Positions 1 through 64,000 of a DNA stretch of 64,000 bases are shown here, piece by piece. Each line of letters starts with the position of its first letter. Positions within the stretch are counted from its first letter, which is position 1. The notes under the pieces are model-generated. The model had not been told where the DNA came from and did not search any database. It saw only the letters and a list, made by a program, of their open reading frames with translations. This stretch comes from a virus (Duplodnaviria > Caudoviricetes), in the IMG/VR virus record IMGVR_UViG_3300031994_000062, positions 1 to 64,000 of that record, one strand, 5' to 3'. The position numbers were made by a program, and so were the translations under genes.

Positions 1-484
1 ACTTCTCACACATGTCTTCATACTTCTCAATCAGATCATACACATTATTTATGTATTCAGCACTTACAGATCCTGACTTTGATATTCTATCCGCAGAATC
101 TAAAATATCCATACGTAATTTATCAAATTTCTTCTCTGCTTCTCGATAGTCAATTTCTTCCGACAATTTCTTAATGTCATCATGTATGGTTTTTATGGCA
201 TCAGTAGTTTCACGTTCAAAGGCCTTTCTCTCAGATCGATCTGAATTCTGAATCGCTTCCAATTCAGACTGTTTTTTAGTCAATTGCGCCAATTCTGTTT
301 TAATAGTTATTTGGCATTCCTTCATCTTTTTTCGCTCTTCTATGAAACCGATTTCAATCTGGAATGTATCACAAAATTTTACCAATGCTTCTTTTATAAC
401 CACAGAACCAACTACAATAACTCCTACTGCAAGAAGTAGATTTAGCCAGTCTAAAGAAGCTAACTGCATTATATAGTCATTCAT
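1..484 (-). CDS. N-terminal TM + coiled-coil membrane protein, holin/XhlA-like lysis protein (partial, runs off the window)
   Basis: Not in ORF track. ATG at 484 overlaps the upstream stop (TAATG). Reads MNDYIMQLASLDWLNLLLAVGVIVVGSVVIKEAL... with no stop to base 1. Lies directly after the tail fibre genes. Confidence 0.55.
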   Translation of the reverse strand, partial: MNDYIMQLASLDWLNLLLAVGVIVVGSVVIKEALVKFCDTFQIEIGFIEERKKMKECQITIKTELAQLTKKQSELEAIQNSDRSERKAFERETTDAIKTIHDDIKKLSEEIDYREAEKKFDKLRMDILDSADRISKSGSVSAEYINNVYDLIEKYEDMCEK

Positions 485-903
485 TATCCACCACCTTCTA
501 GTAATTGCTCTACCATTTCGTCTAGTTCTTCGTTTGTAATTGTACTTATTGGAATATTTACATTTTTATTTGATATTGTCTGCGTCGTTCCATTCACAGA
601 AATCGACTCAATCACGTTAACCTGTGCCCCCGATTCGACCCCGCCCAATTTATTCTTCTCACTTGTCGTATAATCATTGCTCGACAATCCCATCCCGGCA
701 GTTTTATCTACCTTAGACGCAAGTTGATCCCCGACGATTTTTGCATCAGCTAGGGATCCTGAGACTGTAAGAGTTGTGTCTATGAGGGATGTTTTTAGGT
801 CTTCGAAGGTTGTGCTGTGGGTGCCACGGGCGAGGTTATCAATCACAAGTCTGTCATCGTTAAGTATTGTTTGCTGTCTAGGTTCTTCAATTATTCTTGG
901 CAT
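484..903 (-). CDS. Fibre-associated structural protein
   Basis: 139 aa. Motifs SSNDYTTSEKNKL, VNVIESISVNG and C-terminal ITNEELDEMV resemble phage fibre/whisker proteins. Confidence 0.55.
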   Translation of the reverse strand: MPRIIEEPRQQTILNDDRLVIDNLARGTHSTTFEDLKTSLIDTTLTVSGSLADAKIVGDQLASKVDKTAGMGLSSNDYTTSEKNKLGGVESGAQVNVIESISVNGTTQTISNKNVNIPISTITNEELDEMVEQLLEGGG

Positions 904-919
904 TAGCTATCACCTATCC

Positions 920-3900
920 TTAGGATTTAATAAATAAAACTGCGCCACTAATTATAAGATTTGAAGTTATTCCACCTGGGTATAAATATACTTTAATTGT
1001 TGCCGTTCCAGAAGATACGCTAACAGACATATCATGTGTTGCTGCCGTGGCTCCACCAGATACATATACTCCAACTGGTTTTGTACAAAGAAGTTTATAA
1101 CCACTTGGGACAGACATCGTTGTAGAGTAATTCCCAGCAGACGCATTTTTACCACAAGTTATATTAAATGAAATGGCTTGAACTAAATCTGCAACTTTAT
1201 TATTTACATAGGTATATACCGCTCCGCTGGTTATAAGACCCGTGCCACCAGAAGAGACGGAGGTTGCTTTGTTGATGTAGGAATAAACCCCTCCGCTTGT
1301 TACGAGAGAAGAATTTCCTGAAGAGACGGTTGAAGTTGTAGAATAATTTTGAAGGGCTGTTCCGCCAGATCCATTGCTATTACATCCAACATAAAAGCTA
1401 CCTGGAATATGAACGTTTCCTGAAGTATCTACGGAGAAAATGTTTTTGCTGTCACTAGTACGACTAGACGTACCCCATCCTATTTCAAAAGCGTTAGAGG
1501 AATTATTAAGATTATACTTTCCTATTACTGTTTGATAAGGTGAGCCTGCTGTCGTAAAATATCCTCCGGCATGGGAATAATGTGCATTCGCCTCCGTATA
1601 AGCTCCTTCGGCATGTGAAGCTGTTCCCCAAGCAACACTACCTCCTCCTTCTGCATGAGAATATAACCCGTAAGCGGTCGTACAAGATCCTTCAGCATGC
1701 GAAGTATATCCACTAGCAGTATTATCACTACCTTCTACTACTGAATAATTTCCTATTGGATAATCGTTTTCATTTCTTATTCCTAAGTCATAATATGGTG
1801 CAGTCTCCGTCTTACCCCCTTCGTTCTTACCACTACCATATCCAATATGTGCTAAAACTGTAGATCCACTATATAAATTAATTCCACCGCTAGAAGCTGT
1901 TAAATAACCAGAGGATGTATTTCCTAATGTCATACTAGTCGATCCATATTGCGCTAATTGCGTAGTTCCATCATCAGGACTATAGAAAGTTAGCGCTGCG
2001 CTATTAGAAGACGAAATTCCTACAACCTTTTTATTATTTGCATAAAAATTAATTGCTGATCTCGTAAACTCTGACATTAAATCGGCAGTATTAGAAGTTT
2101 CTCGCGTGCCATCATAAAATCTTAAAGCACCGTCTGTAAATTCTGCAACTAATTTGTTATTTCTCAAAATTCCAATATTATCAGAATTAATACGAATATA
2201 ATCAGAAGAATCATCTGAATTATGGACTTGAATTCCATTGCTAGAATCTATGTAAGTTATATAATTTGTAGCAGTTGCTGCACCACTAGAAGCCATGCTT
2301 GCAATAGAAGATGCAGTATATCCTCCGATGGTTACACTACTTCCAATTGATCCGCTTGTGGCGGTAAGATATCCTGCAGCAGTAACCTTAAATTTTCCGC
2401 CCCCCAATGAAATTCCATCAGTACCAATATAAAATCCATTATTAGAACTACTTAGACTATCCATACCGTAATAAATAGAACCATATGTTGAATTTGTCCC
2501 AATATTAATCTTTTGGGAACCTGCTCCAATGGTACCAGAAGTTGCAGAAATATTGCCTGTAAAACTAGCTCCACTTGTACCAATAGTAACAGCCGCATTG
2601 CCATTACCCTGATACAAAACAATCCCGTCAGTAGAATCCCACTTAGCTAACACATCAGTATAATTCCTAAACTGGATAGCGGAATCTGTAATGTAAATAT
2701 TTCTCTTTTTACTACTTGACGTTCCAAGTTCACCAATTCTAACTGAAGCATCCTCAATATAAACCTTAGATGCATTATTCCTTACTAAATCAATAGCGGA
2801 AGAAGATATCCTTACATAATCTGTATTATCTGAGGAATCCTGAATCTTAATACCATTATTTCCGTCGATCTTAATATAATTTGTAGCCGTAGCACCAAGC
2901 CCAGAAATATCAGAAGCAACTTCACCAAGCGTGATAGAATTCGCAGCAATTTTCCCGCCCGAAATTACAGTAGATGATCCGCTTGAATCCTTAATAATAA
3001 ACTGATTAGTGATTGCCTTAATCATGTCATTAGTAAGGCTAAACTCAGTTAATTCCCCATTAAAAGTAGCAAGCAAATCAAATTTATCCGCCGTCTGATT
3101 TAATTCCATCCTATGGCTTGCAATATCATCAACTAATCCATTATGATGCGTAGTTACATCTTCAACAACAACGTCATAACCATTTACTGTCTGCTCAACA
3201 GTAGTTACTCTATTCCTAAGACTGGTAGTAGTTCCATTATTTGTGTCATATTGATTTATAGAAGTATTTATATCAGTCTGCCAAACCTGACCGACAATTG
3301 AGTTATTACTTCTATCTGCTTTCCAAGATACACCAGAAATCCCAACACTACAAACAGGAGTAGTATAAGTTGTATTCCCGTCATCAGTTTCAATTTTCCA
3401 ACGAGACCAGATCCATTGTCTTGGATTAGCTGTACTATCAATTTCTGGCAAATCGTTTACCCAAGTAGGATTTTGCGGTAATACCGTTTCACTTGTGCTT
3501 ATACAATATTGCTGAGTAATTTTATTAACTGTAGCACCGTCCTGCCCATCTATACCGTCAACTACAAATTTTACAGGAACAGACCAGTCATTAGGACTTA
3601 TAGTATGTATATCTCCCTGAATTGCAAATTTTACTGTGGTTATATAACATGGTTCACGATCGCTATTTGTTTCAGGAACATTCAGACTCCAACCTGTTGG
3701 AATGGGAGAGAGTGTACCTGTTGAAAATGTATAAGTCGTTGTAACACCGGGCTTGCTCGGAGTCGTAGAAGCACGTTTGTAAAGCTGAACATTTGCTTGA
3801 GAATATCCGTCTGCCGCAAATTTAACAGGTTCAGACCAAGATGTAGAACCAAACTCATAAGTCGCGCCAAGACTGATAGCATAAGCTGATGTTACATAAC

Positions 3901-5212
3901 AAGGGAATCCGTTGGCTTCTGGAATTTCTGTATACCATCCAGTTGGAATGGGAGATAGTGCACCAGTAGCAAAAGTATAAGTACAAGATGACGTTGGTGC
4001 TGAAGGTGCCGTTTCTGAACGCTTATACAAACTCACCATCGCCTGATTATAACCATCTTCAACAAGCTTTACAGGATCTGTCCAATAGTCGCCATTAATA
4101 GTGTAAATATCTTTTTGACTAACCGCAGATACGGATGTTACATAACAAGGCTTTCCATCGCTTGCCGGAATATTTGTATACCATACCGTAGGGATAGGGC
4201 TTAATATTCCTGTTGAAAATGTATAATTCATAGTTTGATTTGGTTTTGATGGAGTTGTGTCAGAACGCCTGTATAAATTAATAGTAGCTTTATTATATCC
4301 ATCTTCTCCACGAATCAAGCTCCATGAATATGCGGTATAAATTGTCGGAGATGCCTGGGTTTCATTTGTACAGACACCAATATACAATTTTCCTTCACTA
4401 TTAGTTGTACTAAAGTCCTGTGATCCGTCCGCAGAATTTGCCCAAGCTACATGAACATACCCATTAATTCCAACATAACTCTTTGAATATGAAGTAACAC
4501 TACTTCCGTCAGTATATGTAAATACTGTTTTTATCCAAAGCCATTGCCCTTTTGAAGGGGTTGGAACATTAGAAGACCAATTACTAGGCTGTGTAGATCC
4601 GCTATTTGATACACCATAGCTAATAGTTGTTTCTAAAACACCTAAACCATTCTGAACAAATTTCACCGGCTGTGTCCATTCCGAAGATGGTATAGTATCA
4701 TAATATGAAGCAGAACTTGCCGTTGCGAATGTCGTCCAAAGATCTGCAACGCCACTTGGAATAGAATGCGACCAACTTCCAATATTTCCTACAATTTCAC
4801 CATTTGAAAAATAATATTTTATATCATTTGACGGCAAAGCGGGGGTAGAAGTTGATCTTTGGTATAAATAAACAAGGGCGACACTAATACCTTTATCGCC
4901 CTTTTCTCCGTTAACACCTTGTCGGCTTACAGAATAGATACATGCTTTTGAACCGTCACTATAATTCAATACAGTTCTTGCCCACAAATACCATCCTTCT
5001 GGACATTCTGGAATTGTATCAGACCATGTGAAATCTGTTATTAAATGTTCTCCATCACTATCAATAAGGACTAGCCCGTTTTCGTCGGTCAGATCCGCAC
5101 TTGGTGCTATAGTACCGGATACTGATGCAGCATAAGTAACAACCGTTGATAATATAGAAACGCCGTCATTAATATTGCTCAGCGTTACGTTACTATATGA
5201 AATAACGCCCAT
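920..5212 (-). CDS. Long tail fibre / receptor-binding protein
   Basis: 1430 aa. Short collagen-like Gxx linkers, ~82-aa repeated modules, a coiled-coil, and SHAEG 14-residue YadA-like repeats. Located at the end of the tail module. Confidence 0.8.
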   Translation of the reverse strand: MGVISYSNVTLSNINDGVSILSTVVTYAASVSGTIAPSADLTDENGLVLIDSDGEHLITDFTWSDTIPECPEGWYLWARTVLNYSDGSKACIYSVSRQGVNGEKGDKGISVALVYLYQRSTSTPALPSNDIKYYFSNGEIVGNIGSWSHSIPSGVADLWTTFATASSASYYDTIPSSEWTQPVKFVQNGLGVLETTISYGVSNSGSTQPSNWSSNVPTPSKGQWLWIKTVFTYTDGSSVTSYSKSYVGINGYVHVAWANSADGSQDFSTTNSEGKLYIGVCTNETQASPTIYTAYSWSLIRGEDGYNKATINLYRRSDTTPSKPNQTMNYTFSTGILSPIPTVWYTNIPASDGKPCYVTSVSAVSQKDIYTINGDYWTDPVKLVEDGYNQAMVSLYKRSETAPSAPTSSCTYTFATGALSPIPTGWYTEIPEANGFPCYVTSAYAISLGATYEFGSTSWSEPVKFAADGYSQANVQLYKRASTTPSKPGVTTTYTFSTGTLSPIPTGWSLNVPETNSDREPCYITTVKFAIQGDIHTISPNDWSVPVKFVVDGIDGQDGATVNKITQQYCISTSETVLPQNPTWVNDLPEIDSTANPRQWIWSRWKIETDDGNTTYTTPVCSVGISGVSWKADRSNNSIVGQVWQTDINTSINQYDTNNGTTTSLRNRVTTVEQTVNGYDVVVEDVTTHHNGLVDDIASHRMELNQTADKFDLLATFNGELTEFSLTNDMIKAITNQFIIKDSSGSSTVISGGKIAANSITLGEVASDISGLGATATNYIKIDGNNGIKIQDSSDNTDYVRISSSAIDLVRNNASKVYIEDASVRIGELGTSSSKKRNIYITDSAIQFRNYTDVLAKWDSTDGIVLYQGNGNAAVTIGTSGASFTGNISATSGTIGAGSQKINIGTNSTYGSIYYGMDSLSSSNNGFYIGTDGISLGGGKFKVTAAGYLTATSGSIGSSVTIGGYTASSIASMASSGAATATNYITYIDSSNGIQVHNSDDSSDYIRINSDNIGILRNNKLVAEFTDGALRFYDGTRETSNTADLMSEFTRSAINFYANNKKVVGISSSNSAALTFYSPDDGTTQLAQYGSTSMTLGNTSSGYLTASSGGINLYSGSTVLAHIGYGSGKNEGGKTETAPYYDLGIRNENDYPIGNYSVVEGSDNTASGYTSHAEGSCTTAYGLYSHAEGGGSVAWGTASHAEGAYTEANAHYSHAGGYFTTAGSPYQTVIGKYNLNNSSNAFEIGWGTSSRTSDSKNIFSVDTSGNVHIPGSFYVGCNSNGSGGTALQNYSTTSTVSSGNSSLVTSGGVYSYINKATSVSSGGTGLITSGAVYTYVNNKVADLVQAISFNITCGKNASAGNYSTTMSVPSGYKLLCTKPVGVYVSGGATAATHDMSVSVSSGTATIKVYLYPGGITSNLIISGAVLFIKS
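3560..4303 (-). repeat. Three tandem ~246-nt (82-84 aa) coding repeats in the fibre
   Basis: Modules start DGYNKATINLY (4303), DGYNQAMVSLY (4057) and DGYSQANVQLY (3811), 246 nt apart. Each contains TFxTGxLSPIPTxW and PCY. Confidence 0.9.
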
Positions 5213-5227
5213 ATATGTCCTCCTTTC

Positions 5228-5713
5228 TTAACCGATAAGACTAATCATTTCAATGTCAGATAATTCTACTTTCGTGTCATCTGGAAGCTTATCGATTATG
5301 TCTTCTACATTAAGTTCTTTGAAATCATATTCTGATTCTTCTGCAAGAACTTCTCTGATTGATTTATTAATTTCTTCTATTTTCTCCTTATATTCATCCA
5401 TAAACTCAGGCTTTACGGTTCTACCTTCTTCAAGTACAGGGTTCCCATCTTCATCAAGAACGGCATTACCATCTGCATCTCTCTGTGGAATCATATCCTT
5501 GTCAGATTTTTCCTCGCCAAAATATTCATCCTGAAGATCCTTAAGCAACCCCTCACGAAATTCCTCAAACTTCTGAACAGAAGGCTCTAAGAGCTTGATA
5601 TTTGACAAAATATTCCATTGTGCCTTGATTGGCATCGTCTTAATTCTTTCATTTCTAAAGTCGTTAAACCATCTGATAATTGCCTGAGCTTCACTAATCT
5701 TAAAATTCTTCAT
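5228..5713 (-). CDS. Hypothetical acidic protein, possible tail fibre chaperone
   Basis: 161 aa with RBS, between fibre genes. Confidence 0.55.
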   Translation of the reverse strand: MKNFKISEAQAIIRWFNDFRNERIKTMPIKAQWNILSNIKLLEPSVQKFEEFREGLLKDLQDEYFGEEKSDKDMIPQRDADGNAVLDEDGNPVLEEGRTVKPEFMDEYKEKIEEINKSIREVLAEESEYDFKELNVEDIIDKLPDDTKVELSDIEMISLIG

Positions 5714-5739
5714 AATTCATTTCTCCTTTTATTCATTGA

Positions 5740-8211
5740 TTAATCACTTATTTCGCAGAAAAACTGCATCCTTCCATTAATAATTGATGGGTCTACATAA
5801 AAACATCTGGTATCTTTGTAGGCCACCGTTGTATCTAATGGAGTACCTTGAGAATCCATTCTATAATATTTATAAGTAAAATTATCTGTTTCTGTTGCAT
5901 TTTGCCATGACCCATCTAAATATTTCTTCAGTACACACGTTTTAAGGACAGGGTCAAGATGATAATAAAAATCTCCAACTGACGGACTTGACGGTGGAGT
6001 AGAAGAGAACATAGTAGATCTAATAGGATCAACTTCAACCCCATTCTGATAAACTCTAGTATAAATTGCGCCATAACCTTGATTATTTTTAAACTCCCTG
6101 ATCGTTGAATATGTATAAGCCGTATACGGATCAGTAATATCATCGACTGCATAATATGCTTCATAATTATGACCATTATATGTGGCTATACATTTAAGCA
6201 ACATCTGGTCAGTAACCATAGACTCTGTTATAGTAATGCTGGTTCCGGTTTGTCCAGTAATTGTTCTATATGATCCATTTACAAATTCAAGCCATTGTAC
6301 CGCAGTTGGCGTTACTGTAGATGATCCAGAAATTAATGATGTTTTGATCACCGTATTTCTTCCAACGGCAACATTTCCACCATCTTCTGAATATAGTTGA
6401 AGGATTACAGAATTCTCTCCATTTTTGGCTTGAATAGATTTTGTCCATGAATATTTATAATCTGAGCTTCTGGAATCTGCACTAAGAGTTATAGTGATAT
6501 CTCCACTAAGAAGAGATGTATTTCCTAAAGTCGCACCAGCTGACACAGTTAAAATCAATAGTCCGCTAGACGAAGATGTACCTCCTACATTAGAAGTTAT
6601 TGTAACTCCATTTGGTAAAGTTCCAACTGTTGCCGTTACTGGTACTCGATTAACTCCCTTATATGCAAAAAACGGAATCGAAAAATCTCTTGTTACATAT
6701 GCAGTACCGTCAGTTCCGCATGGTATAACATCAGAATAATTAGACAATCCCATAGCAAGACCGTCTTCACCATCATTACCATCTTCTCCAGTTAAACCAT
6801 CTCTAGTTATAACTACGCTCTGCGAATCCACCTCGGTCGTTGTTGAGCCAGCTTGATAAAGAACGCATCTAATACTATCAATAGTGTTAGCGGATGGAGT
6901 ATATATCTTCTGAGATTCATTTGAACCACTTGTATATGTTGTAGTGTAAGTATTGCCACCATCTGAACTTTCAGATATTATAAACCTGCCCATATATGCC
7001 GTTTTGGTTGGAGAATTGCCGATTTTAGAATATGCATTAAATTTTACAGAAAGAGGTGTCAAAGTGCCATCCCTTTTTATATTTATAGTATAATAATCTG
7101 GTACAACTTCATAAATAACAGCATCTTCGCCATCTGCTCCAGCTGTAAGTTTCGTAATTGTATATCGCTTTGTTATGTTTGAATATCCTTGTCTCGTACA
7201 AATAAAATCGGCATAACTTGATAACTGGGTGAGATTAGATGGGGTATAAGTATATGTAGAAGGATCATATGATCCAGTAAGTCCCGTACCATTTTGAACA
7301 GTAATTGTCCATTGATTTGTAACATCTGTTCCACCTTCAAAAATACGAACATCTGTTGCTGCCCCGGCCCATGACCTTACAGTACCATCAGACGTACAAG
7401 GAAGATAATGGTTTTCATTTGACAACACAGTACTTATGGTTTCTTGACCTGGTGCACCATCATACACCTTAATTATTTCATGCAAGTCATAAACCGTATT
7501 ATCCGAAGTCTCAAGCTTAATTACTGCTGTTTTACCATTAATCCAAATATTCGCTTCTGATTCATCAACAACAAGATTCATTCCAGTATTTGTTGTATTA
7601 ATTCCACTTGTAGTTGGATAGTTTACGAATGATCCGTCAGCTTTCTTATATTTCCATTTAGTAATAGAAACATTTGTAAGATCAGCCGTCAATGTTATTT
7701 GGTTTGAACCAACTATTGATCTTGAAGAATCATATAAAAATACAGATTCCCCCATAATTGTGGCCATCTTTAAATCAGTGGCGCGGCTGATTAAAGAATA
7801 AGACATCGCTGTCTCCGTAGTAATTGGAATACTTGTTTTTGGATCTGTATAAGTTATTGTACAAATATAAGTTAAAAGACCACTTGTAATAGAAGATAAT
7901 TTATTGGCAGTTACTGTTAGTATTCCATTTGTAACAGTTTCTCCGTCCTGCAAAGCCGTTGCAGTGCCAGATCCTTCTTTTCTTGTGAATGTAATTGTCA
8001 AACCTGTGGCTGTTAACGGCAGATTTCTTCCATTATAAGATATCACTGGAGTGATAGTCAGATTGGAAGTGGCCCAGTTTGGTATATATAAATTTTGATT
8101 TGGGTCGTAGATTACGCTTGTCGGCTGGTTTGATGTACAATATAAATTTATGACACCGACATCGGTTAAATCAACAACCGATACGCTTGAAAAGGCCTGA
8201 ACTTTGGCCAT
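5740..8211 (-). CDS. Baseplate/tail fibre structural protein
   Basis: 823 aa, Thr/Ser-rich beta-type modules separated by short collagen-like linkers (DGAPG, DGEDA, DGLTGEDGNDGEDG). Confidence 0.7.
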   Translation of the reverse strand: MAKVQAFSSVSVVDLTDVGVINLYCTSNQPTSVIYDPNQNLYIPNWATSNLTITPVISYNGRNLPLTATGLTITFTRKEGSGTATALQDGETVTNGILTVTANKLSSITSGLLTYICTITYTDPKTSIPITTETAMSYSLISRATDLKMATIMGESVFLYDSSRSIVGSNQITLTADLTNVSITKWKYKKADGSFVNYPTTSGINTTNTGMNLVVDESEANIWINGKTAVIKLETSDNTVYDLHEIIKVYDGAPGQETISTVLSNENHYLPCTSDGTVRSWAGAATDVRIFEGGTDVTNQWTITVQNGTGLTGSYDPSTYTYTPSNLTQLSSYADFICTRQGYSNITKRYTITKLTAGADGEDAVIYEVVPDYYTINIKRDGTLTPLSVKFNAYSKIGNSPTKTAYMGRFIISESSDGGNTYTTTYTSGSNESQKIYTPSANTIDSIRCVLYQAGSTTTEVDSQSVVITRDGLTGEDGNDGEDGLAMGLSNYSDVIPCGTDGTAYVTRDFSIPFFAYKGVNRVPVTATVGTLPNGVTITSNVGGTSSSSGLLILTVSAGATLGNTSLLSGDITITLSADSRSSDYKYSWTKSIQAKNGENSVILQLYSEDGGNVAVGRNTVIKTSLISGSSTVTPTAVQWLEFVNGSYRTITGQTGTSITITESMVTDQMLLKCIATYNGHNYEAYYAVDDITDPYTAYTYSTIREFKNNQGYGAIYTRVYQNGVEVDPIRSTMFSSTPPSSPSVGDFYYHLDPVLKTCVLKKYLDGSWQNATETDNFTYKYYRMDSQGTPLDTTVAYKDTRCFYVDPSIINGRMQFFCEISD

Positions 8212-8224
8212 ATTATAAACCTCC

Positions 8225-11200
8225 TTACTCTGAAATCACGGTTGTTCCTTCATATTCAAAAACACATTTAAAATCTGCGTTTATACTAACATCATTTGCC
8301 GTGACTGTAATTGTTTTCGTTCCTGATTGATGATTATCATTCCAATAAACATCACCATAATGATCATTTGATTGTCTAGTCCATGTAAAATATTCATCAT
8401 CAAAATCATTTGTTACTTCAACTGAATTTTTAAATAATTTCGCATTTAAAATAACATTTTGCCCATAAATATTAGTACCATTCGGACAATCTATATATAA
8501 AGTATATGTTGCAGAATTATCTATTTTCTCATCAAGGTCTGATAACGCTTGATTCGTATCATTTTTAAAAGTCGTATATTCAACTCCGAAAACGCCGCCT
8601 GATCCGTCATAAATCTGAGTAATATCAATTCCACCATATTGATTAGGTTCTATAATTTCAAAGCCCAATTTCTCTTTCTCAATAGTATTATCAGATATCA
8701 TATTATTAACGATGATACCTGTTGGTATACCATTTGCCGTGATACCAGAGCTTGTAAACATAGCAGCACCGTTTTCGTCTTTAATTACCATGTGCGGATA
8801 AGTTTCATTTCCATATCCAATTTGAATCCCGACGTCTCCGTTAGCATCTGTAAACTGTAATGTTGAACCGTTGAATAGGAGATTACCGCCATTTTCATTC
8901 TGGCTGATGATTCTCATTGAGTCAGTCAATACAATATCACCAGCAGTTAAATCACCGGCAGAGATGTGTCCCGCGACGAGATTCATTACATATTCTGTAC
9001 TTACAGTACTTGTAACAACCGTCTGTGATACTGTCTGAAGATAGTTCGCAAAAGCAGTATCAGCCATCATAAGATTAGTCTGCAGCGTATTCATAAATGC
9101 AGAATCTGCATAAAGAGTATCTATATCTGCTACTTTTGCAGCAAGCTCAGATGTTTTAATATATTCTGCACTGAGAGAGTCTATATTCCCCGCCGCAGCA
9201 TTGATGGTTGAATTCTGAATATTCTGGGCATAGCCAGTAAAAGCAGAGGATTGAAGGATTTTCTGTACCAGATCATAAGTTACGGTTACAGTATTATCTG
9301 CATCCGCAGATTTATTATATCTGGCGGAAATCTGATTTTTCGCAGACTGGATTGTGGATTCTACAAGAGATACGAAGTCGTTACGTTTCTTTCTATATCT
9401 GACCATATTTGAATATGTAAGTTCCATATTCTGGTCGTACACCATAGGATTAAATGAGATACCTATAAGACGCAGCTTAACCTGTGTTTCATCGTCAAGA
9501 CCAATTCTTATGAAATTGCCGACCTTAAACTCTGGATGAAATGGTTCATATTCATTGTTGGCCAGAACGTCATCTACAGATGTCGCATATGTATATTGAG
9601 GATGTGATTCTGCAAAAAGCTCTTCTAAGGCCTCGTTATACATCTCTATATGTTTGTCAATAACCGTTGAAGACGTGTCTATATTTTCCAGATATGCTAT
9701 ATTGTCATTGACATAATCTGTATGTCTTACAAGACGGGACAACCTAATCAAATCTAGATTTGTAAAGTCATTCCAATTTTCCTTTTTAACAGAATCTGCA
9801 AGAGCAGATCTTTCTTCGTCAATATCTTCAGCAATAGCGTAAGCATCGTCATATTCACGTTGTCTTATAGCTAACGCAGCAGTCGCAGAATCATAGCCGT
9901 TCTTATATTTAACATATAGATCATGCTTTTCTCTATATGTTGATTCTATATGTTTCGCGCGAAATTCGTCGCCTTCCGGAGTGTCTGGAATGTCTTCCCA
10001 AGCTGTCGCATACTCCTGATAAACTGCTACTTTATCTGCATGTGTTTTCTGATATGCTTTTAATTCATCAACACCATAAAGCCATCCAAATCCACCTTCA
10101 TCTTTTTCGCGAAAATCATATTCATACGCTTCATAATATTTTTTCTTTGTCTCATAACTTGGCAGCATAAGATTATCATACGTTATGATAAGATTCGGAA
10201 CTGTAAAGGTTTTCATCATATAATAGCTGTTATAATAAAGAGAATCTTTAAAAGCCGTCGCTTCTTCTTCTTTGTTCTTATCTACAAGTTCCTCAAGCTG
10301 CTCTATATAATTGTTCATAGCAGTAATATAATCCGCAAACGTAGGATACAATTCTCTGGCAGATGGCGGCTGAATATCATCCTTACTGGTATATATAAAG
10401 CTATCCAACATACCAATCATCAAAGCATAGTAGTTATCTATTTCTTCCTCAAGCTGATCCTGAGATGTATATCCAGAAAGCTGAGATATGTTTAACATAT
10501 CAGATGGTACACGATCTTTAATTTCCATCGCTATATTATATTGATTGTTATACGATCTAGACAGTTCAATATATTCGTCACGTTTCGATTCTCTGAAGTC
10601 GTACCATGCGCGATATTTGTCGATAGTTGACTGTGGGAGATATTTTGTGTTCAAAAAGTACGAGATGTCTTCTATATCAGTATCTCCAAAATTCGCATAA
10701 AGAATACTTAGCCCTTCAGAATTTGCCACTGTAAACTGCGTAAAAAGCTCCTGTGCTGGCGTAACATCTACAGAATTTTGTACATTCCTAAAACTTAAGA
10801 ATATCTTAGTATCATCACCGATAGTCTCTATTCTATATGCGTTTATTACATTGTTAACTGTGTCAAAATCAAATATACAGTTAAAATATCCCGCAAGTTC
10901 ACTTACTAAAAACGTATAGACATCCTGAGAATCTATCTCAAAGCTACCGACTTCGTTCGCCAAAATAACACCATTAGATTCCGCATATGTTGCCGTATCA
11001 ATATAGCCGATGCTCCACCCAGGTATGTCTGAGATAACCAAGTCAAGAAGACTAAGTTCCTTCATTCTCTGACGTTCCATTGTCATGATTTCATAGGCTG
11101 TAAGTTCCTTGCCAGTTTTCTCATACTTACCAGATGCCATAGAATATTCGTACTCATCTTTATCAAATGCAACTTTTACTTCCGTAATAAGCTGCGGATA

Positions 11201-11935
11201 ATTAAGCATTATTGTCTTGGCAATTTGCTCAGTCATCCTTGAATTATCGTATGCTTCAATCTGGGCATCCCAATATCCACGTTCTGCTTCAGATGTTGCC
11301 GCAGATTTCATAGCTGTAAATCCGCCGCGAAGTTCATCACAGACAGGAATACCAATTCTCCAAGCATTATGTATTACATGGGGATAATTTACAAGGAGTT
11401 GCTGTAGATAAGCATAAGATGTATTTTCATTCATCTGAGCCAGAAGAGCATCGTTTTCTGAAGTATCACGATAGAAGAGTACGCGATCCCGAAATAGGTT
11501 ATACCAAACTCCGGGAGTCACGTAGTATGTATATACATTATCAGTTGCTATCATTTCCGAAGATGTCGGAGATGCTGTATTAACATCAAATGTAGAAAGG
11601 TCATACCGATGTAGAATGTAGTCGTAAGATTTTGCCGTTACACTCATATATTCCTTAATCCCGTCATTATGCACTACGGGAGAATCGTCAATGATAAACC
11701 ATCCATAATGATCAACAAATAATTCCATCATCACATCTATATAGTCATACCAGGCAGTTAATTCGCCGTCATGATATTTATAAACGTCAAATGTGATTTC
11801 GTCTGCATTAACAAAGTCGATATTTAACGAACACGAATTTGCATCAACACCATTTAAACATCCTATGATATGTTTGCCGGGCCTTGCTATATAGATGCGC
11901 GAAGGATCCGTTCTTCCATAAACGTCATATTGCAT
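8225..11935 (-). CDS. Tal-like tail tip / baseplate hub protein
   Basis: 1236 aa directly after Dit. Contains FxFDTVNNVINAY and a coiled-coil C-terminal part. Canonical TMP-Dit-Tal order. Confidence 0.7.
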   Translation of the reverse strand: MQYDVYGRTDPSRIYIARPGKHIIGCLNGVDANSCSLNIDFVNADEITFDVYKYHDGELTAWYDYIDVMMELFVDHYGWFIIDDSPVVHNDGIKEYMSVTAKSYDYILHRYDLSTFDVNTASPTSSEMIATDNVYTYYVTPGVWYNLFRDRVLFYRDTSENDALLAQMNENTSYAYLQQLLVNYPHVIHNAWRIGIPVCDELRGGFTAMKSAATSEAERGYWDAQIEAYDNSRMTEQIAKTIMLNYPQLITEVKVAFDKDEYEYSMASGKYEKTGKELTAYEIMTMERQRMKELSLLDLVISDIPGWSIGYIDTATYAESNGVILANEVGSFEIDSQDVYTFLVSELAGYFNCIFDFDTVNNVINAYRIETIGDDTKIFLSFRNVQNSVDVTPAQELFTQFTVANSEGLSILYANFGDTDIEDISYFLNTKYLPQSTIDKYRAWYDFRESKRDEYIELSRSYNNQYNIAMEIKDRVPSDMLNISQLSGYTSQDQLEEEIDNYYALMIGMLDSFIYTSKDDIQPPSARELYPTFADYITAMNNYIEQLEELVDKNKEEEATAFKDSLYYNSYYMMKTFTVPNLIITYDNLMLPSYETKKKYYEAYEYDFREKDEGGFGWLYGVDELKAYQKTHADKVAVYQEYATAWEDIPDTPEGDEFRAKHIESTYREKHDLYVKYKNGYDSATAALAIRQREYDDAYAIAEDIDEERSALADSVKKENWNDFTNLDLIRLSRLVRHTDYVNDNIAYLENIDTSSTVIDKHIEMYNEALEELFAESHPQYTYATSVDDVLANNEYEPFHPEFKVGNFIRIGLDDETQVKLRLIGISFNPMVYDQNMELTYSNMVRYRKKRNDFVSLVESTIQSAKNQISARYNKSADADNTVTVTYDLVQKILQSSAFTGYAQNIQNSTINAAAGNIDSLSAEYIKTSELAAKVADIDTLYADSAFMNTLQTNLMMADTAFANYLQTVSQTVVTSTVSTEYVMNLVAGHISAGDLTAGDIVLTDSMRIISQNENGGNLLFNGSTLQFTDANGDVGIQIGYGNETYPHMVIKDENGAAMFTSSGITANGIPTGIIVNNMISDNTIEKEKLGFEIIEPNQYGGIDITQIYDGSGGVFGVEYTTFKNDTNQALSDLDEKIDNSATYTLYIDCPNGTNIYGQNVILNAKLFKNSVEVTNDFDDEYFTWTRQSNDHYGDVYWNDNHQSGTKTITVTANDVSINADFKCVFEYEGTTVISE

Positions 11936-12753
11936 TAATATGCACCCACTTTCACGGGATACCTAAACTTGAATTCGACGATGGCATTATTGGTGACTGT
12001 GATTCTGTTATCACCTCTAATCAATCTGAACCAATATATATAATCCTGTTCATCAATCTCAAGGTCGTCAAACGATATGAGAGTGCCGTATCGATCGGTT
12101 ATGGTCATTTTCTGGCAATCCATAACTACGGGATTTTGGAGTTGCATATTCTTTAAAGTAACATGTCGATTTCCATCTGATAAATTTCGCAATGTGATTG
12201 AGTGATTTCCAGAAATTGTTGGAGTAATGGTGATCACCGGATATACGTAATCTTCATATTCGTCTGACAAATTTTTGACTACTCCTGATGCGTCATCAAT
12301 TGTATATGTTTGCTCAGGAGATAGAGCATAAGGTGTATTGCATTCAAAAGTACAATTAATCACATAAGGATTATTATCGGCGGTTTCTACGTTGGTGAAT
12401 ACACCGTAATAGTCATATTCGGTTTGACCAGGTTCGTAGTCATACATATGAAAAAGTCGCGGCGTATTTGGAGATGTCAGCCAGGCGGCGATTTTGCGTA
12501 ATTCCTGACGTGAGAATTTGAGATCTTTCTGGTCTTGGAATTTACACACATCTCTCATAATATGGATTGTAAATGTCAATACTGAATCGTAATTAATTCC
12601 ATATACATTTACCCGGCGGCGATATTTATTTATACTTGATGCCGTTGTTGAGCGTTTCATATTTAGCGGTATATCCGTTGTCTGAAATCCGCCAATCATA
12701 AGATTCATATCGTCTGAGTCTACACCATTATAAGTAAATGATCTTCCATACAT
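11935..12753 (-). CDS. Distal tail protein (Dit)
   Basis: Follows TMP. Motifs FTYNG, IAAWLT, FECNTPYALS, FRLIRGDNRI. ATG at 12753 with an aggaggg RBS. Confidence 0.75.
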   Translation of the reverse strand: MYGRSFTYNGVDSDDMNLMIGGFQTTDIPLNMKRSTTASSINKYRRRVNVYGINYDSVLTFTIHIMRDVCKFQDQKDLKFSRQELRKIAAWLTSPNTPRLFHMYDYEPGQTEYDYYGVFTNVETADNNPYVINCTFECNTPYALSPEQTYTIDDASGVVKNLSDEYEDYVYPVITITPTISGNHSITLRNLSDGNRHVTLKNMQLQNPVVMDCQKMTITDRYGTLISFDDLEIDEQDYIYWFRLIRGDNRITVTNNAIVEFKFRYPVKVGAY

Positions 12754-12769
12754 CTGTATCCCTCCTTTC

Positions 12770-12797
12770 AAAAAGGAGGTAGGATTAACCTACCCCC
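12770..12797 (-). terminator. Intrinsic terminator-like hairpin after TMP
   Basis: Minus strand ggggtagg-ttaat-cctacctcc followed by ttttt. Confidence 0.6.
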
Positions 12798-14563
12798 TAA
12801 AATCTAATTTTATGTCCGAACATTCCGAAGTCTTCGGTAAGTTCTTTTGTGAATTGGTTAAATCTTTGATCCATGATGCTGCGGATTTGATCTACAGTAT
12901 CTTGATCTGCGTTTCCTTGGATTACTATAGAGTTGTCCATTCCGCTCATATCGATGACAGGCTTGATATTTACTACTTTGCTTCTGTCAACAACATTTTG
13001 GTCAACTGAATCCATAGTTAATCCTTTTGCGAGTTTCCATAAATTGTCGGTCATTTCTGCTGTGAAGACTTTGTCGCCTTGACCAAGTGGCGTAAGCATA
13101 GCTCCGTCGGATCTACGGAAGATTGCTTCCTGTCCTTTTTCTTGTGTCCATGCAAGCTGGTCTTTGTTAACATAACGGGATCCTTTGGCAAGACCTTTGA
13201 AAGTTAATTGTTTCAGTTTATTATATAAAGGACTTCCTTTTTTCATATTGGTATATGCAACACCAAGCATTGCTGCAAGTTTTTGTGGAACATTATCTTC
13301 TGTTCTTAAAATCTTACCTCCAGTCCAGTCGTATACAGCTTTATTTAAATCTGAATACTCAGATCGCTTTCTCTTTGCAGGAGTTGCATATGCTTGTATA
13401 TATGACCAGGCCTTGAAAGCTTCTGATGAAGGCGACCTATATGGAAGTTTTCCCGAAATCGTTGTTTTTGTCCATGAACCAGCCATAGAATTTGACAATC
13501 CAGATGAAGCCTGATTTGATTGTTTTGCTTTTTGCGCAGCGGCTTTGGCGGCCTCTTCTTGCTGTTTCTTCTTAGCTTCATCAGCAGCTTTCTGAGCCTT
13601 TTCTTTAGCTAGTTGTGCAGCATAGGCATCATCTTTGGCCTTTTTAGCAGCGGCGGCCTCTTTGGCCTTTTTAGCAGCTGCGGCCTCTGCAGCCTTTTTA
13701 TCTGCCTCATCTTTTTCGTCCGCCGCATTATTAGCCTTGTCATTTCCTCCGGTAAGCCGACCTAAATCTTCTTTATCTTCGTTGGTTCCCTGCCCTTTAC
13801 CAATGTCTGCTAAATTCGTATTTCCAGCGTCCTTAACAGTATCTTGCACTTCCTTCTTCAAGTTGCCAAGATTCTTAATAGCAGCCGTCACAGTATCATT
13901 GATAGTTTTAACTGAACTAGCATATCCACCGGCATCTTCAGAAGCTGTTTTCCAAGTTTCTCCGGCACCGGTAATCTTCCCGAAGAAATTATCAACCTGA
14001 GTATTCAAGTCGCCATACTTATCTACAAGTGCTTTGACATTGCCACCATAACTCTTAATATCTGCAACCAAAGCTTCGGTGTTAGTTTTAGAATTAAGAG
14101 CCAGATTATCAAGCGTATCTCCAATTGTCTTGATATTGGATATAACAGTATTGGTGTTATTAGAGAAAACTAAACCATTATTATCTATGATACCATTAAT
14201 CTTTGTGTAAGCAGTAGAATAATGAGCTATGGCCTTTGTGGTATACTGATCTATAACTTGATCCTGAAGTTCTGTGCTACGTTTTGTATTATCGACAATA
14301 CGTTCGTAGGCCTCCTGGGCATCATTTGCAAGTCGATCATAACCTTGTGATCTAAGTTCAATCTCATGATCGAACTTTGTGTCTGCCATTTCTTCACGTT
14401 TACCTTGAAGTTCATTTTGAATAGATGCCAAACGCGCTCTACCGGCTTTATTATTGACTCCTGAAAGTGCTCTTGCCTCTTGTTCAAGATAAGCTATGTC
14501 ACGAGATTGATTAGAGATGGTTTTCTGATAGTCGTAGTATGACTTCATTTTATCAAGGGCTTC
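12797..14563 (-). CDS. Tape measure protein, exon 2 (588 aa)
   Basis: Begins gaa gcc ctt (EALDKMK) right after the intron-terminal G. Continues coiled-coil sequence and ends with the TMP-type motif GLAKGS...AWTQEKGQEAI. Confidence 0.85.
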   Translation of the reverse strand, partial: EALDKMKSYYDYQKTISNQSRDIAYLEQEARALSGVNNKAGRARLASIQNELQGKREEMADTKFDHEIELRSQGYDRLANDAQEAYERIVDNTKRSTELQDQVIDQYTTKAIAHYSTAYTKINGIIDNNGLVFSNNTNTVISNIKTIGDTLDNLALNSKTNTEALVADIKSYGGNVKALVDKYGDLNTQVDNFFGKITGAGETWKTASEDAGGYASSVKTINDTVTAAIKNLGNLKKEVQDTVKDAGNTNLADIGKGQGTNEDKEDLGRLTGGNDKANNAADEKDEADKKAAEAAAAKKAKEAAAAKKAKDDAYAAQLAKEKAQKAADEAKKKQQEEAAKAAAQKAKQSNQASSGLSNSMAGSWTKTTISGKLPYRSPSSEAFKAWSYIQAYATPAKRKRSEYSDLNKAVYDWTGGKILRTEDNVPQKLAAMLGVAYTNMKKGSPLYNKLKQLTFKGLAKGSRYVNKDQLAWTQEKGQEAIFRRSDGAMLTPLGQGDKVFTAEMTDNLWKLAKGLTMDSVDQNVVDRSKVVNIKPVIDMSGMDNSIVIQGNADQDTVDQIRSIMDQRFNQFTKELTEDFGMFGHKIRF

Positions 14564-16190
14564 CGTTGTCTTTACATGGTTCGCTACACCATGCTGAGTA
14601 AAACCCACTCATGTTTTCACATGAGACGAGACTATATCTTATCAAATATTATATGTGTAATTCCTTAGTTAAAATTTTCTCTATATTTTGAGATTCCCAA
14701 TATGGGATCCTGATCAGTTTAATATCATTGTTGTAGCAATAATCGTTTTTAATTTTATCATGCAATTTTGTCATCTCGAATGATTCTTCACCATATACCG
14801 GCTCAAAATGTTGTCTTCCGTCGAATTCAATACATGTATTATAGTCGAAAAGATAAAAATCAAAAGGTAAACATCTTTTATCTTTACAACCATCAAATCT
14901 CTTTTCGTTTTCGTATTCAATATTAAATTTCTCCAAGCAGTTTTCAACTAATCTTTCTCCGCGCGTCTTTTTAGAAGAACAATTGTGACAGCGGATTTGG
15001 CCGCTTTGATAATTTGCTAAACTTGCCAAATATACATTTCCGCATTCTCCGCATTTTATTTTTAAATTTATTGTTTGATTATTTTTGTAATCTTCTGGAT
15101 TCAAAAGAATATTCCCGTTCTCACTTTCAATATATCTAATTAATTGCTCTTTGGATAATTTTAATTTTTCTCCTATTGTTTTTTGAAAACATGAAGGACA
15201 TGTAACTTGATTTGAATTTTTATATTTAGAAAACGACACGGTATATATATTTCCACATTTCCCGCACCTTACATTGAGATTTTTATTATTTACATCTGTA
15301 AAATCATCTGGATTCAAAAGAATATTGCCATTAATAGAATTAATATAATCCTCGACAAATTTCTTAGAATATCTTTTAACTTCTGTGCTCTTTTTAATTC
15401 CACAATCATGACACATCCCGTGACTATTGGTAATATTTGATAAAGAAGAAAGAAATTCTTTTCCGCATGAACCACATATTATTCTTAAGTTTTTCACTTT
15501 CATATTAATATAATCATCAGGATTTAAAAGCTTATTATTATTTTTCGATTCTACTATTTTAATTACCTCTTCTTTACTTAAAGCTTTCTTTCCTTTTAGC
15601 TTTTCGCTATTCGGATGAACACCACCGTTTAATTCTTTTATTTTTTTATGAACACATTTTTTACATGCATATTTTTCTTTGTGATTTTTTGTTTGAGATA
15701 AATACTTGTTGTATGGAAGTATTCTTTTTTCTCCACAATAATCACAGATACATTCGATTTTTACATTTGAATCAGGATTTAAATCATCAATATCGACTTC
15801 AAATTCATCAAATCTTCCAGTGTATTCATACCCTTTATTTTTATAATAAGAAATTATTGAACCAGACCATTTTAATTTGATCTTTTGTGGTTTAACTAAT
15901 ATTGTAATCATCTCCTTATATTTCTATCTTTTTGACAAAAAAATAAGACCACCCGAAGGTAGTCACACACATAATATTTGATATTCACCTTTTCAAACCG
16001 CCAATAGCTTGCGGCCCTACTCCCAAAATGGGATAGTCGTTGAAGTTTCTCCTGTTCGGAGCTTACCTGCTGATTACCCAATTCTCATAATTTTCAAACA
16101 TTCACGCTCAAGTTTATTTCATCATCACGTTGTAGTTTATGAGACTCTAAGGGTGTTCCAGCAATTAAATGAATATGCGCAAATAATTTC
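14564..16190 (-). mobile_element. Group I intron (1627 nt) in the tape measure gene, endonuclease in loop L8
   Basis: Core elements AAUUGCUGGAA, AAUCAGCAG, UCAACGACUA and AAGAUAUAGUCU. P7 GACUA/UAGUC, P3 AUAUUCA/UGAAUAU, P1 exon GCGU with IGS GCGC. P8 arms flank the ORF. 5' exon ends in U, intron ends in G, and the join is in frame. Confidence 0.9.
14649..15911 (-). CDS. Intron-encoded homing endonuclease, zinc-ribbon repeats + Vsr/DUF559-like PD-(D/E)XK domain
   Basis: Repeated CxxCG modules, then LPFDFYL...CIEFDGRQH...DKIKNDYC...LIRIPYW. Confidence 0.85.
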   Translation of the reverse strand: MITILVKPQKIKLKWSGSIISYYKNKGYEYTGRFDEFEVDIDDLNPDSNVKIECICDYCGEKRILPYNKYLSQTKNHKEKYACKKCVHKKIKELNGGVHPNSEKLKGKKALSKEEVIKIVESKNNNKLLNPDDYINMKVKNLRIICGSCGKEFLSSLSNITNSHGMCHDCGIKKSTEVKRYSKKFVEDYINSINGNILLNPDDFTDVNNKNLNVRCGKCGNIYTVSFSKYKNSNQVTCPSCFQKTIGEKLKLSKEQLIRYIESENGNILLNPEDYKNNQTINLKIKCGECGNVYLASLANYQSGQIRCHNCSSKKTRGERLVENCLEKFNIEYENEKRFDGCKDKRCLPFDFYLFDYNTCIEFDGRQHFEPVYGEESFEMTKLHDKIKNDYCYNNDIKLIRIPYWESQNIEKILTKELHI

Positions 16191-19100
16191 ACGCCTTAAA
16201 TCAATATTTTCTTGAAGCAGTTCATTCTCACGTTCAAGTTGATCGTAATACAACTCAAGAATTTCACCACGATAATCAGCAATACGCTTTGCTTCCTCGG
16301 AAATTCCGTCCATATATTCATTCTGAAGCTCTATAGCTTTTTCTTGAGTGATGTTACCATTGTCAAGATCTTCCTGAACTTTGTCTAATGCGATTCTATA
16401 ATTACTGATAATCTTATTTGAGTTTTCAATAAGTTCTGTCAGCATTGCCAAATCTGCATAAGTATCATCAGTAAATCCACCATCTTTACCAACAAGATTA
16501 TCTTTATTGATAAATTCTCGGATAGTTTCAAGTTCAGATGTCGTACGAGTCAATGTTTCCAAGAAATCTCTGAAAGGTTTCCAACGGAGTTCTACAATTT
16601 TATCGGAAAGATCTTCGATAGCGTTAGCAGCACTAAATATGCTTTCACTGGCTTGTTTAGCATCTTCGTTCCACTGATTCCACTCCTCGGATCCGATTTC
16701 AAGATTCGCCATTTGTTCTATAGCTTTTTCATAAACTTCCGTTGATTTCTCTATTGCGGCAAAATTAGCATTCAGCTGTTCTTGAAGGGCTGTTTCGTCA
16801 TATCTGAAAATTGCCTTATCTGCCCTATCGCCAAAGTATTTTCCGCTTATACGTTCAGCGTAGTCATTTCTGGTACTAAGACGATCTATAGTATCCTGAA
16901 TTCTCTTAAGCTGATTCTGCAAATTAGTAAAATCAAGACGTACAAGAGTATTCTGAAACTCTTTGAGATCCTTTTTAGCGTCAAATGTTGCACCTCGAAG
17001 ACTAGTTAACTGAGCCTCCATTTCATACCATTGTTGTGTACCTTTTTTAAGTTCACCAGATTTAATTTGTTCAAGGACTTCTGCTTCGTATTTTGATAAA
17101 TTAGATTCAGCATTAGAAACGGCATTTTTCTTAGCCTGCTCTTCTATTGCAAAAGGAGTAGATTGACTGGTGAACAGCTGTCCTCTGGCTTTACCAAGTT
17201 CAACGTAGGATTCAACTTCTGACGCTCTTGCGGAAAATGTTTCGCCGATTTTATCATACCAATTATTAATATTTTCTAATCTCTTTGCGGCATTTTCATA
17301 AAAAGCATCCAGATAAGCATCTTCTGCAACTAAGAAATTATCGTGAGCGGTAACATTAGCGTCAATTGATGCATTATAAGCCGCAACCGCTTTTTTAGTT
17401 TTTGTGCTCCAAGAATCTTTAATTTCTATCTTTTGACGTTTGTCAATAGCATCTTGATATTTCTTCTTATCTTTTTTGTTTATTTTGGAATTCTTAATTA
17501 CATTCTTAGCATTCTTGCTTGAAGACTTAAGATCGGATTGGGTTGTGTTATATGCAGTTTGGCGTTCTCCCATCTGATTCTTTAAGTTGGTAGTTTCCGA
17601 ATTCAGATCTGCGTTCATTTGTCCTATAGCAGTAGTTTTACCGTCTTTGCTATTACGATATACATATTTGGAATTTCTCTCAGAATTTCTCTTAAGGTCT
17701 TCTAATTCTTTATTTAATTTTTCGACGGCTTTGTCAGCTTTAACATTTGGAATGTCTTTTAATTTAGTATAAAGTTCCTGAAGGTTGTCGGTTAAATCGA
17801 TAACAGCTTTAGATGCTGTTTTAGATTTTTGATACCAAGTATCTATATCTTTGATCAATGACATACGTTTTTCGCCGTAACTAGCAATGGTAGATTTTGT
17901 AAACTGACCCTTTTTGTTTTTCTTTATACGACCTTTTTCAAGATCCTCAACGATTTTATTAACCCATTTATTATTTTTATTGTCAATTTTATCGCCCTTT
18001 TTCGCCTTCTTGTTATATACTTCTACGCCTTTTTTGCCGACAGATTTGGCCTTTTTCTTATATCCAGAAGCAGCAGAACTGTTTGCGTTTAATTCTTTTG
18101 TTAAGCTACTTATGGCTTTATTGTAAAAATTCCTTTGAGTTTCGGATCCTTGATTGACTGCCTTTTCAGCTGCAGTTGTCCACTGAGCAGTTAAGTCTTT
18201 AAGATGTTCAAGTCTAATCTCGACCCAATCAAAAAGACTGGAAACCCATTTTTGAAATGCGTCCCATGCTTTATCTTTTTTAGATCCGTTCTTGTTGCCT
18301 TTCTTACCAGACTTCTTACCGCCAGATTTCTTGGAAGTTTTCTTTCCGCCGCCGGAAGATGTGGAAGAACTACTAGAAGAAGATGTTCTATTTAATTTTC
18401 CGCCATTTTTCCCTAAATAAGCCGTTCCGCCAATGTAAGCATAATAATCTTCATCTTCGTCATCATAAAATTCAAAATCGTCATAGTAATAATCTTCATC
18501 GTCCAATGTGGAACCATGAGCAAATGCAGATCCATGCAGATTAGATTTCCCTCTGGTCGAGGTGGAACCGTTGTTTAATAATTCTTCAGTCTGCTTAGAA
18601 TTAAACACAACGGAATGTGCCGGGATATGAGTAAATTCTGGACCATTTTCGCCTACTAGCCACCATCTATTTCCGTTAACAACCATTTCAGGCGCGACTT
18701 CACCAACTAAAGCGTTCTCATCGGATTTAGTCTGCCATTTTTTGGGATAGTTATTAGTGTCAATAGGAGTGTGTTTTAAAGATTTATCTGGAAGACCTGA
18801 GATCCAAGAAGGAGTTCCGGATGCATGGGCGGTGCCGTGAAGATGTTCTGTTTCAGTGCCACCTTTACCATGATTGCCTCTCTCTGTGGAAACTATTGTT
18901 TTCTTATGCGTTACAAGATTTACAGTCTTATCTTTTAACTCTCTCATTTTAGAAACGATAGAACTAATGGCAGATTTCGCTGTTTCTGCGCCATTTGCGG
19001 CAATATTAAAGTGTTTGTTGGGAATATTTTTATTGATAACAGACTGTATTTTGTTTAACGCATCTTTATTGTCTCCTCTAATTAATGCTTTTTTTTCTTC

Positions 19101-22100
19101 AGGAGAAAGAGTATTCCATGCATTAATAACCCAAGTAGCTTTATCTTTACCGTTTAATTCTGCAAATTGCGGAATAGGAGATAAGGAATTCCACAATCCA
19201 ATAATAGCAGTGGCCTGATCTTCGCCAGTAAGAGTAGCAAATTGTTCATCTGCTTCAAGCTGATTCCATGCATCGATTATCGGCGTAGCATTGTCTTCGC
19301 CAATTAATTCGGCAACAATAGTCTGTGCTTGAGGAATTGAAGTAAATTCATTTAATTCAGCTTGTGCCTTGGACAAATCTACCTGCGGAACTATCACAGG
19401 ATTTGCCAATGGTGCCTGTAAAGTCGACTTTTTCGGCTGTGACTGGGTCTCAGTTTTTTTCGGCGTTGTTTCTGTTTTCGTTTCAGTTTTTGAAGAAGTG
19501 CTACTATCTCTTTCCGAATAAGATCTTTCCTTATTTGCTTCTATTTGCTGCTTTTTGTATTCTTTAATAGCTTTAGTTCCGCCTTTATATTTAGAGGCGA
19601 GTTTTTCGACTGTCGTGCCCTGTTTTTTAGCGGCAGCTTCGAGCTTTTTGTATTGTTGCTCTACATCTTTACCAGCATTAAAGTTTTCAGTAAAAGCTTT
19701 AGCAAGTTTCTTATTATTTTTAGCTTGCTGTTCTGCGGAACCGTTGTTATATTTAGATGTTGTCTTATCATCTTTACTGGTTTTACCGGTAGTCTCATCG
19801 ATAGTCCCCTGAAGCTCATCTTTAACATTTTGCTTAAATTCCGGAAGTTTCTCAGCGAGAATTTGATCCATATTACCTTCAATAAACGTAGACCAATCCA
19901 TACTTTCGCCACTAGCTAACAATTGTTGGTAGGACAATTGCAATTCTTCGATAGCTTGTTTTTCTTGAAGAAGTTCTTCTCGTCTGGCTTCTGTGGTACT
20001 TGCTAATTTTAATTCAGAATTAATGTCATTAATCTTATCAAATGAAGCACCATATCCTCTGTTATTACTTGCCGTAATACCGGTTTGTTTTTCTAACAGA
20101 TCTCGTCCTTCTTCTAGTTTCATTATTTGAGAAGAAGCATTTTCTTTAGACCAGCCATTATTTAAAGCATCTTGTTGAAGCTGATTTAAATCATATAATA
20201 CTTGAGACAAATCATATTCAAACTTAATTTTAACAATAGCTTCATCATCTAATTCGCCAAGGTCTTCTTGATATTTTTCGTACTCCTGATCAAATCCTTG
20301 AAGTAAAAGACCTAATCTATCCTTTGCTTCACCGGGCTTCATAGATTCATAAAGCTGTTGAACGTTTTCAAGATTTTGACGATATTCGTCTAATTTCTGA
20401 CCGGACCACTCAATTCCTGTAAACTCAAAACCGTAATCTTTAAGTCTATTAAGTATGGTCTCAGTAGCCTGAACACTAAGCCCCATTTTTTCTGCGGCTT
20501 CAGCTGTGGTTTCGAAGGTATTTTTGGTTTCTCCGGTCTCTTTATTAACCCATTTCATAACTCCCTTTTCGACAGCGTCGTCACGGAAATTGATCATGCT
20601 ATCCATCGGATTTTCGGAATCAAAATATCTCTTGATTTTCTTTTGGGCTTTCTTCCAAGCTTCAATATAGGCATCAGAGTTGAAACCTTCGGTTACTTTA
20701 ATCTGTTTCGGACTCATAAACTGAGCAAGAGTTTGGAAATCGTCAGTGCCTACAAGTCCCTTTTTGTAAAGATCTTTACCGTTCTTTAGCCATCCGGCCA
20801 TAGATTCCCAATTGGCCCCAGCATTTTCGGATTCTTGGGCAGCTTTGACACCTTCGAAAGATCCATCTACTTCAAACACTTCTTTAATCTTAGCCTTGGT
20901 TTCATCTGCATTTACTTTGAGATCGTCGAAATATGAATTTAAAGATTCAACAGCAGATATAGTACCACCAGCACCATCGGCAATATCATAAAGGTTTATA
21001 TCTTCAACAGTATAACCAATTTCTGCAAGGGCTTCAGACGCAGATTTTCCATCGTTGACGGCATCGGTAAGATATTGTTTAAGCTCTTGGCGAGACTTAT
21101 TTGTGGCTTCGTCTGTCGAAGTAAAGGCAGATTCAATATTCTTACGCATTAAATCAGTAGGATCCTTTGTATCGGAAAGCGCGTTGCTAGTTTGTTGAAT
21201 GGCAGATTCAATCTGATGATATGCGTCGGCAGCTTTATCGTCAGATAAATCAAGGGTGTCTTTATATTTAGCCATTTCTGTACTTCCTTTGGTCAACGCA
21301 TCGGTAATATCATCCACCCGTTTTTTGGCATTGTCGTAACGCTTTTGAACTTCAGGTCGAATTTTTCCTTTCTTTTCATCTTCGTCATAAGCCTTTTGTG
21401 CTTCATCTAATTCTTCCTGAGCTTCTTTTAAGGCTTTTAAATTGTTTAATTGACCTTCTACTAATTTACTCTTACCGTAGACCTTTTTAGTGGGATCATA
21501 AACACCTGCTGGAAGTCCTGATTTGGTGTAGTCAACAGTTCCTTTGTCGGAATTTAAAGCTTTCAATGCAGAATCGCTGGCACGTTTTTTCTCGGAATCC
21601 ACAAGTTCTTGTTGGATATTTCTCATGTCCTCAAGTTCACGCTTTTGTGCTTCAAGATTTGCGAGTTCTGCTTTGTCTGTAAATGTTAATTTATCTTTAG
21701 AATTAATTTCATCAATTCTAGAATTGATATCTTGGATTTTCTTATCTGTTTTGTCGAGTTCTGTAAGATCCTTGCTGTATTTTTCATTGTCTTCGTCAAA
21801 CTTTTCAGATTTACGATCATAATCCTTTTCATACCATTTTGCTACACTTATAGCCGCTAATAATGCAGCAATTCCGCCAATTGCAAATTTCCACTTAAAC
21901 AAGAAACTTCCTATTTTTTTTACAGTTTCTAATAAACGACTGAAACCAGTATTTGCTGCTGCGGTTCCTGCCGCGACTCCTCCGGCGGCGGCTTCAATAC
22001 CTTCCATCTGTAAAGCTGCAGCTCCAGTAGTTCCGGCAAATTCCTCCAAATCATCTGCGGCGTCAGCCAATTTTACAACTCCAGAATTAGCATTGCTACC

Positions 22101-25100
22101 AGTAATAGATCCTAAAAGTACTCCATTGTTTGCGGCAGTAAAAGCGCTTTGCTTGGCATTTAATTCAGAAGTGAAACTTGCCTCGGCTGCAGCTCCTGCG
22201 GCGTCGGCATATCCGGCAGCTAATCTTTCTGCATTTGTAGCTGCCACTCCCGTGGCGGTCGCCACTTCTTCAGCTTCTAAAGCAGCAGCTGCTGTAGAAC
22301 CAGCTAACAATTCTGTTTCAGAACTTAGCGCTTCGGCTGCTGTTGCCGCCGTAGCTTCGGCTCCAGATAATACTTCAGCTTCTCCGGCCGCTGTGCCTGT
22401 CGCTGCCGCAGTCTCGGTTTGTGCCCCGGCCGCTAATGTTGCTTCTGATGCTACCGTTCCTTCAGTACCAGCCAGCATTGCCGCCTCTGCCGTTGTTCCG
22501 GCCATAGCTTCTTGAACCGCTTGTCCAGACATAGCTGTTTCATTCATAGCTGTTCCACTTAAAGTTGCAGCTGTAGCCATTCTTTCCGTACTTGCTGCTG
22601 CTTCTGCCGTTCGTGCAGATAATTCTTTCCAACCAGTTTCATTAATTAGATTTTCAACATTTTTCTGATTGAGGTTATGATCAAGAGCAAAAGTATTTAC
22701 TTCATCTAAAGTATCGAATTTATTATTCTGTAGTTTACTTCTTAAAGTCTGTATTGCGAAATCGTTTGCTCCTGCATTAGCTATATACGGAATAGCGCTT
22801 GTAAGACCTACTAATCCACCAGCGCCAGCTAAAGTAGGAAATAATCCGATAGTATCAATGATATTGTTTAATAGCTCAAGAAACTCTGTTGCTCCTTCTA
22901 TTAATCCTTTAAACATATCAGACGTAAACACACTAGTTTGTAATTCCGATATACGTGTTTGCAATTGCGATATTTTACCATCAATAGAATCTAAATACTT
23001 TTCGTTTTCTTCCATAGCCGATCCTTCGGCGTTTTGAACCTGTTCGTATGCAGATCTAAGTATTTCAGGATTCTGAAGAATACTACCGGCAATATTAGCC
23101 CTTGTTTTTCCGGCAATTAATTCAAGCAATCCGTTGGCTTTATTTGTACCGAACTTTTTATCACTTTCTATAATTTCATCATAAATATCGGCAATTTCTT
23201 GCAATACCTGATATGTTGATTTATACGTACCATCGTCAGACAACATACTTACGCCTTTATAATCATTTGACCCAACGGCAGTAAACTGTCTAAGTTGCTC
23301 GTCAATTTTACTCTTTGTTTGTACGACAAAATCCGTAGTGTCTTCTCCGATATCTTCGAGTTCTTTTTTAGCCGCTTCTGTACCTGCCATTCTTAATGAA
23401 ATAGTTCTTAATCCAGCACCGGTTTTAGATGCATTTTGGGTAATAGCATTGCCAGCTGTAATTAACGCAATCGATTCATTGATATCATTTCCGGCTGTCG
23501 ATAATGCAGCAGCAGAGTCTTTTAAGCCAGTTGCCAATTGATCGGTTGAGATACTGAAGTTATTACCAATAAGATTTAATTTATCGACAATATCAATCTT
23601 CTCTAAATCATCATAAGCGGCACTCATAGATATAAGGCTTTCTGTGGCCTCATCTATTGAAGAAAATTCAGATACATTCATCAATATATTCGCAGACTCT
23701 GCAGATTTTTGTGCTTCATCAAAGCTTTCACCAAGTCTCAAGAAATCAGCTGTACTCTGTTGAAGCTGTAAAGCTGTAGTACCAATATTAGATGCTAAAT
23801 CAAAACTAACTTCTTGGAAATTACGAAGACTTTGTACAGACTCATCCGATACTTTTCTCATCTCTGTAAGAGCTGTGTCGAATTGTCTTACTTCATTAGC
23901 CGTATCTTTTATTACACCTATGATTCTATAAAATGATGCGAACGACGCTAAATATGCACCTAAGCTTCCCATACGCTGTTTCCAGGTATCAAAGAAACTC
24001 ATCCCAGTTTTACCCGCAGCCGTTAAATTACCACGCAAAACATTTAATTGATTCGATAATTCATTAACATCTTTTACAGAATTTTTAGTATTTAAATCAC
24101 CGATTTGAGCGCCTAGATTATTAAATTGATCTTTGAACGCACCTGATCTTGCTGCTTTAGAATTAAATTCTTTAATAGTAGCGAATCTTGTTTGTAAAGC
24201 AGATATTGATTTCTCACTTGCAGGAGTGAACTCTCCAGATTTAACTCTATTTTCAAGTTCTGTATACATATTAAGCAATTCTTGAATATCTGCTTTTTGC
24301 TTTTCATCATTAGGATCAAATGTGGTATTATTAAGATTATTAATAGCTTCGCGAATCTTTTCAACTTCAGCATAATAGGTATCAAACATACCTTTTTTGG
24401 CATTAAGATTATTAAGCTGATCAACTTGTGTTTTCATAAAATCTTGATATGCCAATTGAGGCATAGATTCAATTTGTGCTTTAAATTGTCTGTCGGCCGC
24501 AGTAGCTTGATCACCGGCTTCTACAATTCTTTGATACGCCTGTACAATATTATCAAGAGCGCTAGTTTGAACCGGAGTCATTTCTTTACCAGATAACTGA
24601 GCAGCGTAACCAGCTCTCGCATTCTTTAAATCCTCGTTCTGTTGCTTGGTTAACTGTACATCTTTAGTAACAGGATTAAGAGTTTGAGCATATTCTGCAA
24701 AATTTCCGCGTTCAACAGATTGAATAGCCGCATCAAGATCCTTGACTTTTACAGTAGTCTGTGTAACCTTTCCATCGAGTTCATTAAAAAATGATAATAC
24801 AGCCGTATTACCATCAAATTTAACACCTTCAAAGGTGCCTAGTCCTTCTATAATTTTGTTTTTAGAGAAATAATCACGAATAGAACTTTGGTTAAATAAC
24901 TTTTCGTATTCAGCTTGCTGATCGGCTCTTTGTTTCTCCGCGTCGCGTGCCGCCTTCGCCTGTTCCTGTTCTTGCTGTCTGAGTAATTTCGCATCGGCTT
25001 GTTTTTGCGCATTCTCAGAAATATTAGACGCTTTTTGCATATCAGATAATTCTGATTTTGTTAATTTAATCAACTCTAATAATTTCTGAAGATCTGCAAT

Positions 25101-28100
25101 TTGTTTTTCGTCACTCCAATCAATTGTCATTCCTTGTAATTGATCAACATAACCTTTGAGATCTTTAAGTTTATCTGCAAATCCCGCGATTTTTGAAGAA
25201 TCTACGTCCGTAAACTTCTGGAGATCAGTACGCTCTTTTCCCACAGTGCTTCTAAGAGCAGCATTAGAAACTCGTTCAACAGAATTTACCAATTCTCTGT
25301 CGCCAGTGTTCTCTGGATTTAAATACGACCTGGTTTGTTTTGCAGTTCCGTAAGCTTCGCGAATTTGTTTCATTACGTCTGTCTGAACACCAGATACTTC
25401 CTGTCCTTTAAGTATCGCATCAAGGCCAGCTTTGTAATCAGCCATAGTTTCTTTAAAGTTTGCTTTTGATAACTCAGAAGCCGTTTTATTAATAGCTGCT
25501 TCAGACTTTAATTGCTGTTGTTCTTGATCTTTACGTTGCTGTTCTTTAAGTTTGTCTTCTTCCTTAATTCTTTGCCCAGCTCTTTGAATCTGATATTTTT
25601 GCATTTCCTGATCTTCTTTAATCAAACGTTGTCTTTCAGCTTCTTTCGCAGCGGCTTCTTCTCTAACGATTCTTTGAGCTTCCTTTGCTTCTGCATCGTT
25701 TTGACGTTCTTTATCTTTGATAGCTTGTTCTTGTAAGCGTTTATTTTCCTTTTGCTGTCTTTCTTGTGCTTTTTGCTGTCTTTCTTGTGCTTTTTCGCGT
25801 TCGCGCTCTTGTCTTTCAGCTTCTTTGACTGCATCTTTATCGATTTGAGTATATGAATTTTTAAAATCATCTTTATTAAATGTACCTTTTTTTAATTTAT
25901 CTGATACTTCAACAAGATCTTCAAACCTTACTATAGTCTCAGCCAAACCTTCATTGAAGGCTACAACAGCGTCGCCATCTTCGCCGAAGGAAATTAATTT
26001 TTTAAAATCTCCAAGACCTACATCGTTAAATAAATCGTTGTATTGACTAAGATCGTAATTCTCAAGAAATACATCTTTTGTCATTCCACGATATTTATTA
26101 CCACGGCCTTCACCTTCTCCGCGACCTTTTTTATTCGGGTCCTCAGGCTTACCACCGCCAGCGGGTTTATTCTCAGTTTTTTCTGATTCATCATTTACAC
26201 CTTTGACGGTTAGTTCGACTTCTTTCCCGGTTAGGGATGACTGAATAGAAGAGATAAAAGCATCCGCGTCGGTTTCAAGAGGTTTAAAACCTATTTGAAC
26301 TTTCTGTTCTCCGATTTCACTCTGAATCTTTGAAACAAAATCTGCTCCAGCACCTTCAATAGGTTCAACGTTTAAATGAATTGATTGACCTTCCGCTTCG
26401 GATTGTACCTGGGAAATTAGAGAAGAAGATGATCCTTCGGCTGGTTTAAAGGTTACAGGAATTTCAAAATTTCCCTTACCACTTACAGAATTAGCATTAT
26501 CGCTTACAGACTTAATACTATTCTGAGCACGATTATTAAGGATATCGTTAATATCGACTTCTTCAATAGTTCCTTTTTTGTAAGCTTTATAGCCAGATAT
26601 ATTATAATTATCATCATAATTAGGAAGAATTTCTATATTCCTCATGATGCCCGACTTTAATATATTAAGCGTTTTTAAGTCACTGTCTCTAGGCACCCAA
26701 TGCGAATCTATAAAATCTTTAGTATCTTTAAATCCAAGATTCAATCCGGATTTTTTCATAGCCCTATCCAATGTTTCTTTATCGCCGCTTAACAATAATG
26801 CTTGTTGCATATACATTTGAGCTTCTTGCGTTGAAAATAAATCTGGATAAGATCCGGAAGAGATCTGTTCGTTATGATATGCTCTTATTTTTTCAATACA
26901 TTCATCAAGAGTTACGTTAAATCTTTGAGCATTACTTAAATCTTTAGCTGTAAAAATTTGATCTTGTTGTTTAAGACCATTTAATATTTCAGTAATATTT
27001 TTTCCTCTTGCAGATCCAAGTTTCAATTTTTGAATAGAGTCCCAGGCATTATCTATTGCGAATTGATCTTTTAACTCTGACTCTGCTACTCCAAAAGATT
27101 TATAAATTCCTTTTAATCTCTGATAAGTTATTGCCAGAGATTCCTTTTGAGATTTATCAATATCTTTCGGATTCCAATATGGAACTTCTGTTGCTCCATA
27201 CGTTTTTTTTATTAAATCATTAATACTTAAATTATATGGTTCAATCTTTTTTTTCAAAGTATCGGAAATACCAGGTTTGATATTTTCAGCAATAACATCT
27301 TGAATTTCATTTGAAATTTTCGAAGGTGTAGCACCGGAAGATCCACTACCCATCTTGATATTATTAGGATCAACCTCGACGCCAATCTTAACATTCTGAC
27401 CTTCTAAAGCATTCTGAATCTTACCAACAAATCCGCCAACATCATCTGCTTTAGGCTCAATAGGAATATCAAGTGGTTTATCAACATGTATGGCTTCAGA
27501 AATTTTACTTTGAAGTTCCGTAACTTTACCTTGGGCGTCAGAAAGCTTGCTCACTGCTTCTGTTAATGATTCGACGAATTTATTAATTTCTTCAGTGTTG
27601 AAACCGCCACTTCCACCAGCGCCTTCTTTGTCGGCTTCTGCTGCTAATTTTGCAGCTTCTGCTTCAGCTTTTTTTGCAGCCATACGATCTTCGTTGACTT
27701 TAGCAGTATCATAATCTCTTTGTAATCTTTGTCTTTGTTGACGCGCCGCCTCAAGTTTGCCTATTGGAGTATTCTCGTCTCCAAGAGATTTCATCGTTTG
27801 AAGATTACCGCTTATAACATCAACATTTTTCATTGTTGTTAATTTTCTTACAATATCATAATACTGTTGCAAATTAGATACTAATTTGGTTATCTGTTCA
27901 ACGTTGCCTTTTGCGTTTTTACTGTCATATTTAATCTCAATTGGCTTATTGAATTGAATGTCGCTCAATTTTCCGCCAAGCTTGGTATATGTATCCAAAT
28001 TCTTAAAGAACTTGTCATCAAACATTAAATCTCGATTGGTAGCTGCGGCTTCGGCGGCTTCTGCGGCCTTTTTGCTTGTAAGATATTTATAAGATTTTTC

Positions 28101-28748
28101 ATAATCTTTAGCTACCTTACCAAGACCACCTTTTTTACTATCTAAGAGTTGCGCATCTAAATTGGTTATTTCCTTCATAATATCTTCTGAAGGAGCCAAT
28201 TTGATCCCAGATATATCAATTAAAGTATCTCGAATTTGAGTTAAAGTAGTTTTTAATTCTTCGAAAGATTGCACATCAATCTTGGTGTCGACCATTGCTG
28301 CCATAGCTTTAGTAACCGCATCAACATTATCGTTAATGTTCCTTAATTCGTCTCCGGTTACTCTTAACCCCATAATATCTTTGCCTTCATCCGTTTTCCC
28401 TATTTGTTGCGTAACTTGAAGTAAATTATTTCTTAAAAATTGAACCCTATCTGCCGCCTTTTGCAGACTTGTTTGCATATCATCGAGTTCTTGAACCTGA
28501 CCATTTATAACTCCTTTGCCAGATCCAAATACTTTCTTAAAGTCGAGTCCTTTAAGATTTTTATTCATACCAATCAAATAATTATCTAATTCATTGAACA
28601 ACCCTTGTATTTGCTTTTTATCTATGCCAATATCAATTGTATACTGTTTGCCTTCGATAGCTTCCTTAGTTTCTCTTTCAGCTTCCTTAGTATCTGCATG
28701 GACTTTGGCAGTGACGTCCATTTCAATACTTTTTTTTAAATCTGCCAT
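16191..28748 (-). CDS. Tape measure protein, exon 1 (4186 aa)
   Basis: TP901-type core (FDTALTEMRKV...IVDKLNLIGNNFSIS...GAGLRTISLRMAG), long coiled-coils, position before Dit. The last 17 codons of the listed ORF are intron sequence. Confidence 0.92.
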
Positions 28749-28769
28749 ACATATTTCACCACCTTCTTA

Positions 28770-29162
28770 TTAAAAATCATATGCTAGGAAAAATTCCTCA
28801 ATTAATTCCCAGGGGCTTGGTTGCATTTGTGGAATATGTTTTTTTGGTCTTCCCCATGCTAATGGTCCACCATGATAACCAACACCAAATGATCCTGCAA
28901 AAACCGCATCGTCACTTCTATGCGATTTTCCAAAAAATTCTGGAGAATAGGTAATTCTAACAGTATATCCATTCTCTATTGGCTCTATTTCAGTTTTCCA
29001 CATATTTTGCATACCAAATGTCCGGTCATATATCATAGGTTCATAATCACCATAAAAAGCATTAATTGCATTTGAACTTTGGCGATCAAAATCTTCGGCA
29101 ACTTGAATAGCATATGGCAATAACAACTCATGTATTTCAGAATCCGTAAATATATCAGCCAT
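28770..29162 (-). CDS. Hypothetical tail-region protein
   Basis: 130 aa with a YxPxxYxRT motif, immediately upstream of TMP. Confidence 0.6.
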   Translation of the reverse strand: MADIFTDSEIHELLLPYAIQVAEDFDRQSSNAINAFYGDYEPMIYDRTFGMQNMWKTEIEPIENGYTVRITYSPEFFGKSHRSDDAVFAGSFGVGYHGGPLAWGRPKKHIPQMQPSPWELIEEFFLAYDF

Positions 29163-29709
29163 TTAAATCAGTCCCAAGATTTTCGAATATAGATACTATT
29201 TCGTTCATTTTTCCGGGATCTTTGAGTATATCTGAAATATCTCCAAGGCTACGTTTGATGTCGATAATTATTCCAGATAAATAAGCCTCAAAGCTACCTT
29301 TAGATTTTTCAAAATTCGACACTAACATAGCATTTACACTAGACAATTCTTTGATTTCATACTCTCCAATAATTTCACAAATAACACCAACTAATCCTGA
29401 TTCAGTTAAAGCATCATAACACTCAAAATTCGCGCCGACTTCTTTTCCATCAACATTTTTTTTATCAACCGTTAAATCCGTATAAAGCGCGATCATCGCA
29501 AGAGTATAATTTATTTTAGATGTCATCATATCAATATACTTAATTCCGGTTTCAGATATAGACACAGCGTTGTCTAGCATCATCTGAAGAATAAGCCGTT
29601 TTTCTAAAACGGGACAATACTTTCTTTTAATATGAGACTGGATCATTTGCTCCCTAGCTTTATCTGAATTCATATTTTTATATTTCTTACAAAATTCTAA
29701 AATTGTCAT
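29155..29709 (-). CDS. Putative tail assembly chaperone (paralog B)
   Basis: 184 aa, similar to the neighbouring gene, between tail tube and TMP. Confidence 0.5.
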   Translation of the reverse strand: MTILEFCKKYKNMNSDKAREQMIQSHIKRKYCPVLEKRLILQMMLDNAVSISETGIKYIDMMTSKINYTLAMIALYTDLTVDKKNVDGKEVGANFECYDALTESGLVGVICEIIGEYEIKELSSVNAMLVSNFEKSKGSFEAYLSGIIIDIKRSLGDISDILKDPGKMNEIVSIFENLGTDLNG

Positions 29710-29710
29710 C

Positions 29711-30118
29711 CTAATTCCTCCTTGCTAAAGCAGCCTGACTGCGTTCATTTTGATATAAATCGTTTAATTTGCACTGCATAATTTCGTCAAATCGCGCGAT
29801 TTCCGATTCATCAATATATCCTAATAGAAAACTAACAGCATCACGCATTTCTAATTCATCAAATTCTTCTGTTATATTATTATAATCAATATCTACATTC
29901 ATATAGGCATTGATCAATGTCATTCTATAAAGCAAATTTCTATATGCCGAATTAATATTAAAATCGCCATCTTTATCATATGTACTATCATAAATAATAG
30001 CTTCGCATATTTCACATTTTTTATCGAATGGAATATAATCAACAACTTCCAACTCAATATCGTCAAATCCGGTATCTATATATTTCTCATATTGATCTAT
30101 AAATTCCTGTGTAGTCAT
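29711..30118 (-). CDS. Putative tail assembly chaperone (paralog A)
   Basis: 135 aa, acidic and helical. Shares the YxPxxxK...LxxIxxY..xD pattern with 29155..29709. Confidence 0.5.
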   Translation of the reverse strand: MTTQEFIDQYEKYIDTGFDDIELEVVDYIPFDKKCEICEAIIYDSTYDKDGDFNINSAYRNLLYRMTLINAYMNVDIDYNNITEEFDELEMRDAVSFLLGYIDESEIARFDEIMQCKLNDLYQNERSQAALARRN

Positions 30119-30225
30119 TTTGGTTCCTCCTTGTTATCATTTATGTAAATAACCACTTCAGTCCTTGGATGTTCTTTATCAACATCGGTTTTTAACGTTA
30201 GTGATTTTAAGTGCTTTCCGTCGTC
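30115..30225 (-). pseudogene. Displaced duplicate 3' end of rusA
   Basis: Frame reads DDGKHLKSLTLKTDVDKEHPRTEVVIYINDNKEEPK*, aligning with the RusA end DDYKHYKRMIMSIDYDKENPRTEILIKIKEQ*. Its stop overlaps the next ATG (ATGA). Confidence 0.8.
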
Positions 30226-31241
30226 AAATCTCTAATGCATACCATTTTCTTTTCTTGATTTGAATATTCCCAATTATCAATAAACGGACTAATCTCATCT
30301 CTTAATTCATTGTAAAAATCTTCATCTATAAGAATTAATTTTGAAAATTCTTCTGGATATTGATCTTTAAATAGCTGTAATCTTATTTTACTTTTTTCAT
30401 CCATCCAACCTTTAACTTCAATCCATTTATCAAATTCTGGCAAATAAAAATCGGGCTGGTAACTAGCCACCCCGTTTACAGATTCGTCAAAATAAAATCT
30501 TTTAAATTCGTATTTCCATTCTATATAATTATAATTCAATAATCTCGCTATATTTGATTCCCATGAACTCCTAAAAAATTGATTGTTTAAATCTTTTCGC
30601 TTCCCACTTTTTGTACGTGAATAAGAATTTTCAGAAGTAGAAGTTATGATATTATTTTTAATTTTGGTTTCCAAACTTTTTCTCGCTCTAATACTTTTCT
30701 CTTCTTTTGACATATTTGCGGCAAGTTCAATATGTGACTTTGACATCTTTCTTTTAGTTTCATCGGTATGATGTTTACCCAACATACCTCTTGGATGAGT
30801 TTCTGAATTGCCCATAGTCTTTTTTGCAGTTTCTGATAATTTTTTACGTACAACATTTTTAAAATAATCACTATTATAATAATCTGATAATTTTTCTTTA
30901 TAATTTTTAAGTTTTTCTTCTGTCATTGGACGAGAATTATTTGAAATACCTATCTTGTTTGCATATCTACAAATAGATGTTTTTTGTCTGTTTATTTTTT
31001 TCGATAATACATCAAGATCTATAGCATCTGGATTTTTCATATAATAATCTTTTATAATTTGTTTTTCTATATCTGTAAATGGCTTAAACTTACCACTCTG
31101 TATACCTAATGCGGTTTTCTTCCCTCGGATACTACCTTCAGATCTATTGAGCAACTCACTTAGTTCTTTTACAGATAATTCTACGTTATCTTTAAGTATT
31201 TGCACCTCGTCTTGAGACCAAAATCCTGTTTTATAAGCCAT
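30207..31241 (-). CDS. Free-standing homing endonuclease-like protein (HTH + NUMOD3 + PD-(D/E)XK)
   Basis: HPRGMLGKHHTDETKRKMS (NUMOD3-like), FRSSWE, YQPDFYLP...IEVKGW. Likely start at ATG 31241. Confidence 0.8.
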   Translation of the reverse strand: MAYKTGFWSQDEVQILKDNVELSVKELSELLNRSEGSIRGKKTALGIQSGKFKPFTDIEKQIIKDYYMKNPDAIDLDVLSKKINRQKTSICRYANKIGISNNSRPMTEEKLKNYKEKLSDYYNSDYFKNVVRKKLSETAKKTMGNSETHPRGMLGKHHTDETKRKMSKSHIELAANMSKEEKSIRARKSLETKIKNNIITSTSENSYSRTKSGKRKDLNNQFFRSSWESNIARLLNYNYIEWKYEFKRFYFDESVNGVASYQPDFYLPEFDKWIEVKGWMDEKSKIRLQLFKDQYPEEFSKLILIDEDFYNELRDEISPFIDNWEYSNQEKKMVCIRDLTTEST

Positions 31242-31246
31242 ATATA

Positions 31247-31687
31247 TCACTGCTCCTTTATTTTTATTAATATTTCTGTTCGCGGATTTTCTTTGTCGTA
31301 ATCAATAGACATAATCATCCGTTTGTAGTGCTTGTAATCATCGTCAACAATAAATCCAGATTCTACGAATCCATCATCTATAAACTTTGATATAAAATTT
31401 TGTATATCAGCACGCTTCTTTGTCGGAAAATAAATTGTTTCCTCTATTTCAAAATTATCCAACATCATATTCGCGTACCCTAATTTATCTATCCACCAAA
31501 TTACGAATTCTTTCCACTTCTGTTTCAACGCATTCATCTGTGGTCTCGGCATAATCATCCATTCATTAATACTTGGATGCCACGGTTTTTCTATCGGAGC
31601 CTTGCGGGCTTTTGGATGTTTTTTAAAATAATATTTGTTATATTCATCAAGCAAATCTTGATCTAAAACTAGCTTTATTTCTTGCAT
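31247..31687 (-). CDS. rusA: RusA-family Holliday junction resolvase
   Basis: YFPTKKRADIQNF...KFIDDGFVESGFIVDDD...YDKENPRTEI. Confidence 0.8.
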   Translation of the reverse strand: MQEIKLVLDQDLLDEYNKYYFKKHPKARKAPIEKPWHPSINEWMIMPRPQMNALKQKWKEFVIWWIDKLGYANMMLDNFEIEETIYFPTKKRADIQNFISKFIDDGFVESGFIVDDDYKHYKRMIMSIDYDKENPRTEILIKIKEQ

Positions 31688-32070
31688 CGCGATATATCCT
31701 CCATATACCCTTGTATATCAACAGAAGAGGAGATAGTTTCATTGATAAGCTTATATGTAATCTCAAGCGGTATTACAACAAGATCTAATTCTACATCACC
31801 GGTATCTCGATGATAATCATTGATTATACATTTAGCATCAAATGCCGCCATACATTTAGTTGCTTCAATAATATTCTTAGTAAACATATATTGATGTCTA
31901 CCCGGTACAACCATAAGATATTGTCCGTTATCAACAACTGCCATCACATAGCGTTTTACGCGCTTCTCCAGATATTTTTGCGGCATGATCCCGATAGGAG
32001 CATCTTCATAGATTGGCAATTCTGCTCTTAATCCACGTTTTCTTTCTTTTCTGTTATTTCCTTTTGCCAT
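31675..32070 (-). CDS. Hypothetical protein
   Basis: 131 aa ORF in the operon. Confidence 0.6.
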   Translation of the reverse strand: MAKGNNRKERKRGLRAELPIYEDAPIGIMPQKYLEKRVKRYVMAVVDNGQYLMVVPGRHQYMFTKNIIEATKCMAAFDAKCIINDYHRDTGDVELDLVVIPLEITYKLINETISSSVDIQGYMEDISRCKK

Positions 32071-32259
32071 TTATATTTCCTCCACTTCAAATCCGATCCA
32101 TACTTCATTGGTTCTATTACAAACACGAGCAGCTTCAGCGTAATCATCAGTTTTAAATAATTTCATTCCTGGGTTAATACCGCCATATTCACGAACATAA
32201 AATCGGTTATATTTCAAGCTCTGATAAACTGCTCTATCTCCATTAATCACAATGTACAT
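32071..32259 (-). CDS. Hypothetical protein
   Basis: 62 aa with a strong RBS. Confidence 0.6.
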   Translation of the reverse strand: MYIVINGDRAVYQSLKYNRFYVREYGGINPGMKLFKTDDYAEAARVCNRTNEVWIGFEVEEI

Positions 32260-32270
32260 TCCTTTTCCTC

Positions 32271-32492
32271 CTAATTTAATTCATGATTTATCCATGCTTT
32301 ATATAGATCTTGGGTTTCGTCGCGCAAGAAAATATAAACGATGATATCGTTACCATTCTTATCGCAGCTTGCATAAAGATCTATTGGATATACTTTATTT
32401 TTTATATACATCTTTGCCTGAAGTTGATTTACGATCCGGCAAATTTCTCGTTCATTATAATCTCTAGGTTTTAAATTTGTTTCGATATTCAT
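32271..32492 (-). CDS. Small hypothetical protein (DUF5659-like)
   Basis: 73 aa, IVNQLQAKMYIKN...IVYIFLRDETQDLYKAW. Family assignment is from memory. Confidence 0.55.
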   Translation of the reverse strand: MNIETNLKPRDYNEREICRIVNQLQAKMYIKNKVYPIDLYASCDKNGNDIIVYIFLRDETQDLYKAWINHELN

Positions 32493-32516
32493 ATATCATC
32501 CTTTTCCTCCTTAACC

Positions 32517-32572
32517 AAAAAAGGGGGAATACAGCCACCGTCGTTAAAGAACAGCAACCATATCCCCCCTTA
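32517..32572 (-). promoter_or_regulatory. Terminator/attenuator-like hairpin enclosing two GGT(T/G)GCTGT repeats
   Basis: G6/C5 stem plus U-tract. Plus-strand repeats acagccacc (32531) and acagcaacc (32551). Confidence 0.55.
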
Positions 32573-32630
32573 AGGTATATAAAATTTGCAAATCTTATAT
32601 CATATATTAAAAATCACTGTTCAATAAATA

Positions 32631-32993
32631 CTAATTACGTTTTCTCCCGGTTTTTCTTTTAAGTTGTTCTGCGGGTTTTTCTACTTTAGGTTCGTCAACC
32701 TTTTCTTCTTTAATTTCAATCTTTTCTTCTGTCTTCATAATTTCGTCAATTAATTTAATAAAATCAATACGGATTTTTTCTTTATTAGTTAAATCACAAG
32801 CATTCAACATTTTTTGCGCGTCTTCATGTGATATTGTTTTCTGAGCATAGGCCACTACTGTATTGAATATAGTGCGGCAATTTTCTGAACAATAAGTATT
32901 CTTCCAAGACGGTTGATGTTGTTCTTCTCGGCAGTCTGAGCAATACTTATATTCTTTTCCACATAAAATACATTTTCTGTTATATCTACTCAC
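32631..32993 (-). CDS. Hypothetical Cys-rich (Zn-binding) protein
   Basis: CILCG, CSDC and CSENC motifs. Confidence 0.65.
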   Translation of the reverse strand: MSRYNRKCILCGKEYKYCSDCREEQHQPSWKNTYCSENCRTIFNTVVAYAQKTISHEDAQKMLNACDLTNKEKIRIDFIKLIDEIMKTEEKIEIKEEKVDEPKVEKPAEQLKRKTGRKRN

Positions 32994-33021
32994 TTTATTT
33001 CCTCCTTAAAAATTTTATATC

Positions 33022-33053
33022 ACAAAAAAAAGAGAGGGCGAATAGCCCTCCCT
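33022..33053 (-). terminator. Intrinsic terminator after the tail tube gene
   Basis: agggagggc-tattc-gccctctct followed by a long T-run. Confidence 0.75.
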
Positions 33054-33077
33054 AATTTTTAATTTTATTGACAAAGA

Positions 33078-33869
33078 TTACTCTTCGTCGTCATCACACC
33101 AATAGATATTATACAGAGACTTATTAGTTGAGCAATAGTCAACCTGAAGATCTCCACTATAATCAAGTGTTCCATCTGTTGTCAGACTGATAGTAGTTTC
33201 AGGACTCGGCTGGAAGGACGGAAGTTCAATATAAGCTGCTTTCAGAGTATCTGCAGAACAAGGATCTACAGCTAAAACCTTAAGATACAATTTAATTGTA
33301 TCGGGGAACTTATCAGCAAGGTTATGAATAATAGCACCATTAGAAACAGCTCTATCAAACTTAACAATATACTGCTGTCCTTCTTTAGTAGGAGCAGTAA
33401 AGGAAGTTCCATTGATAACAAAAGTTGTATCTGTAGAATTAGCACCAGCTGTCATAACTTTACCCATAGCACCACTAGTTGTAAGTTCTGCAACATGGAT
33501 TGTGCTTTCTACAATACCTCCAAGAGTATAAGTCTTACCAGACTCAACTACCATAATCTTCGGCATAGTCAGAGTACCTGCATTACCATTGATCTGACCA
33601 TCGGAAACGATATCAGGTGTAACACCAGACATAGAAGCAAGAACAGGCATAGACAGCATAGCGTTAGTAGCTGTAAATGTACCTGTCTTTCCTTGCCAAA
33701 ATCTCTTAACCAGAGTGCCGTCTTTATCGACAGCGTCCTTAGATTCTGCGGTTACCTCAATAGATGCTTCAGAAAGCTGTGTTAAAACATGAAGAGGTGT
33801 ACCATCAAATTTCTCAGCCCAACCGTACTGAATACGATCAACGATAATATCGCCTAATGTAAAAGCCAT
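33078..33869 (-). CDS. Major tail (tube) protein
   Basis: 263 aa from ATG 33869 (aggag RBS). Starts MAFTLGDIIVDR. Flanked by terminators. Position in the tail module. Confidence 0.75.
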   Translation of the reverse strand: MAFTLGDIIVDRIQYGWAEKFDGTPLHVLTQLSEASIEVTAESKDAVDKDGTLVKRFWQGKTGTFTATNAMLSMPVLASMSGVTPDIVSDGQINGNAGTLTMPKIMVVESGKTYTLGGIVESTIHVAELTTSGAMGKVMTAGANSTDTTFVINGTSFTAPTKEGQQYIVKFDRAVSNGAIIHNLADKFPDTIKLYLKVLAVDPCSADTLKAAYIELPSFQPSPETTISLTTDGTLDYSGDLQVDYCSTNKSLYNIYWCDDDEE

Positions 33870-33901
33870 ATTTATCTCTCCTTTCAAAAAATTTTTTATA
33901 T

Positions 33902-33934
33902 AAAAAACTGGGATTCCATACACTTGAAATCCCA
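33902..33934 (-). terminator. Terminator-like hairpin upstream of the tube gene
   Basis: ctgggatt...aatcccag followed by tttttt. Confidence 0.55.
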
Positions 33935-33937
33935 GAG

Positions 33938-34822
33938 TTACTTATTATTTAATTTTTCTTTAACTTTGTCGCTTATCCCGGTACGACCTGTCGCGGAAAA
34001 TTCAGGAATATCAACAGGTTTATTTTCGCCAGCGCGAGGATTAAGCGGCTTTCGACCATATTTGATTTCTCTCATCCAATCAAATTGATCTTTCGGTATT
34101 TTAGAAGTATCACAAAAGCCAGAGTACGCACCTTTTAAAAGTGCTGTTGTAGATTCATAAATTTGCAGCCTTTGCACAGAATCCATGAATTCTACAAGTC
34201 CAACTTCCTTTAATTCGCTCTTTTTATATTTAAATCCAGGATGATTTAAACAAGAAGATATCATTGGCAACAGTATAGAACTGCTTTCTTCCTTCTGATT
34301 TAATTTCTGCTTGTCTTCCCAGATTAAAGCCTTTTTAGTGGCCTTACCTTTAGCCTTTTCAACTTTCGGATAAATATTAAATAAGAAACGAACATATTCA
34401 CACAAATTCCTGTGAGTTTCTTCGTCAATCTCGATTTCTTGCTCTTCATTCCACAGTGTAATAACCGGATCCTCATCCTCGGAAAATCGCTTCTGGAACA
34501 GTTTAAACTTAGTAAAGTCTAAGTCACCGAATAGAAGCTGAGTTTTCTCAAGTGGAAGAGTAGGAGCCAGCATTGCAAATAATTCATAATCCGTAATGTC
34601 GTTCCAATCTATGTTGTTTTCCCATAACTGCAGCCGGTACATAGTCGGATTCGCCGCAAAAGCATTGGCAACAGAATAAACTTCTGATTCACCATGTTCT
34701 ACGATGTCTCCAATAGTTGGCTGATAAACAATAATATCTTTGCCAGTTGGAGTATGAATTGCATAAGGCTCTCCAAAATATAGTTTTAATTTGTCAATCT
34801 TATTAGGATCAAAAGACGTCAT
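33938..34822 (-). CDS. Conserved neck/tail-completion region protein
   Basis: 294 aa between neck genes and tube. Function inferred from position only. Confidence 0.55.
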   Translation of the reverse strand: MTSFDPNKIDKLKLYFGEPYAIHTPTGKDIIVYQPTIGDIVEHGESEVYSVANAFAANPTMYRLQLWENNIDWNDITDYELFAMLAPTLPLEKTQLLFGDLDFTKFKLFQKRFSEDEDPVITLWNEEQEIEIDEETHRNLCEYVRFLFNIYPKVEKAKGKATKKALIWEDKQKLNQKEESSSILLPMISSCLNHPGFKYKKSELKEVGLVEFMDSVQRLQIYESTTALLKGAYSGFCDTSKIPKDQFDWMREIKYGRKPLNPRAGENKPVDIPEFSATGRTGISDKVKEKLNNK

Positions 34823-35420
34823 ATCTGTTGTTCATTCCTCCGTGACCATTTACTATATTTGGAGCCTCGACTGCGAATTTTAGAGTTCTACAATAGAACT
34901 TACCGTCAACTATATCTGGATAATCGTTTGTAAGTTTTAACTGCATTCCTAAAGAGTTTGTCCAACAAAGAATATCCCTGATTAAATATGAAAGCAAATC
35001 TGTACGTGGAATACGATATGGCGTATCCATATCATCTTCGTGTACACAGCACATCACAACAATCTCTTGGTTTTTAATTACTTTATTGACATAGGAGACA
35101 GAAGAATCTCGAATATCAAACATGATGAAATTCAAAACCTCTGTTTGCATATTGTTCAGCTTTAACCAAGGGACTATCTGTTTATGAGTAATTTTCTCAT
35201 TATAATCCTCTATTTGGCGGCGCTTTTCCAATTCTTCCTCTGTAGGATTATCTGGATCAACATACTTATTAAGAGGTTTTTTCTGCTTCGTGCCTAAAAC
35301 TTCTATAATATCTGGATCTTCTTTGAACATTTCTTCGAGTTTATATTTTTTATAAATAATATCGTTATTATGCTTATCTTCTAAGTCTCTTACGATTTTA
35401 CTAATATCTCGCTGCATCAA
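34809..35420 (-). CDS. Putative tail terminator/completion protein
   Basis: 203 aa. RxDLLSYLIRDIL-type motif. Position after the head-closure gene. Confidence 0.5.
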   Translation of the reverse strand: MMQRDISKIVRDLEDKHNNDIIYKKYKLEEMFKEDPDIIEVLGTKQKKPLNKYVDPDNPTEEELEKRRQIEDYNEKITHKQIVPWLKLNNMQTEVLNFIMFDIRDSSVSYVNKVIKNQEIVVMCCVHEDDMDTPYRIPRTDLLSYLIRDILCWTNSLGMQLKLTNDYPDIVDGKFYCRTLKFAVEAPNIVNGHGGMNNRYDVF

Positions 35421-36094
35421 ATCACCTCCAGCTCAATAGAAGAGTAGTAGTCGCCATTAATATCTGAAACAGACAAGCGGAATTTCTTTCCGACCAACGA
35501 CCCAGCTTTCGCAGGTTTTATCGCCACTACTAAATCGTCGAATTCCGTCACCGAAATTAAACCAACATAATAATTAACGTCATCGTTAGAAAATTCATTA
35601 TCATTAATAAAAGAAATTTTCCACTCTGGATTAATATTTTCAGCAAAGAAATTAACTCCAAAGTATGAAACCTTTCCGCGTTCCAAATGTTTAATATCTG
35701 TACCAGGCTCAAGTTCTCCGTTATCATTTACAATATAAGAAGAAATAACACTTGAATGTTCTTCGTCTGGATTTTCAGATATAGGTACATCTACCTTAAT
35801 GTTGCCTTCTTCTGTAAAATAGTCGCAAATCATCATGTCAATAGAATCACGCTTCTCGTTAAAATCATCTTGTTTGAGAGTTAACTTAATCATTCCACGA
35901 GGAGTCGTATCATCAACTTTAGTTACTTGATAACACTTAGGATCAACAGTATTAAATGTAATCATAAAGCGTTGATCATATGTAATTGTTTGATTGTTAT
36001 AAAGACCGAGATTAACAAGATTATTAATTCCGTAAACATTAACAACATCTGGAATCCAGAAATTTGTTAAGTTATCTAGGCTATACGAAATTTC
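35417..36094 (-). CDS. Head-closure/connector-like protein, exon 2
   Basis: The frame extends 43 codons upstream of the listed ATG to gaa att tcg (EISYSLDNLTNFW), preceded by the intron-terminal G. Confidence 0.75.
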   Translation of the reverse strand, partial: EISYSLDNLTNFWIPDVVNVYGINNLVNLGLYNNQTITYDQRFMITFNTVDPKCYQVTKVDDTTPRGMIKLTLKQDDFNEKRDSIDMMICDYFTEEGNIKVDVPISENPDEEHSSVISSYIVNDNGELEPGTDIKHLERGKVSYFGVNFFAENINPEWKISFINDNEFSNDDVNYYVGLISVTEFDDLVVAIKPAKAGSLVGKKFRLSVSDINGDYYSSIELEVI

Positions 36095-37508
36095 CTATTG
36101 TGTTACTCAAACCACGCGTTAAGCGATTTGAGAATTATTTATAAATGGTTTAACATAGAGATCTTCATATATGTTATACTTTCTAATTAAATACATATCA
36201 GCGTCCTTATAAAGATAATCTAATAATTTTTTAGCTTGGATTCCTCCTCCAATTGAAACTATCTTATTACTTTTATTCGGATGATAATAGATTGAACAAT
36301 GAATTTTAAGCTCGTCTTCTATAAATTCCTTAAGTCCATCCATCATTAGACCAGATCCGATAAAACTGACATGCTTATATTTGGGATTTTTAGTAATATT
36401 ACCGTCCCCATCTAGATAGCCCCTAATAAAATGCCGCATTAAACCACGATTTAGCCAAAACGGAAATTTTAAAATATGACTTTTACAAGGAACAACTCCA
36501 CATTTATTTAATGAATTAGCCATATATTTGTTATGAATTCGCAACACATACGAATTCTGCACATTTCCTTTTTTAGATGAATTATCTACAAGCACCAATG
36601 GTTTATCATAATTTAATTCTTTATTTATACTTTCGAGGATATGTTTGTCTCGCTCCTGTAAACTTAACGTAATAATATATCCTTTTTTAGATACATTTCC
36701 ATCAGCATATAATAATCCTAGTATATATGCTTTATTAGGAGTATCTATTTTATCAAAATATGTTTCATCTAAATGATATTTCTTATTAAAGTCAGTACGC
36801 TGTCGTATCTTAATCCCATTTGACTTTAGAATATTCGAAATTACTTCATGTCCTATATGCATCTCTTTACCTATCTCTTTAATGGTTTTATTGTATATAG
36901 AATACATATTTATTACTTTGTCAACTTCATCTTGAGATATTTCCCTATGCTGAACTTTTATTCCCATTCTAGTTAAAAAATTTCCAACACTTCCTGCATT
37001 TAGATTATATTTTTCAGCAATTTCTCTATTAGTAAATCCATCAAGTCTCATCTGAGCAAATTCATCTCCATGTTGTTTAAAAAACAATGCTGTTTCTGTT
37101 TTATTCATACTAATTCCTCCTAAAAATGTATAAAAAAATAAGACCATAATCGTCGCATTTAGGAGCTACGGCGAAACGGGAGCTACCCGCTGTCTGGTCT
37201 TATTATCAACAGTTAATTTATAAATAATTTTCTTATGCTTTCACATAAGTACAGACTATATCATCACCATATCTAAAAAGATTTAGGTGTCCTCCACAGG
37301 ATCCACTTGGATCGCTTAGTCGTTGAACCTTTCCCTATTCGGGACTTGGCTGCTGATTGTCCAATCTTTATAATTTTCGACATTCACGTTTGAGCATTTC
37401 ATCTCTGCGTTGTAGTTTATAAAGCTCTAAGGAGTTTCCAGCAATTCAAAGGATTCATTTGCATAATTTCTTATTGCAACGGACAATTCTAACTAAATAG
37501 TTAGTTTC
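36095..37508 (-). mobile_element. Group I intron (1414 nt), endonuclease ORF in the P9 region
   Basis: AAUUGCUGGAA, AAUCAGCAG, UCAACGACUA, GAUAUAGUCU, P2 uugca/ugcaa, P8 cacc/ggug. Junction gau|gaa gives RWLDEISYSLDN. P1 pairing is short, so the exact 5' site is less certain. Confidence 0.85.
36119..37108 (-). CDS. Intron-encoded double-motif LAGLIDADG endonuclease with N-terminal HTH
   Basis: AYILGLLYADGNV and FIRGYLDGDGNI. ATG 37108 follows aggagg. Confidence 0.9.
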   Translation of the reverse strand: MNKTETALFFKQHGDEFAQMRLDGFTNREIAEKYNLNAGSVGNFLTRMGIKVQHREISQDEVDKVINMYSIYNKTIKEIGKEMHIGHEVISNILKSNGIKIRQRTDFNKKYHLDETYFDKIDTPNKAYILGLLYADGNVSKKGYIITLSLQERDKHILESINKELNYDKPLVLVDNSSKKGNVQNSYVLRIHNKYMANSLNKCGVVPCKSHILKFPFWLNRGLMRHFIRGYLDGDGNITKNPKYKHVSFIGSGLMMDGLKEFIEDELKIHCSIYYHPNKSNKIVSIGGGIQAKKLLDYLYKDADMYLIRKYNIYEDLYVKPFINNSQIA

Positions 37509-38030
37509 ATCTAACCACCGCCCTGAGGTGTAGCTATTTGCATTTCGTATACATCCAAAGGATTTCATGATTTGTCCTTTCCATATCCATTTGAGTTCAT
37601 AATTTGCTTTCAATACATTGTATCTGACATAACTACGACTATCATCTCTACCAACTATAATCCACCATTGTGTTCTTTCATCAATTGGTTGAGACCAAGG
37701 ATTTTCTAATTGTTCTTCAGATAAATTTATATCAAAATCAACATCATCTGGAATTATAATGTATGAACCCACGGGATAATGGACGCCTGGACGAAACTGA
37801 ATCATGTAATCAATGGCATCCTTCAAAATAGAAGGAGTTGTGTGAACTTGATACTTCGCGTCTTCAAATTTCCACCCATCACGGGTCAAAATGTAAACAC
37901 GCTTATAATTCGGATCTCTTGTAAAAGTCCGATCTATAATTACATCTGACTGATTTTTCTTAACTTCAGCCAGATTTCGCCCATGTCGTGTAAGATAACT
38001 TTTATATGCCGTGATATCCATAGACATCAC
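37509..38030 (-). CDS. Head-closure/connector-like protein, exon 1 (spliced product ~399 aa)
   Basis: 174 codons ending in gat. The last 17 codons of the listed ORF are intron P1/P2. Confidence 0.75.
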
Positions 38031-38356
38031 ACCTTTATCTTGTCGACCAACGCATGGGCATCTAAAACAAGCTTTCTATATGCATGATAGTCGAATTGCT
38101 CCTTGGAACATTCTAGATGTGCGGCTTCGAGATTTGACATAATACCGACAATTTCCGGCGGATAGAAGAGAAGAGAAGATAATCCATTTATCCTTCTCAT
38201 AAGACCTTCAAAATACTTGTCAAAATCAACATGAGAATATTCATCGGCAGATTCAGGATCCTTATAAATCAATAACCAATGAAGTTCACTGTGGAGCCGC
38301 TTTTTAAATAACTCGAATTGTTCAGGGTCAAAATATCCATATTTCATATCCATCAC
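38027..38356 (-). CDS. Hypothetical neck-region protein
   Basis: 109 aa, overlapping start/stop codons on both sides. Confidence 0.65.
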   Translation of the reverse strand: MMDMKYGYFDPEQFELFKKRLHSELHWLLIYKDPESADEYSHVDFDKYFEGLMRRINGLSSLLFYPPEIVGIMSNLEAAHLECSKEQFDYHAYRKLVLDAHALVDKIKV

Positions 38357-38477
38357 CTGTAATCCTCGATATAGTCGTTATACAGATACCCGCGATCTCG
38401 TATCATTTTGCGCTGTTCATTCTTAGTAGATTCGTATAAAGCGCGAATTTCCTTTAAATGACTTGACTCTGAATAGA
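38353..38477 (-). CDS. Head-tail adaptor-like protein, exon 2
   Basis: Not in ORF track. Reads (F)YSESSHLKEIRALYESTKNEQRKMIRDRGYLYNDYIEDYR*, with the stop overlapping the next start. Confidence 0.8.
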
Positions 38478-39914
38478 CTGTTATATTACTCATCCAGATC
38501 GTTATTCTGGGTGAGATTTATATGACTTTTTGCATAAGATTTACAAAAATTAATATAATACTGATATTTCCTATCTAATTTCATTTCTGCATCCTCATAC
38601 ATCCATGATAAAAATTGGTAAGAAGATTTATTTCCAGATGTTTGAATAATAAATGTATTATCACCGCATTGCTTTGGATGCTTTATATTATTTTTACAAT
38701 CCATACTATTTAATATTTTTGATAAATGTTCACACATATCTAATGTTCCAACAGTTTGAGTAGAACATTTATTATATTTTTGATAATAATAGATATTTCC
38801 ATCGCCATCAAAATAACCACGACAAAAATGTCTAATTAATTCTTCTGGTAAAAACTCTGGAAACTTTAACTTTAAACTTTTAGCCTTAATTAATCCTAAT
38901 TCTTTTAAAACATCAGACATATAAGGATCATTAATAACTAGAGCATATTGATTTTTATGATTATTATTTTTATTATTTAATGGAATAAATCTAAGAGGTC
39001 CTTCATATTCTAACTCATTTTTAATTTTATCAAGAATAGCTTTATCTGATTCTTGTAAAGACAATGTAATAATATGAGGTCTAACGCTGTCGTAATGGTT
39101 ACATCCATCTGCATAAAGAAGGCCTAATATATACGCCTTATTAGGGGTATCAATAACATCAAAATAATGACTATTTCTCTGATATTTTCTATTAGAAATC
39201 GTATATCCTTTTCTTGGAATTCCTTCTCTGTCTATAATATTATTAACTCCAGTTGCAGAAACAACAGTGTCGTAGCAAATGTCTTTTTGTTTCTTGTTTT
39301 CATCTTTATATAATTTAATCACTCTATTATTTAATTCTTTTGAAAAAGTGTTGTACTTTCTATCTATCTGATTATTTTTTAATACAATCCTTAGATCATG
39401 TTCGTTAGAATTAAATTCTTCCATCATTTTTTCAATATCCTCAGTTTGTAAATACATATCAATAATATTTTTAATTTCATCTTCGCTAAATGTTTTCATA
39501 TACATCATCCTCCTTAAAAATGTGTATAAAAATAAAGACAGTAATTTCAGCATTAAGGAGCTACTGAAAAACGGTTTGCAACCCGCTGTCCTGTCTTATT
39601 TACAGTGTCATATAAATTTTCTTACGTTTTCACGCAAGCATAGACTATATCATTCACCATATACATTTCTGCACTTAGGAGTCCTTCACTTCGGGAGACT
39701 TCTCCCTACGAGTATTTCAACTCATAGTCGTTGAGGACGACCCTCTTCAGGTCTTTCCTGCTGATTTCCCAATACATAAACTTTTCAAACCATTGCCGTT
39801 TAGATATATCTCAATCTTCCGTTTTGGTATTATGTCTCTAAGGGAGTTCCAGCATATTCGAAGGAATACACTACGCCGTTTCCGAACGTAGCGAACCGTG
39901 AGCATAAGCTCTCA
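38478..39914 (-). mobile_element. Group I intron (1437 nt), endonuclease ORF in the P9 region
   Basis: AUGCUGGAA, AAUCAGCAG, UCAACGACUA, GAUAUAGUCU. Junction aaa u|uc uau gives KEEKFYS. 340+125 nt = 155 codons. U before and G at the end of the intron. Confidence 0.88.
38486..39505 (-). CDS. Intron-encoded double-motif LAGLIDADG endonuclease
   Basis: AYILGLLYADGCN and FCRGYFDGDGNI. Start at 39505 or 39499 after aggagg. Stop lies 8 nt before the 3' splice site. Confidence 0.9.
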   Translation of the reverse strand: MYMKTFSEDEIKNIIDMYLQTEDIEKMMEEFNSNEHDLRIVLKNNQIDRKYNTFSKELNNRVIKLYKDENKKQKDICYDTVVSATGVNNIIDREGIPRKGYTISNRKYQRNSHYFDVIDTPNKAYILGLLYADGCNHYDSVRPHIITLSLQESDKAILDKIKNELEYEGPLRFIPLNNKNNNHKNQYALVINDPYMSDVLKELGLIKAKSLKLKFPEFLPEELIRHFCRGYFDGDGNIYYYQKYNKCSTQTVGTLDMCEHLSKILNSMDCKNNIKHPKQCGDNTFIIQTSGNKSSYQFLSWMYEDAEMKLDRKYQYYINFCKSYAKSHINLTQNNDLDE

Positions 39915-40254
39915 ATTTTTCTTCTTTAGAACCATAAGTCTGGTAGATGTGAGTAAGGCTATTAACCTTTGGTTTCAGCCATTCAATCACCATTCCCAAC
40001 GCTAAAATTTCGATTACGAAGTCCGTATCCATATCTTCGTCTACCTGGTAAGCCATCTCAAAGGTAAGCTGACCAGAATCGACATCGCAATCATATGTCG
40101 AAAAAAGTCGCCTTACATAAGGTTTGGAACCAGCAGACTTGATCCATCCACCCATGAATTCCGTAATCTCGTCGTCAGATAATTCCAGAAAATCATAGGC
40201 ATCAATTTTTTGTAGAAAGCTTGAATAGATATCGTCAAATTCGAGTGCAATCAT
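39915..40254 (-). CDS. Head-tail adaptor-like protein, exon 1 (spliced product 154 aa)
   Basis: EILALGMVIEWLKPKVN...YGSKEEK. Second gene after the capsid gene. Confidence 0.75.
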
Positions 40255-40265
40255 TTAAGATCACC

Positions 40266-40826
40266 TCATTTAGTTAAAACCTTAAGATTGAGTCCAAACT
40301 GTTCGTCAATAACTCTAATCTTTTCGATACTGTCTAATGTTCCGTTATCGACAGCAGTAGAAGCGATGCTCTTGAAATTCTCTTTAGCTCTAGGCGGCAG
40401 AGCATCAATAGCCTTCTTCATTTCGTCAACCGGAAGTTTGATAATATCCTTAAGGTCACTATCTGTATAGGATTCATCGTAGAACTTCTGGACAATTGGA
40501 AATTCGTCGATGAAATCTTGGTCTTCAATAATGAAGAGCGGCCCGAACACAAAATCAGATCTTGTCCGAACCGCAATCACCAAATCTCTATATTCAACTT
40601 CATATTCATGTCCATAAGCATTCCATTCATATAACATTCCGGTTTTCTTGCCAATCATATAAAGGCCGCCGGGTGTTACGGATCTACATAAAATCCCATC
40701 AGTTTCTTTGAATTCCCGCTTTTTAACAACGGGTTCGGTTTTCCTTGTAGCCGCCGTTTTTGGAGCTTCTGCTTTAATAGCTTCTTCCTTTTTCGCAGCG
40801 GTAGTTTTTGTCATGCTTCTAGCCAT
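40266..40826 (-). CDS. Hypothetical protein following the major capsid gene
   Basis: 186 aa with a Lys/Ala-rich N-terminus. Confidence 0.65.
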   Translation of the reverse strand: MARSMTKTTAAKKEEAIKAEAPKTAATRKTEPVVKKREFKETDGILCRSVTPGGLYMIGKKTGMLYEWNAYGHEYEVEYRDLVIAVRTRSDFVFGPLFIIEDQDFIDEFPIVQKFYDESYTDSDLKDIIKLPVDEMKKAIDALPPRAKENFKSIASTAVDNGTLDSIEKIRVIDEQFGLNLKVLTK

Positions 40827-40848
40827 TTCCTTTTCCTCCTAATATATC

Positions 40849-41982
40849 TTAGTTAGTGGTTGTCCACTTACCAAAGTACTGACCAATTCTGGTAACAACA
40901 CCAAAATCTCTCTGAACTTCATATTTCATGAGGTCGGAGATATTAGCGTTAGCTTCGCCACGTTCGGTGATTTCGTTGATCAGAGTCTCGCCGCTATCTG
41001 CGAATTCTACAAGCTTATTATCCTTACCCCTTGCGAAGATATAAAGATCTTTATCGCTATAGAAATGCTGACCAACCTGATTACGAACGAATCTCTGCGG
41101 AATCTCTACTAACAGAGTTCCTTCATAGTCGCCAAGTCTACCTGTATGAGCAACAGATTCCTTCTGAGACGGAGCAATCCAATGAACAGCACCATCGTAG
41201 AAAGCGTTAAGCTTCTTAAGAGCGTTCTTTGTACCGAAAATAGCAACTTCAGAGTTGCCATTAGCGATGGATACGTTTGTGATGATTGTATCAAACTGAT
41301 CCTTTGTAGCTGCGGCAAGATCGCCACTGTCAACGAAGCCTTCTGTTACAGGAAGCTTCTCAGCTGCGCCTGTAATATGCTCATAGATAGTATCTTGAAT
41401 CTGATGCTGGAATGCTACTGCGATAGCTGCAACAAGAGCAGACCAGTCACAGTCACCAAGAATATAACGGTCAATGTCGCCACCAACAGCAACTACATAA
41501 CGAGCCAGCGGAATGGTCACATACTGACCTCCACCTAATCTCTGCAGAATGTGATCATGGTGTGTTCTACCAGCTTTGGCAACGTTAAGAATAATATCTT
41601 CGTCTGTCCAGAACTGAGTCTCATCACCAAGTGCAACATTTCTTTCGTTAACGAGTTCCTGGAACCATTCGGAATCCTTAAGTCCAGTGTCAACGATAGC
41701 ATCAACGGTTTCCTCAATCAGGCGGAAGAATTCCTTGCCATGATCTTCGTAAGCACGCTGACGATCTCTCTTTGTAGCTCTCTCATCAAGCTCAAACACA
41801 CTTAATACCAGATCATGAAGTCTTTTCTCGGCTTCACGCTTAGAAACAACCTTACCGGTTTCATCGTCATAAATCTCATGACCCATACCAAGGTCATACA
41901 TAAGATTCTTTACTTCTTCGTATTCGGTTTCAAACTTATTGAATACGTTCATGATATGCTGTGAAAATACTAATTTATGCAT
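40849..41982 (-). CDS. Major capsid protein
   Basis: 377 aa. Position after protease/scaffold and decoration genes, as in SPbeta-like head modules. Strong RBS. Confidence 0.8.
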   Translation of the reverse strand: MHKLVFSQHIMNVFNKFETEYEEVKNLMYDLGMGHEIYDDETGKVVSKREAEKRLHDLVLSVFELDERATKRDRQRAYEDHGKEFFRLIEETVDAIVDTGLKDSEWFQELVNERNVALGDETQFWTDEDIILNVAKAGRTHHDHILQRLGGGQYVTIPLARYVVAVGGDIDRYILGDCDWSALVAAIAVAFQHQIQDTIYEHITGAAEKLPVTEGFVDSGDLAAATKDQFDTIITNVSIANGNSEVAIFGTKNALKKLNAFYDGAVHWIAPSQKESVAHTGRLGDYEGTLLVEIPQRFVRNQVGQHFYSDKDLYIFARGKDNKLVEFADSGETLINEITERGEANANISDLMKYEVQRDFGVVTRIGQYFGKWTTTN

Positions 41983-42006
41983 TCTTTATTCCTCCTTTCC
42001 TTTAAA

Positions 42007-42483
42007 TTACGCTGTCTTAACCTTAAGTTTCATGTTTTCAACAGTTACAGTTTTATTTGCAACGGGAGTCCCGGTAAAGCCTTCTTTGGAGATCTCGATG
42101 ATGTCGCCAATAGTAAGAGCAATACCTTCTACTGTTTCTCCCTTAAGGTTATACCAAAGCTTCTCCTGACGCATATCTCTTTCCTCGCGGGTAAAGATAG
42201 GTGTCTCATAAATCATAATAGCTTCCTTCTGAGGATCAATTTCAAGTACCTCTACATACCAATTGCCGTTAGCGGCCTGTTCACGGATAATTCCTTTAAA
42301 AGCCGCTGGAGCCTCTGCTGCCTTATACTGATCAAAAGATACATAATCTCCTCTGGAAACGATGGCACCGTTGTCAGTATTTGCTACAAGTACAATATTA
42401 TAAGTATGACCGATACGTGCAGCAACACACTTAGATGGATATGCAATTGTATGGGTCGCATTCAGATTAAAATCTACTGCCAT
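42007..42483 (-). CDS. Capsid decoration-like protein
   Basis: 158 aa, beta-rich, between scaffold and capsid genes. Confidence 0.55.
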   Translation of the reverse strand: MAVDFNLNATHTIAYPSKCVAARIGHTYNIVLVANTDNGAIVSRGDYVSFDQYKAAEAPAAFKGIIREQAANGNWYVEVLEIDPQKEAIMIYETPIFTREERDMRQEKLWYNLKGETVEGIALTIGDIIEISKEGFTGTPVANKTVTVENMKLKVKTA

Positions 42484-42509
42484 AATAATTTCTCCTTTCT
42501 TTTAATAAT

Positions 42510-44258
42510 TTATTTCTTTTTAAAAATTCCGCCGTAACGTCCCTTCTTAGTCTTCTTATTAGGTTCGCCGAAGAGCTTTCTAGATGTATTTTTGTTCTCT
42601 TTAGGCTGTTCGACAGAAGAGAAGTTAAGACTTCCTTGTTTAGCATAGTTAAGTAAAATTTCGTCAAGATGAGCGGTAAGTTCTTCAAGAGTGTAATCTT
42701 CAATCTTGATATCCTTATACTCATTCTTATCAAAGATAGATTTATAAGAATCAGAAACCATGAGTTCTTCTTTAGCAGCTTTTTCTTCTGCTTTATGATA
42801 TTTATCAAGTTCTTCTGACGCGAGAGAATAGTTAGACCTTATATTATCAAGTTCAGCTTCTTCGTCTGCGCTTAAATAAACAGGCTTAACACTAATTCTA
42901 TCGCCACTTAAACTGAATATACCGGATCTACATTTATATCCTTGTCTATAAGCAGCTCCAGTAAAGTAATCAACCATAACTAGGTCCTTATCGTATACAA
43001 TTACGCTATACCATGTAGAATCTTGGTCGGCATACTGCTCATTTACCAAAGTTGTTAATGCAGAAATTTTATCGTTGAAAGAAAGAGCAAACTCTTTTAC
43101 TGTGCCATCTGTCATAATAACGGCATAACTTTCAGCGGCATAAGAATCTGCGATTTTCTTAGACTCTGGAGTAGTATCATCGTCTGGAACTTCTGGTTCT
43201 TCCGGTTCTGTTTCTGGGTCTGGGTCTGGGTCTGGGTCTGGATCACCGGGATCGTCTTCACCAGTTACAGATACTTCTGGATTATCGTCGGCAAATGTCT
43301 CCGGATCTGTGTTTTCTGGCTCATTCGTTTCTGGATCCTTTTCGCCAAATAATTCTTCAAACTTAGCTTCTAATTCTTCATCTGACATTTCAGAATAATC
43401 AAAATCTAAATCTTCTTCAGTTACATTATACTTTTCCAATAACTCATTTAATTTCATCGATTCACCTCCTGTCATTGCATTTTGAGCATTTGGTTTATCT
43501 ATATTGAAATTGGACAGCGTTTCATTAAGCTTTTCCAATGTTTCAATTAATTTTTCATCACGATTATAGTGAGAAACAACCGAATTGTTTTCCTGACTAA
43601 AATCTGTTAATTTTAATTCTGCACCGGCCATTCCCGGCTTAACAGGATCTCCTGTATCTGGGTCTACTCCTAAACATGTAGCACCCATAATCTCTACGTC
43701 ATCTAATACTAATACTTTTTCCTTTGAATCATAGCTCATTTCGTTGATTAATAATTCAGCAGATACAGCAGTGCCGCCTTTTCTTTCTATAATTTCTGCG
43801 GCAGCAGTGTATTCGCGCGGAATAGCAACCTGAGCATAAAGATATTTCTTAGAATTATCATCTGGATCTTCTTCTAAGTAAGGCTTATCAGATGTAAAAC
43901 ATCCTATTTGTTTCTCCAGATATACCACATTTCCATCTTCATCAATTTCAAAATCATGCGAAGTAAAATCCAATTCAGAATTCACATCTGTAAAATTTGC
44001 AAGCAATGGTTTATAAGCCAATCTCTTCATAGCCTTTTTGGCGGCTTTTTCAGTAAGAGAAGAACCATTTAAATTACGAGACGTATGAAGAAGCTTAATG
44101 TGTCCATAAAGCATAGTAGGATCTTCATCTTCATCTTTTTTGAATGTAGCGGGAATCTGAACAGACAATTGATATCCAGATTCATTTGAAGAAAATTTGC
44201 CGAAATCATTAGATTGGCAAAAACTTATTAATTGTGATAATGTCAAAATCTTTTTCAT
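42510..44258 (-). CDS. Prohead protease/scaffold protein
   Basis: 582 aa. N-terminal LLHTSRNLNGS...SAELLI...GATCLG protease-like region, acidic linker, C-terminal coiled-coil. Confidence 0.7.
   Translation of the reverse strand: MKKILTLSQLISFCQSNDFGKFSSNESGYQLSVQIPATFKKDEDEDPTMLYGHIKLLHTSRNLNGSSLTEKAAKKAMKRLAYKPLLANFTDVNSELDFTSHDFEIDEDGNVVYLEKQIGCFTSDKPYLEEDPDDNSKKYLYAQVAIPREYTAAAEIIERKGGTAVSAELLINEMSYDSKEKVLVLDDVEIMGATCLGVDPDTGDPVKPGMAGAELKLTDFSQENNSVVSHYNRDEKLIETLEKLNETLSNFNIDKPNAQNAMTGGESMKLNELLEKYNVTEEDLDFDYSEMSDEELEAKFEELFGEKDPETNEPENTDPETFADDNPEVSVTGEDDPGDPDPDPDPDPETEPEEPEVPDDDTTPESKKIADSYAAESYAVIMTDGTVKEFALSFNDKISALTTLVNEQYADQDSTWYSVIVYDKDLVMVDYFTGAAYRQGYKCRSGIFSLSGDRISVKPVYLSADEEAELDNIRSNYSLASEELDKYHKAEEKAAKEELMVSDSYKSIFDKNEYKDIKIEDYTLEELTAHLDEILLNYAKQGSLNFSSVEQPKENKNTSRKLFGEPNKKTKKGRYGGIFKKK
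43213..43242 (-). repeat. Hexanucleotide microsatellite encoding a (DP)n linker
   Basis: tctggg four times followed by tctgga. Confidence 0.85.
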
Positions 44259-44284
44259 CTCTACCTCCTTTCTCTTAGTTTCTA

Positions 44285-44314
44285 AATATAAAAACTCTCC
44301 AGAAAGAGGAGAGT
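44285..44314 (-). terminator. Terminator-like hairpin
   Basis: actctcc-tctttct-ggagagt followed by tttt. Confidence 0.6.
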
Positions 44315-44504
44315 AATTAAGCTTGTTTATCCAGTTGTATAATCAACAACTCTAGAATTTATAATTATAAGATGTAACACGATATCCGCAGTCGGAGTTG
44401 TCGTGCAGCTAAATATTATAAACTCAGTTTCTTACGCTGAAATCGCCACTTCTGAATCAATATAATTCGGTAATTGATTCAAAAGCCATATAAGCCACTT
44501 CCTA

Positions 44505-45113
44505 TCACGTTGCCACTATAGTATCAATCTCGGCATTTGTGATAGACGTTACTCCACCATCATTCAGCTTAACATATTGAGTACTACCCCATCTAAATTG
44601 AGTGTTTGCGGCGTATTCACCGGAATCAATTAATAACACATAAAGAACTCCAGATTCTGGTGTTAATGCTGCCCCGTCTACTCCAGTCTCTGAAAACCAA
44701 CTAGACGAAAGTACCGTGGCACCAGTTCTTGGGTAAACTTCAATTACATCATCAACATAACTAGGAAGATATGACGAATTGATCTTGCTTGTGCTGTCAA
44801 GTGGACACACTCCATTTGCCGCCCCAATAAGTGATACATCTACCTTAGAACTATCAGATGGATGAACGTGATCCTCTCTAGCATACTTTTCACTAGTACC
44901 TATAGCTGCTGTCCCATCCATGAGCGGTGCAGTATTGGCAGGTAAGTAATCCTTCTGGTCAAATGTGAAAGTTGTGCCATCGGCCCTGGTCACAGTATAG
45001 GTGGTGCCGGACCTTGTAATGTTTTTAACCGCATCAGTCTTGGTTGCAAATAAATTTTTGATTTTTTGCCATAAGTATAGCAAACCATCAGAATCTAAAT
45101 ATTTCTTGGCCAA
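44505..45113 (-). CDS. Head fibre/whisker-like protein
   Basis: N-terminal KYLDSDGLLYLWQKIK, AREDHVHP, LPSYVDDVIE and C-terminal ITNAEID motifs. Confidence 0.65.
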   Translation of the reverse strand: MAKKYLDSDGLLYLWQKIKNLFATKTDAVKNITRSGTTYTVTRADGTTFTFDQKDYLPANTAPLMDGTAAIGTSEKYAREDHVHPSDSSKVDVSLIGAANGVCPLDSTSKINSSYLPSYVDDVIEVYPRTGATVLSSSWFSETGVDGAALTPESGVLYVLLIDSGEYAANTQFRWGSTQYVKLNDGGVTSITNAEIDTIVAT

Positions 45114-45127
45114 TTTTACTCATCTCC

Positions 45128-45367
45128 TTACTTTAAAAGTTCCTCTAGCTCAGTGTTTGAGATTCTGAGCAGATTTAATTCTTCATAGGTTTTGTCACCA
45201 ATTAATGTAACTCCTTCAATTTTCGGAAGATTATCAAGTATTTCGTAGTCTCTATACATGATATGTTTCGGCAAATCAATTTCACCGTCTAGTTGAGCAG
45301 TTCCTCCTAAATTTCCAGATAAATGACCAATACCAATTATTTCAGCAGTACCAGGAAAGTCACTCAA
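45128..45367 (-). CDS. Small fibre-associated protein
   Basis: DYEILDNLPKIEGVTLIGDKT motif. Confidence 0.55.
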   Translation of the reverse strand: MSDFPGTAEIIGIGHLSGNLGGTAQLDGEIDLPKHIMYRDYEILDNLPKIEGVTLIGDKTYEELNLLRISNTELEELLK

Positions 45368-45700
45368 TTATAACACCTCCTCGGTAAGCTTAAATTTTCC
45401 GGCGATGAATGTATAGACCTCTCCGATACTAGTCGTGAGTTCGAGATCGTAAACATATGAGCGTGACATAGTTAATTCCTTAGTGTCATCAGGATCAATT
45501 GTAAGAATAAGAGTATCAATTGGCACCTGCTTATTAATCAGAACTTCAGAGTCGGGATCTTTATAAGTTTTTTTCATGGCAAAACGTATTGTATCTCCTT
45601 CTTGCGGCACATACGGTTCGCCATCTTTAGTAAGATTAATTTGGACGTATAATGTATCGCCACGAGTTAGAGTAATATTATTGCCATCTATGGTATACAT
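45368..45700 (-). CDS. BppU-N-like Ig-fold structural protein
   Basis: ITLTRGDT...FAMKK...YVYDLEL...GKFKL. Confidence 0.6.
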   Translation of the reverse strand: MYTIDGNNITLTRGDTLYVQINLTKDGEPYVPQEGDTIRFAMKKTYKDPDSEVLINKQVPIDTLILTIDPDDTKELTMSRSYVYDLELTTSIGEVYTFIAGKFKLTEEVL

Positions 45701-45717
45701 ATAATCACCGCCTTTCT

Positions 45718-45909
45718 TTAAGTGTATAAAATGTTTGTAGGAACCACCTTATTTTCTTTCGCGAATTTAAGGTATTCTGTTCCCTTGTTATAAAATATAT
45801 ATGTAGACCCAGATTTGCTGACAAGCTCATAACCCAATTTGAGTAATTGCTCGGCGGTATCTGGGAATGTTGTTTTTAGAAAATTGTATTTTTTATTCAT
45901 ATTTATCAC
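45718..45909 (-). CDS. Small hypothetical protein
   Basis: 63 aa, overlaps the portal stop. Confidence 0.55.
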   Translation of the reverse strand: MINMNKKYNFLKTTFPDTAEQLLKLGYELVSKSGSTYIFYNKGTEYLKFAKENKVVPTNILYT

Positions 45910-47429
45910 CCATTAGATTTATCGCGCTTATCCTTATCTGCGTCAGATGCATCGGTAACTTCGCCTTCTGGACGACCACCTTCCTGAGGATCCGTACCTT
46001 CTTCTGGAGCACCAGATTGAGTATAAGAACTTTGAAGAGGCTTGAAACGAAGAGACAACTGAAGAACATCTTCTTCAAGATAATTCATAGCAAGAATTTC
46101 ACGCTCTGAATATCCAGATAATACGCCGATCGCCATTTTTGATGGAACTCCATATTGAGCATTCTCAATTAATTCTTTTCTAAAATCAGCCTTGGTATAC
46201 GGCGTGACTGGAAAGAGCTTTACCTCACAAGGTGTACTTACTTGATAACTCAAGAAACGATTAAGCCAACTATTAATTTGACTGAGTAATGTTCCTAATC
46301 CATAAGCCGAATCCGACTTCATAGCGGCCCTAAAAGCTTCAGCTCCTGAAATGCTTGCGGAATTTAATATCTGAGCACCACCAGAAGTATTCAATACAGA
46401 TTCCGTAGCTTTCTGAACCTTAGTAGTATCAGATGCGGCGTCAAATGGGAATGATATTTCGCGAATCGGAACCGGAGATATAACCGCAGTTGCATAGTCT
46501 GGTAACGCTTCTCTGATCATCCTATTGTAGTACTGTTTGACAACTTCAGGATCTACCTTCCAATCATCAACATTATCTGTATTATTTATAGTTTGTAACT
46601 CAAGCCACAAAAGTTTATAAATTGCTTGTTCATCGGCAATGGCTTCAATATCTTCAAGATCTGAAAGATTAATTAAAGCATTGAATATCCCCACCAGCGG
46701 TGGAACTACAGTTTCCCAATCTTCAGAACGGATTTTAAAACATACGCAATATTCATCTGGCATCTGTTGCCATCTTTCATCGTTGTTGCCACCAAAAGCA
46801 TTATACATAGAAGTGAATGGCTCACCAATCATCTCAAGTAAAGCCTGGCGCGATCTGAAGTATGTCATATCCATACAGAATGCAAAATCGCCGGTACCGT
46901 ATTGCCCATTAATCTTACAGTAGTCTGGATCTAATTGATATATAAAATGTGTTTCCCCGTCATAATAATTGCACCCGTAGAACACATCCTCTCTCCAACA
47001 TACAATAGCAGCTTTAAGCATTTCATATTGTAAATTTAAAGTATCAAGAACCGCTAAACTATCTTGGTAAACTCTCAGCATCTCATCTGGGGAGAGTGGA
47101 GCAGTAAGGTCATAAGGAGGAATTACTGTTCTGGCTTCCATACATAACATAGTCGCATAATACATAATAATACGGTAATAAACCTGAGACCTATAAACTA
47201 AAAATCTTGATAGATTTCTTAGATTTTGTTCATTACTGCTAATATTCTGTAAATACGTCCTTAGAGTTTCTTTTGAAAATGTTCTAATAGTTCTGTTGAT
47301 AGTAGTAGATTGAACATCTCTTAATGCTTTAATAGCCTTACTGATGCCATCTTCGGCAAAAGTAGATATTCCATTAAAATCATTTTGATATTTCTCTAGT
47401 TGTTCTTTTTTTTCTTTTAAAGTAGCCAT
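45906..47429 (-). CDS. Portal protein
   Basis: 507 aa immediately after TerL, with an acidic C-terminal tail. Confidence 0.75.
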   Translation of the reverse strand: MATLKEKKEQLEKYQNDFNGISTFAEDGISKAIKALRDVQSTTINRTIRTFSKETLRTYLQNISSNEQNLRNLSRFLVYRSQVYYRIIMYYATMLCMEARTVIPPYDLTAPLSPDEMLRVYQDSLAVLDTLNLQYEMLKAAIVCWREDVFYGCNYYDGETHFIYQLDPDYCKINGQYGTGDFAFCMDMTYFRSRQALLEMIGEPFTSMYNAFGGNNDERWQQMPDEYCVCFKIRSEDWETVVPPLVGIFNALINLSDLEDIEAIADEQAIYKLLWLELQTINNTDNVDDWKVDPEVVKQYYNRMIREALPDYATAVISPVPIREISFPFDAASDTTKVQKATESVLNTSGGAQILNSASISGAEAFRAAMKSDSAYGLGTLLSQINSWLNRFLSYQVSTPCEVKLFPVTPYTKADFRKELIENAQYGVPSKMAIGVLSGYSEREILAMNYLEEDVLQLSLRFKPLQSSYTQSGAPEEGTDPQEGGRPEGEVTDASDADKDKRDKSNG

Positions 47430-47444
47430 GCCTTCCCTCCTTTC

Positions 47445-49226
47445 TTATATAAATGTAGATCTCTTCCATCCAGCTTTCATCGGGAGAGAAGAGACAAATT
47501 CTTCAACACTATCTATAGTTTTTCTTTTTCCAGTAATATTCTTACGACGTTCTTGTTGAAGTGCGAAACAGTATTGACTCATACAGTATGAACGGTCGTC
47601 ATTAAGAGAATTACGTTTTTCGGGCGTTAATTCAAAACTATCTTTTCCCGATTCTCTTTTTATTCGAACCATATTAACCATTTCTTCTTTAAGAGCGTCA
47701 ATACCGGCAAGAGCAGCTTCTTCTGCCCAATCTAATTTTTCAGTTCTAGTTTTTACATTTTGTAGATTATTTAATTCTTCAGTCATTTGAATATTATATT
47801 CGTCAATTGATAATTTTTTCGCTTTTAGCTTCTTGGATATTTTTTCCTTTTCTTTTTCCAATTTGTCTTGATCTATGTCGAAAATAGTTAAATACCCTTT
47901 ACCGTCATATGAGGCAGGAAACGTAACCTTGTTCTGATTTACCATCTCAATCATAGCCTCGTACATTTCGGATTTATACTTAGTAGGAGACATAAGATGA
48001 ATCTTATTAACCGCATTTGGAAACTTTTTTACATAATCAGAAGAATATTCTTTGTCTATGAGTCCTTTATGCATCTTTCCGTCTTTACCTTTCCAATCTT
48101 CCATCAAATAATCAGCTATATTTACGCCACCACCGCCAGATCCGGCGTCAATATATATACCTACAATATTAGAATAATTTTCATCGCCACCTTGATTGTA
48201 ATCAAGAATAACTTCTTTAAGATACTCTACCTGATCTGGAGTTTGCATAGGAGATTTACGTTTCTTTCCTACATCTAAAAGATTTATACAATTCAATAAA
48301 CGACCTTTATATTCAACATCACCGTTTATATCTTTATCTTCATATATTTCTCCAACTAAAATTACAGAATTATCTCTGCTTCTAGCTGGGTCATATGTGA
48401 TAACAATTTTTCTATCACCAGTATCATTATATAATACCGGCTTATAAGTCTGTTCATTTCGAATTATCGCAGCACGTTTAATTATCGCATCTTCCGTCCC
48501 CTCTGTAGAGAACCGACAGTAGTACTCGCGTAGAGCCTTGAATTTATTCTGTCTCATGGCGGCGTCAACAGTATCTTTAGTTAAAAGAGGAGATACTAGC
48601 TTACCATGCATTGTCGGCTTAAAAGCTACATCACAAGTAATTTGTGCAACGAAGAAATTTGGATCACCAAGTAACATTCTCTTGCTAAAATCTCTATATA
48701 TCGTATAATATTCCATATCGGTAGAAGAAGCAGAGGAGATGTAGAACAATTGGTTTGGAATTTCTTCCGGGATACTTCTAATTGCATTCATATCCAACAC
48801 ATTTCCGTCTCTATCTTTACCAGATTTGAAACTTTTATTAACAATAGCAAAAGCTGCGTATGCAGCCAGCAACGAGGACGGCAAAAAACTTGCCTCGTCA
48901 AATACAACATTTCCTCTTAATCCACGTCGTTTATCAAAATTACTATTGAGAGTTAACCCCATAGATCCGTTGTTTAAAGTGTACTTAAATCCATCAGGAT
49001 TGTGACTAAAACCGTCCCCAGATGCACTGGGAATTACTAATTCAGCTTTAAACAATTCTCCGGTAGACCCAACCATAGTGTCAATATTATTATTGGCAAT
49101 TTTTTCAAGAGTTGTAAATGTATTTTGTGCTTGACTACCACTTCCCGATGCGATATAACTCCAGTAATTATTAAATAACATACCTTTCGCCATCAACATC
49201 AGATCGATAAGTGTACTTTTCCCAAA
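47445..49226 (-). CDS. terL: Terminase large subunit, exon 2
   Basis: Starts FGKSTLIDL. Walker B VVFDEAS, YISSAS, RNase H-like YDPARSRDNS, IDAGSGGGG, DDRSY. Confidence 0.92.
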   Translation of the reverse strand, partial: FGKSTLIDLMLMAKGMLFNNYWSYIASGSGSQAQNTFTTLEKIANNNIDTMVGSTGELFKAELVIPSASGDGFSHNPDGFKYTLNNGSMGLTLNSNFDKRRGLRGNVVFDEASFLPSSLLAAYAAFAIVNKSFKSGKDRDGNVLDMNAIRSIPEEIPNQLFYISSASSTDMEYYTIYRDFSKRMLLGDPNFFVAQITCDVAFKPTMHGKLVSPLLTKDTVDAAMRQNKFKALREYYCRFSTEGTEDAIIKRAAIIRNEQTYKPVLYNDTGDRKIVITYDPARSRDNSVILVGEIYEDKDINGDVEYKGRLLNCINLLDVGKKRKSPMQTPDQVEYLKEVILDYNQGGDENYSNIVGIYIDAGSGGGGVNIADYLMEDWKGKDGKMHKGLIDKEYSSDYVKKFPNAVNKIHLMSPTKYKSEMYEAMIEMVNQNKVTFPASYDGKGYLTIFDIDQDKLEKEKEKISKKLKAKKLSIDEYNIQMTEELNNLQNVKTRTEKLDWAEEAALAGIDALKEEMVNMVRIKRESGKDSFELTPEKRNSLNDDRSYCMSQYCFALQQERRKNITGKRKTIDSVEEFVSSLPMKAGWKRSTFI

Positions 49227-50608
49227 CGTTGTTATTAACCCAGAGTTTTTTATCTCTGGCTCTGGAGGTTTCCCTCATTTTCATCGACCAGTCAATTCTG
49301 GTCCAGTCTAGCATACATTTTCGCCTTCAACTTAAAGGTAAGGCGGGGCGGACTCTTGGGCAAATTATATTTATTCATTGCCTATGCGTTACGGTGAGCT
49401 ACAGCCTTTCGCAATCTGTACTTTACCTCGGTATCGACATATCATTTCGACTTAGTGTTTACCGATTTTCCGCCCTTATTGCCTACGTATTTCTACGCAG
49501 CGGAGCCTAATAAATGTTCAATTTTTTCATATTTTCTTGACAAACAAAATAAGCCATCTTCATAATAAAGACGACTTACTAATTTCTTCACTTCATTTGT
49601 ATTTATACACATTAAACGATGTTTTTTCTCATTCTCTGTATACATTCTTGTTTCTATATCGTAATTAAGTAATTTCTTTTGTATATACTCCAAAGGAGCT
49701 ATAGATGCACTAGTAATATGCATATAAGTCCATTTATCATCAGTATAAAAACATCCATCTCCATCAATATATCCCCTAAGAAAATCAAAGAAAAATTTTT
49801 CTTCGACAATAGGATAAACATCTTTTTGCGACTTATTTGTTTCTATCCCGTTAGCCATTAATGACTCAACTAAATGCTTAGAGTATACACGCAATGAATC
49901 AATTGGACCAATATGTATTTTCTTTCCTAAAATTTCGCCATCATGTGGTTTTTTATGTGCAATGATATTTTGATTTCCTAATTCGTAATTTAATTTTTCT
50001 AAAACGTATGAATCACCGGCTTGTAACTGCATACCAAATTCATAATTATTTCGTTCAGGTTTATAAACAACCCAACCATCAGCATAAATAAAACCAAGAA
50101 AATACGCTTTTAACGGAGTGTCTATTTTATCAAAATAATCATCATTAATTTGACGATTTTTTCTGAGTCCTATATATCTCGCTCTTGCGTCAACCTGTTT
50201 TCTCGTATACCCAAGATCTTTAGCAATTTCAGTATACGATTTAATAAGATAATTTTTCCTAATATATTCATCGTCTGATTCACTAAATATACCATGACAG
50301 GTCCATCCCTTACCTTTTGAAAGTCCATTGCGCTGTAATAAAAGAGATATTTGCCTCTTACTGCAACCAAATAAATCAGCAAAATACTGATATGGAAATT
50401 TCAAATAATTCTCAAATAAATATTCTTTTTGATCGTCTGTAAATACAAATTGTTTACTCATAGTTCATTTCTCCTTTGCTTAAATTAAAGTAAAGAACAG
50501 GAGAACAGCCTGAATTTATTTAGGACAAAACCGGAAAACAGCCGGAAGTCCAAGTAAAATTAAAAAAGACCAGATATGCCATCTGGTTTATAAACATTTA
50601 TTCTATTA
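49227..50608 (-). mobile_element. Group I intron (1382 nt) inside the TerL Walker A motif, endonuclease in loop L1
   Basis: Junction ggu|uuu restores TRGFGKS. Variant P7 GCAUA/UAUGC (accguaacgcaua ... aaaauguaugc). IGS GCUCC at the end of the ORF pairs with exon GGGGU. Intron ends in G. Confidence 0.9.
49493..50461 (-). CDS. Intron-encoded double-motif LAGLIDADG endonuclease
   Basis: AYFLGFIYADGWV and FLRGYIDGDGCF, with N-terminal HTH repeats. Confidence 0.9.
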   Translation of the reverse strand: MSKQFVFTDDQKEYLFENYLKFPYQYFADLFGCSKRQISLLLQRNGLSKGKGWTCHGIFSESDDEYIRKNYLIKSYTEIAKDLGYTRKQVDARARYIGLRKNRQINDDYFDKIDTPLKAYFLGFIYADGWVVYKPERNNYEFGMQLQAGDSYVLEKLNYELGNQNIIAHKKPHDGEILGKKIHIGPIDSLRVYSKHLVESLMANGIETNKSQKDVYPIVEEKFFFDFLRGYIDGDGCFYTDDKWTYMHITSASIAPLEYIQKKLLNYDIETRMYTENEKKHRLMCINTNEVKKLVSRLYYEDGLFCLSRKYEKIEHLLGSAA

Positions 50609-50896
50609 ACCCCTCGTACACAATAACAGTACATTAGGACAATTCCATGATTGAGTTAAAATCCATGCTTGTGCATCCAGTAGTTCAATATTAAACCAAT
50701 CACTTATAAACCTTACAGGATTACACTGATAATATTTTTGAATTCTTGCTATATTTATCAACGACTCAATTTTTCTATCAGATAAAGCATAAACACCAGG
50801 TTTCACATATACTTTGTAATCTTGTAAACATTGATTCTTAAAATTAACAAAAGATAGGTCATCTGTCACTTGGTATTGTTCCATCATGTACATCAC
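50609..50896 (-). CDS. terL: Terminase large subunit, exon 1 (spliced product ~689 aa)
   Basis: NPVRF...IELLDAQAWIL...VLLLCTRG, then TAA as the first intron bases. Confidence 0.88.
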
Positions 50897-50925
50897 CTAT
50901 CTTCTTTAAAAAGTCGTCTATTAAA

Positions 50926-52290
50926 TCAATTATCGGTCTGCCCATCATTTTCCTCCTCTTGTTCTTGAATCTCCGAAAATGGAGAATACAACTCTTCTAA
51001 GTTTACATAATCGGTTTCGATATCGATGTTGTTACTTTCAATAACACTTTTTAAATCCAAATTCTCTCGAAGCAATACTCTAGATATTTCTTTATAATCC
51101 GCCGCTTCTTGAGAATATTTAGTCACTAATCTTCTTTGTTCTGCTACCATATCTGCGTATTCCGATTCATCTAATTTAAGCGCTCTTATAAGAGACTCAT
51201 TACTCATATCCATAACCTGTCTCATACCTCTGCAAGTATTAAGGTCGAAGCCATTAACTTCACCTTCTCTTAAATTAAGATCTCTGACCTTTTTAATTTT
51301 TCCGGTCCATGTGTTATCAGATTTTTTCGCCGTCTTATTATTCTTCAAGCTAATACAGCTCTCAGCAGCCAAATCTTTTATCTGACTGGTAATTTTGGAT
51401 TTACTATCTTGAAGACTCTTGATAGTTCCGGCATTTTTCTCAATACCATGATAATCCGCCATAATCTTAGCAATCTCATCGTCAATCTTTGATTGCTGTA
51501 GAAATCCGCGCACTATTGAAATACAACTAGCAGTTCTCATCATATCATCATTAGCATCCTCAGAAGCATCCAACAATCCCAACAGCTGACTATACAAAAA
51601 TGGCTGATCATCCAGACTTTCCTTTTCAAAAGGATCGTAAGACAACAATCTCTTGACGTCCTTCTTGTTCTTCAGAAAATCCCGATATGTATCTTGATCT
51701 TCGCGACCTTCGATAACACTCTCAACGGTTTTCTCATCTTCATAAATTACTTTTTCTTTGAAAAGATCAGAATCACGCCAAGTATAACCGTTATATTGGT
51801 GCATAGCTATATTCTTAATATATGACGCATAAACATCGTAGTTATCTGGATTTTTAGTAGCGTTATTAGCATTATTACTTTCATCAATACTTGAATCCCA
51901 TAAATGCTCAAAAAACGGTTTATTCAAATAAAAAAGCGCCAACTGCACAGATTCCTTGGTAGGAGAGTGGTCGTCGCCGTTTTTATCTCGTCTTCTTGCT
52001 ATTCCTTTAGCACAGTCTTTACATACCGGAGCAACTCCGCTTTTACATAAAGGATCCGTGCTTTTATAAAATTCTGATTTTGACTTGTGTTTGCCGCAAA
52101 TATAGCAAAACGCGCCATCTTCCATTTTCTTATATTTTCCTTGTAAATCCTCCGTATATTTGACCAATTCAGCTTTCGTCATTGCCTTAAGGTCTTTTTC
52201 TTGCAGTTCTGCGAGTTTAGCTTTTTGCCGCTTTTCTTTCTCGCGCTCTGCCTTTGTTTGCGAAGGCCTACCTACTTTGCTTACTGGCAT
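50926..52290 (-). CDS. Zn-finger protein upstream of TerL, candidate terminase small subunit
   Basis: ATG 52290 after aggagg. CYICG...CKDC, C-terminal coiled-coil. Role inferred from position. Confidence 0.55.
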   Translation of the reverse strand: MPVSKVGRPSQTKAEREKEKRQKAKLAELQEKDLKAMTKAELVKYTEDLQGKYKKMEDGAFCYICGKHKSKSEFYKSTDPLCKSGVAPVCKDCAKGIARRRDKNGDDHSPTKESVQLALFYLNKPFFEHLWDSSIDESNNANNATKNPDNYDVYASYIKNIAMHQYNGYTWRDSDLFKEKVIYEDEKTVESVIEGREDQDTYRDFLKNKKDVKRLLSYDPFEKESLDDQPFLYSQLLGLLDASEDANDDMMRTASCISIVRGFLQQSKIDDEIAKIMADYHGIEKNAGTIKSLQDSKSKITSQIKDLAAESCISLKNNKTAKKSDNTWTGKIKKVRDLNLREGEVNGFDLNTCRGMRQVMDMSNESLIRALKLDESEYADMVAEQRRLVTKYSQEAADYKEISRVLLRENLDLKSVIESNNIDIETDYVNLEELYSPFSEIQEQEEENDGQTDN

Positions 52291-52315
52291 TTTAACGCCT
52301 CCTTTTATTTTATTA

Positions 52316-52398
52316 CGCCAATACCATGATTCGAACGTGGACAACTCGAAAGTTGGACAGATTAGCAATCTGCTGAGATACCATTACTCCATATTGGC
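52316..52398 (-). tRNA. tRNA-Ser(GCU)
   Basis: Acceptor GCCAAUA/UAUUGGC, loop UU-GCU-AA, long variable arm, T-loop UUCGAAU with one T-stem mismatch. No encoded CCA. Confidence 0.85.
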
Positions 52399-52404
52399 AC
52401 ATAA

Positions 52405-52489
52405 CGACAAGCGAGGGACTTGAACCCCCAGTGCCCGAAGGCATCACCGGTTTTCAAGACCGGCTCCTTACCAATTAGGATAGCTTGCC
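52405..52489 (-). tRNA. tRNA-Ser(UGA)
   Basis: Acceptor GGCAAGC/GCUUGUC, CCGGU-CUUGAAA-ACCGG, variable arm with UUCG loop, T-loop UUCAAGU. Confidence 0.9.
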
Positions 52490-52495
52490 TAATAA

Positions 52496-52568
52496 AGCCC
52501 CAGGTAAGACTTGAACTTACAACCTGCTGATTACAAATCAGCTGCTCTGCCAATTGAGCTACTGAGGC
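52496..52568 (-). tRNA. tRNA-Thr(UGU)
   Basis: Acceptor GCCUCAG/CUGGGGC, GCUGA-UUUGUAA-UCAGC, T-loop UUCAAGU. Confidence 0.92.
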
Positions 52569-52619
52569 TGAACAGCACTATAAAAACATAGCGCCATCAC
52601 AAAAGATAAATAAACTATT

Positions 52620-52766
52620 TTATACTTCAAGCTGTAATAAAAGTTCCTTTACGGCATCGTGCCATTTTCTAGGAACTTCATAGTCTATTAAAGCCAAGGC
52701 TTCCTCTAAAGTTATTTCACCTGACTCAATTCTTGATAAATATTTTCTGTAATAGATCTTAGCCAT
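52620..52766 (-). CDS. Small CD1375/XkdX-like fibre-associated protein (48 aa)
   Basis: Not in ORF track. MAKIYYRKYLSRIESGEITLEEALALIDYEVPRKWHDAVKELLLQLEV*. Start overlaps the upstream stop. Confidence 0.65.
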   Translation of the reverse strand: MAKIYYRKYLSRIESGEITLEEALALIDYEVPRKWHDAVKELLLQLEV

Positions 52767-53023
52767 TATCCCACCACCATTTCTGCAAGCTCGGTAAGTG
52801 CTGCGTAAACATCATCTAAAGCATCGCTATGATCCATAACTTCTTTGTATGTTTCCCAGTCATCTTTTAAAACTTTAATTTCCATCCATTCCCAGTGTTC
52901 TGGATAATCATCAGTTGCTTCAATTAACTCAAAGTTCTTACGCACATAATTCCATCTACGGCTAGATGTAGTATCTAGGCTTTCTGGTTTAACAGAGTCC
53001 CCGTTCTCGACCTTTTTCCACAT
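52766..53023 (-). CDS. XkdW-like fibre chaperone
   Basis: 85 aa ending LDDVYAALTELAEMV, typical of genes following fibre/receptor genes. Confidence 0.55.
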   Translation of the reverse strand: MWKKVENGDSVKPESLDTTSSRRWNYVRKNFELIEATDDYPEHWEWMEIKVLKDDWETYKEVMDHSDALDDVYAALTELAEMVVG

Positions 53024-53170
53024 TTTTCATTCTCCTTCCTTTGGTTATAACCAATTTGTTTTTTAAGTTTCCGTATATCAATATAAGGTTTAATTATATT
53101 TCTGAATATATGACCCATAGCCCATATTAAGCTTGTTAGTTATAAACTGTCTTAATTATATCCCCATTAA

Positions 53171-54466
53171 TCACTCTATTGGTTTGCAAGAAGGAGCCGC
53201 CGCGACGTCCCAGTACGAAGCCGAAGACGCGTTGTCCAGGCGGAAATAGCAAGAACCACAGCTGGAACCGTTGACAGCGCGACCACCCCGGATGGCGTAA
53301 TCGACTTGACCGTTATTAGAATAAAAATAGTCTGCATAATAAGTGCTGCTACTACCTTCAACGGTCGAAGGAATGAACTGCTTCTCACTAAAGCTAAAGT
53401 TTTTAACCCATCCACTTTCCGGAATAGCTGTTCCTACTAAGTATCCAGAATAATCAGATGAACTATTGCTAACAACATAGTCAGAAACACCAGACCCATC
53501 GAGGGTTGATCTGGTAAGCTTAAACTTTCCGATACCATTGTCATTAATTAAACCAGCAAAACGCCGCCATAAATTTCCCCACCAGTTTTCCATACCAAAC
53601 ACCTTAACACCAGATGTTGTAGTAGAGTATCCGTAGAACATACCCTTGTCATCCATGGTTCCAGTATTTAAGACTCCAGATTGACCTGAAGTAGTATTTC
53701 CTTGTCCAAATGCGCTTTGAGAGTCAGTAGACTTACTTATAAGAATCAACAGGAAATTGATCAGAATAATATCACAATAAACTTCAGTATCCCAAATCGG
53801 TAAAGTAGTGTTATTGGCCTGGCAATAGGTTCTCTCAGTTGCAGCGTTTAAACTTGCAGTCGGTGTTTTACCACTTATAGAGCGCATCCTTGTGCCGTCA
53901 TAATATCCGTTATAGATTGGTGTATAAAAGTGATCTACATAAACACGCTGATTATTCAAAAACGACCAAGCATTAAACCCTTCATCGACCTGATGATCAG
54001 CTATATAAATACTGGCACTTTCACTTACTGTTGGCGTATCTGGTACTATCTTATACCATATTTTAGAGCCTCCACGACCCCATTCCATCATGGCATTTCC
54101 AGCGTAAGTTTCATCAGCTACATCAGATGGTGTGCCGTCAATTTTTTTGCTATAGTCATCAGGATCTAAATAATAATCTACTTCGCCATCGTAGTTAAGC
54201 ATACATGGCCGTGGCATAAAGAATGCATCTTTCCAAGAACCATAATTAAATACGCCATTAGTGTAATCCATATAGGCCGGAGTCATACCAACAGCGTCTT
54301 TTAAATAAGTAACCCTATCCTCGGGATCAGATTCATTTGCGTCTATGTAAAATCCGTAAATATATCCTTTGTTTTTGCCGCCAGCCAGGACATTTTTAAT
54401 GGCTTTTAAGGTCTCATTTATTTCCTGTCCAGTTATATCTTTTAATATTTTATGATTATCTGTCAT
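53171..54466 (-). CDS. Receptor-binding protein with C-type-lectin-fold (DGR target-like) C-terminus
   Basis: FGMENWWGNLW and a C-terminal RGG...NGSSCG...LDNASSASYWDVAAAPSCKP pattern. Confidence 0.75.
   Translation of the reverse strand: MTDNHKILKDITGQEINETLKAIKNVLAGGKNKGYIYGFYIDANESDPEDRVTYLKDAVGMTPAYMDYTNGVFNYGSWKDAFFMPRPCMLNYDGEVDYYLDPDDYSKKIDGTPSDVADETYAGNAMMEWGRGGSKIWYKIVPDTPTVSESASIYIADHQVDEGFNAWSFLNNQRVYVDHFYTPIYNGYYDGTRMRSISGKTPTASLNAATERTYCQANNTTLPIWDTEVYCDIILINFLLILISKSTDSQSAFGQGNTTSGQSGVLNTGTMDDKGMFYGYSTTTSGVKVFGMENWWGNLWRRFAGLINDNGIGKFKLTRSTLDGSGVSDYVVSNSSSDYSGYLVGTAIPESGWVKNFSFSEKQFIPSTVEGSSSTYYADYFYSNNGQVDYAIRGGRAVNGSSCGSCYFRLDNASSASYWDVAAAPSCKPIE
53186..53305 (-). other. Candidate DGR variable repeat (VR)
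   Basis: 40 consecutive codons with no third-position A, many NNC codons, abrupt GC rise. No template repeat seen in the window. Confidence 0.6.
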
Positions 54467-54481
54467 ATATTTTTTCTCCTT

Positions 54482-56074
54482 TTATCTCTGACATAGATCT
54501 CCGTCTTCATCTATGTAAAATCCAATGTTTTCTTGCTCCTTTACCGTATCAGTTAGAGTGTCTACTTTATCTGATATAGAACTTATGTATTTTGTTGTAT
54601 GACCTACAGGTATTTCTACAGATACGTCGTCGTTGTATACGAATTCTTCAGTACCGGCCGGGTCACACTCTTGAAGTTCTTGGTAAGGCTGTGCGGATTC
54701 GGTGATTGGTATAGCAAGTTCGTAAACGAGATATACACCTGACATGGCGGCTTTGAAGGCGGCGGCATCAGTGTAAGACAAATCAACAATCGAAAACAAG
54801 TTGTTAGTTACCCACACCGCCATTGTCTTATCGTAACTGGTAGTATTGTTATAATGGTTTGCTCCAGATGTCGGTGTGTATTTTGGACATATTACGCCAT
54901 TACTAATATCAGAAGTTGAGCTAACCAGTTTAATCGCCGGGGAGATGTCCGTTGTTGTAAAATACCAATCTGTTCCAGCAACTCTATCAAATTTTGCCCA
55001 CGTCAGCGTCCCCAAATCCACGATCCCATACCGCCTTGTAACCGTCCCGTCGGCTTCGTAGGTATCACCGTCGTAGTAGAGCTTATTTGCGGCATCTAGT
55101 TTCGGGACACCTAGTAGAGTAAGCGATGAGTCAAGAGGGTAGCTACGTTTCTGGTACGGTTCGTATGTGCCGTTCTTCGCCGGGTCGAAGATGTTGATGC
55201 AGATGTCGTGGTTGTAGGTAGAACCGTATGCGTCCCAAGTGCCGAACGCAAGGAAATAACAGTTCTCAGGAGTTGGGATGGTGAATCCTCCCTGTCCTAC
55301 AGCTCTTGATGCACTTGATATAAACGCACCACTGCCATCATAAGAGCACCACGCTACCCCTGATGTTGTTCCCATCATGAAGTAGTACGTAGTATTTGGT
55401 AAGACGGGGATTAAATTCTTGCATCTGATACGGGAATTGTAGACCCGTTTCTGTCCGCTTCTATCGTAATCACCAACTTCCCATTCTTCATCCCACTGGT
55501 TAAACCCAACCACATCATGGCTCTGGAGATTCTCAACACTCTTCAGTGTTCCAGCATCATATTCATAATAATCCTTCGGGAAGAGCTTCCTGAAGAAAGC
55601 GACACCATCTCCTGCGTGTGCTTGTTCAAGGGAGTAGATGTAGTCTGCTATGGTTGAGCCGAACATGGCGGTAAGGTCGATGACGATATCCGTTCCACTT
55701 GTCAAACCAGTTATAGCCGACCCATCGCTTACACCGATTGATGCCGTGCCGCTTTTGATCATGTAATATTTACGATTGTTAGGAACCGTTACGCTAGAGT
55801 CATTACATATCTGATTCCACACAACCGTCCCACCAACAATTTCCTCAAGCTTTTCGAGGTTGCCAGCTTTAGAATCTCCACCGGTTTGACGGTAAACATA
55901 CGGAATAGAGTCTGTATCCCCATTATCATTTATTTGCCCGTAAGTAGAATCCCATTTATATCTTTCTCCCGTAGTAATCAACGAAATATCTGTTCCATCT
56001 TCTTCTGCGTCTTTAGGTTTAATTTTATTCATCAAATAATTAAGTCCATTTTTATCTAAATATTCTATAGACAT
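54482..56074 (-). CDS. Virion fibre/adhesin-like protein
   Basis: N-terminal EYLDKNGLNYLMNKIK anchor shared with 44505..45113. GC-richer central module. Confidence 0.65.
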   Translation of the reverse strand: MSIEYLDKNGLNYLMNKIKPKDAEEDGTDISLITTGERYKWDSTYGQINDNGDTDSIPYVYRQTGGDSKAGNLEKLEEIVGGTVVWNQICNDSSVTVPNNRKYYMIKSGTASIGVSDGSAITGLTSGTDIVIDLTAMFGSTIADYIYSLEQAHAGDGVAFFRKLFPKDYYEYDAGTLKSVENLQSHDVVGFNQWDEEWEVGDYDRSGQKRVYNSRIRCKNLIPVLPNTTYYFMMGTTSGVAWCSYDGSGAFISSASRAVGQGGFTIPTPENCYFLAFGTWDAYGSTYNHDICINIFDPAKNGTYEPYQKRSYPLDSSLTLLGVPKLDAANKLYYDGDTYEADGTVTRRYGIVDLGTLTWAKFDRVAGTDWYFTTTDISPAIKLVSSTSDISNGVICPKYTPTSGANHYNNTTSYDKTMAVWVTNNLFSIVDLSYTDAAAFKAAMSGVYLVYELAIPITESAQPYQELQECDPAGTEEFVYNDDVSVEIPVGHTTKYISSISDKVDTLTDTVKEQENIGFYIDEDGDLCQR

Positions 56075-56182
56075 AATTTTCTCCTTTTATCTTTAATTAG
56101 CACCTTTCTCATTGACGCACCGAGCTTTCACCGACTTTAACGGAGGGTACAAATTTATTTCATTGCAGCAAAATTAACCTAA

Positions 56183-56596
56183 TCAACTATTTTCAATCTT
56201 ATTAATCAGACGCATGAAATCCTGCTTTACACTCTCATCTGCATCTGCCATAAGATCTCTTAGATCATTTGCCATTTCCATTGAGTATCCGCGATCGTAT
56301 CCTTTACGACTATATCTTCCAGACCTGCTATAGCGTCCGTTTCTAGCGTAATTATTCATTCCATAATTCATTCCGCTATTACGATACATAGGATCATCAT
56401 AACGAGAACTATATCCGCCACCATTACGAGAACTATATTCAGGCATCTCTTTCTTTTCAATAATTTTTTCTATATTTTTCATTGCGTGAGCGAGCATGTC
56501 AACAATCTCAAGATCGCCAGCATCCCAAGTAGGTTTATGGCCGATGTCCTCAAGTTCCTGACAAAGTCGTTCTTCTAAGTTATAAATTCCGTCCAT
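56183..56596 (-). CDS. Cassette gene 6: helical protein with R/Y/S/G-rich low-complexity tail
   Basis: 137 aa, YSSRNGGGYSSRY...YARNGRYSRSGRYSRKGYDRGYS. Confidence 0.75.
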   Translation of the reverse strand: MDGIYNLEERLCQELEDIGHKPTWDAGDLEIVDMLAHAMKNIEKIIEKKEMPEYSSRNGGGYSSRYDDPMYRNSGMNYGMNNYARNGRYSRSGRYSRKGYDRGYSMEMANDLRDLMADADESVKQDFMRLINKIENS

Positions 56597-56606
56597 AAGT
56601 ACCTCC

Positions 56607-57029
56607 TTATCCTATAACAATGAATGCATTACGCATGTTTATTGGTTGCGAACTCGTATTTCTTACAGTAAGAGTTTCACAGCATCCGCGCCATACATCG
56701 GCAACGACAGCTTTGGAAACTGCATTGTAAGAATTTAATGCGGTAGGAGTAGATGTCATAGTTGAAGCCGGTATTGTGGCGCCGCCAATGGCTATGGCAA
56801 CCGTAATTTCTTCAACGGTTCCGCCAGTCGGTACGCTAATATCAGCTCCGAAATCAACTAAGTAATTTACTGTTTGTTTGCAAGGACATCCACAACGTCC
56901 AGCTAAATTAAAACTATCAGACCTTGCGCGAACTAAACCGTTATTACAGGGTACTTCAACTGTAGTGAATACAGCACTTTCGCCGGGATTAATAGTTTGT
57001 TCTGAAGCATTAGAGTATGCACATAACAT
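56607..57029 (-). CDS. Cassette gene 5: Cys-rich beta-sandwich protein (BclA-C/C1q-like, inferred)
   Basis: Alternating beta pattern, RCGCPC and GCCETL motifs. Confidence 0.65.
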   Translation of the reverse strand: MLCAYSNASEQTINPGESAVFTTVEVPCNNGLVRARSDSFNLAGRCGCPCKQTVNYLVDFGADISVPTGGTVEEITVAIAIGGATIPASTMTSTPTALNSYNAVSKAVVADVWRGCCETLTVRNTSSQPINMRNAFIVIG

Positions 57030-57046
57030 TTCTAACACCCCCTAAT

Positions 57047-57862
57047 TTACGCATTACATCCGCAAGCGTTTGTATAGCCACAACCACAACTATTATTTAC
57101 AAAAGGATTAGGAACTGTATAAGAGGGCACTGGATAGGGAGCAATACGATTTACAACATACTGTGTCTGAGCAGCATTGTCAGCAACCAGTTGAGCAGTC
57201 TGCTGTGCCTGAGAATTAGCAAGATTCATCATATTAAGCTGAGTTCTAAGGTTTGCAATTTCCTCATTTTTCTGATCAAGCTTATCCTGGCACATCTGAT
57301 CTTTAATGCCCTGGAACCCAGCATTCATAGCATTAAGAATTCCATTAGTATTAGCATTGTTCTGTGCAGTTAAATTCATCAAACCTTCAGAAACTGCCTG
57401 TCTATCTGCACAAGCCTCTCTTGCAACGTCAGCACCAAGGTTAGCCAATCCAAGACGATTTTCGCAGCAACAATCTGAGAACTGACTCTGCATGTTGTTG
57501 AATCCTTGAAGTATTGCCATCTGATTTGCAAAATTCTGATTCATGTCGGCGATTTGACGAGCGTTATTAGAGGCTTCTGCCTGAGCAAATCCATTAGCTA
57601 CAGCAGTCTGGATTGAATCAATACCAGAATTGATCATCTGGTCTCGGAACCCACCATTAATCTGATCAGACTGATTCATCCACGGATATAAAGTATCAAC
57701 ACTTCCATCACCGTTTCCGCCCCAGCCATTTCTTCCAAATCCAAAGAGGAAAAGTACAAGGAGCCAAAAGGCACCATCATTTCCACCAAAACCGCCGAAA
57801 CCACCGTTTCCGGTTACTGCTGCAACGTCTGCAGCGGAAAGCCCATTATTAGTATTAATCAT
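57047..57862 (-). CDS. Cassette gene 4: Gly-rich hydrophobic N-terminus + Gln/Asn coiled-coil with CCC motif
   Basis: GFGGFGGNDGAFWLLVLFLFGFGRNGWGG, DCCCENR, C-terminal CGCGYTNACGC. Confidence 0.8.
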   Translation of the reverse strand: MINTNNGLSAADVAAVTGNGGFGGFGGNDGAFWLLVLFLFGFGRNGWGGNGDGSVDTLYPWMNQSDQINGGFRDQMINSGIDSIQTAVANGFAQAEASNNARQIADMNQNFANQMAILQGFNNMQSQFSDCCCENRLGLANLGADVAREACADRQAVSEGLMNLTAQNNANTNGILNAMNAGFQGIKDQMCQDKLDQKNEEIANLRTQLNMMNLANSQAQQTAQLVADNAAQTQYVVNRIAPYPVPSYTVPNPFVNNSCGCGYTNACGCNA

Positions 57863-58159
57863 AAGGCATTCTCCTTTCTAAATATTTTTAAAAAATTAAT
57901 AAGTTGTAGTAATTCGTGCACAAATTACTTTGTATATAATCATCTATAAAGATGCTTATATTTCCATATAACGAAATAAGCGCACCATAATCACACTCCT
58001 AGAAAAACACCGATTTACGGCGGTTCACTCTTGTTTGCGTAGATTTGATGCGCTTGTTAAATAAGTTATTATTCAACTGTTTAATCAGTAATAATATTAA
58101 GTTTTTATAGCGTTAGAATGTCTCTTTATTTATTTCATACATCTATTCCAAAAGAATCA

Positions 58160-58396
58160 TTAACCACCGAACCCACTTCCTCTAATTATGTTAGCCCACT
58201 GACTGATTTGATTAAACTGTTGCTGAGTCATCTGGCCAGAATCAAGTAATCTCTGAACCATTAACTGCGCAGGAACCTGACCGTTATATTGCTGTTTAAA
58301 AGTGTTAAACTGATTTACAAAATTCTGATATCCACCAAACATTTGAAACGGATTATTCATCTGATTTCGCACCTGTCCGAACGGTTGATTAATCAT
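58160..58396 (-). CDS. Cassette gene 3: small Gln/Asn-rich protein
   Basis: NNPFQMF...VQRLLDSGQMTQQQFNQ. Confidence 0.75.
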   Translation of the reverse strand: MINQPFGQVRNQMNNPFQMFGGYQNFVNQFNTFKQQYNGQVPAQLMVQRLLDSGQMTQQQFNQISQWANIIRGSGFGG

Positions 58397-58745
58397 TAGC
58401 GGCACCTCCTAATTCTTTTAATAATTTATTTACACTATCTGCCAAATTTGCGACATTACTTGACAGATTGTTAAATTCATCTCTTGATACATTTTCATTG
58501 ACTTCCTGAGTTATTTCTTCCTCGAAGTTAAATACTCGAAGTCGCTGTGGAACTCCATTGACGTTAGATTTAATCCAGAATTTTCCTGCATCGAAATCCA
58601 TTAGTAAGACAGCGTTTCCTGATGCTACTGGGTATGCCTGGGCACCAGATTCACCATTCACAAAGACAGTCATCATAGAGTTCGAAGGATCATTGTTGTA
58701 TATATAACCCGTATTTTGTGATGAGTAATTGTTTCCGAAGTTCAT
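58389..58745 (-). CDS. Cassette gene 2: hypothetical protein
   Basis: 118 aa, VNGESGAQAYPVASG...LMD...FWIKS. Confidence 0.75.
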   Translation of the reverse strand: MNFGNNYSSQNTGYIYNNDPSNSMMTVFVNGESGAQAYPVASGNAVLLMDFDAGKFWIKSNVNGVPQRLRVFNFEEEITQEVNENVSRDEFNNLSSNVANLADSVNKLLKELGGAAND

Positions 58746-58751
58746 AATTTA

Positions 58752-59132
58752 TTACTCCTCCTTATACCAATAAAATTGCGGAATTTCCCGTGATGAGTCC
58801 CATGAATCATAAAGTATTCCATTTTTTACTGTGGCAACATGGCCATCGCAAAACAACACATAGATTCCCCTTGGATGGTCTATGCAAAAATCCCAAAGTG
58901 TATAACAATCTGGGCACCTATTTGGAATAACTTGTCTCTGGAACCCATACTTTCGCAATACACCAGCTATTACAGAATTAGAATGCGGCATCAGTCCCAT
59001 ATTAAAGCCCATTTCAGTCAAAATATCGTATGTCTGATCCCATGACGTATCTAATGCGACTGTCAAGGCTCGTATAGAGCAGTCTTCTGTATGATGTCCT
59101 ACAGGATTGGGATTATAGTATTTGTAAGCCAT
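58752..59132 (-). CDS. Cassette gene 1: putative papain-fold Cys peptidase
   Basis: EDCSIRAL (Cys), DGHVATV (His), LYDSWDS (Asp). The triad is inferred. Confidence 0.6.
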   Translation of the reverse strand: MAYKYYNPNPVGHHTEDCSIRALTVALDTSWDQTYDILTEMGFNMGLMPHSNSVIAGVLRKYGFQRQVIPNRCPDCYTLWDFCIDHPRGIYVLFCDGHVATVKNGILYDSWDSSREIPQFYWYKEE

Positions 59133-59174
59133 GTAAAATCACTCCAATCAAAAAAGGGGCTATAAAAGCCCCCA

Positions 59175-59372
59175 TTAATCCATTGTTTCTTCGTATTCGA
59201 TGATCTCCTCTTGTTTTGCCGTTACAGAAATATCAAACACTTTATCTTTATAAAAATTCTCCAGAATATTCATAAGGTCAACAATTACGCCGTCTTCATC
59301 AACAAGCTGACCTTCATTAAATTCAAGCTTCTTTAGCTTTCCACTCCATGTAGTAGATTTCTTCACATCCAT
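59175..59372 (-). CDS. Small acidic protein, YonK-like
   Basis: 65 aa. Resemblance to SPbeta YonK is from memory. Confidence 0.5.
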   Translation of the reverse strand: MDVKKSTTWSGKLKKLEFNEGQLVDEDGVIVDLMNILENFYKDKVFDISVTAKQEEIIEYEETMD

Positions 59373-59390
59373 GTTCCTTTTCCTCCTTTA

Positions 59391-60005
59391 TTATAAAATG
59401 TCGTAGATGGTACATCCATCTTCGCCAATAATTTTATCTACAATTCCCATCTTAGCTGCTTCGGGACTGAAAAACAGGAATTCGTCTTTTCGTCTCTCCT
59501 CGTATTCATCTTCAGTAATATTAGTTCTCTCTAATACAAGCTGCCTATCAATCTCATCAAGATCATCCATAAAGTCCATCCAGTTTCTCATACGACTTGC
59601 GGAATTAGAAAGACTTCGGCTGCTTTCATGCATTAGAAACGAAGAATGCTTCCAAGCGTATCTCTCATGACAAGCAATATATACAGAAAATGCAGCGGAT
59701 GCGACAATAGAAAACGCTACGCCAATAACTTTGGTTTGGCTTGATCTAATTACATCAACTAGATTATTCATTGTTATACATGATCCGCCTTCACTATCAA
59801 TATAAATTCTAATAGGATGACGTTTTTCAACCGGAATATCCTTATCCTCGTCGTTCCATTTAATAATATTCAAAATAACCGACTCTAAAAGCCAGTCAGA
59901 AATCTCATCATTAATTAACAATATTCTATTGTCGTAGAAATCACGAATTACCTCATCCCTAATTTCATCGTTTCCCATATCTGTTAGCGTTGATAAAAAA
60001 TCCAT
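59391..60005 (-). CDS. clpP: ClpP-family serine protease subunit
   Basis: IYIDSEGG, VASAA (Ser), FLMHE (His), EAAKMGIVDKI. Confidence 0.88.
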   Translation of the reverse strand: MDFLSTLTDMGNDEIRDEVIRDFYDNRILLINDEISDWLLESVILNIIKWNDEDKDIPVEKRHPIRIYIDSEGGSCITMNNLVDVIRSSQTKVIGVAFSIVASAAFSVYIACHERYAWKHSSFLMHESSRSLSNSASRMRNWMDFMDDLDEIDRQLVLERTNITEDEYEERRKDEFLFFSPEAAKMGIVDKIIGEDGCTIYDIL

Positions 60006-60026
60006 AATAATTTCTCCTTTTATTCC

Positions 60027-61039
60027 TTAATCTTCAAAATATTCTTTTGCAATATCGTATTTTCGTTGCAAAAAAATAGTGGCATCCTTATATAGGAAAC
60101 CACAAATTTTCTTGATATCATCTATCCGTCGATATCGAACTTGATACATTCCTGGAAGATGAGACCTAATATCCACTTTAAAATTATTTTCACCATATGA
60201 CTCTTTTAAAAGACTGTCAAAGTCTTGACAAAACTTTTTAGAGTTTTGATATACAGCAATTACTTTATCATGCTTTTTTCTACTGGCTATTGTACCATCG
60301 CCATCAACCAAGCCCCTTAAAAAATGTTTGATAAGGTGCTTTGGGACTTTTTCTTCAATATTTTTAAACGATTCAGAATTATGAGTTTTATCAGGAACTA
60401 TATCGAAAACACTTAAATCGTCAAATATTTGTTTAGAATTACAAGATTCAAACTTAACAAAATCTCCTAATCCTTTATTTGTTTCTATTTGTCGATAGTA
60501 CAAATCATTTCCACATTTTAATTCTTCGGCTAATTTTTTAACTATAGCATCGTCTTTTCTTTGCAGTTCAATTGCTAAAAAATAACCACCATTATGAATT
60601 CTAACATAACCATCGGTGTAAATAAGACCAAAAAATAAGCTTTTGCCTCTGTGTCGATAATGCTAAAATAATCATCAACAAAATTAATATTTTTCTCATC
60701 TCTTGGCATTTTGAATGTATTTAATGTTAAACCATTTTCTTTAGCTATATTAGATACGGTAGTACAAGTCGAACCTGTTAATCTAGCTATTTCAGAACTA
60801 TGCACTCCGTCCTTAACCATATTAATAATTTGTGATATCTTTTCCTCTGAGAGTTTACAATGTTTTACTTTTTTAATTTCGTTGTTGATTAAAAAATTAT
60901 TTATCGCTGGATACGACATTTCAAGGTCTCTAGAAATTGCAGATACCGTCATACCGTTTTGAAACATATCAATAATTTTTAATCCTAATTCTTCTGTAAA
61001 TGGTTTTTTACATCTTATCGGCAATTTCACTAGCTTCAC
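60027..61039 (-). pseudogene. Free-standing LAGLIDADG endonuclease with a frameshift in motif 1
   Basis: AYFL at a T6 run near 60630-60635. The -1 frame continues GLIYTDGYV... into ORF 60027..60503, which has FLRGLVDGDGTI. Confidence 0.85.
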
Positions 61040-62249
61040 TCCTATAATTATTTTTTAATTTAATACATCCAAATTTCTCATATCCCTTAAATACTTCCAT
61101 CATCCTACGCATACCCAAATGATCAATATTTACATCTGTTTGCTCGATAATGTCGCCTTCATATACCTGTTTACATCCTTCTTTACAACGTTGAATTATC
61201 GTCTTGAGCGTATAAACATCAAGATTCTGAGCTTCGCTTACTATGACCATAGAGTCTGATTCAAACTCGACGCCTCTAATATTTGCCGTTGGTATAATAT
61301 CGATCTTTCCGTCCTCAATTAATCGTTGAACTTCGATGAGATCGCCGAATTTTGAAGCAAGAATATTTCCGATAGATGCAGAATATAAAAGCTTAGTTGT
61401 ATGATCACCTTTTTCATAGCCTAAAGTCCTGGCATGTTTTAAAGGTTCAAAAGAATATACAAAATAACACTTCTTAATTTTACTTTTCTCTAATTTACTC
61501 ATAAAATAAGAAAGCGGAAGAGTAGTCTTTCCGGATCCGGCTCTCCCAAACAATAAAGTGATATCATTTTTGTCAATACTATCCATAGCACATTGCTGTA
61601 TCTGGTCAAGAGGTTTTACTTTGCCAAAATACCTTGACTGAAATGCAGTATATACAACCTTGGTATACTCACCATCGCCCCACTTATATGTGTCGATAAT
61701 TTCACCGTTGTTATTTTTCAAGATAATATATTCATTTCTGACCATGTTATAAATATTCTTGTCGAGATTAGAATAAAAATAAGCCATTTCATCATCGTTC
61801 ATAGATATAACTCTATATCCAGTATACTCATCAATATCGGCAAAATCTAAGTCCTTTGTACCGATGGTATTTAGACCAAATATCTTTCTGGCAATATGCT
61901 TGAGATTTAAATCATTAGATACAAATAAAATAGAAATCTGATGTAATTCCTGATAATAATAAGCAGAAGCAACTATAATATTGTCCGGTCCTGGCTCTAA
62001 TAGCTTCTGTTCTTTTATATATGTAAGAAGGTCAGTATTATATCCTACGACCTCATATTTATCTTCATTCTCATCGAGAAGTCTTGATATCTGACGAGCC
62101 TTATATTTCGTGGCTTCGTCTTTTCTATATGCAGTTTTTATATCTTCAATTTCCTGCAGCGTCATCTGAGAAATTAAAAAATCTTCATCAAACGCGCGAC
62201 TTTGAAGATCCAATATTGAGTTGGTATCGTAAAATTTACGACAATCCAT
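61008..62249 (-). CDS. phoH: PhoH-family protein (PIN + ATPase)
   Basis: N-terminal YDTN...PDNII...FVSNDL PIN domain, GRAGSGKT Walker A, RGVEF, VSEAQNL. Confidence 0.9.
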   Translation of the reverse strand: MDCRKFYDTNSILDLQSRAFDEDFLISQMTLQEIEDIKTAYRKDEATKYKARQISRLLDENEDKYEVVGYNTDLLTYIKEQKLLEPGPDNIIVASAYYYQELHQISILFVSNDLNLKHIARKIFGLNTIGTKDLDFADIDEYTGYRVISMNDDEMAYFYSNLDKNIYNMVRNEYIILKNNNGEIIDTYKWGDGEYTKVVYTAFQSRYFGKVKPLDQIQQCAMDSIDKNDITLLFGRAGSGKTTLPLSYFMSKLEKSKIKKCYFVYSFEPLKHARTLGYEKGDHTTKLLYSASIGNILASKFGDLIEVQRLIEDGKIDIIPTANIRGVEFESDSMVIVSEAQNLDVYTLKTIIQRCKEGCKQVYEGDIIEQTDVNIDHLGMRRMMEVFKGYEKFGCIKLKNNYRSEASEIADKM

Positions 62250-62253
62250 AAGC

Positions 62254-62433
62254 TTAATCCTCCTTAACTATGATGTCTTCTCTATACTTATAAAGCTTTT
62301 TGAGAGCACGAGGATTTTCGGTAAGATAATACCGCTTGGATTTAGATTTATGTGTTTGTGAACTAACATGAACATATTTTCCCATTTTATTTTCTCGCAA
62401 ATAGTCAGCTTCTCGTCTTGCAATTAAAATCAT
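62254..62433 (-). CDS. Small basic hypothetical protein (59 aa)
   Basis: Not in ORF track. MILIARREADYLRENK...KRYYLTE...; contains the phoH RBS at its end. Confidence 0.65.
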   Translation of the reverse strand: MILIARREADYLRENKMGKYVHVSSQTHKSKSKRYYLTENPRALKKLYKYREDIIVKED

Positions 62434-62469
62434 ACTTTCACTACTTTCTTTAATTTATTTTTTTTAAAC

Positions 62470-62490
62470 AAAAAAGGGGCATATGCCCCT
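62470..62490 (-). terminator. Intrinsic terminator closing the ncRNA region
   Basis: aggggc-atat-gcccct followed by tttttt. Confidence 0.8.
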
Positions 62491-62494
62491 ATAT

Positions 62495-63010
62495 AAAAGT
62501 TCAAAAAAGATCACCCCTGATCCTTGAACGAATTTCCCGACACAGAGTCGAACTGTGTTTCTTCCTATATAAATAGGACCACGCAGGAAGTAGGAGAGAA
62601 GAGTAGTAATCTACTCCTCGGTACTCCTTTTAATCCTTTGCTAACGCTGAGATTATGCGTTTCGCAGAAAAAACTTTACGAGCATTATGAGTTCTCTCGT
62701 TATCCACTTACTGCCGTTTCCGCACAATAAGTATTCTCTCATGGCTGCCTTTTTTATAGTGTGGCGATTCACTATTTCTACAAAGCTACTCTACCTTCCC
62801 TATTCCGTTAACGCTGCCGCGCTATAAATTCCCGCTAAGAAAACCGTGCAAGGTCCAATAAACTTATCAGAGTCTTGCGAGACTCCTCAAAGACACCATT
62901 ACATTGCTGCTGGTGTATTAAGCCACTTTCACTTTGCATAGGCACAGACTTTCGCTTTAATAATTTGATCATCTGTCTATTGTAAATAAACCCTGTATCC
63001 AATGGTTCTT
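62495..63010 (-). ncRNA. Large structured ncRNA, ROOL-like candidate
   Basis: No credible ORF. Many helices (62870-62885, 62893-62916, 62756-62775, 62707-62731) and a T-arm ACACAG-UUCGACU-CUGUGU at 62540-62558. Family name comes from recalled resemblance and size. Confidence 0.55.
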
Positions 63011-63039
63011 TTTATTTATAATATGTTTATATACATCCT

Positions 63040-63515
63040 TTGATTACGTGCTGCGCCAGTGGCTTCGTAAACTTTTGATCTACAAAATACCACACGCAAC
63101 CATGCTTTCGGCCCGTTTGCCTACTAACGTCTCATAAGCTAATGGGAAATCCCACTCACTTAATCAATGGATACCGCCCTCGCGCAACGTACACTTGGAC
63201 TGTGTGCATCCTCCTGATTCACCTTCGCATATTCGTAAGTTTGCATGAGCTATCCAGATTGCGGTCCGGAAACCTTCTCTCAGCACTTGCCGTTGATCCG
63301 GCTTATTGCTCCATACTTCATATGTTATATCCGCGCGGGATTTATATACCAGCACGAATCGCCGCCTTTTGAGCGACAGGCATGTCAGTTCTGCTTGAAT
63401 TGACCATTATACCTACAATGGCGACAAATACAAGATGTAAATATTTGCCTTTACGTAAGTCACCCTACGTTATCTGTGTCAAGCCACATTGCATAGATTT
63501 AACGTCCCTATGCAG
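63040..63515 (-). ncRNA. Large structured ncRNA, GOLLD-like candidate
   Basis: Long-range helix 63350-63360 with 63042-63053 encloses ~300 GC-richer nt. A string of hairpins lies at 63361-63514. Family name not verified. Confidence 0.5.
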
Positions 63516-63520
63516 ACGAT

Positions 63521-63591
63521 TGCTACGCCCAGGTACTGCCCCTGGTTAAGACCGGCTTATGAGGCCAGTTAAGATCTTACCTTCCGCCAGC
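63521..63591 (-). tRNA. Degenerate tRNA-Met(CAU)-like element
   Basis: Anticodon arm CUGGC-CUCAUAA-GCCGG, T-arm CCAGG-GGCAGUA-CCUGG with a non-canonical loop, bulged acceptor stem, weak D-arm. Confidence 0.5.
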
Positions 63592-63726
63592 TATGTTATT
63601 TATACTCGCCCCCTCACCAGGTAGAATAGAGGAGGTAACGGTGCGGCAAGAGAGCGAGTTTCTAAAGGAGTGTGAGTTTTATGATCTCACTTCGAGTTGA
63701 TTATATGATTAATATAAACGGCTAAT

Positions 63727-63999
63727 TTATCTTACTAATTCTTTGAAGGAATTAGCAAACTTGCACTTCGGTGCATGTTTAGCCGGGACTGTAATAGCTT
63801 CACCAGTCTGAGGATTCCTGGACTGACGTTCTGCCATGTACTTTCTACTCAGCTTAACACCATCGATAACCTGAATGTCATCGTCGTTATTCAGTGCTTC
63901 AATAACGATTTCACGGATGGCACCAACAACAACCTTGGTGTCCTTCTGTGTAAATCCTGTTTTTTCTGCAATTTTCTTAATAAAATCTGCTTTCTTCAT
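63727..63999 (-). CDS. hup: HU-family histone-like DNA-binding protein
   Basis: MKKADFIKKIAEK...RQSRNPQTGEAITVPAK...PKCKF. Confidence 0.93.
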   Translation of the reverse strand: MKKADFIKKIAEKTGFTQKDTKVVVGAIREIVIEALNNDDDIQVIDGVKLSRKYMAERQSRNPQTGEAITVPAKHAPKCKFANSFKELVR

Positions 64000-64000
64000 T

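Follow-up and report, generated by a model that had tools for sequence, protein, structure and literature searches.

The closest described systems are found in phages and in fungal mitochondria. In the intronless homing of phages T2 and T4 by Seg enzymes, a nuclease gene without an intron or intein lies beside an essential gene, and flanking donor sequence is co-inherited by double-strand-break repair (co-conversion, marker exclusion). Both features seem to be shared by the locus described here. In both cases, the cut site may be some distance away from the nuclease gene. In fungal mitochondria, free-standing endonuclease genes occur together with partial duplicates of atp6, cox1, or atp9 (PMC7487136). 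In islands of homing endonuclease genes (HEG islands) of ICP1-like and other phages, nuclease genes mark the boundaries of exchange, essential genes are the cargo, and small fragments of cargo genes, which have been proposed to be remnants or recombination substrates, adjoin the nucleases (bioRxiv 10.1101/2023.03.23.533998). A preliminary description of our locus had regarded its strategy as seldom noted in phages, but gene-fragment remnants beside phage homing endonuclease genes had thus been noted already.

Anatomy of the rusA locus

The window, i.e., the whole stretch of 64,000 nt that was analyzed (positions 1 to 64,000 of the Caudoviricetes record IMGVR_UViG_3300031994_000062), contains a three-part rusA locus that is encoded entirely on the minus strand and consists of a RusA-like gene, a nuclease gene, and a second RusA C-terminus. 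The features are as follows (P0004 is a nuclease-free relative):

31247-31687, minus strand: live RusA-like gene, ORF of 146 codons
31505..31687, minus strand: rusA codons 1-61, resident 5' part of the live gene (61/61 amino acids identical to P0004)
31247..31504, minus strand: rusA codons 62-146 plus stop, probably imported, including the replacement tail (shift of identity from P0004)
31253..31258, minus strand: AAGGAG ribosome-binding site of the nuclease gene, read from the sequence, within the final rusA codons
30207-31241, minus strand: free-standing nuclease gene, 344 codons plus stop, from ATG
30927..31238, minus strand: nuclease residues of about 2-105, two predicted HTH DNA-binding modules (AlphaFold2 model)
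30267..30629, minus strand: nuclease residues of about 205-325, predicted PD-(D/E)XK catalytic domain (motif, profile, fold)
30226..30245, minus strand: right-hand junction of about 20 nt, which matches neither the donor-type nuclease end nor rusA
30115..30225, minus strand: orphan rusA 3' end, resident codons of about 116-152 plus stop (36-codon stub; HMM, collinearity)
29711..30118, minus strand: downstream gene, 135 codons, unknown function (ORF)

The nuclease gene is a separate cistron outside of any intron, and its own ribosome-binding site precedes the ATG at 31241 by 11 nt. A GTG is an alternative start (30207-31250), but the ATG is more likely; a nuclease of 344 amino acids is also given by a JGI gene call on an identical contig. 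The gene is present in a single copy in the 85-kb virus record. An endonuclease ORF within a group I intron was considered and rejected, because an Rfam scan of positions 29000-33000 with E-values up to 1 revealed no match to an intron or a ribozyme, in agreement with the earlier statement that an intron core is absent, and because the nuclease gene is preceded by a complete live rusA ORF. A promoter and terminator scan yielded nothing above chance, and Pfam assigned no family to any of eight neighboring proteins.

The second C-terminus is located in a frame (30118-30231) that differs from that of the nuclease, and its homologous part starts at 30225; the nuclease stop codon (30207-30209) falls within this stub. 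A hidden Markov model of 19 family members, from which the protein of the window itself was excluded, was compared with the 2369 six-frame peptides of the window. The stub is a true RusA C-terminus and not a chance similarity: it was matched with an E-value of 4.4e-9 at profile positions 116-145 of 146, and the next best match had an E-value of 0.81. Its TGA (30115-30117) overlaps the ATG of the gene at 29711-30118 in the form of ATGA. The tail at the end of the live rusA, the orphan, its position, and its coupling to the next gene are as had been described before. The orphan also retains an AAGGAGG site for this gene, and the native translation start region of the 135-codon gene lies within it. 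The orphan itself is probably untranslated, because it has no start codon of its own. Both tails have the same orientation, are 1.1 kb apart, and are 55% identical in DNA (43/78 nt). The orphan shares 53/78 nt with the tail of the nuclease-free locus L108, and the live tail shares 54/78 nt with that of the nuclease-carrying locus L025; judged from these sequences, the two tails derive from different lineages.

The live gene is assigned to RusA because of a match of its product to PHROG 34 'RusA-like' (1.4e-15) and a match of a profile of 20 family members to nearly the whole chain of E. coli RusA (1q8r; 1.7e-6). A Pfam search with the window RusA gave no match to PF05866 even at an E-value of 10; some homologs with 60-65% identity have a precomputed match to this family. 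Not all catalytic aspartates of RusA enzymes, namely, the DxDN pair and one in the later DD motif (D70, D72, and D91 in E. coli), are present. D94 and D115/D116 were found, and Q96 aligns with D72, which is the second Asp of the DxDN pair. Among 120 homologs, a Gln at this position is restricted to the window, P0002, and P0003, and the other 117 have an Asp. In the RusA mutagenesis literature, D72 is reported to be required for catalysis. The live allele of the window could be impaired or rely on a variant site.

Mosaic structure of rusA and empty-site alleles

Nuclease-free loci are represented by P0004, L108, L026, and L109. P0004 is an empty-site allele: its residues 1-61 are identical to those of the window RusA, it has a stub-like tail, and it overlaps a 135-codon gene by 4 nt. 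The match to P0004 is complete through codon 61 (61/61) and then drops to 33/54 and 14/31 identical residues, whereas codons 62-115 share 47/54 residues with the nuclease-linked P0002. The comparison with P0004 was at the protein level only, and the left breakpoint was placed at codon 61/62 accordingly. Codons 31-60 are 89-98% identical to the DNA of L026, and the left crossover site likely lies within this stretch.

In comparison to L108, the DNA homology ends at 31446, resumes at 30205, and continues through the downstream gene. Comparison with L026 yielded two HSPs that overlap on the L026 tail, which is the signature of a duplicated end. The DNA of both relatives is collinear with that of the window across stub and downstream gene, and homologs of the 135-codon gene directly follow an intact rusA in L026, L108, and the P0004 contig. 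When the window, L025, and L108 were aligned together, the similarity to L025 extended to near 30246, and the similarity to the rusA tail of L108 set in at 30225. L025 itself has an orderly arrangement without an orphan, in which the nuclease gene is placed between rusA and the gene that follows. From the mosaic rusA and the empty-site alleles it follows that the imported piece consists of rusA codons of about 62-146 plus the nuclease gene. Therefore, the preliminary description, according to which an element had inserted inside rusA and brought a replacement tail, was right about the replacement, but the segment comprises about 85 codons rather than the last 26.

As had been predicted, the downstream-type tail is found at the end of rusA in relatives without the nuclease, where rusA is directly coupled to the following gene (P0004, L108/P0009, and the majority of the 120 homologs). 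The converse, a nuclease-free relative with the upstream-type tail, had been named as an observation that would speak against the earlier reading; it occurs once, in L026, which is explained as belonging to the donor lineage. The class of alleles with the upstream-type tail includes L025 with the nuclease and L026 without it, so that the new tail belongs to an allele class that already existed in the donor lineage and has not diverged in place. L025 itself was dismissed as a recent donor, because the DNA identity is 70-90% throughout and a near-identical tract is lacking; no recent donor was found. It was also considered whether L026 is a nuclease-loss recombinant between the two tails, but the stretch that could distinguish this is too short and has diverged too far for a decision. 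The best match to P0004-like DNA in JGI metagenomes was only 59% identical, a blastn search of 50,697 phage records with the 3.1-kb region as the query retrieved nothing, tblastn with RusA against phage records retrieved only matches of 27-35%, and an IMG/VR search with the downstream gene of 135 amino acids revealed no relatives by pattern.

The nuclease and its recurrence in other phages

The nuclease matches the nuclease families PHROG 9019, 190, and 29037, which are labeled 'Holliday junction resolvase' by PHROGs. PHROG 190 covers both the nuclease and DUF1064 proteins, and a profile-profile comparison between the nuclease and DUF1064 was not significant. P263 D264 and E275 K277 are invariant in 19 nuclease homologs. 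The best sequence-profile match of the core is T7 endonuclease I (gene 3; 1m0d); it is marginal (E-value 0.0034), and the alignment includes the motif that surrounds the catalytic Asp, Glu, and Lys. An AlphaFold2 model (mean pLDDT 82) was compared with known folds by VIA-align, which gave Z values that are only middling. In this predicted model, residues 2-47 resemble the DNA-binding domain of GcrA (Z 7.3, rmsd 1.5, 44 aligned) and residues 50-98 resemble the HTH of Tc3, Myb, and homeodomains (Z 6.9). The catalytic domain matches TnsA (Z 7.2), the I-Bth0305I catalytic domain (Z 6.1, rmsd 3.5, 83 aligned), and Vsr (Z 5.7); with Bax1 and RAP domains the middling range is 5.7-7.8, and all of these belong to the PD-(D/E)XK superfamily. 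Foldseek with the whole model found nothing at an E-value below 0.001. Motif, profile match, and predicted fold together place the nuclease in the PD-(D/E)XK superfamily, in accordance with its initial naming. A match to NUMOD3 (PF07460) stayed below the threshold (E-value 0.17, 12.3 bits versus a cut-off of 20.4, residues 136-146 only), and it is followed by a NUMOD3-like G-K-H-H...K-x-S stretch in a low-confidence part of the model. The gene lies outside of an intron or intein and its catalytic motif is intact, and its product can be described as a putative free-standing homing-type endonuclease with two HTH modules, a NUMOD3-like linker, and a T7-endonuclease-I-like PD-(D/E)XK domain.

Nuclease homologs with 40-53% identity sit after resolvase genes in other phages. 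The nuclease directly follows a resolvase sequence in 27/29 loci with full-length homologs, 25 of them with an intact resolvase gene. These resolvases are of the RusA type of the window, Pfam RusA, DUF1064, or RecU, and the cargo differs even between nucleases that are 69% identical. The slot of the nuclease is the resolvase slot in a group of large gut and rumen siphoviruses. Close relatives carry the nuclease only sporadically (4/24 IMG/VR rusA loci), and an empty site can be identified.

Dead resolvase tails follow the nuclease homologs in eight to nine different arrangements, and no orphan tail was found in the nuclease-free loci examined. For example, the backbone of L010 is 93-95% identical to L004/L005, and only the rusA interior and the nuclease have been replaced, with an orphan of 59 nt. 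L012 shows the same pattern in comparison to L003, and in L023, 147 nt of the resident rusA are replaced by 1545 nt that contain a Pfam RusA and the nuclease. Co-conversion is thus evident from the breakpoint at codon 61/62 in the window and from the rusA interiors replaced together with the nuclease in L010, L012, and L023. Orphans are also present in L043, L047, L048, L049, and L056, and those in L049 and L023 belong to a different resolvase family. Several phages have the old tail fused in frame to the nuclease, and 13 loci of the L029 type have a tidy resolvase-nuclease pair without an orphan. Some nuclease copies are decaying, as exemplified by frameshifts in L025 and L056/57 and a truncated copy in L127. 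More distant family members were found in unrelated contexts.

Proposed homing, alternative explanations, and known systems

Homing, in which part of a donor rusA and the nuclease gene overwrote a resident rusA and left a stub, best explains the observed anatomy, the mosaic gene, the alleles with an empty site, and the repeated occurrence in other phages. We assign a probability of about 0.72 to this explanation as a whole. The donor would have been of the P0002/L025 type, with the nuclease tidily between rusA and the next gene, and would have met a phage with the common rusA allele (P0004 type) in a mixed infection. The recipient rusA would have been broken between codons of about 60 and 116, with the window nuclease making the initiating cut, and repaired from the donor. 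The left crossover would have occurred in the region of near identity that reaches to codon 61, and the right end would have been joined imprecisely just beyond the nuclease gene. Thereby donor codons 62-146 and the nuclease would have replaced resident codons 62-115, and resident codons 116-152 would have been left as an untranslated stub, from which the next gene still obtains its ribosome-binding site and ATGA overlap.

The imported allele would be expected to escape cutting. Across loci, right junctions are at codons of about 109, 116, and 127 and left junctions at about 21-28, 60, and 61, so that no single site is defined. Nuclease-linked alleles diverge most from the consensus at residues 116-130, a pattern that is confounded by lineage. 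The nuclease-free L011 shares part of this signature with L010/L012, and the window orphan keeps the common-type sequence after the DDD motif, and any target there would stay cuttable; therefore, no target site can be named from this divergence.

The alternative with the most weight after homing, although improbable, is ordinary module shuffling, in which the nuclease would be a fixed functional partner of the resolvase, such as a second branch-processing enzyme, and both would be moved as a module by the general recombination that renders phage genomes mosaic, without the nuclease causing the exchange. The nearly constant position behind resolvases could reflect such a functional link, and the resemblance of the catalytic core to T7 endonuclease I, a junction resolvase, the span of PHROG 190, and the tidy L029-type loci would fit as well. 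However, the nuclease is absent from most relatives with the same rusA, the resolvase partners have four unrelated folds, orphan tails adjoin the nuclease and are never seen in its absence, frameshifts occur in several nuclease copies, distant family members occur in other contexts, and multiple sequence-reading HTH modules would be needless for a structure-specific enzyme.

The T7-endonuclease-I-like core and the rarity of the Gln allele are also compatible with a take-over in progress, in which the RusA would be catalytically dead and the PD-(D/E)XK protein would be the working resolvase; the locus would then represent a non-orthologous displacement and not a selfish element with intact cargo. 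This is still less probable, because the nuclease-free L026 (P0003) has the same Gln allele with no other resolvase in view, L010, L012, and L049 carry the nuclease together with an intact DxDN, and the live rusA ORF has been kept intact. Two homologous tails in direct orientation could also have arisen by tandem duplication of the rusA 3' end, followed later by insertion of an unrelated gene between the copies. This order of events is disfavored and very improbable, since the tails have diverged strongly and are each closer to a different phage lineage, since the live gene is a mosaic from codon 62 on and thus beyond the tail, and since in L049 and L023 the orphans next to the nuclease come from a different resolvase family.

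If homing is the correct explanation, the locus shows how a selfish nuclease rewrites an essential phage gene without an intron, with both empty-site and donor-type alleles available. The travel of one nuclease with four unrelated kinds of resolvases offers a mechanism for the patchwork of analogous resolvases in phages. It is even conceivable, with a chance slightly below even, that the nuclease family is dedicated to the resolvase slot, disabling the resident resolvase and bringing a replacement from any of four unrelated folds. In that case, the nuclease would directly drive non-orthologous gene displacement and would possibly have been built by joining a resolvase-like catalytic domain to HTH modules that read sequence. 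The enzyme family, with its tandem HTH and T7-endonuclease-I-like core, is uncharacterized and, if site-specific, would represent a new scaffold of homing endonucleases. When genomes are annotated, a short ORF without explanation or a C-terminal extension that follows such a nuclease should be read as a gene remnant.

With respect to the enzyme, I-Bth0305I and I-Ssp6803I likewise combine a restriction-endonuclease-like core with a separate DNA-binding region. However, both are intron-encoded, whereas the window nuclease is free-standing; the site of I-Bth0305I is of the EDxHD type, in contrast to the classical D...E-x-K of the window nuclease, and no significant sequence relation to either enzyme was found. 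T7 endonuclease I is a domain-swapped dimer of 149 amino acids that reads structure and is devoid of the HTH modules present in the window nuclease.

With respect to the locus, the architecture equals that of fungal mitochondria, where a live gene with a foreign 3' part, an endonuclease gene, and the original 3' end as a pseudogene also follow one another. An atp6 hybrid gene of Allomyces with this architecture was reportedly described by Paquin et al. in 1994. The fungal enzymes are LAGLIDADG or GIY-YIG proteins of organelle genomes, in contrast to the PD-(D/E)XK protein of a phage, and some of their ORFs are fused to the upstream gene, whereas the window nuclease gene is a separate cistron. 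The T2/T4 enzymes have GIY-YIG or HNH domains, and the activity of Seg enzymes has been shown, whereas that of the window nuclease is predicted. In addition, the T2-T4 conversions are clean, in contrast to the imprecise right-hand join of the window, which leaves a dead gene end. HEG islands differ in their nuclease family and have a flanking pair of nucleases, whereas the window has a single nuclease, and its slot is that of a junction resolvase. Unlike in HEG islands, the cargo of the window nuclease family comes from four non-homologous resolvase families, and the old tail has been fused in frame to window-type nucleases in several phages. The pattern of intronless homing is clear in this locus, but it is not unprecedented.

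Organization of the rusA locus

All genes of the region lie on the minus strand of the window:

31675-32070, minus strand: 131-codon gene
31247-31687, minus strand: RusA-like gene of 146 codons (live rusA)
30207-31241, minus strand: nuclease gene, from its ATG (344 aa also in the JGI gene call on the identical contig L028)
30119-30206, minus strand: stretch without gene call
29711-30118, minus strand: 135-codon gene, next after the stub

Translation of 30115-30300 yielded a second RusA C-terminus, the stub, in frame with a TGA at 30115-30117 that overlaps the ATG of the 135-codon gene. The nuclease gene stops at 30207-30209, about ten codons into the stub and in a different frame. AAGGAG lies within the final codons of the live rusA, 11 nt 5' of the nuclease ATG, and AAGGAGG within those of the stub, 5' of the ATG of the 135-codon gene. 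A profile of 19 RusA family members, from which the window protein was left out, was searched against all 2369 peptides of a six-frame translation of the window. The E values were 1e-77 for the live rusA and 4.4e-9 for the stub, which matched profile positions 116-145 of 146; the next match had an E value of only 0.81. The preliminary description of an orphan C-terminus coupled by ATGA to the next gene is thus borne out, and so is the lack of an intron core, because an Rfam search found no intron at the locus.

A Pfam search with the live protein gave no match. However, it matched PHROG 34 'RusA-like' (1.4e-15), and the family profile matched E. coli RusA (1q8r; 1.7e-6) in an alignment that pairs the catalytic motifs. 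An AlphaFold2 model of the nuclease (mean pLDDT 82) has two N-terminal HTH modules, one similar to the DNA-binding domain of GcrA (Z 7.3, rmsd 1.5, 44 aligned) and one Tc3/Myb-like (Z 6.9), a helical linker with a NUMOD3-like stretch (Pfam NUMOD3 match at E 0.17 only), and a C-terminal domain with a restriction-endonuclease-like fold, for which the Z scores are middling (TnsA 7.2, I-Bth0305I catalytic domain 6.1, Vsr 5.7). The P-D ... E-x-K motif is invariant in 19 homologues, and across it the nuclease profile matched T7 endonuclease I (E 0.0034). Model, motif, and match predict a modular nuclease of a type known from homing enzymes.

A single 4203-codon ORF at 16137-28748, two genes downstream, is the gene of the tape-measure protein, with PF10145 assigned on the matching Logan contig. 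Genes near it match the SPbeta-type tail families YomU, YomW, and YomO in relatives, which suggests that the phage is an SPbeta-like large siphovirus.

Empty sites, donor type, and mosaic rusA

A search of 5.8 billion proteins found 417 RusA relatives. One of them, P0004, shares residues 1-61 in full with the window protein, then matches at 33/54 and 14/31 residues, and its C-terminus is stub-like down to the final residues. Its gene overlaps a 135-codon gene by 4 nt on a 999-nt contig, and this allele is the predicted empty site. In the DNA alignment with the nuclease-free contig L108, homology runs from 32083 to 31446 and restarts after a gap at 30205, from where on the window is collinear with L108 over the 3' end of its rusA and the gene after it. 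Nuclease-free relatives had been expected to end with the downstream-type tail, and this is the case for P0004 at the protein level and for L108 at the DNA level; in both, rusA is coupled directly to the next gene.

Two DNA alignments of the window with the nuclease-free contig L026 overlap by 41 nt on the single tail of L026, therefore the window has that tail segment twice. Over codons 116-141 the live tail and the stub share 43/78 nt, in contrast to 53/78 nt between stub and L108 and 54/78 nt between live tail and L025, so that the two tails are alleles of different lineages. A local duplication of the rusA tail is excluded, because each tail resembles a different lineage. Among 120 homologues, the sequence of the stub past the DDD motif is of the most common class, that of the live tail of a rare one.

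P0002 is 80% identical to the window protein overall, with 47/54 identities in codons 62-115. On its contig, L025, a frameshifted nuclease homologue begins 6 nt after this gene, and the ORF of the homologue continues directly into the beginning of the next gene, without a stub. L025 was rejected as the actual donor because its DNA is only 70-90% identical to the window; it represents the donor type. In a three-way alignment of the right junction, donor-type nuclease sequence ends near 30246 and resident rusA begins at 30225; some 20 nt of filler separate the two. The nuclease-free L026 (protein P0003) carries the allele class of P0002 and the live window rusA, and the 'replacement' allele thus existed beforehand in a lineage instead of being remodelled in place. 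The occurrence of the upstream-type tail without nuclease, proposed earlier as a refutation, is explained by this allele lineage. Of the claim that the element brought a diverged replacement tail, the foreign origin holds, as the mosaic structure versus P0004 indicates. However, the import was not confined to the tail, because P0004 identity already falls after residue 61, and L026 speaks against divergence in place.

Recurrence of the nuclease at resolvase genes

Nuclease homologues directly follow rusA in 4 of 24 IMG/VR rusA loci. Full-length homologues (39-53% identity) were found at 29 loci in a profile search; 25 of these loci have an intact resolvase gene directly upstream, and two more, L043 and L045, have nothing but a rusA tail, located after the nuclease. 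The upstream partners are RusA of the window type, Pfam RusA (PF05866), DUF1064 (L042/L043), and RecU (L047). The loci with a dead resolvase tail after the nuclease are those of the window, L010, L012, L043, L023/L024, L047, L048, L049, and L056/L057. In L010, L012, and L043 the tail forms an in-frame fusion with the nuclease; it is a separate stub in another frame in L047, and of the Pfam-RusA type in L048 and L049, although the live gene of L049 is of the window type. The L048 and L049 nucleases are 69% identical, yet have different cargo. No second resolvase tail was found among the nuclease-free loci examined.

The L010 backbone is 93-95% identical in DNA to that of the nuclease-free L004/L005; the first 20-28 rusA codons are 95% and the 59-nt orphan is 86-88% identical, whereas the rusA interior and the nuclease are not alignable. 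In L023, a resident window-type rusA has lost 147 nt (codons ~60-108) in exchange for 1545 nt with a Pfam RusA, which has a Cys-rich C-terminal extension, and the nuclease; a 59-codon N-terminal and a 38-codon C-terminal stub remain (L023/L024, 3998-5830). Arrangement and extension recur in L140 and L143. The nuclease is frameshifted or truncated in L025 (513-1543), L056 (898-1856; L056/57), and L127 (924-1304), as expected of a selfish gene decaying after fixation, with sequencing error being possible in short contigs.

L141 has an N-terminal rusA stub as in L023, followed by a Pfam RusA (647-1397), with neither nuclease nor C-terminal stub in 2.4 kb downstream, and may represent the state after nuclease loss. 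A second indel at the junction of rusA and the downstream gene distinguishes L004, with about 3.3 kb in between (4435-7775), from the 95% identical L010 (5555). More distant members of the nuclease family have HNH genes or a terminase-like gene as neighbours: those of L061 (2397-3882) and L069 (2081-3936) have an extra N-terminal region and adjoin small HNH proteins, not resolvases, and the L069 member precedes a terminase-small-subunit-like gene. The related phages of six IMG/VR contigs of 72-217 kb (L003, L004, L005, L010, L011, and L012) use TAG as a sense codon, probably for Q: their rusA and nuclease genes have TAGs in frame, at conserved positions, and would be interrupted unless these were translated. 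The window itself uses the standard code.

A fixed functional partnership of nuclease and resolvase would explain the constant position after the resolvase, but leaves unexplained the sporadic distribution of the nuclease, its four unrelated partners, its decaying copies, and the orphans solely beside it. A take-over of the resolvase function by the nuclease is prompted by the live rusA itself, which has D-I-Q-N at 31400-31411 (codons 93-96), in contrast to D-x-D-N in 117 of 120 homologues. Q96 aligns with D72 of E. coli RusA, a catalytic residue, so that RusA of this allele class may be altered or lack activity. Among the 120 homologues Q occurs there only in the window, in the nuclease-linked P0002, and in P0003; however, the latter (L026) is nuclease-free, and other nuclease-linked rusA alleles retain DxDN.

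Proposed intronless homing and known systems

Within the framework of intronless homing (PMC2988022), the nuclease of a donor phage would cut the common rusA allele in a phage of the same mixed infection; after resection of the ends, repair would copy donor DNA. In the ancestor of the window the left exchange would have occurred in the part that ends at codon 61; even L026 has 89-98% DNA identity to the window over codons 31-60. With the next gene at only about 68% identity, the right end would have lacked good homology past the nuclease and been joined imprecisely at resident codon 116, the retained stub preserving the ribosome-binding site and overlap of the next gene. Codons ~62-108, including the DxDN catalytic motif, are deleted in the window, L010, L012, and L023 alike, and therefore the predicted cut lies probably within this interval or at its edges. 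The imported allele would be immune.

[quoted passage not shown] The strategy is known from fungal mitochondria, as proposed, and, as the HEG islands show, is not unknown in phages. New compared to these systems are the enzyme family, its tie to the position of the resolvase with cargo of four kinds, and the orphan tails, which recur and are well documented, with both empty-site and donor-type alleles.

Follow-up and report, generated by a model that had tools for sequence, protein, structure and literature searches.

A conserved six-gene accessory cassette of tailed viruses from gut and rumen microbes encodes a candidate papain-like hydrolase and a predicted TNF/C1q-fold protein

Introduction

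In the ExsF system, a long trimeric fibre is docked by its terminal peptide to a TNF-like trimer and N-terminal processing is involved, and the C1q-headed fibres related to this system couple through CC motifs (PMC12357932). A stand-alone jelly-roll of about 140 aa, alike (TM 0.68-0.74) to ExsFA/BxpB, which with BclA or F-Anchor serves the anchoring of exosporium fibres in the Bacillus cereus group, is predicted for the fifth gene product (g5) of a six-gene cassette located in the window, a stretch of 64,000 nucleotides of DNA (IMG/VR record IMGVR_UViG_3300031994_000062) and which originates from a large sheep-gut phage. Reminiscent of the exosporium system, a long protein with Cys motifs (g4) and a candidate protease (g1) are encoded beside g5. 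The cassette differs from that system in that there is no family match at the sequence level, that g4 is helical and Q/N-rich and not collagen-like, that docking of g4 and g5 is putative, and that the setting is a phage genome, in part from phages whose hosts do not sporulate.

The head fold of the g5 model recurs in trimeric fibres of viruses that carry a TNF-like head, among them the adenovirus fibre, reovirus sigma1 and phage collagen-like fibres with C1q heads. Here, however, the putative head is encoded apart from the putative stalk, which possesses a hydrophobic run and invariant Cys clusters, and the cassette is accessory and distributed over phages whose particles differ in type. As in g4, a hydrophobic segment close to the N-terminus precedes a large, Cys-containing helical domain in lambda Rz/Rz1 and the T4 class III holin T. 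The transmembrane segment of the latter aligns positionally with the hydrophobic run of g4, with no similarity beyond the run, and T4 gene t follows tail-fibre genes, like g4 in the window. On the other hand, the g4 run falls short of the usual length of a transmembrane helix, and cassette-bearing loci also contain holin-like genes of the ordinary small kind. Class I fusion proteins such as HA2, gp41 and spike S2 have in common with g4 a hydrophobic peptide rich in Gly and aromatic residues, a helical body, Cys residues and a nearby protease, while signal peptide, C-terminal anchor, conserved cleavage site, clear paired heptads and detectable homology are missing in g4, and the viruses which carry it have no envelope. 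Minimal domains of clan CA (C39 of ComA, PCAT1 and LahT, Josephin, ZUFSP, staphopain and AvrPphB) share with the g1 model their fold and a Cys at the start of a helix followed by His and Asp, all invariant in g1, which differs from these families by its length of 126 aa only and by an extra near-invariant CPxC motif.

Results

Six co-conserved genes in two units

Six co-oriented and tightly packed ORFs, all of which are real genes, occupy the minus strand at positions 56183-59132 of the window. The initial annotation had delineated them as one cassette, which the synteny check bears out: the genes follow the exact order 1-2-3-4-5-6 in 50 of 90 distinct related loci, homologues of the individual genes number between 63 and 92, and co-conservation is well above chance. 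The six cassette families are the only ones common to more than 60 of these loci, and no flanking gene family is common to more than 21, the flanks being variable. Also the earlier description of the cassette as uncharacterised holds, as no Pfam or NCBIfam family was found for its proteins and their PHROG families are all assigned unknown function. Export signals are lacking in all six proteins, and assembly is accordingly expected in the cytoplasm.

A terminator-like GC hairpin with T-run (59155..59173, minus strand), found by pattern scan just upstream of g1, delimits the cassette as a separate unit at its start. Within the cassette, g1-g3 (unit A) and g4-g6 (unit B) are separated by an AT-rich spacer of 297 nt (57863..58159, minus strand), which holds a second terminator-like hairpin at 58008-58022. 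The spacer RNA is predicted to be unusually stable (fold z-score -4.1, with none of 200 shuffles equally stable), but has no match in Rfam and is not kept in the closest relative; the same gap measures 43 nt in the related locus L006.

Unit A: a papain-fold hydrolase candidate and two Q/N-rich proteins

The first gene, g1 (58752-59132, minus strand; 126 aa; phrog_3754, E 3e-27), had been proposed to encode a Cys-His-Asp peptidase. In the monomer model (pLDDT 94) g1 is a minimal papain-like fold with Cys18 opening the helix 18-27, and Cys18, His98 and Asp109 are present in all 73 homologues. Asp17 and Arg21 are also invariant (alignment A1), and the motif C73-P-x-C76 is near-invariant. Structural matches comprise Josephin, the C39 domains of PCAT1/ComA, staphopain and AvrPphB (Z 6-7 over 100-120 residues), and almost all of the best 25 structural neighbours are papain-fold Cys peptidases or deubiquitinases (Z 5-6.9); as Z stays below 8, no single family stands out. 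A Pfam match to g1 was not obtained. Modelled fold and triad together qualify g1 as a candidate papain-like Cys-His-Asp hydrolase, in agreement with the earlier proposal. With respect to C39-ABC export, no conserved GG leader was found nearby and no exporter among the families common to the 90 loci.

The two small proteins encoded downstream are Q/N-rich as described before, with a Q+N content of 20% in g2 and 33% in g3. Found in 68 of the 90 loci, g2 (58389-58745, minus strand; 118 aa; phrog_21718; alignment A4) combines a small beta-rich core that is conserved with an N-terminus rich in Q, N, P and Y and a helix at the C-terminus, and its matches in the Atlas search are viral hypothetical clusters only. 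In g3 (58160-58405, minus strand; 81 aa; phrog_22984) the consensus of 65 sequences contains a conserved motif of the type VQ.LLNSG..SQ.Q.NQ.

Unit B: a long helical protein, a jelly-roll and a low-complexity protein

The core protein of the cassette, g4 (57047-57862, minus strand; 271 aa; phrog_16490, E 2e-29; alignments A3 and A5), is composed of an acidic, Gly-rich N-tail, a short hydrophobic run, a Q/N/A-rich helix of about 200 aa and a Cys-rich end, with a Q+N content of 23% and nine Cys residues. Its family comprises at least 2,856 clusters at 50% identity and more than 7,500 at 90%; a Pfam family or a paper on g4 was not found. The hydrophobic segment, the Kyte-Doolittle maximum of the protein (residues 31-44; 57731..57772, minus strand), is Gly/aromatic-rich as initially stated, but is internal rather than N-terminal and its run measures 9-12 residues across 201 homologues. 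Linkers rich in Gly, Asn, Phe and Trp, with no flanking Lys or Arg, border the run on both sides, the N-tail has a net charge of -3, and Trp33 is present in 78 of 86 sequences. Anchoring in the membrane is therefore uncertain, the run being this short and, at 1.33, below the classical Kyte-Doolittle threshold over 19 residues.

The Cys pattern reported earlier was recovered, namely the CCC motif at residues 131-133 (57464..57472, minus strand), present in 84 of 86 sequences, and the C-terminal cluster C259/C261/C267/C269 (57056..57088, minus strand), which is preceded by a Pro-rich motif; among those listed, 77 of 79 tails carry at least two Cys. Cys191 is found in 86 of 86 sequences. A group I intron (RF00028, 70-73 bits) splits g4 in the related loci L004 and L030, with the splice point inside the codons of the CCC motif (TGC T^GC TGT). 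A rare natural fusion joins g4 and g5 (P0121); the Cys clusters of the two proteins show no clean covariation.

For g5 (56607-57038, minus strand; 143 aa; phrog_20016) the Cys-bearing beta-sandwich recognised earlier can be specified: in the monomer model (pLDDT 93) it is a stand-alone TNF/C1q-fold jelly-roll, with seven Cys residues of which C31 and C119-C120 are conserved. Nearest among solved structures in Foldseek (E 2e-7 to 1e-6, TM 0.65-0.77) are the exosporium proteins F-BclA CTD (9h38; E 2e-7, TM 0.73), ExsFA (7r1m), BclA (1wck) and BxpB (8d02), and the matches also include the ExsF-peptide complex 9h3d, EDA and C1QL; viral stand-alone look-alikes are found at TM 0.84. Neither g5 nor any of 23 members matches Pfam or NCBIfam, a PDB sequence search was empty, and the fold match by itself does not show common descent. 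No g5 was detected in loci L005 and L009, nor beside the g4 genes of crAss-like phages, the Bacteroides phage and the archaeal viruses.

The last protein, g6 (56183-56596, minus strand; 137 aa), is encoded in 74 of the 90 loci, and phrog_28802 matches 4 of 20 members. Its R/Y/S/G-rich composition had been correctly noted, but the low-complexity stretch is not a tail; it lies in the centre (about residues 51-105) with a helical end on each side.

Distribution and genomic setting

Relatives of g4 are present in crAss-like phages, a Bacteroides phage and viruses of Methanomassiliicoccales. Cultured carriers of such relatives include phages of Butyrivibrio and Clostridium (Clostridium perfringens), others infect Bacteroides; Butyrivibrio phage Ceridwen, the only one of the Butyrivibrio phages matched by the g4 search, and Bacteroides phage C3_41T2LP are examples. 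A crAss-type g4 query matched 33 phage records, none of them named crAss001, and crAss-like homologues have been labelled 'viral fiber' or 'spike protein' by database curators. The cassette itself was detected in 9 of 399 Clostridia-class genomes. The conserved proteins are found in crAss-like, sipho-like and approximately 170-kb phages. The cassette is an accessory module, and the best explanation of these data is a self-contained, very widespread module exchanged horizontally between the tailed viruses that infect microbes of gut and rumen. It heads the late or structural gene block in the window and adjoins holin and endolysin genes in many relatives. Canonical small holin-like genes are located beside the endolysins in cassette-bearing loci, so that g4 is not an evident requirement for lysis.

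Discussion

The reading that we prefer, tentatively and with a rough probability of 40%, is a stalk-plus-head complex that is made late, is anchored hydrophobically and is accompanied by an enzyme for its processing. We infer that unit B may build this complex within the host cell during late infection, with g4 providing both the anchor, by its short hydrophobic run, and the stalk, a long Q/N-rich helical part bearing many cysteines. A stand-alone g5 trimer of the TNF/C1q fold would dock on a terminal peptide of g4, as ExsF/BxpB does with the ends of BclA and F-Anchor fibres, and g6 would be a low-complexity helper or scaffold. Unit A, the predicted papain-fold hydrolase g1 together with the Q/N-rich g2 and g3, would process or regulate the complex. 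Situated on the cytoplasmic side of the host membrane, the complex could act on the envelope as infection ends, with lysis control or the exclusion of other phages as its possible role. This reading draws on the fixed gene order and the separable units, the exosporium-like fold of g5, the conserved hydrophobic segment and Cys residues of g4, the triad of g1, the g4-g5 fusion, the accessory distribution of the cassette and its place near late or lysis genes. Against it count the shortness of the hydrophobic run, the lack of clean Cys covariation, the loci in which no g5 was detected, the solitary g1 genes and the separate holin-like genes.

A possible but less probable alternative is a virion-borne accessory fibre or decoration, in which trimers of g4 would be attached to the particle via their N-terminal part and g5 would form the distal TNF-like knob, with g1-g3 and g6 as assembly helpers; it would promote adsorption, or adhesion within the gut. 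Trimeric stalks topped by a TNF/C1q head are the classical design of viral fibres; in BFVD the g5 fold caps phage collagen-like fibres and the PDB matches of g5 include phage receptor-binding proteins. The cassette adjoins tail-fibre genes in the window, in L004 and in the locus vir215, the absence of export signals from all six proteins is a feature of virion parts, and homing introns, as in g4, usually reside in conserved, important phage genes. On the other hand, a common attachment site is hard to picture for the same proteins in phages with different particles, g5 (mean column identity 47%) varies too little to be a host-specific receptor binder for hosts of different phyla, the g4 gene of phage C3_41T2LP is situated within a replication block, and a strongly hydrophobic Ile/Leu/Phe run is unusual for a soluble fibre.

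It is also conceivable, though we consider it unlikely, that two independent modules merely travel together, with g1-g3 devoted to host takeover or counter-defence and g1, as an enzyme of the Gly-Gly-specific kind, cutting a host or defence protein. The gene for g1 occurs alone in the early regions of Bacillus Tsamsa-like phages, beside a kinase and an Ocr-like gene, as well as in Geobacillus GBK2 and in Lak phages; its solitary occurrence in Tsamsa-like phages and GBK2 indicates that g1 may have an independent target. Each unit has its own terminator-like site, the units are found apart or swapped in some phages and missing in some related loci, and the nearest folds of g1 are deubiquitinases of the Josephin and ZUFSP types and C39 peptidases. 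These fold matches are generic, however, while the fixed order in over half of the loci, the very short gaps between genes in six-gene loci and the Q/N-rich composition common to g2, g3 and g4 speak against mere co-travelling.

Improbable is a further reading, in which the stalk-and-head complex would be assembled in the cytoplasm and bridged by cysteines or metal ions, and the co-encoded g1 would free its short Gly-flanked hydrophobic tip, which would then insert into or remodel the cytoplasmic membrane, the single envelope layer common to all these hosts. Such a tip-insertion machine would represent a new route to lysis, exclusion or release and a novel phage machine across gut viruses of Firmicutes, Bacteroidota and methanogenic archaea. 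As a variant of this reading, free thiols of the complex might tether released particles to the cysteine-rich gut mucus.

The analogy to class I fusogens drawn in the initial annotation was not borne out, and the cassette as a membrane-fusion machine is not supported. According to this explanation, of fusogen or spanin type and in our view very improbable, cleavage by g1 would expose the g4 peptide and a trimeric coiled coil would be disulfide-linked to g5. It draws on the Gly/aromatic-rich hydrophobic segment near the N-terminus of g4, the helical Q/N-rich body, the conserved Cys and the co-encoded protease candidate, with Gly-Gly-specific peptidases among the fold neighbours of g1, and on the membrane as the one feature common to the hosts of carriers of g4 relatives. 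Against this, g4 has neither a C-terminal membrane anchor nor a signal peptide, its C-terminus being polar and Cys-rich, and the 14 residues ahead of the hydrophobic run are, in 201 sequences, a variable Gly/Asn/Phe tract with a loose G-D-G and no conserved cleavage site. From the heptad coiled-coils ascribed to g4 only a weakly zipper-like stretch at residues ~191-229 persists (c-Jun, E 0.36), whereas Fourier analysis gave no dominant 3.5-residue period. Profile searches retrieved no fusion protein, and g4 is not similar to lambda Rz; by eye, neither a signal peptide nor the lipobox expected of a lipoprotein spanin partner is seen in the other five proteins, and Cys6 of g5 is not conserved, being Ala in 60 of 81 homologues. 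A spanin would furthermore need an outer membrane, which is not expected in the Firmicutes hosts Butyrivibrio and Clostridium, and tailed phages have no envelope to fuse.

That the phage contributes an ExsF/BclA-like g5 and a Cys-rich g4 to remodel the spore coat or exosporium of its host, a spore-surface role also raised initially, fits the fold of g5 with its nearest solved structures, and presumably the Cys-rich and Y/S/R/G-rich compositions that recall coat proteins, but is hardly tenable given the host range of the carriers, as g4 relatives reside in crAss-like and Bacteroides phages and Methanomassiliicoccales viruses (to our knowledge, Bacteroides and archaea do not sporulate), the single cultured carrier of g1-g6 infects Butyrivibrio fibrisolvens, which is not known to sporulate, and the six proteins gave no match to a spore-coat family.

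Of the gene sets in phages of gut and rumen that lack an explanation, the cassette is one of the more frequent, and it crosses host phyla and domains. Its fixed architecture, two folds modelled with confidence, invariant catalytic and cysteine residues and cultured carriers make it directly testable. Solving its role would annotate thousands of viral genomes and could uncover a new mechanism, directed at the envelope or decorating the particle, that is specific to anaerobic gut viruses.

A linked six-gene cassette at the start of the late region

The cassette consists of six co-oriented minus-strand genes (window 56183-59132), transcribed in the order g1 (58752-59132), g2 (58389-58745), g3 (58160-58405), g4 (57047-57862), g5 (56607-57038) and g6 (56183-56596), in exact agreement with the open reading frames of the initial annotation. 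Only 6 nt separate g1 from g2, g2 and g3 overlap slightly, and the gaps within g4-g6 measure 8 and 10 nt, while an AT-rich spacer of 297 nt (57863-58159, minus strand) lies between g3 and g4. This spacer contains a terminator-like hairpin, far exceeds shuffled controls in fold stability (z -4.1, 0 of 200 shuffles as stable) and has no match in Rfam; the closest relative has a gap of only 43 nt at this position.

The window spans 64 kb from the start of an IMG/VR phage record of 85 kb, whose completeness CheckV estimates at about one half; the minus strand encodes all listed genes. Following transcription towards the cassette, early and replication genes, an HU gene, a GOLLD RNA and PhoH precede a ClpP-like protease gene (59391-60005, minus strand; PF00574, E 7e-18; PHROG 'head maturation protease'), which is followed by a terminator-like hairpin (59155-59173) and g1. 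Downstream of g6 are two genes for tail fibres, one of 530 aa and one of 431 aa that is assigned to phrog_5302 'tail protein', and beyond these homing-type endonucleases, the terminase large subunit, the portal and the remaining structural block. By this gene order, the cassette opens the late region. The ClpP-like protease gene is located just upstream of the cassette, distant from the portal and capsid genes. The phage is also rich in selfish nuclease genes dispersed across the structural block (49493-50461, 38486-39553, 36119-37147, 14649-15911 and 50926-52368; three phrog_4645 paralogues, one HNH homing-endonuclease-like and one endonuclease VII-like gene), and its tail region encodes a single open reading frame of 4,203 aa (16137-28748, minus strand).

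Blastn of the cassette region against phage records gave no match. For the assessment of linkage, loci were fetched around g4 relatives, profiles were built for all six proteins and the set was reduced to 90 distinct loci, 50 of which possess the six genes in exactly the order 123456; the other 40 are mostly cut by a contig end or show the pattern 456...123. Each of the six families is present in 63-89 of the 90 loci, the next commonest neighbouring family in only 21. The six genes are real and linked, and the co-conservation on which the initial annotation had made its proposal depend is thus observed. The flanks are variable and include small single-helix holin-like proteins, endolysins, HNH and terminase genes, a 73-aa sigma-region-4-like protein directly upstream of g1 (14 loci) and a 108-aa protein directly downstream of g6 (16 loci). 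In Butyrivibrio phage Ceridwen, g1-g5 come right after endolysin and holin-like genes with their order unchanged, and g6 is placed one gene further. The triads g1-g3 and g4-g6 are kilobases apart in two fetched loci (L022, L031) and swapped in a third (L032), consistent with the window's terminator-like sites, one ahead of g1 and one within the spacer that separates g3 from g4.

Five of the six proteins match PHROG families, all of unknown function (phrog_3754, 21718, 22984, 16490, 20016). Pfam and NCBIfam gave nothing above threshold for the six proteins, nor did Pfam for 23 g5 and 20 g6 family members. No paper on the cassette families was found, and literature searches covering the cultured carriers, the PHROG numbers and the 'spike' label of crAss phages gave no information on function.

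g4, a cysteine-studded protein with a short hydrophobic run

More than 7,500 relatives of g4 at 90% clustering are found, and an exhaustive profile search recovered 2,856 clusters at 50% identity, 1,312 of which score at E 1e-10 or better. Among the 2,856 clusters, the 150 top-ranking ones are all 200-360 aa long. From the N-terminus, g4 displays a conserved acidic peptide, a Gly/Asn-rich tract, a hydrophobic run (residues 31-44) and a second Gly/Asn/Trp tract, followed by approximately 200 residues of Q/N/A-rich helix, a Pro-rich motif and a C-terminal Cys cluster. The predicted compositional bias is borne out, with Q+N amounting to 20% in g2, 33% in g3 and 23% in g4, and so is the richness in cysteine, with nine residues in g4 (CCC 131-133, C151, C191 and four more among the final 13 residues) and seven in g5. 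CCC is conserved in 84 of 86 and Cys191 in 86 of 86 g4 sequences. The hydrophobic run covers only 9-12 residues (201 sequences), with a nearly invariant Trp33, lacks Lys/Arg on either side and follows an N-tail of net charge -3. As its 19-residue Kyte-Doolittle mean of 1.33 is below the usual 1.6, membrane insertion via this Leu/Phe-rich run appears plausible from the sequence, but not secure.

The clusters retrieved by Atlas feature-based searches with g2 and g4 were without exception hypothetical, and wholly or mostly of viral origin; structure-based Atlas rows for g4 added only low-scoring generic long-helix proteins, and PDB sequence and profile searches with g1, g2, g4 and g5 gave chance-level matches only, among them c-Jun zippers for g4. 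The heptad coiled-coils ascribed to g4 are weak, as Fourier analysis detects no dominant 3.5-residue period and a profile match indicates only residues 191-229 as faintly leucine-zipper-like.

Homologues of g4 are encoded by crAss-like phages, Bacteroides phage C3_41T2LP, Clostridium phage CPD1, a Paludibacteraceae MAG and two viruses assigned to Methanomassiliicoccales. In one of the latter, vir215 (L036, 1052-4186), a phrog_5302 tail protein, the family of the 431-aa gene product of the window, directly precedes a reverse transcriptase, with g4 0.7 kb after it. Since g4 is sporadic within related phage groups, it is considered accessory; it was found in no more than 9 of the 399 Clostridia-class genomes sampled.

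The window's own g4 is uninterrupted. A group I intron (RF00028) lies within g4 in three fetched loci (L004, L029, L030), as well as in G256 contig C171, and scores 70-73 bits in L004 and L030. The 363-nt intron of L004 (6395-6757) splits the CCC codons (TGC T^GC TGT), and splicing would restore ...QQCCCENR.... At the same site L024 carries an insert of about 1.3 kb (4824-6138) with a 326-aa open reading frame whose N-terminus is GIY-YIG-like and which also displays NUMOD1 and I-TevI-type DNA-binding domains, so that the insert is probably an intron or a free-standing homing endonuclease. Rfam detected no intron in it at the gathering threshold. Homing elements target conserved sites, which underlines the conservation of the g4 CCC site.

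g5, a stand-alone TNF/C1q-like protein

The confident model of g5 (pLDDT 93) has a TNF/C1q jelly-roll fold. The best solved match is the F-BclA C-terminal domain (9h38, E 2e-7, TM 0.73), and ExsFA (7r1m), BxpB (8d02), BclA (1wck) and an ExsF-peptide complex (9h3d), besides EDA, C1q-like domains and some phage receptor-binding heads, are matched as well. In a viral structure library, stand-alone human-gut phage proteins of 135-142 aa rank first (TM 0.84), followed by head domains of collagen-like fibres from phages and giant viruses. Cys31 is conserved in 79 of 81 and Cys119-Cys120 in 72 of 81 sequences; in 79 pairs of g4 and g5, proteins without the g5 CC motif were not cleanly paired with proteins without the C-terminal Cys cluster of g4. 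Longer or fused forms are very rare, the search having found only two metagenomic proteins: P0121 (283 aa), in which the g4 core without anchor is joined to the C-terminal two-thirds of g5, probably a deletion fusion, and P0122 (1,142 aa), with weak alpha/beta-hydrolase and metallopeptidase-like matches and a g5-like domain at the end.

These fibre-head matches speak for the main rival explanation, a virion-borne accessory fibre or decoration, which we regard as rather unlikely, albeit the strongest competitor. Depositors annotated the crAss-like g4 homologues either as 'spike protein/glycoprotein' or as 'outer capsid protein/viral fiber'. The neighbours of those homologues gave no significant hhalign match to the g5 and g1 profiles.

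g1 and the low-complexity protein g6

Asp17, Cys18, Arg21, His98 and Asp109 of g1 are invariant in an alignment of 22 sequences, the Cys-His-Asp triad is present in 73 of 73 homologues and a C73-P-x-C76 motif in 63-66 of the 73. A short glutaredoxin-like profile match on the CPxC stretch is non-significant (E 0.058) and serves as a lead only. The AlphaFold model is confident (pLDDT 94), and its neighbours by Foldseek and an exhaustive structural scan are almost only papain-fold cysteine peptidases and deubiquitinases, among them Josephin-2, the PCAT1 and ComA C39 domains, a B. anthracis C39-like protein, staphopains, AvrPphB, UfSP and ZUFSP. With Z of 5-6.9 across 100-120 residues, thus below 8, no single peptidase family is singled out; as modelled, g1 is a putative hydrolase of minimal papain fold whose triad is intact, and nothing more specific. 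In g6, the R/Y/S/G-rich part is present, but forms a central segment between two helical ends and not the tail initially described.

Besides the cassette, g1 occurs without the other five genes in Bacillus Tsamsa-like phages (early regions), Geobacillus GBK2 and Lak megaphages. The homologues of the Tsamsa-like Bacillus phage Izhevsk (L034, 4974-5369) and of phage GBK2 (L035, 4986-5375) are situated in early-gene regions lacking g2-g6; that of Izhevsk has a Ser/Thr kinase gene and an Ocr-like anti-restriction gene as neighbours. That g1-g3 constitute an independent host-directed unit, to be weighed between these lone homologues and the linkage of both triads, seems improbable.

Rejected identities and proposed role

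The initial annotation had likened g4 to a class I fusogen, which is not supported, as g4 lacks a signal peptide, C-terminal anchor, conserved cleavage site, clear paired heptads and similarity to fusion proteins; the residues preceding the run vary between homologues, apart from a loose G-D-G, and therefore form no conserved cleavage signal. A spore-related role, also suggested there, probably does not apply, given g4 relatives in Bacteroides phages and archaeal viruses. A spanin is rejected, there being no lipoprotein partner and no Rz similarity, and hosts including Butyrivibrio and Clostridium, Firmicutes in which an outer membrane is not expected. Hhalign of the g4 profile with lambda Rz and T4 holin T aligned nothing beyond the hydrophobic run, so that a T4-type holin is probably not encoded, though the runs correspond in position, and a double-glycine bacteriocin system is dismissed, as neither a conserved leader nor an exporter was found.

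Fibres of the Bacillus exosporium are anchored by ExsF/BxpB, a stand-alone TNF-like trimer to which long trimeric fibres attach by their terminal peptide; CC motifs couple related fibres with C1q heads (PMC12357932). The cassette resembles this system in combining a stand-alone TNF-like protein with a long putative stalk. By analogy, g5 may dock on one terminus of the Cys-studded g4 stalk, with g6 as a putative low-complexity helper, while the g1 enzyme, together with g2 and g3, might mature or regulate assembly. As none of the six proteins carries an export signal, assembly should be cytoplasmic. The hydrophobic run of g4 suggests a place on the inner side of the host membrane, and the adjoining late, tail-fibre and lysis genes point to a late, envelope-directed role. 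We infer, with a probability of about 0.4, that g4 and g5 would form a stalk-and-head complex, helped by g6 and matured or regulated by g1-g3, which may act late in infection at the inner face of the host membrane.

Follow-up and report, generated by a model that had tools for sequence, protein, structure and literature searches.

Gene neighborhood of the intergenic gap

The source record is an IMG/VR virus of 85,123 bases that is ~49% complete. Its first 64 kb (64,000 nucleotides) constitute the window analyzed here, and the DNA runs containing the whole gap stretch originate from a sheep gut metagenome. Near the end of the window, the minus strand carries all genes around a long intergenic gap. 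One of them, at 63999..63727, encodes an HU-type DNA-binding protein (Pfam Bac_DNA_binding, E 9e-23); the others are a small basic ORF of 59 aa (62433..62254) and a PIN-PhoH fusion (62249..61008), in which PIN_4 occupies residues 8–121 and PhoH residues 211–401. The 59-aa ORF has no Pfam or PHROG match, and the PIN-PhoH fusion resembles the PhoH2 RNA helicase/RNase type.

Several other features lie in the same window. Two adjacent minus-strand ORFs, 60027-60503 and 60575-61039, match the C-terminal (170–303) and N-terminal (1–113) parts, respectively, of the phrog_4645 endonuclease. The downstream ORF carries a LAGLIDADG_3 domain, and the pair resembles a homing endonuclease gene that has been split or has suffered a frameshift. 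Just downstream is a ClpP-family protein (59391-60005, minus strand; Pfam CLP_protease, E 7e-18) with a PHROG annotation of head maturation protease. Elsewhere, the minus strand carries a group I intron at 37232-37504 (87.9 bits to RF00028) and, at 52315-52569, three clustered tRNA genes (Ser-GCT, Ser-TGA and Thr-TGT).

The gap between the HU gene and the 59-aa ORF spans 1,293 nt (62434-63726). Consistent with the original prediction of a non-coding island, it contains no credible ORF: the longest are only 52–76 aa, and when gap ORFs were compared with Pfam, five had no match at E ≤ 0.1 and one had a chance-level match (E 0.06) below the cut-off. The predicted GC enrichment was also found, here in comparison with the flanking genes (0.39–0.49 across 62500-63700 versus 0.27–0.38). 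The gap is packed with helices as proposed, and on the minus strand only, the fold of 63103-63700 having z = −3.06 on this strand versus z = +0.42 on the plus strand. Read 5' to 3' on the minus strand, all five units that had been described are present. A tRNA-like cloverleaf (63591..63521) comes first, and the closed domain follows at 63503..~63041; the A/U-rich stretch (~63040..62955) then leads on to the second domain (~62954..62644, plus a tail), and the series ends in the strong terminator. No promoter was found in a minus-strand scan of the gap; reading of the sequence revealed a lone TATAAT (−10-like) at 63705..63700, without a −35 element.

A full-length GOLLD match on the minus strand

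The gap was searched against Rfam, and GOLLD was the sole match above threshold. The RF02032 model is covered over its full length (model positions 1–416 of 416) by 63102..62644 on the minus strand, with a score of 205.4 bits (E 1.4e-56) against a gathering score of 150. This stretch is the conserved 3' domain of a GOLLD RNA. As is typical of GOLLD RNAs, which occur in phages or prophages in the vicinity of tRNAs, the match lies in a virus record, with tRNA relics at both ends and true tRNAs at these places in relatives. When the search was relaxed to E ≤ 10 over 62200-63800 on both strands, nothing credible besides GOLLD was obtained. Matches to SpF36, SraG, the alpha_tmRNA hairpin, SIB and CDKN2B-AS scored far under their cut-offs and were therefore dismissed as chance.

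The original prediction was of two distinct giant structured RNAs placed one after the other, possibly of the GOLLD and ROOL classes, with an AT-rich spacer between them and, if so classed, suggestive of a joint RNA-based system. The GOLLD assignment is borne out by the 205.4-bit match, and the ROOL assignment is not: the models for ROOL (RF03087), OLE and raiA gave no match at E ≤ 10 in 62200-63800. ROOL was also absent at E ≤ 1 from the whole 85-kb record, and because the control genomes in that record-wide search likewise gave no match, the regional search at E ≤ 10 is the stronger test. Although the RNA in the window shares with ROOL the character of a large, ornate, phage-associated RNA near tRNAs, and the ability of ROOL to form RNA-only cages would be shared as well, it has no sequence or structure match to ROOL on either strand and is not a member of that class.

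The position of the A/U-rich stretch also bears on the number of RNAs. In GOLLD RNAs, the conserved 3' and variable 5' regions are separate domains, and a disordered linker lies early in the 3' region, sometimes with tRNAs in it (PMC12286853; PMC12990946). Here, the hairpin 63102..63041 aligns to GOLLD model positions 1–62, and it is followed by ~86 nt of A/U-rich single-stranded linker (J13/15; ~63040..62955), consisting of unpaired model columns and a 26-nt insertion. Since both the hairpin and the A/U stretch align to the model in this way, the supposed spacer is internal to the GOLLD RNA and is not a boundary between two RNAs. No tRNA is found within the linker of the window copy, whereas in other IMG/VR GOLLD clades that were fetched, a tRNA is often inside the linker and a tRNA-Met is often upstream. 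The naming of the two domains in notes accompanying the original prediction proved to be reversed, in that the part labeled ROOL-like is the RF02032 match (63102..62644), and the part labeled GOLLD-like (63040-63515) is the variable 5' domain.

A tandem of GOLLD-class and ROOL-class RNAs acting together would agree with the division of the gap into two multi-helix domains around an A/U-rich stretch, and with the occurrence of both ROOL and GOLLD in phages and close to tRNAs (PMC12286853). However, this two-domain layout is the published GOLLD architecture, the spacer and its preceding hairpin fall inside a single GOLLD model match, a contig from an RNA library runs unbroken from 62693 to 63503 across the proposed boundary, and no ROOL match was seen either regionally or in the record. 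The tandem arrangement is thus extremely improbable. Because the gap appears to hold one RNA with two domains and has no ROOL match, there is no basis for a joint GOLLD and ROOL system.

The upstream region as a clade-specific 5' domain

If the gap encodes one GOLLD RNA, a variable 5' domain is expected directly upstream of the 3' domain. The region 63489..63103 is homologous (BLAST, nhmmer) to the sequence that immediately precedes the 3' domain of the GOLLD RNA in MT835469.1, a GenBank entry for a 176-kb phage from human feces. The same homology was observed in ~20 IMG/VR contigs of 113–181 kb, which fall into two sub-clades that are ~91% identical to each other; identity between the window and the MT835469 and IMG/VR loci is 63–69%. 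A third lineage, L079, carries a GOLLD match of 189.9 bits, and its 5' domain matches that of the window at 111 bits. In all three lineages, the 5' domain abuts the 3' domain in the same order and without a gap.

The homologous region also exhibits conserved structure. In an RNAalifold analysis of five sequences, 18 of the 110 predicted pairs stay paired with both sides changed. Shuffled controls gave 3.7 ± 1.7 such pairs, with none of 500 reaching the observed number, and 0–5 were obtained when the partners were displaced by one to three columns. After L079 was added to the alignment, two-sided changes with pairing kept were seen at 29 of 107 pairs, a count that comes from three lineages only and from a structure derived from that same alignment. 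RNAalifold predicts a closing helix for the 5' domain in alignment A2, but this helix is missing from the prediction for alignment A3, in which L079 is included.

When a profile of the 5' domain was compared with the 5' regions of the other GOLLD clades fetched, only their tRNA-Met was found. Because similarity to the 5' regions of other clades was not detectable, the equivalence of this domain to the cap domains of solved GOLLD structures rests on position and length. The divergence fits what is known of the GOLLD 5' region. The closed domain upstream, ~400 nt at 63503..63103 on the minus strand, is very probably the clade-specific variable 5' domain of GOLLD, or putative cap.

An alternative reading is that 63503..63103 forms a separate structured RNA, belonging to a new class, that merely travels in this phage clade with a GOLLD consisting of the 3' domain only. 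This would account for the lack of both an Rfam match and similarity to the 5' regions of other clades, and the region does have its own closing helix in A2, though not in A3. On the other hand, it is directly contiguous with the 3' domain in three lineages, its length matches that of a known 5' domain (420 nt in env-38), and a sheep contig spans the junction 63102/63103. Moreover, GOLLD 5' regions are known to diverge, being a separately folded domain (PMC12286853). An independent RNA is therefore very unlikely, and the region is better read as the 5' part of the GOLLD RNA.

Two further searches for relatives were negative: a metagenome scan with an 18-mer from the 5' domain returned eight loci, none of which is a GOLLD relative, and a viral-contig scan with PhoH peptide patterns found no relatives. 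The genes next to GOLLD could nevertheless be compared among the lineages already identified. In L079, as in the window, GOLLD is followed by a small ORF and then by PIN-PhoH. The L079 PIN-PhoH is 38% identical to that of the window, and its small ORF of 72 aa (L079:4093-4311), which occupies the same place as the 59-aa ORF, is 41% identical to it over 39 residues (E 8e-6). In the MT835469 lineage, the gene downstream of the GOLLD/tRNA block is instead a beta-CASP/RMMBL nuclease (L002:2-1297). The tie to HU and PhoH put forward in the original prediction thus holds in L079 and not in the MT835469 lineage, so it is not general. Two different RNA-nuclease-type genes, PIN-PhoH and beta-CASP/RMMBL, adjoin GOLLD in these related phages.

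Traces in RNA libraries

Parts of the stretch occur in six metatranscriptome runs belonging to two studies (sheep gut and cattle gut), and contigs from four of the six were compared with 60000-64000. In sheep, an 811-nt contig corresponds to 62693-63503 with 0 mismatches and crosses both the linker and the junction 63102/63103. A second run from the same sheep sample yielded contigs at 62789-63503 and 62617-62767, and the cattle runs yielded identical contigs at 62617-62955. In diverged cattle variants, 62958-63039 is swapped for unrelated letters, which marks the GOLLD linker as hypervariable.

A GOLLD RNA is expected to be a single molecule of ~800 nt or more. Jointly, these contigs span 63503..62617 (887 nt) as assembled sequences, which do not define a single molecule or its true ends. 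The 5' contig end at 63503 coincides with the first base of the closing helix predicted in A2 and absent from A3. The 3' contig end at 62617 recurs in both studies; it lies within the stem of the trailer hairpin described below, not at the predicted RNase P site at ~62590, and it may be either a true RNA end or a point of strain divergence. No contig covers PhoH, the small ORF, the tRNA-like flanks or 63504-63726, but contig gaps prove nothing, and these stretches were therefore not counted as support for discrete ends. Since assembled contigs give neither strand, level nor true ends, and DNA carry-over into RNA libraries is possible, they are taken as a hint, rather than proof, that the stretch is expressed in the sheep and cattle gut.

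tRNA-like elements at both ends

The region upstream of the 5' domain contains two further structured elements on the minus strand. The first is a leader hairpin (63659..63604) of 16 pairs, G-U-rich and with a 24-nt loop; on the minus strand it folds with −23.3 kcal/mol (z −3.2), compared with −13.4 kcal/mol (z +0.4) on the plus strand, and no U run follows it. The second, just downstream, is an apparently decayed tRNA-Met-like element (63591..63521) that folds as a cloverleaf on its own. It retains an undamaged anticodon arm (loop CUCAUAA) together with the D and T stems (T loop GGCAGUA), while the acceptor stem has four pairs and three mismatches of seven. ARAGORN calls this element in its relaxed mitochondrial mode only, with no call by default, and RF00005 gave no match at E ≤ 10 in 63505-63605.

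Downstream of the GOLLD model end, the minus strand carries a 3' trailer hairpin (62628..62592; −17.3 kcal/mol, z −2.75), which is followed by a tRNA-like minihelix (62589..62533). An acceptor-like stem of 6 bp, a single short hairpin and a T arm make up the minihelix, whose minimum-energy fold in isolation is a three-way junction. As read from the sequence, its T loop is the consensus UUCGACU and it has no anticodon loop. It received no default ARAGORN call, and RF00005 had no match at E ≤ 10 in 62500-62645. A relaxed ARAGORN call of this element as tRNA-Ser(CGA) reads the T arm as an anticodon arm and was rejected as a poor cloverleaf. Two terminator-like hairpins then occupy 62529..62468 (−22.6 kcal/mol, z −4.09 for the pair): a weak one at 62529..62499 with an internal U run, and the strong terminator anticipated originally, which a terminator scan placed at stem 62490..62475 followed by a U run.

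In the relatives, the corresponding places are held by tRNAs. The MT835469 lineage has a tRNA-Met on the 5' side and a tRNA-Arg 12 nt past GOLLD, after which comes the beta-CASP/RMMBL nuclease. L079 has a marginal tRNA-Met on the 5' side (37.4 bits, called by relaxed ARAGORN only) and a tRNA-Thr (66 bits) 7 nt past GOLLD, ahead of its small ORF and PIN-PhoH. In the window, the Met-like relic is on the 5' side, and the trailer hairpin and then the minihelix precede the small ORF and PIN-PhoH. Because the tRNA-Met series runs from intact (MT835469) through marginal (L079) to unrecognizable (window), the flanking tRNA-Met looks, on comparison of the three sequences, to be decaying. The tRNA on the 3' side varies among related phages as well: it is a normal tRNA-Arg(tcg) in the MT835469 sub-clade, and in the L046/L034 sub-clade relaxed ARAGORN reads a four-base anticodon (ccgt, 'Arg/Thr') 3' of GOLLD (~2404-2482 in L046). 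This tRNA is either decaying or has an enlarged anticodon loop.

Instead of decaying pseudogenes, the tRNA-like flanks could be selected mimics that stay joined to the GOLLD RNA or work together with it, perhaps as decoys or cargo. Their preserved features would favor this, as the 5' element still has the CAU anticodon loop and three of its four stems, the 3' element has a T arm of textbook form that stacks on an acceptor-like stem, and tRNAs occupy both places in every relative. However, neither element has a homologue with which conservation could be assessed (nhmmer with the 3' tail, 62465-62643, found none), and the progression from a true tRNA-Met through a marginal one (37 bits) to an unrecognizable one resembles plain decay. 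Selection for mimicry is accordingly a rather unlikely explanation, and decay of flanking tRNAs is the preferred one.

A model for the GOLLD RNA and its maturation

Together, these observations make it very probable that the gap is one minus-strand GOLLD RNA gene with two domains, whose product is predicted to be processed at tRNA-like flanks and to assemble into a cage. The precursor would most likely start just downstream of HU, or read through from HU. It would consist, in order, of a leader (hairpin and tRNA-Met relic), the ~400-nt 5' domain, the ~460-nt 3' domain with its linker, and a trailer (hairpin and tRNA-like minihelix) that ends at the terminator 62490..62475. Because tRNAs or tRNA-like folds invariably flank GOLLD in this clade, we infer that the host tRNA enzymes RNase P and RNase Z, with exonucleases, may cut the RNA from its precursor at these flanks. 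In the window, the decayed tRNAs would survive at most as cut marks. The stable product would be ~63503..62617, roughly 890 nt.

tRNA-like processing signals are known from other systems, including the mascRNA element that ends MALAT1 and the tRNA punctuation of mitochondrial transcripts. The arrangement in the window resembles that of MALAT1 and mascRNA in that a large RNA is followed directly by an acceptor/T-arm minihelix, and a cut by RNase P would make the 3' end of that RNA. It differs from mascRNA in that cleavage is only predicted here, and the predicted site lies ~28 nt beyond the 3' contig end. A more specific proposal, which we regard as tentative and probably not correct, is that GOLLD in this clade is a tRNA-punctuated module whose end folds are required and recruit host RNase P and RNase Z. 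The window copy would then have been stripped to the minimum these enzymes need, namely a cloverleaf with an anticodon arm at the 5' end and an acceptor/T-arm minihelix at the 3' end. If true, this module would be a natural minimal system for studying GOLLD RNA maturation.

Whichever way it is processed, the RNA would be expected, by homology with solved GOLLD RNAs, to form a closed homo-oligomeric RNA-only cage in which 3' domains make up the ring and 5' domains are caps that set the copy number. GOLLD cages assemble through kissing loops and A-minor contacts, with L15/L20 and L21 as contact loops. Such a cage may in turn have some role in infection. The env-38 GOLLD, an 833-nt RNA reported to lie downstream of a Met-tRNA, forms a 14-mer cage (PDB 9MEE; PMC12286853), and the Streptococcus agalactiae GOLLD forms a 12-mer (PDB 9L0R) whose 5' domain caps the assembly and fixes its stoichiometry (PMC12990946). 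Like both of these, the window copy has a full-length 3'-domain match, a ~400-nt 5' domain directly upstream and a linker after the first 3'-domain hairpin; it is also phage-borne and lies beside tRNA-type elements, with a tRNA-Met position just upstream as reported for env-38. Unlike them, it has a 5' domain specific to a clade of ~150–180-kb gut phages, decayed flanking tRNAs and a tRNA-free linker, and its cage is a prediction. Mycobacterial GOLLD RNAs are described as lying in tRNA arrays and as containing a tRNA-Phe within J13/15 (Morgado et al. 2020, as cited in PMC12990946). As far as that citation describes them, they share with the window copy a location among tRNA genes or elements and differ from it in the linker, which in the window is a plain A/U-rich stretch of ~86 nt, and in the tRNA-type elements, which here lie outside both RNA ends.

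Implications for the GOLLD class

The copy in the window leaves knowledge of the GOLLD class itself unchanged, and it adds several things to the class. Few natural RNAs besides GOLLD are known to build large RNA-only cages, and this copy contributes a new variant of the putative 5' cap domain, the domain that sets cage copy number in the published structures. It also provides an example from a ~170-kb ruminant-gut phage, with its sequence present in the RNA libraries of two independent studies. Finally, it contributes a series of lineages in which the bracketing tRNAs range from intact to unrecognizable while GOLLD is intact, and this series bears on whether neighboring tRNAs are cargo, processing marks or mere neighbors of the RNA.

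Follow-up and report, generated by a model that had tools for sequence, protein, structure and literature searches.

The stretch at positions 63040-63515 of the window (the whole 64,000-nt stretch of viral DNA analyzed here) is very probably the 5′ domain together with hairpin P14 of one ordinary full-length GOLLD RNA, which lies on the minus strand and spans 846 nt (63488-62643). The long-range helix that had been proposed to close this stretch is a chance match and is not kept by related phages. The helices that were found in its place carry compensatory changes across six lineages of large human-gut phages.

Family assignment and extent of the RNA

The Rfam model RF02032 (GOLLD) matched positions 63102-62644 on the minus strand with 205.4 bits, end to end (model positions 1-416 of 416). 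Membership was judged by a score at or above the gathering score of RF02032 (150 bits) over the whole model, and the match was above it. GOLLD was the sole Rfam match at E ≤ 1 within 62300-64000, and it was matched once only in the 85-kb virus record that contains the window. Rfam ROOL gave no match at E ≤ 1 on either strand of 62300-64000.

RF02032 models the conserved 3′ domain of GOLLD only. The solved env-38 GOLLD (833 nt) is divided into a 5′ domain of lower conservation (residues 1-420) and the conserved 3′ domain (residues 421-833; PMC12286853). Since the model covers the 3′ domain alone and the env-38 layout has two domains, 63040-63515 was read as the 5′ domain followed by P14, the hairpin with which the 3′ domain opens. 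The core of the RNA is bounded by the conserved GGCUUGAC at its 5′ end and UAAUCUCAGC at its 3′ end; this distance is 846 nt in the window, and relatives range over 835-892 nt. GOLLD RNAs were expected to have a 5′ domain of ~300-420 nt and a total length of ~700-850 nt, and the values found were 386 and 846 nt. The parts of the RNA are as follows:

62643-63488, minus strand: full-length GOLLD RNA, 846 nt (Rfam match to the 3′ domain, and homologues of 835-892 nt aligned over the entire span)
63103-63488, minus strand: 5′ domain, 386 nt (RNAalifold consensus)
63041-63102, minus strand: P14, the first hairpin of the conserved 3′ domain (Rfam structure line and covariation)
62957-63040, minus strand: variable A/U-rich linker J13/15, differing in length and sequence and unalignable across lineages
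62643-62956, minus strand: rest of the conserved 3′ domain, equivalents of P15-P27 (Rfam alignment, compensatory pairs in RNAalifold), ending in the UAAUCUCAGC hairpin

The first-pass annotation had named the stretch GOLLD-like and proposed the Rfam search. The name was right: the match above the gathering score, on the adjoining and overlapping 63102-62644 (minus strand), belongs to the same RNA. The further description as a compact RNA of under 500 nt, or else a new motif, did not hold, as the RNA has the usual GOLLD size and the stretch is the 5′ domain of an RNA matching RF02032. The range 63040-63515 does lie in GOLLD, with the true ends of the RNA at 63488 and 62643; beyond the 5′ domain it takes in a single 3′-domain hairpin.

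The helices of a GOLLD 3′ domain, from P14 onward, should be maintained by compensatory changes. P14 had 23 pairs, 91-96% of them paired in the alignment and 12 compensatory. Base pairs of P14 also count among the significantly covarying ones in the published GOLLD alignment, which is gapped and covers the 3′ end only (Kretsch et al. Supplementary Table 3). The A-rich loop expected at L14 was present as CAAAA (63077-63073) and was invariant in all 21 aligned sequences. In solved GOLLD, L14 is the donor of the inter-subunit A-minor bridge B6 (PMC12286853). A tRNA scan of the window found no tRNA in the linker (62957-63040).

The proposed closing helix

The minus-strand sequences of the two arms are GAUUCGUGCUG (63360-63350) and CAGCACGUAAUC (63053-63042), which are complementary over 11 Watson-Crick pairs with a single bulged U (duplex −13.2 kcal/mol). 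The first-pass annotation was accurate in the letters of both arms, and small hairpins are indeed present before the 5′ arm, where it had placed them. The 501 nt around the arms were strongly structured (fold z-score −3.7 compared with shuffles). Their minimum-free-energy fold left out the closing helix and formed P14 (63102-63041) together with a local hairpin (63359-63329). When the 501-nt region was shuffled 500 times with its dinucleotide composition preserved, a long-range helix with 11 or more Watson-Crick pairs and one bulge arose in 7.4% of the shuffles, and an uninterrupted long-range match of 7 bp or longer in 98%.

The comparison with homologues gave the same result. In 15 aligned sequences, 43.8% of the closing-helix cells were paired (shuffles 44.5%), and in 21 aligned sequences from six lineages 46.4% (shuffles 47.7%), with no compensatory pair in either set. 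At most 6 of the 11 pairs were formed in any of the 94 other unique sequences. The two local helices that compete for the same bases (63359-63329 and P14) were 95.8% paired in the 15 sequences and compensatory at 17 of 33 pairs; none of 500 shuffles was as good, and slid controls were 45-58% paired. The base of P14 kept 8-9 of 9 pairs in the 94 other unique sequences; the local hairpin was complete, with all 10 pairs, in 78 of these and retained 6 of 10 in a lineage in which it is shortened. The 5′ arm (63350-63360, minus strand) is inside this local hairpin and has no conserved pairing with 63042-63053. The 3′ arm (63053-63042) overlaps the 3′ strand of the P14 base (63049-63041), which Rfam pairs to 63102-63094.

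Conservation in homologues had been named in the first-pass annotation as the test of the helix. In the 15-, 21-, and 95-sequence comparisons it was not conserved, its pairing equalled that of shuffles, and the covariation that had been looked for was found in the competing local helices instead. The closing helix is thus a chance match.

Secondary structure of the 5′ domain

The RNAalifold consensus of the 5′ domain had 87 pairs in 15 helices, with 98.9% of the cells paired and 34 pairs compensatory, and slid-partner controls were ~40% paired. For the whole RNA, the consensus had 206 pairs, of which 89 showed compensatory change. The secondary structure of the 5′ domain is under selection and is supported by covariation. 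Its main elements are:

63393-63484, minus strand: P1-like helix (63484-63479/63398-63393) enclosing three hairpins, in the alignment consensus
63470-63453, 63449-63429, and 63428-63403, minus strand: the hairpins inside the P1-like helix, in the alignment consensus
63214-63388, minus strand: long-range helix (63388-63378/63224-63214) that closes a branched sub-domain
63329-63359, minus strand: local hairpin of 10 pairs, 100% paired and 5 compensatory, containing the 5′ arm claimed for the closing helix
63211-63169 and 63167-63131, minus strand: two long hairpins, in the 5′ domain consensus

The P1-like helix had one compensatory change, from A-U to G-C, in one lineage (L032). The helix closing the branched sub-domain consisted of 9 pairs, was 100% paired in the 21 sequences, and had 3 compensatory pairs; enclosed in it are the hairpins 63377-63361 and 63359-63329 and a forked arm (63311-63247). 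A short element bearing a conserved GAAA was also part of the consensus. The actual long-range helices of the domain are therefore 63484-63479/63398-63393 and 63388-63378/63224-63214. The expectation of a long-range helix was correct in that one exists, at 63388-63378/63224-63214 and not at the pairing that had been proposed. RNAalifold additionally gave weak long-range pairings that differed between alignments (columns 1-3/523-525 in A2; 63057-63048/62949-62941 in A3).

Homologues and distribution of the 5′ domain

Blastn against phage GenBank records retrieved a single relative, MT835469, a 176-kb phage record from human faeces. Its copy was 62-69% identical to that of the window and is directly flanked by tRNAs, one preceding the 5′ domain and one following the 3′ domain. 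Pattern scans of IMG/VR and of human-gut metagenome contigs yielded ~150 homologous loci, most of them on contigs of ~90-250 kb. From these, 127 full-length copies (95 unique) were recovered, all 62-66% identical to the window, and every representative tested passed the RF02032 gathering score. The 21 aligned homologues represent six lineages of large human-gut phages.

The spread of the 5′ domain was assessed with an IMG/VR sample of 114 loci chosen by a generic motif of the GOLLD 3′ end. By nhmmer, 101 of the sampled loci matched the 3′-domain profile of the clade and only 11 its 5′ domain. These 11 loci form one clade, and 10 of them fell within one of 21 clusters (91 full-length pieces). 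Covariance model R1 (last ~110 nt of the 5′ domain), applied to the other GOLLD clusters with filters off, found nothing credible (best E = 0.87). Covariance model R2 (first ~100 nt, i.e., P1 and its three hairpins) found the module in two loci (L035, 27.9 bits; L091, 15.3 bits). Outside this first ~100-nt module, no sequence or covariance-model similarity was detected between the 5′ domain and ~20 other GOLLD clusters. Most of the other clusters carried words seen in env-38 rather than those of the clade of the window.

The 5′ domain is a clade-specific variant with one shared module, and its type is largely confined to one clade. The recurrence of the R2 module suggests that GOLLD 5′ domains are built from modules. 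This clade-specific 5′ domain is the sole mildly new aspect of the RNA and fits the variable 5′ domains of the literature.

Two further observations were made on these loci. The R2 module sits at the 5′ start of otherwise dissimilar GOLLD loci (L035:3292-3387 and L091:3534-3641, both minus strand), and the words that recur in it are GGC.U..C...GAUA and GUCAAU..A.GCAA. A 17.6-kb IMG/VR contig (L010:4295-4811) carried a tRNA and a GOLLD 5′ domain 99.6% identical to MT835469, turned to unrelated coding-like DNA ~40 nt before P14, and had no 3′ domain; the switch is either an assembly chimera or a natural truncation.

Flanking elements and neighbouring genes

In all relatives examined, tRNA genes abut both ends of GOLLD with gaps of 3-60 nt. 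The location expected of a GOLLD RNA, in a phage beside tRNA genes, was found here as a virus record whose relatives have tRNAs on both sides. The flanks of the RNA in the window contained the following elements:

63521-63591, minus strand: tRNA-Met-like element just upstream of GOLLD (CUCAUAA anticodon loop, 5-bp anticodon stem, T-stem, and altered T-loop GGCAGUA)
62534-62589, minus strand: acceptor-like stem and canonical T-arm minihelix (GUUCGACUC; CACAG-UUCGACU-CUGUG), between the GOLLD 3′ end and the terminator
62475-62490, minus strand: intrinsic-terminator-like hairpin followed by a U run
52315-52569, minus strand: tRNA cluster Ser(GCU), Ser(UGA), Thr(UGU), ~10 kb from GOLLD
63999-63727, minus strand: HU-like DNA-binding protein
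62249-61008, minus strand: PIN-PhoH protein

At the site of the tRNA-Met-like element, other lineages have a normal tRNA-Met or tRNA-Pro. The minihelix has no D arm or anticodon arm, and relatives have a full tRNA (Arg, Pro, Lys, or Asn) in its place; the minihelix is possibly a handle kept for RNase P/Z, or else the rest of a decayed tRNA. The hairpin 62490-62475 is the probable end of the primary transcript. A promoter scan found no sigma-70-like promoter upstream of GOLLD on the minus strand.

An element homologous to the tRNA-Met-like one was observed at L016:5970-6050. It has the same ends (AUAGCUGGC...GGCGUAGCAA) and a canonical T-loop, and differs from the window element by compensatory changes in the anticodon and T stems. 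Neither of the two elements was called by ARAGORN or by Rfam (window: E ≤ 1).

All neighbouring genes were on the minus strand, and GOLLD, carried here by a large human-gut phage, lies between the HU-like gene and the PIN-PhoH gene. The other neighbours included pieces of LAGLIDADG endonuclease and a ClpP-like protease. Two adjacent ORFs of 154 and 158 aa at 60027-61039 (minus strand) matched the N- and C-terminal halves of the phrog_4645 endonuclease family (LAGLIDADG_3) and look like a split or frameshifted homing endonuclease gene. A group I intron (Rfam RF00028, 87.9 bits) was found at 37232-37504 on the minus strand.

Alternative explanations

The closing helix might be real and private to this lineage, forming an alternative, non-assembling conformer that sequesters the 3′ strand of P14 and acts as a folding or assembly switch. 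The nearest relatives retrieved are only 66% identical to the window, and a search for closer relatives of its lineage returned none above that value. Taken alone, the helix (−13.2 kcal/mol) is slightly stronger than the P14 base (−11.5) or the local hairpin (−11.8), and its alignment-free duplex energy is an outlier (−16.9 compared with a median of −3.2). However, it would break two helices that covary in every lineage, it is used in neither the minimum-free-energy fold nor the centroid fold, 7.4% of the shuffles equal it, and the six other lineages hold no trace of it. Such a switch is considered very unlikely. Still less probable is an arrangement of two large RNAs in tandem, GOLLD-like at 63040-63515 and ROOL-like at 62495-63010. 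The two halves do fold as separate domains, and contig L010 has the 5′ domain followed by unrelated DNA. Yet it is the supposed ROOL-like half that matches Rfam GOLLD, while ROOL itself is unmatched at E ≤ 1; each of the 127 full-length copies recovered has the halves contiguous and in the same order, and the solved GOLLD RNAs are likewise built of two domains. A single GOLLD RNA, and not a tandem of two giant RNAs, makes up the 1.2-kb island.

The least probable reading, to which we give almost no credence, is that the stretch encodes small proteins and that its RNA structure is incidental. Several overlapping ORFs of 52-76 aa are present (e.g., 63142-63372 on the plus strand and 63164-63355 on the minus strand), but the substitutions compensate each other within base pairs, the stretch tolerates indels of 2, 10, 13, and 16 nt, and the adjoining sequence matches an Rfam family, GOLLD.

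Comparison with solved structures and putative assembly

The single full-length GOLLD RNA preferred here was compared with known RNAs of this kind. The RNA of the window and env-38 GOLLD have in common the 3′ domain (P14-P27), the invariant L14 CAAAA loop, a variable linker after P14, a total length of ~850 nt, the two-domain layout, the phage location, and the tRNA neighbours. The disordered internal linker of env-38 corresponds to the J13/15 linker that follows P14 in the window. In a by-eye comparison, the words GGCUU(U)GACAGAGAU and GAGCAAUAAG recur in env-38 in a different order. With most other GOLLD clusters, the 5′ domain of the window was not alignable by nhmmer, and one of the two sub-domain covariance models found nothing. 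The GOLLD of S. agalactiae, likened here by description, is from another host group and has another length than the window RNA. It shows that a GOLLD whose 5′ domain is reduced or altered can still build a cage and that copy number is set by the 5′ domain, a role that the flagged stretch would share. ROOL RNA is also large, ornate, and associated with phages, lies near tRNAs, and builds cages from RNA only (8-mer or 6-mer); in sequence and fold it is unrelated to the GOLLD of the window.

Env-38 GOLLD forms a 14-mer cage (PDB 9MEE; Kretsch et al. 2025, PMC12286853). In S. agalactiae, the 700-nt GOLLD assembles as a 12-mer and the isolated 3′ domain mostly as a 10-mer (PDB 9L0R, 9LMF; PMC12990946). 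Among GOLLD RNAs, cages are known from these two only. These cages are closed, dihedral, and protein-free, with the 3′ domains as a ring and the 5′ domains as a cap that enforces one copy number (PMC12286853; PMC12990946). The ideas published on the function of the cage include the enclosing of tRNAs or other cargo, and GOLLD expression has been reported to be higher during lysis (PMC12286853).

By analogy with these structures, copies of the window RNA would assemble without protein into a closed dihedral cage. The 3′ domain (P14-P27) would make the ring, via contacts such as the L14 CAAAA loop, and the 5′ domain would be the cap that fixes how many copies join. As the window RNA keeps the 3′ domain, the L14 CAAAA, and the variable linker, the cap domain is the best reading of the flagged stretch. 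Both the formation of a cage and its copy number are extrapolated from distant relatives, since beyond its first module the 5′ domain is unlike those of ~20 other clusters. The tRNA genes that abut both ends in relatives suggest co-transcription with tRNAs and release by tRNA-processing enzymes: the GOLLD RNA would be made within a tRNA-type transcript, from which these enzymes probably cut it out.

A more far-reaching proposal, which we regard as possible and on balance doubtful, is that the 5′ domain is a structurally distinct cap module and that the tRNA-like elements in the flanks are retained processing handles, not decaying tRNA genes. If the cap module were indeed distinct, the copy number or geometry of the cage would be unlike the known 12-mer and 14-mer.

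Implications

As a standard Rfam scan already names the RNA, its identification carries little weight as a discovery. The analysis corrects a misreading, in that the GOLLD RNA here is not compact and its closing helix is nonexistent, and it documents a well-populated GOLLD clade (~150 contigs) in large human-gut phages. In this clade, the 5′ cap domain has covariation support and differs from the solved examples. As the copy number of the solved cages is set by the 5′ domain, the clade offers a natural variant for testing how the cap controls assembly.
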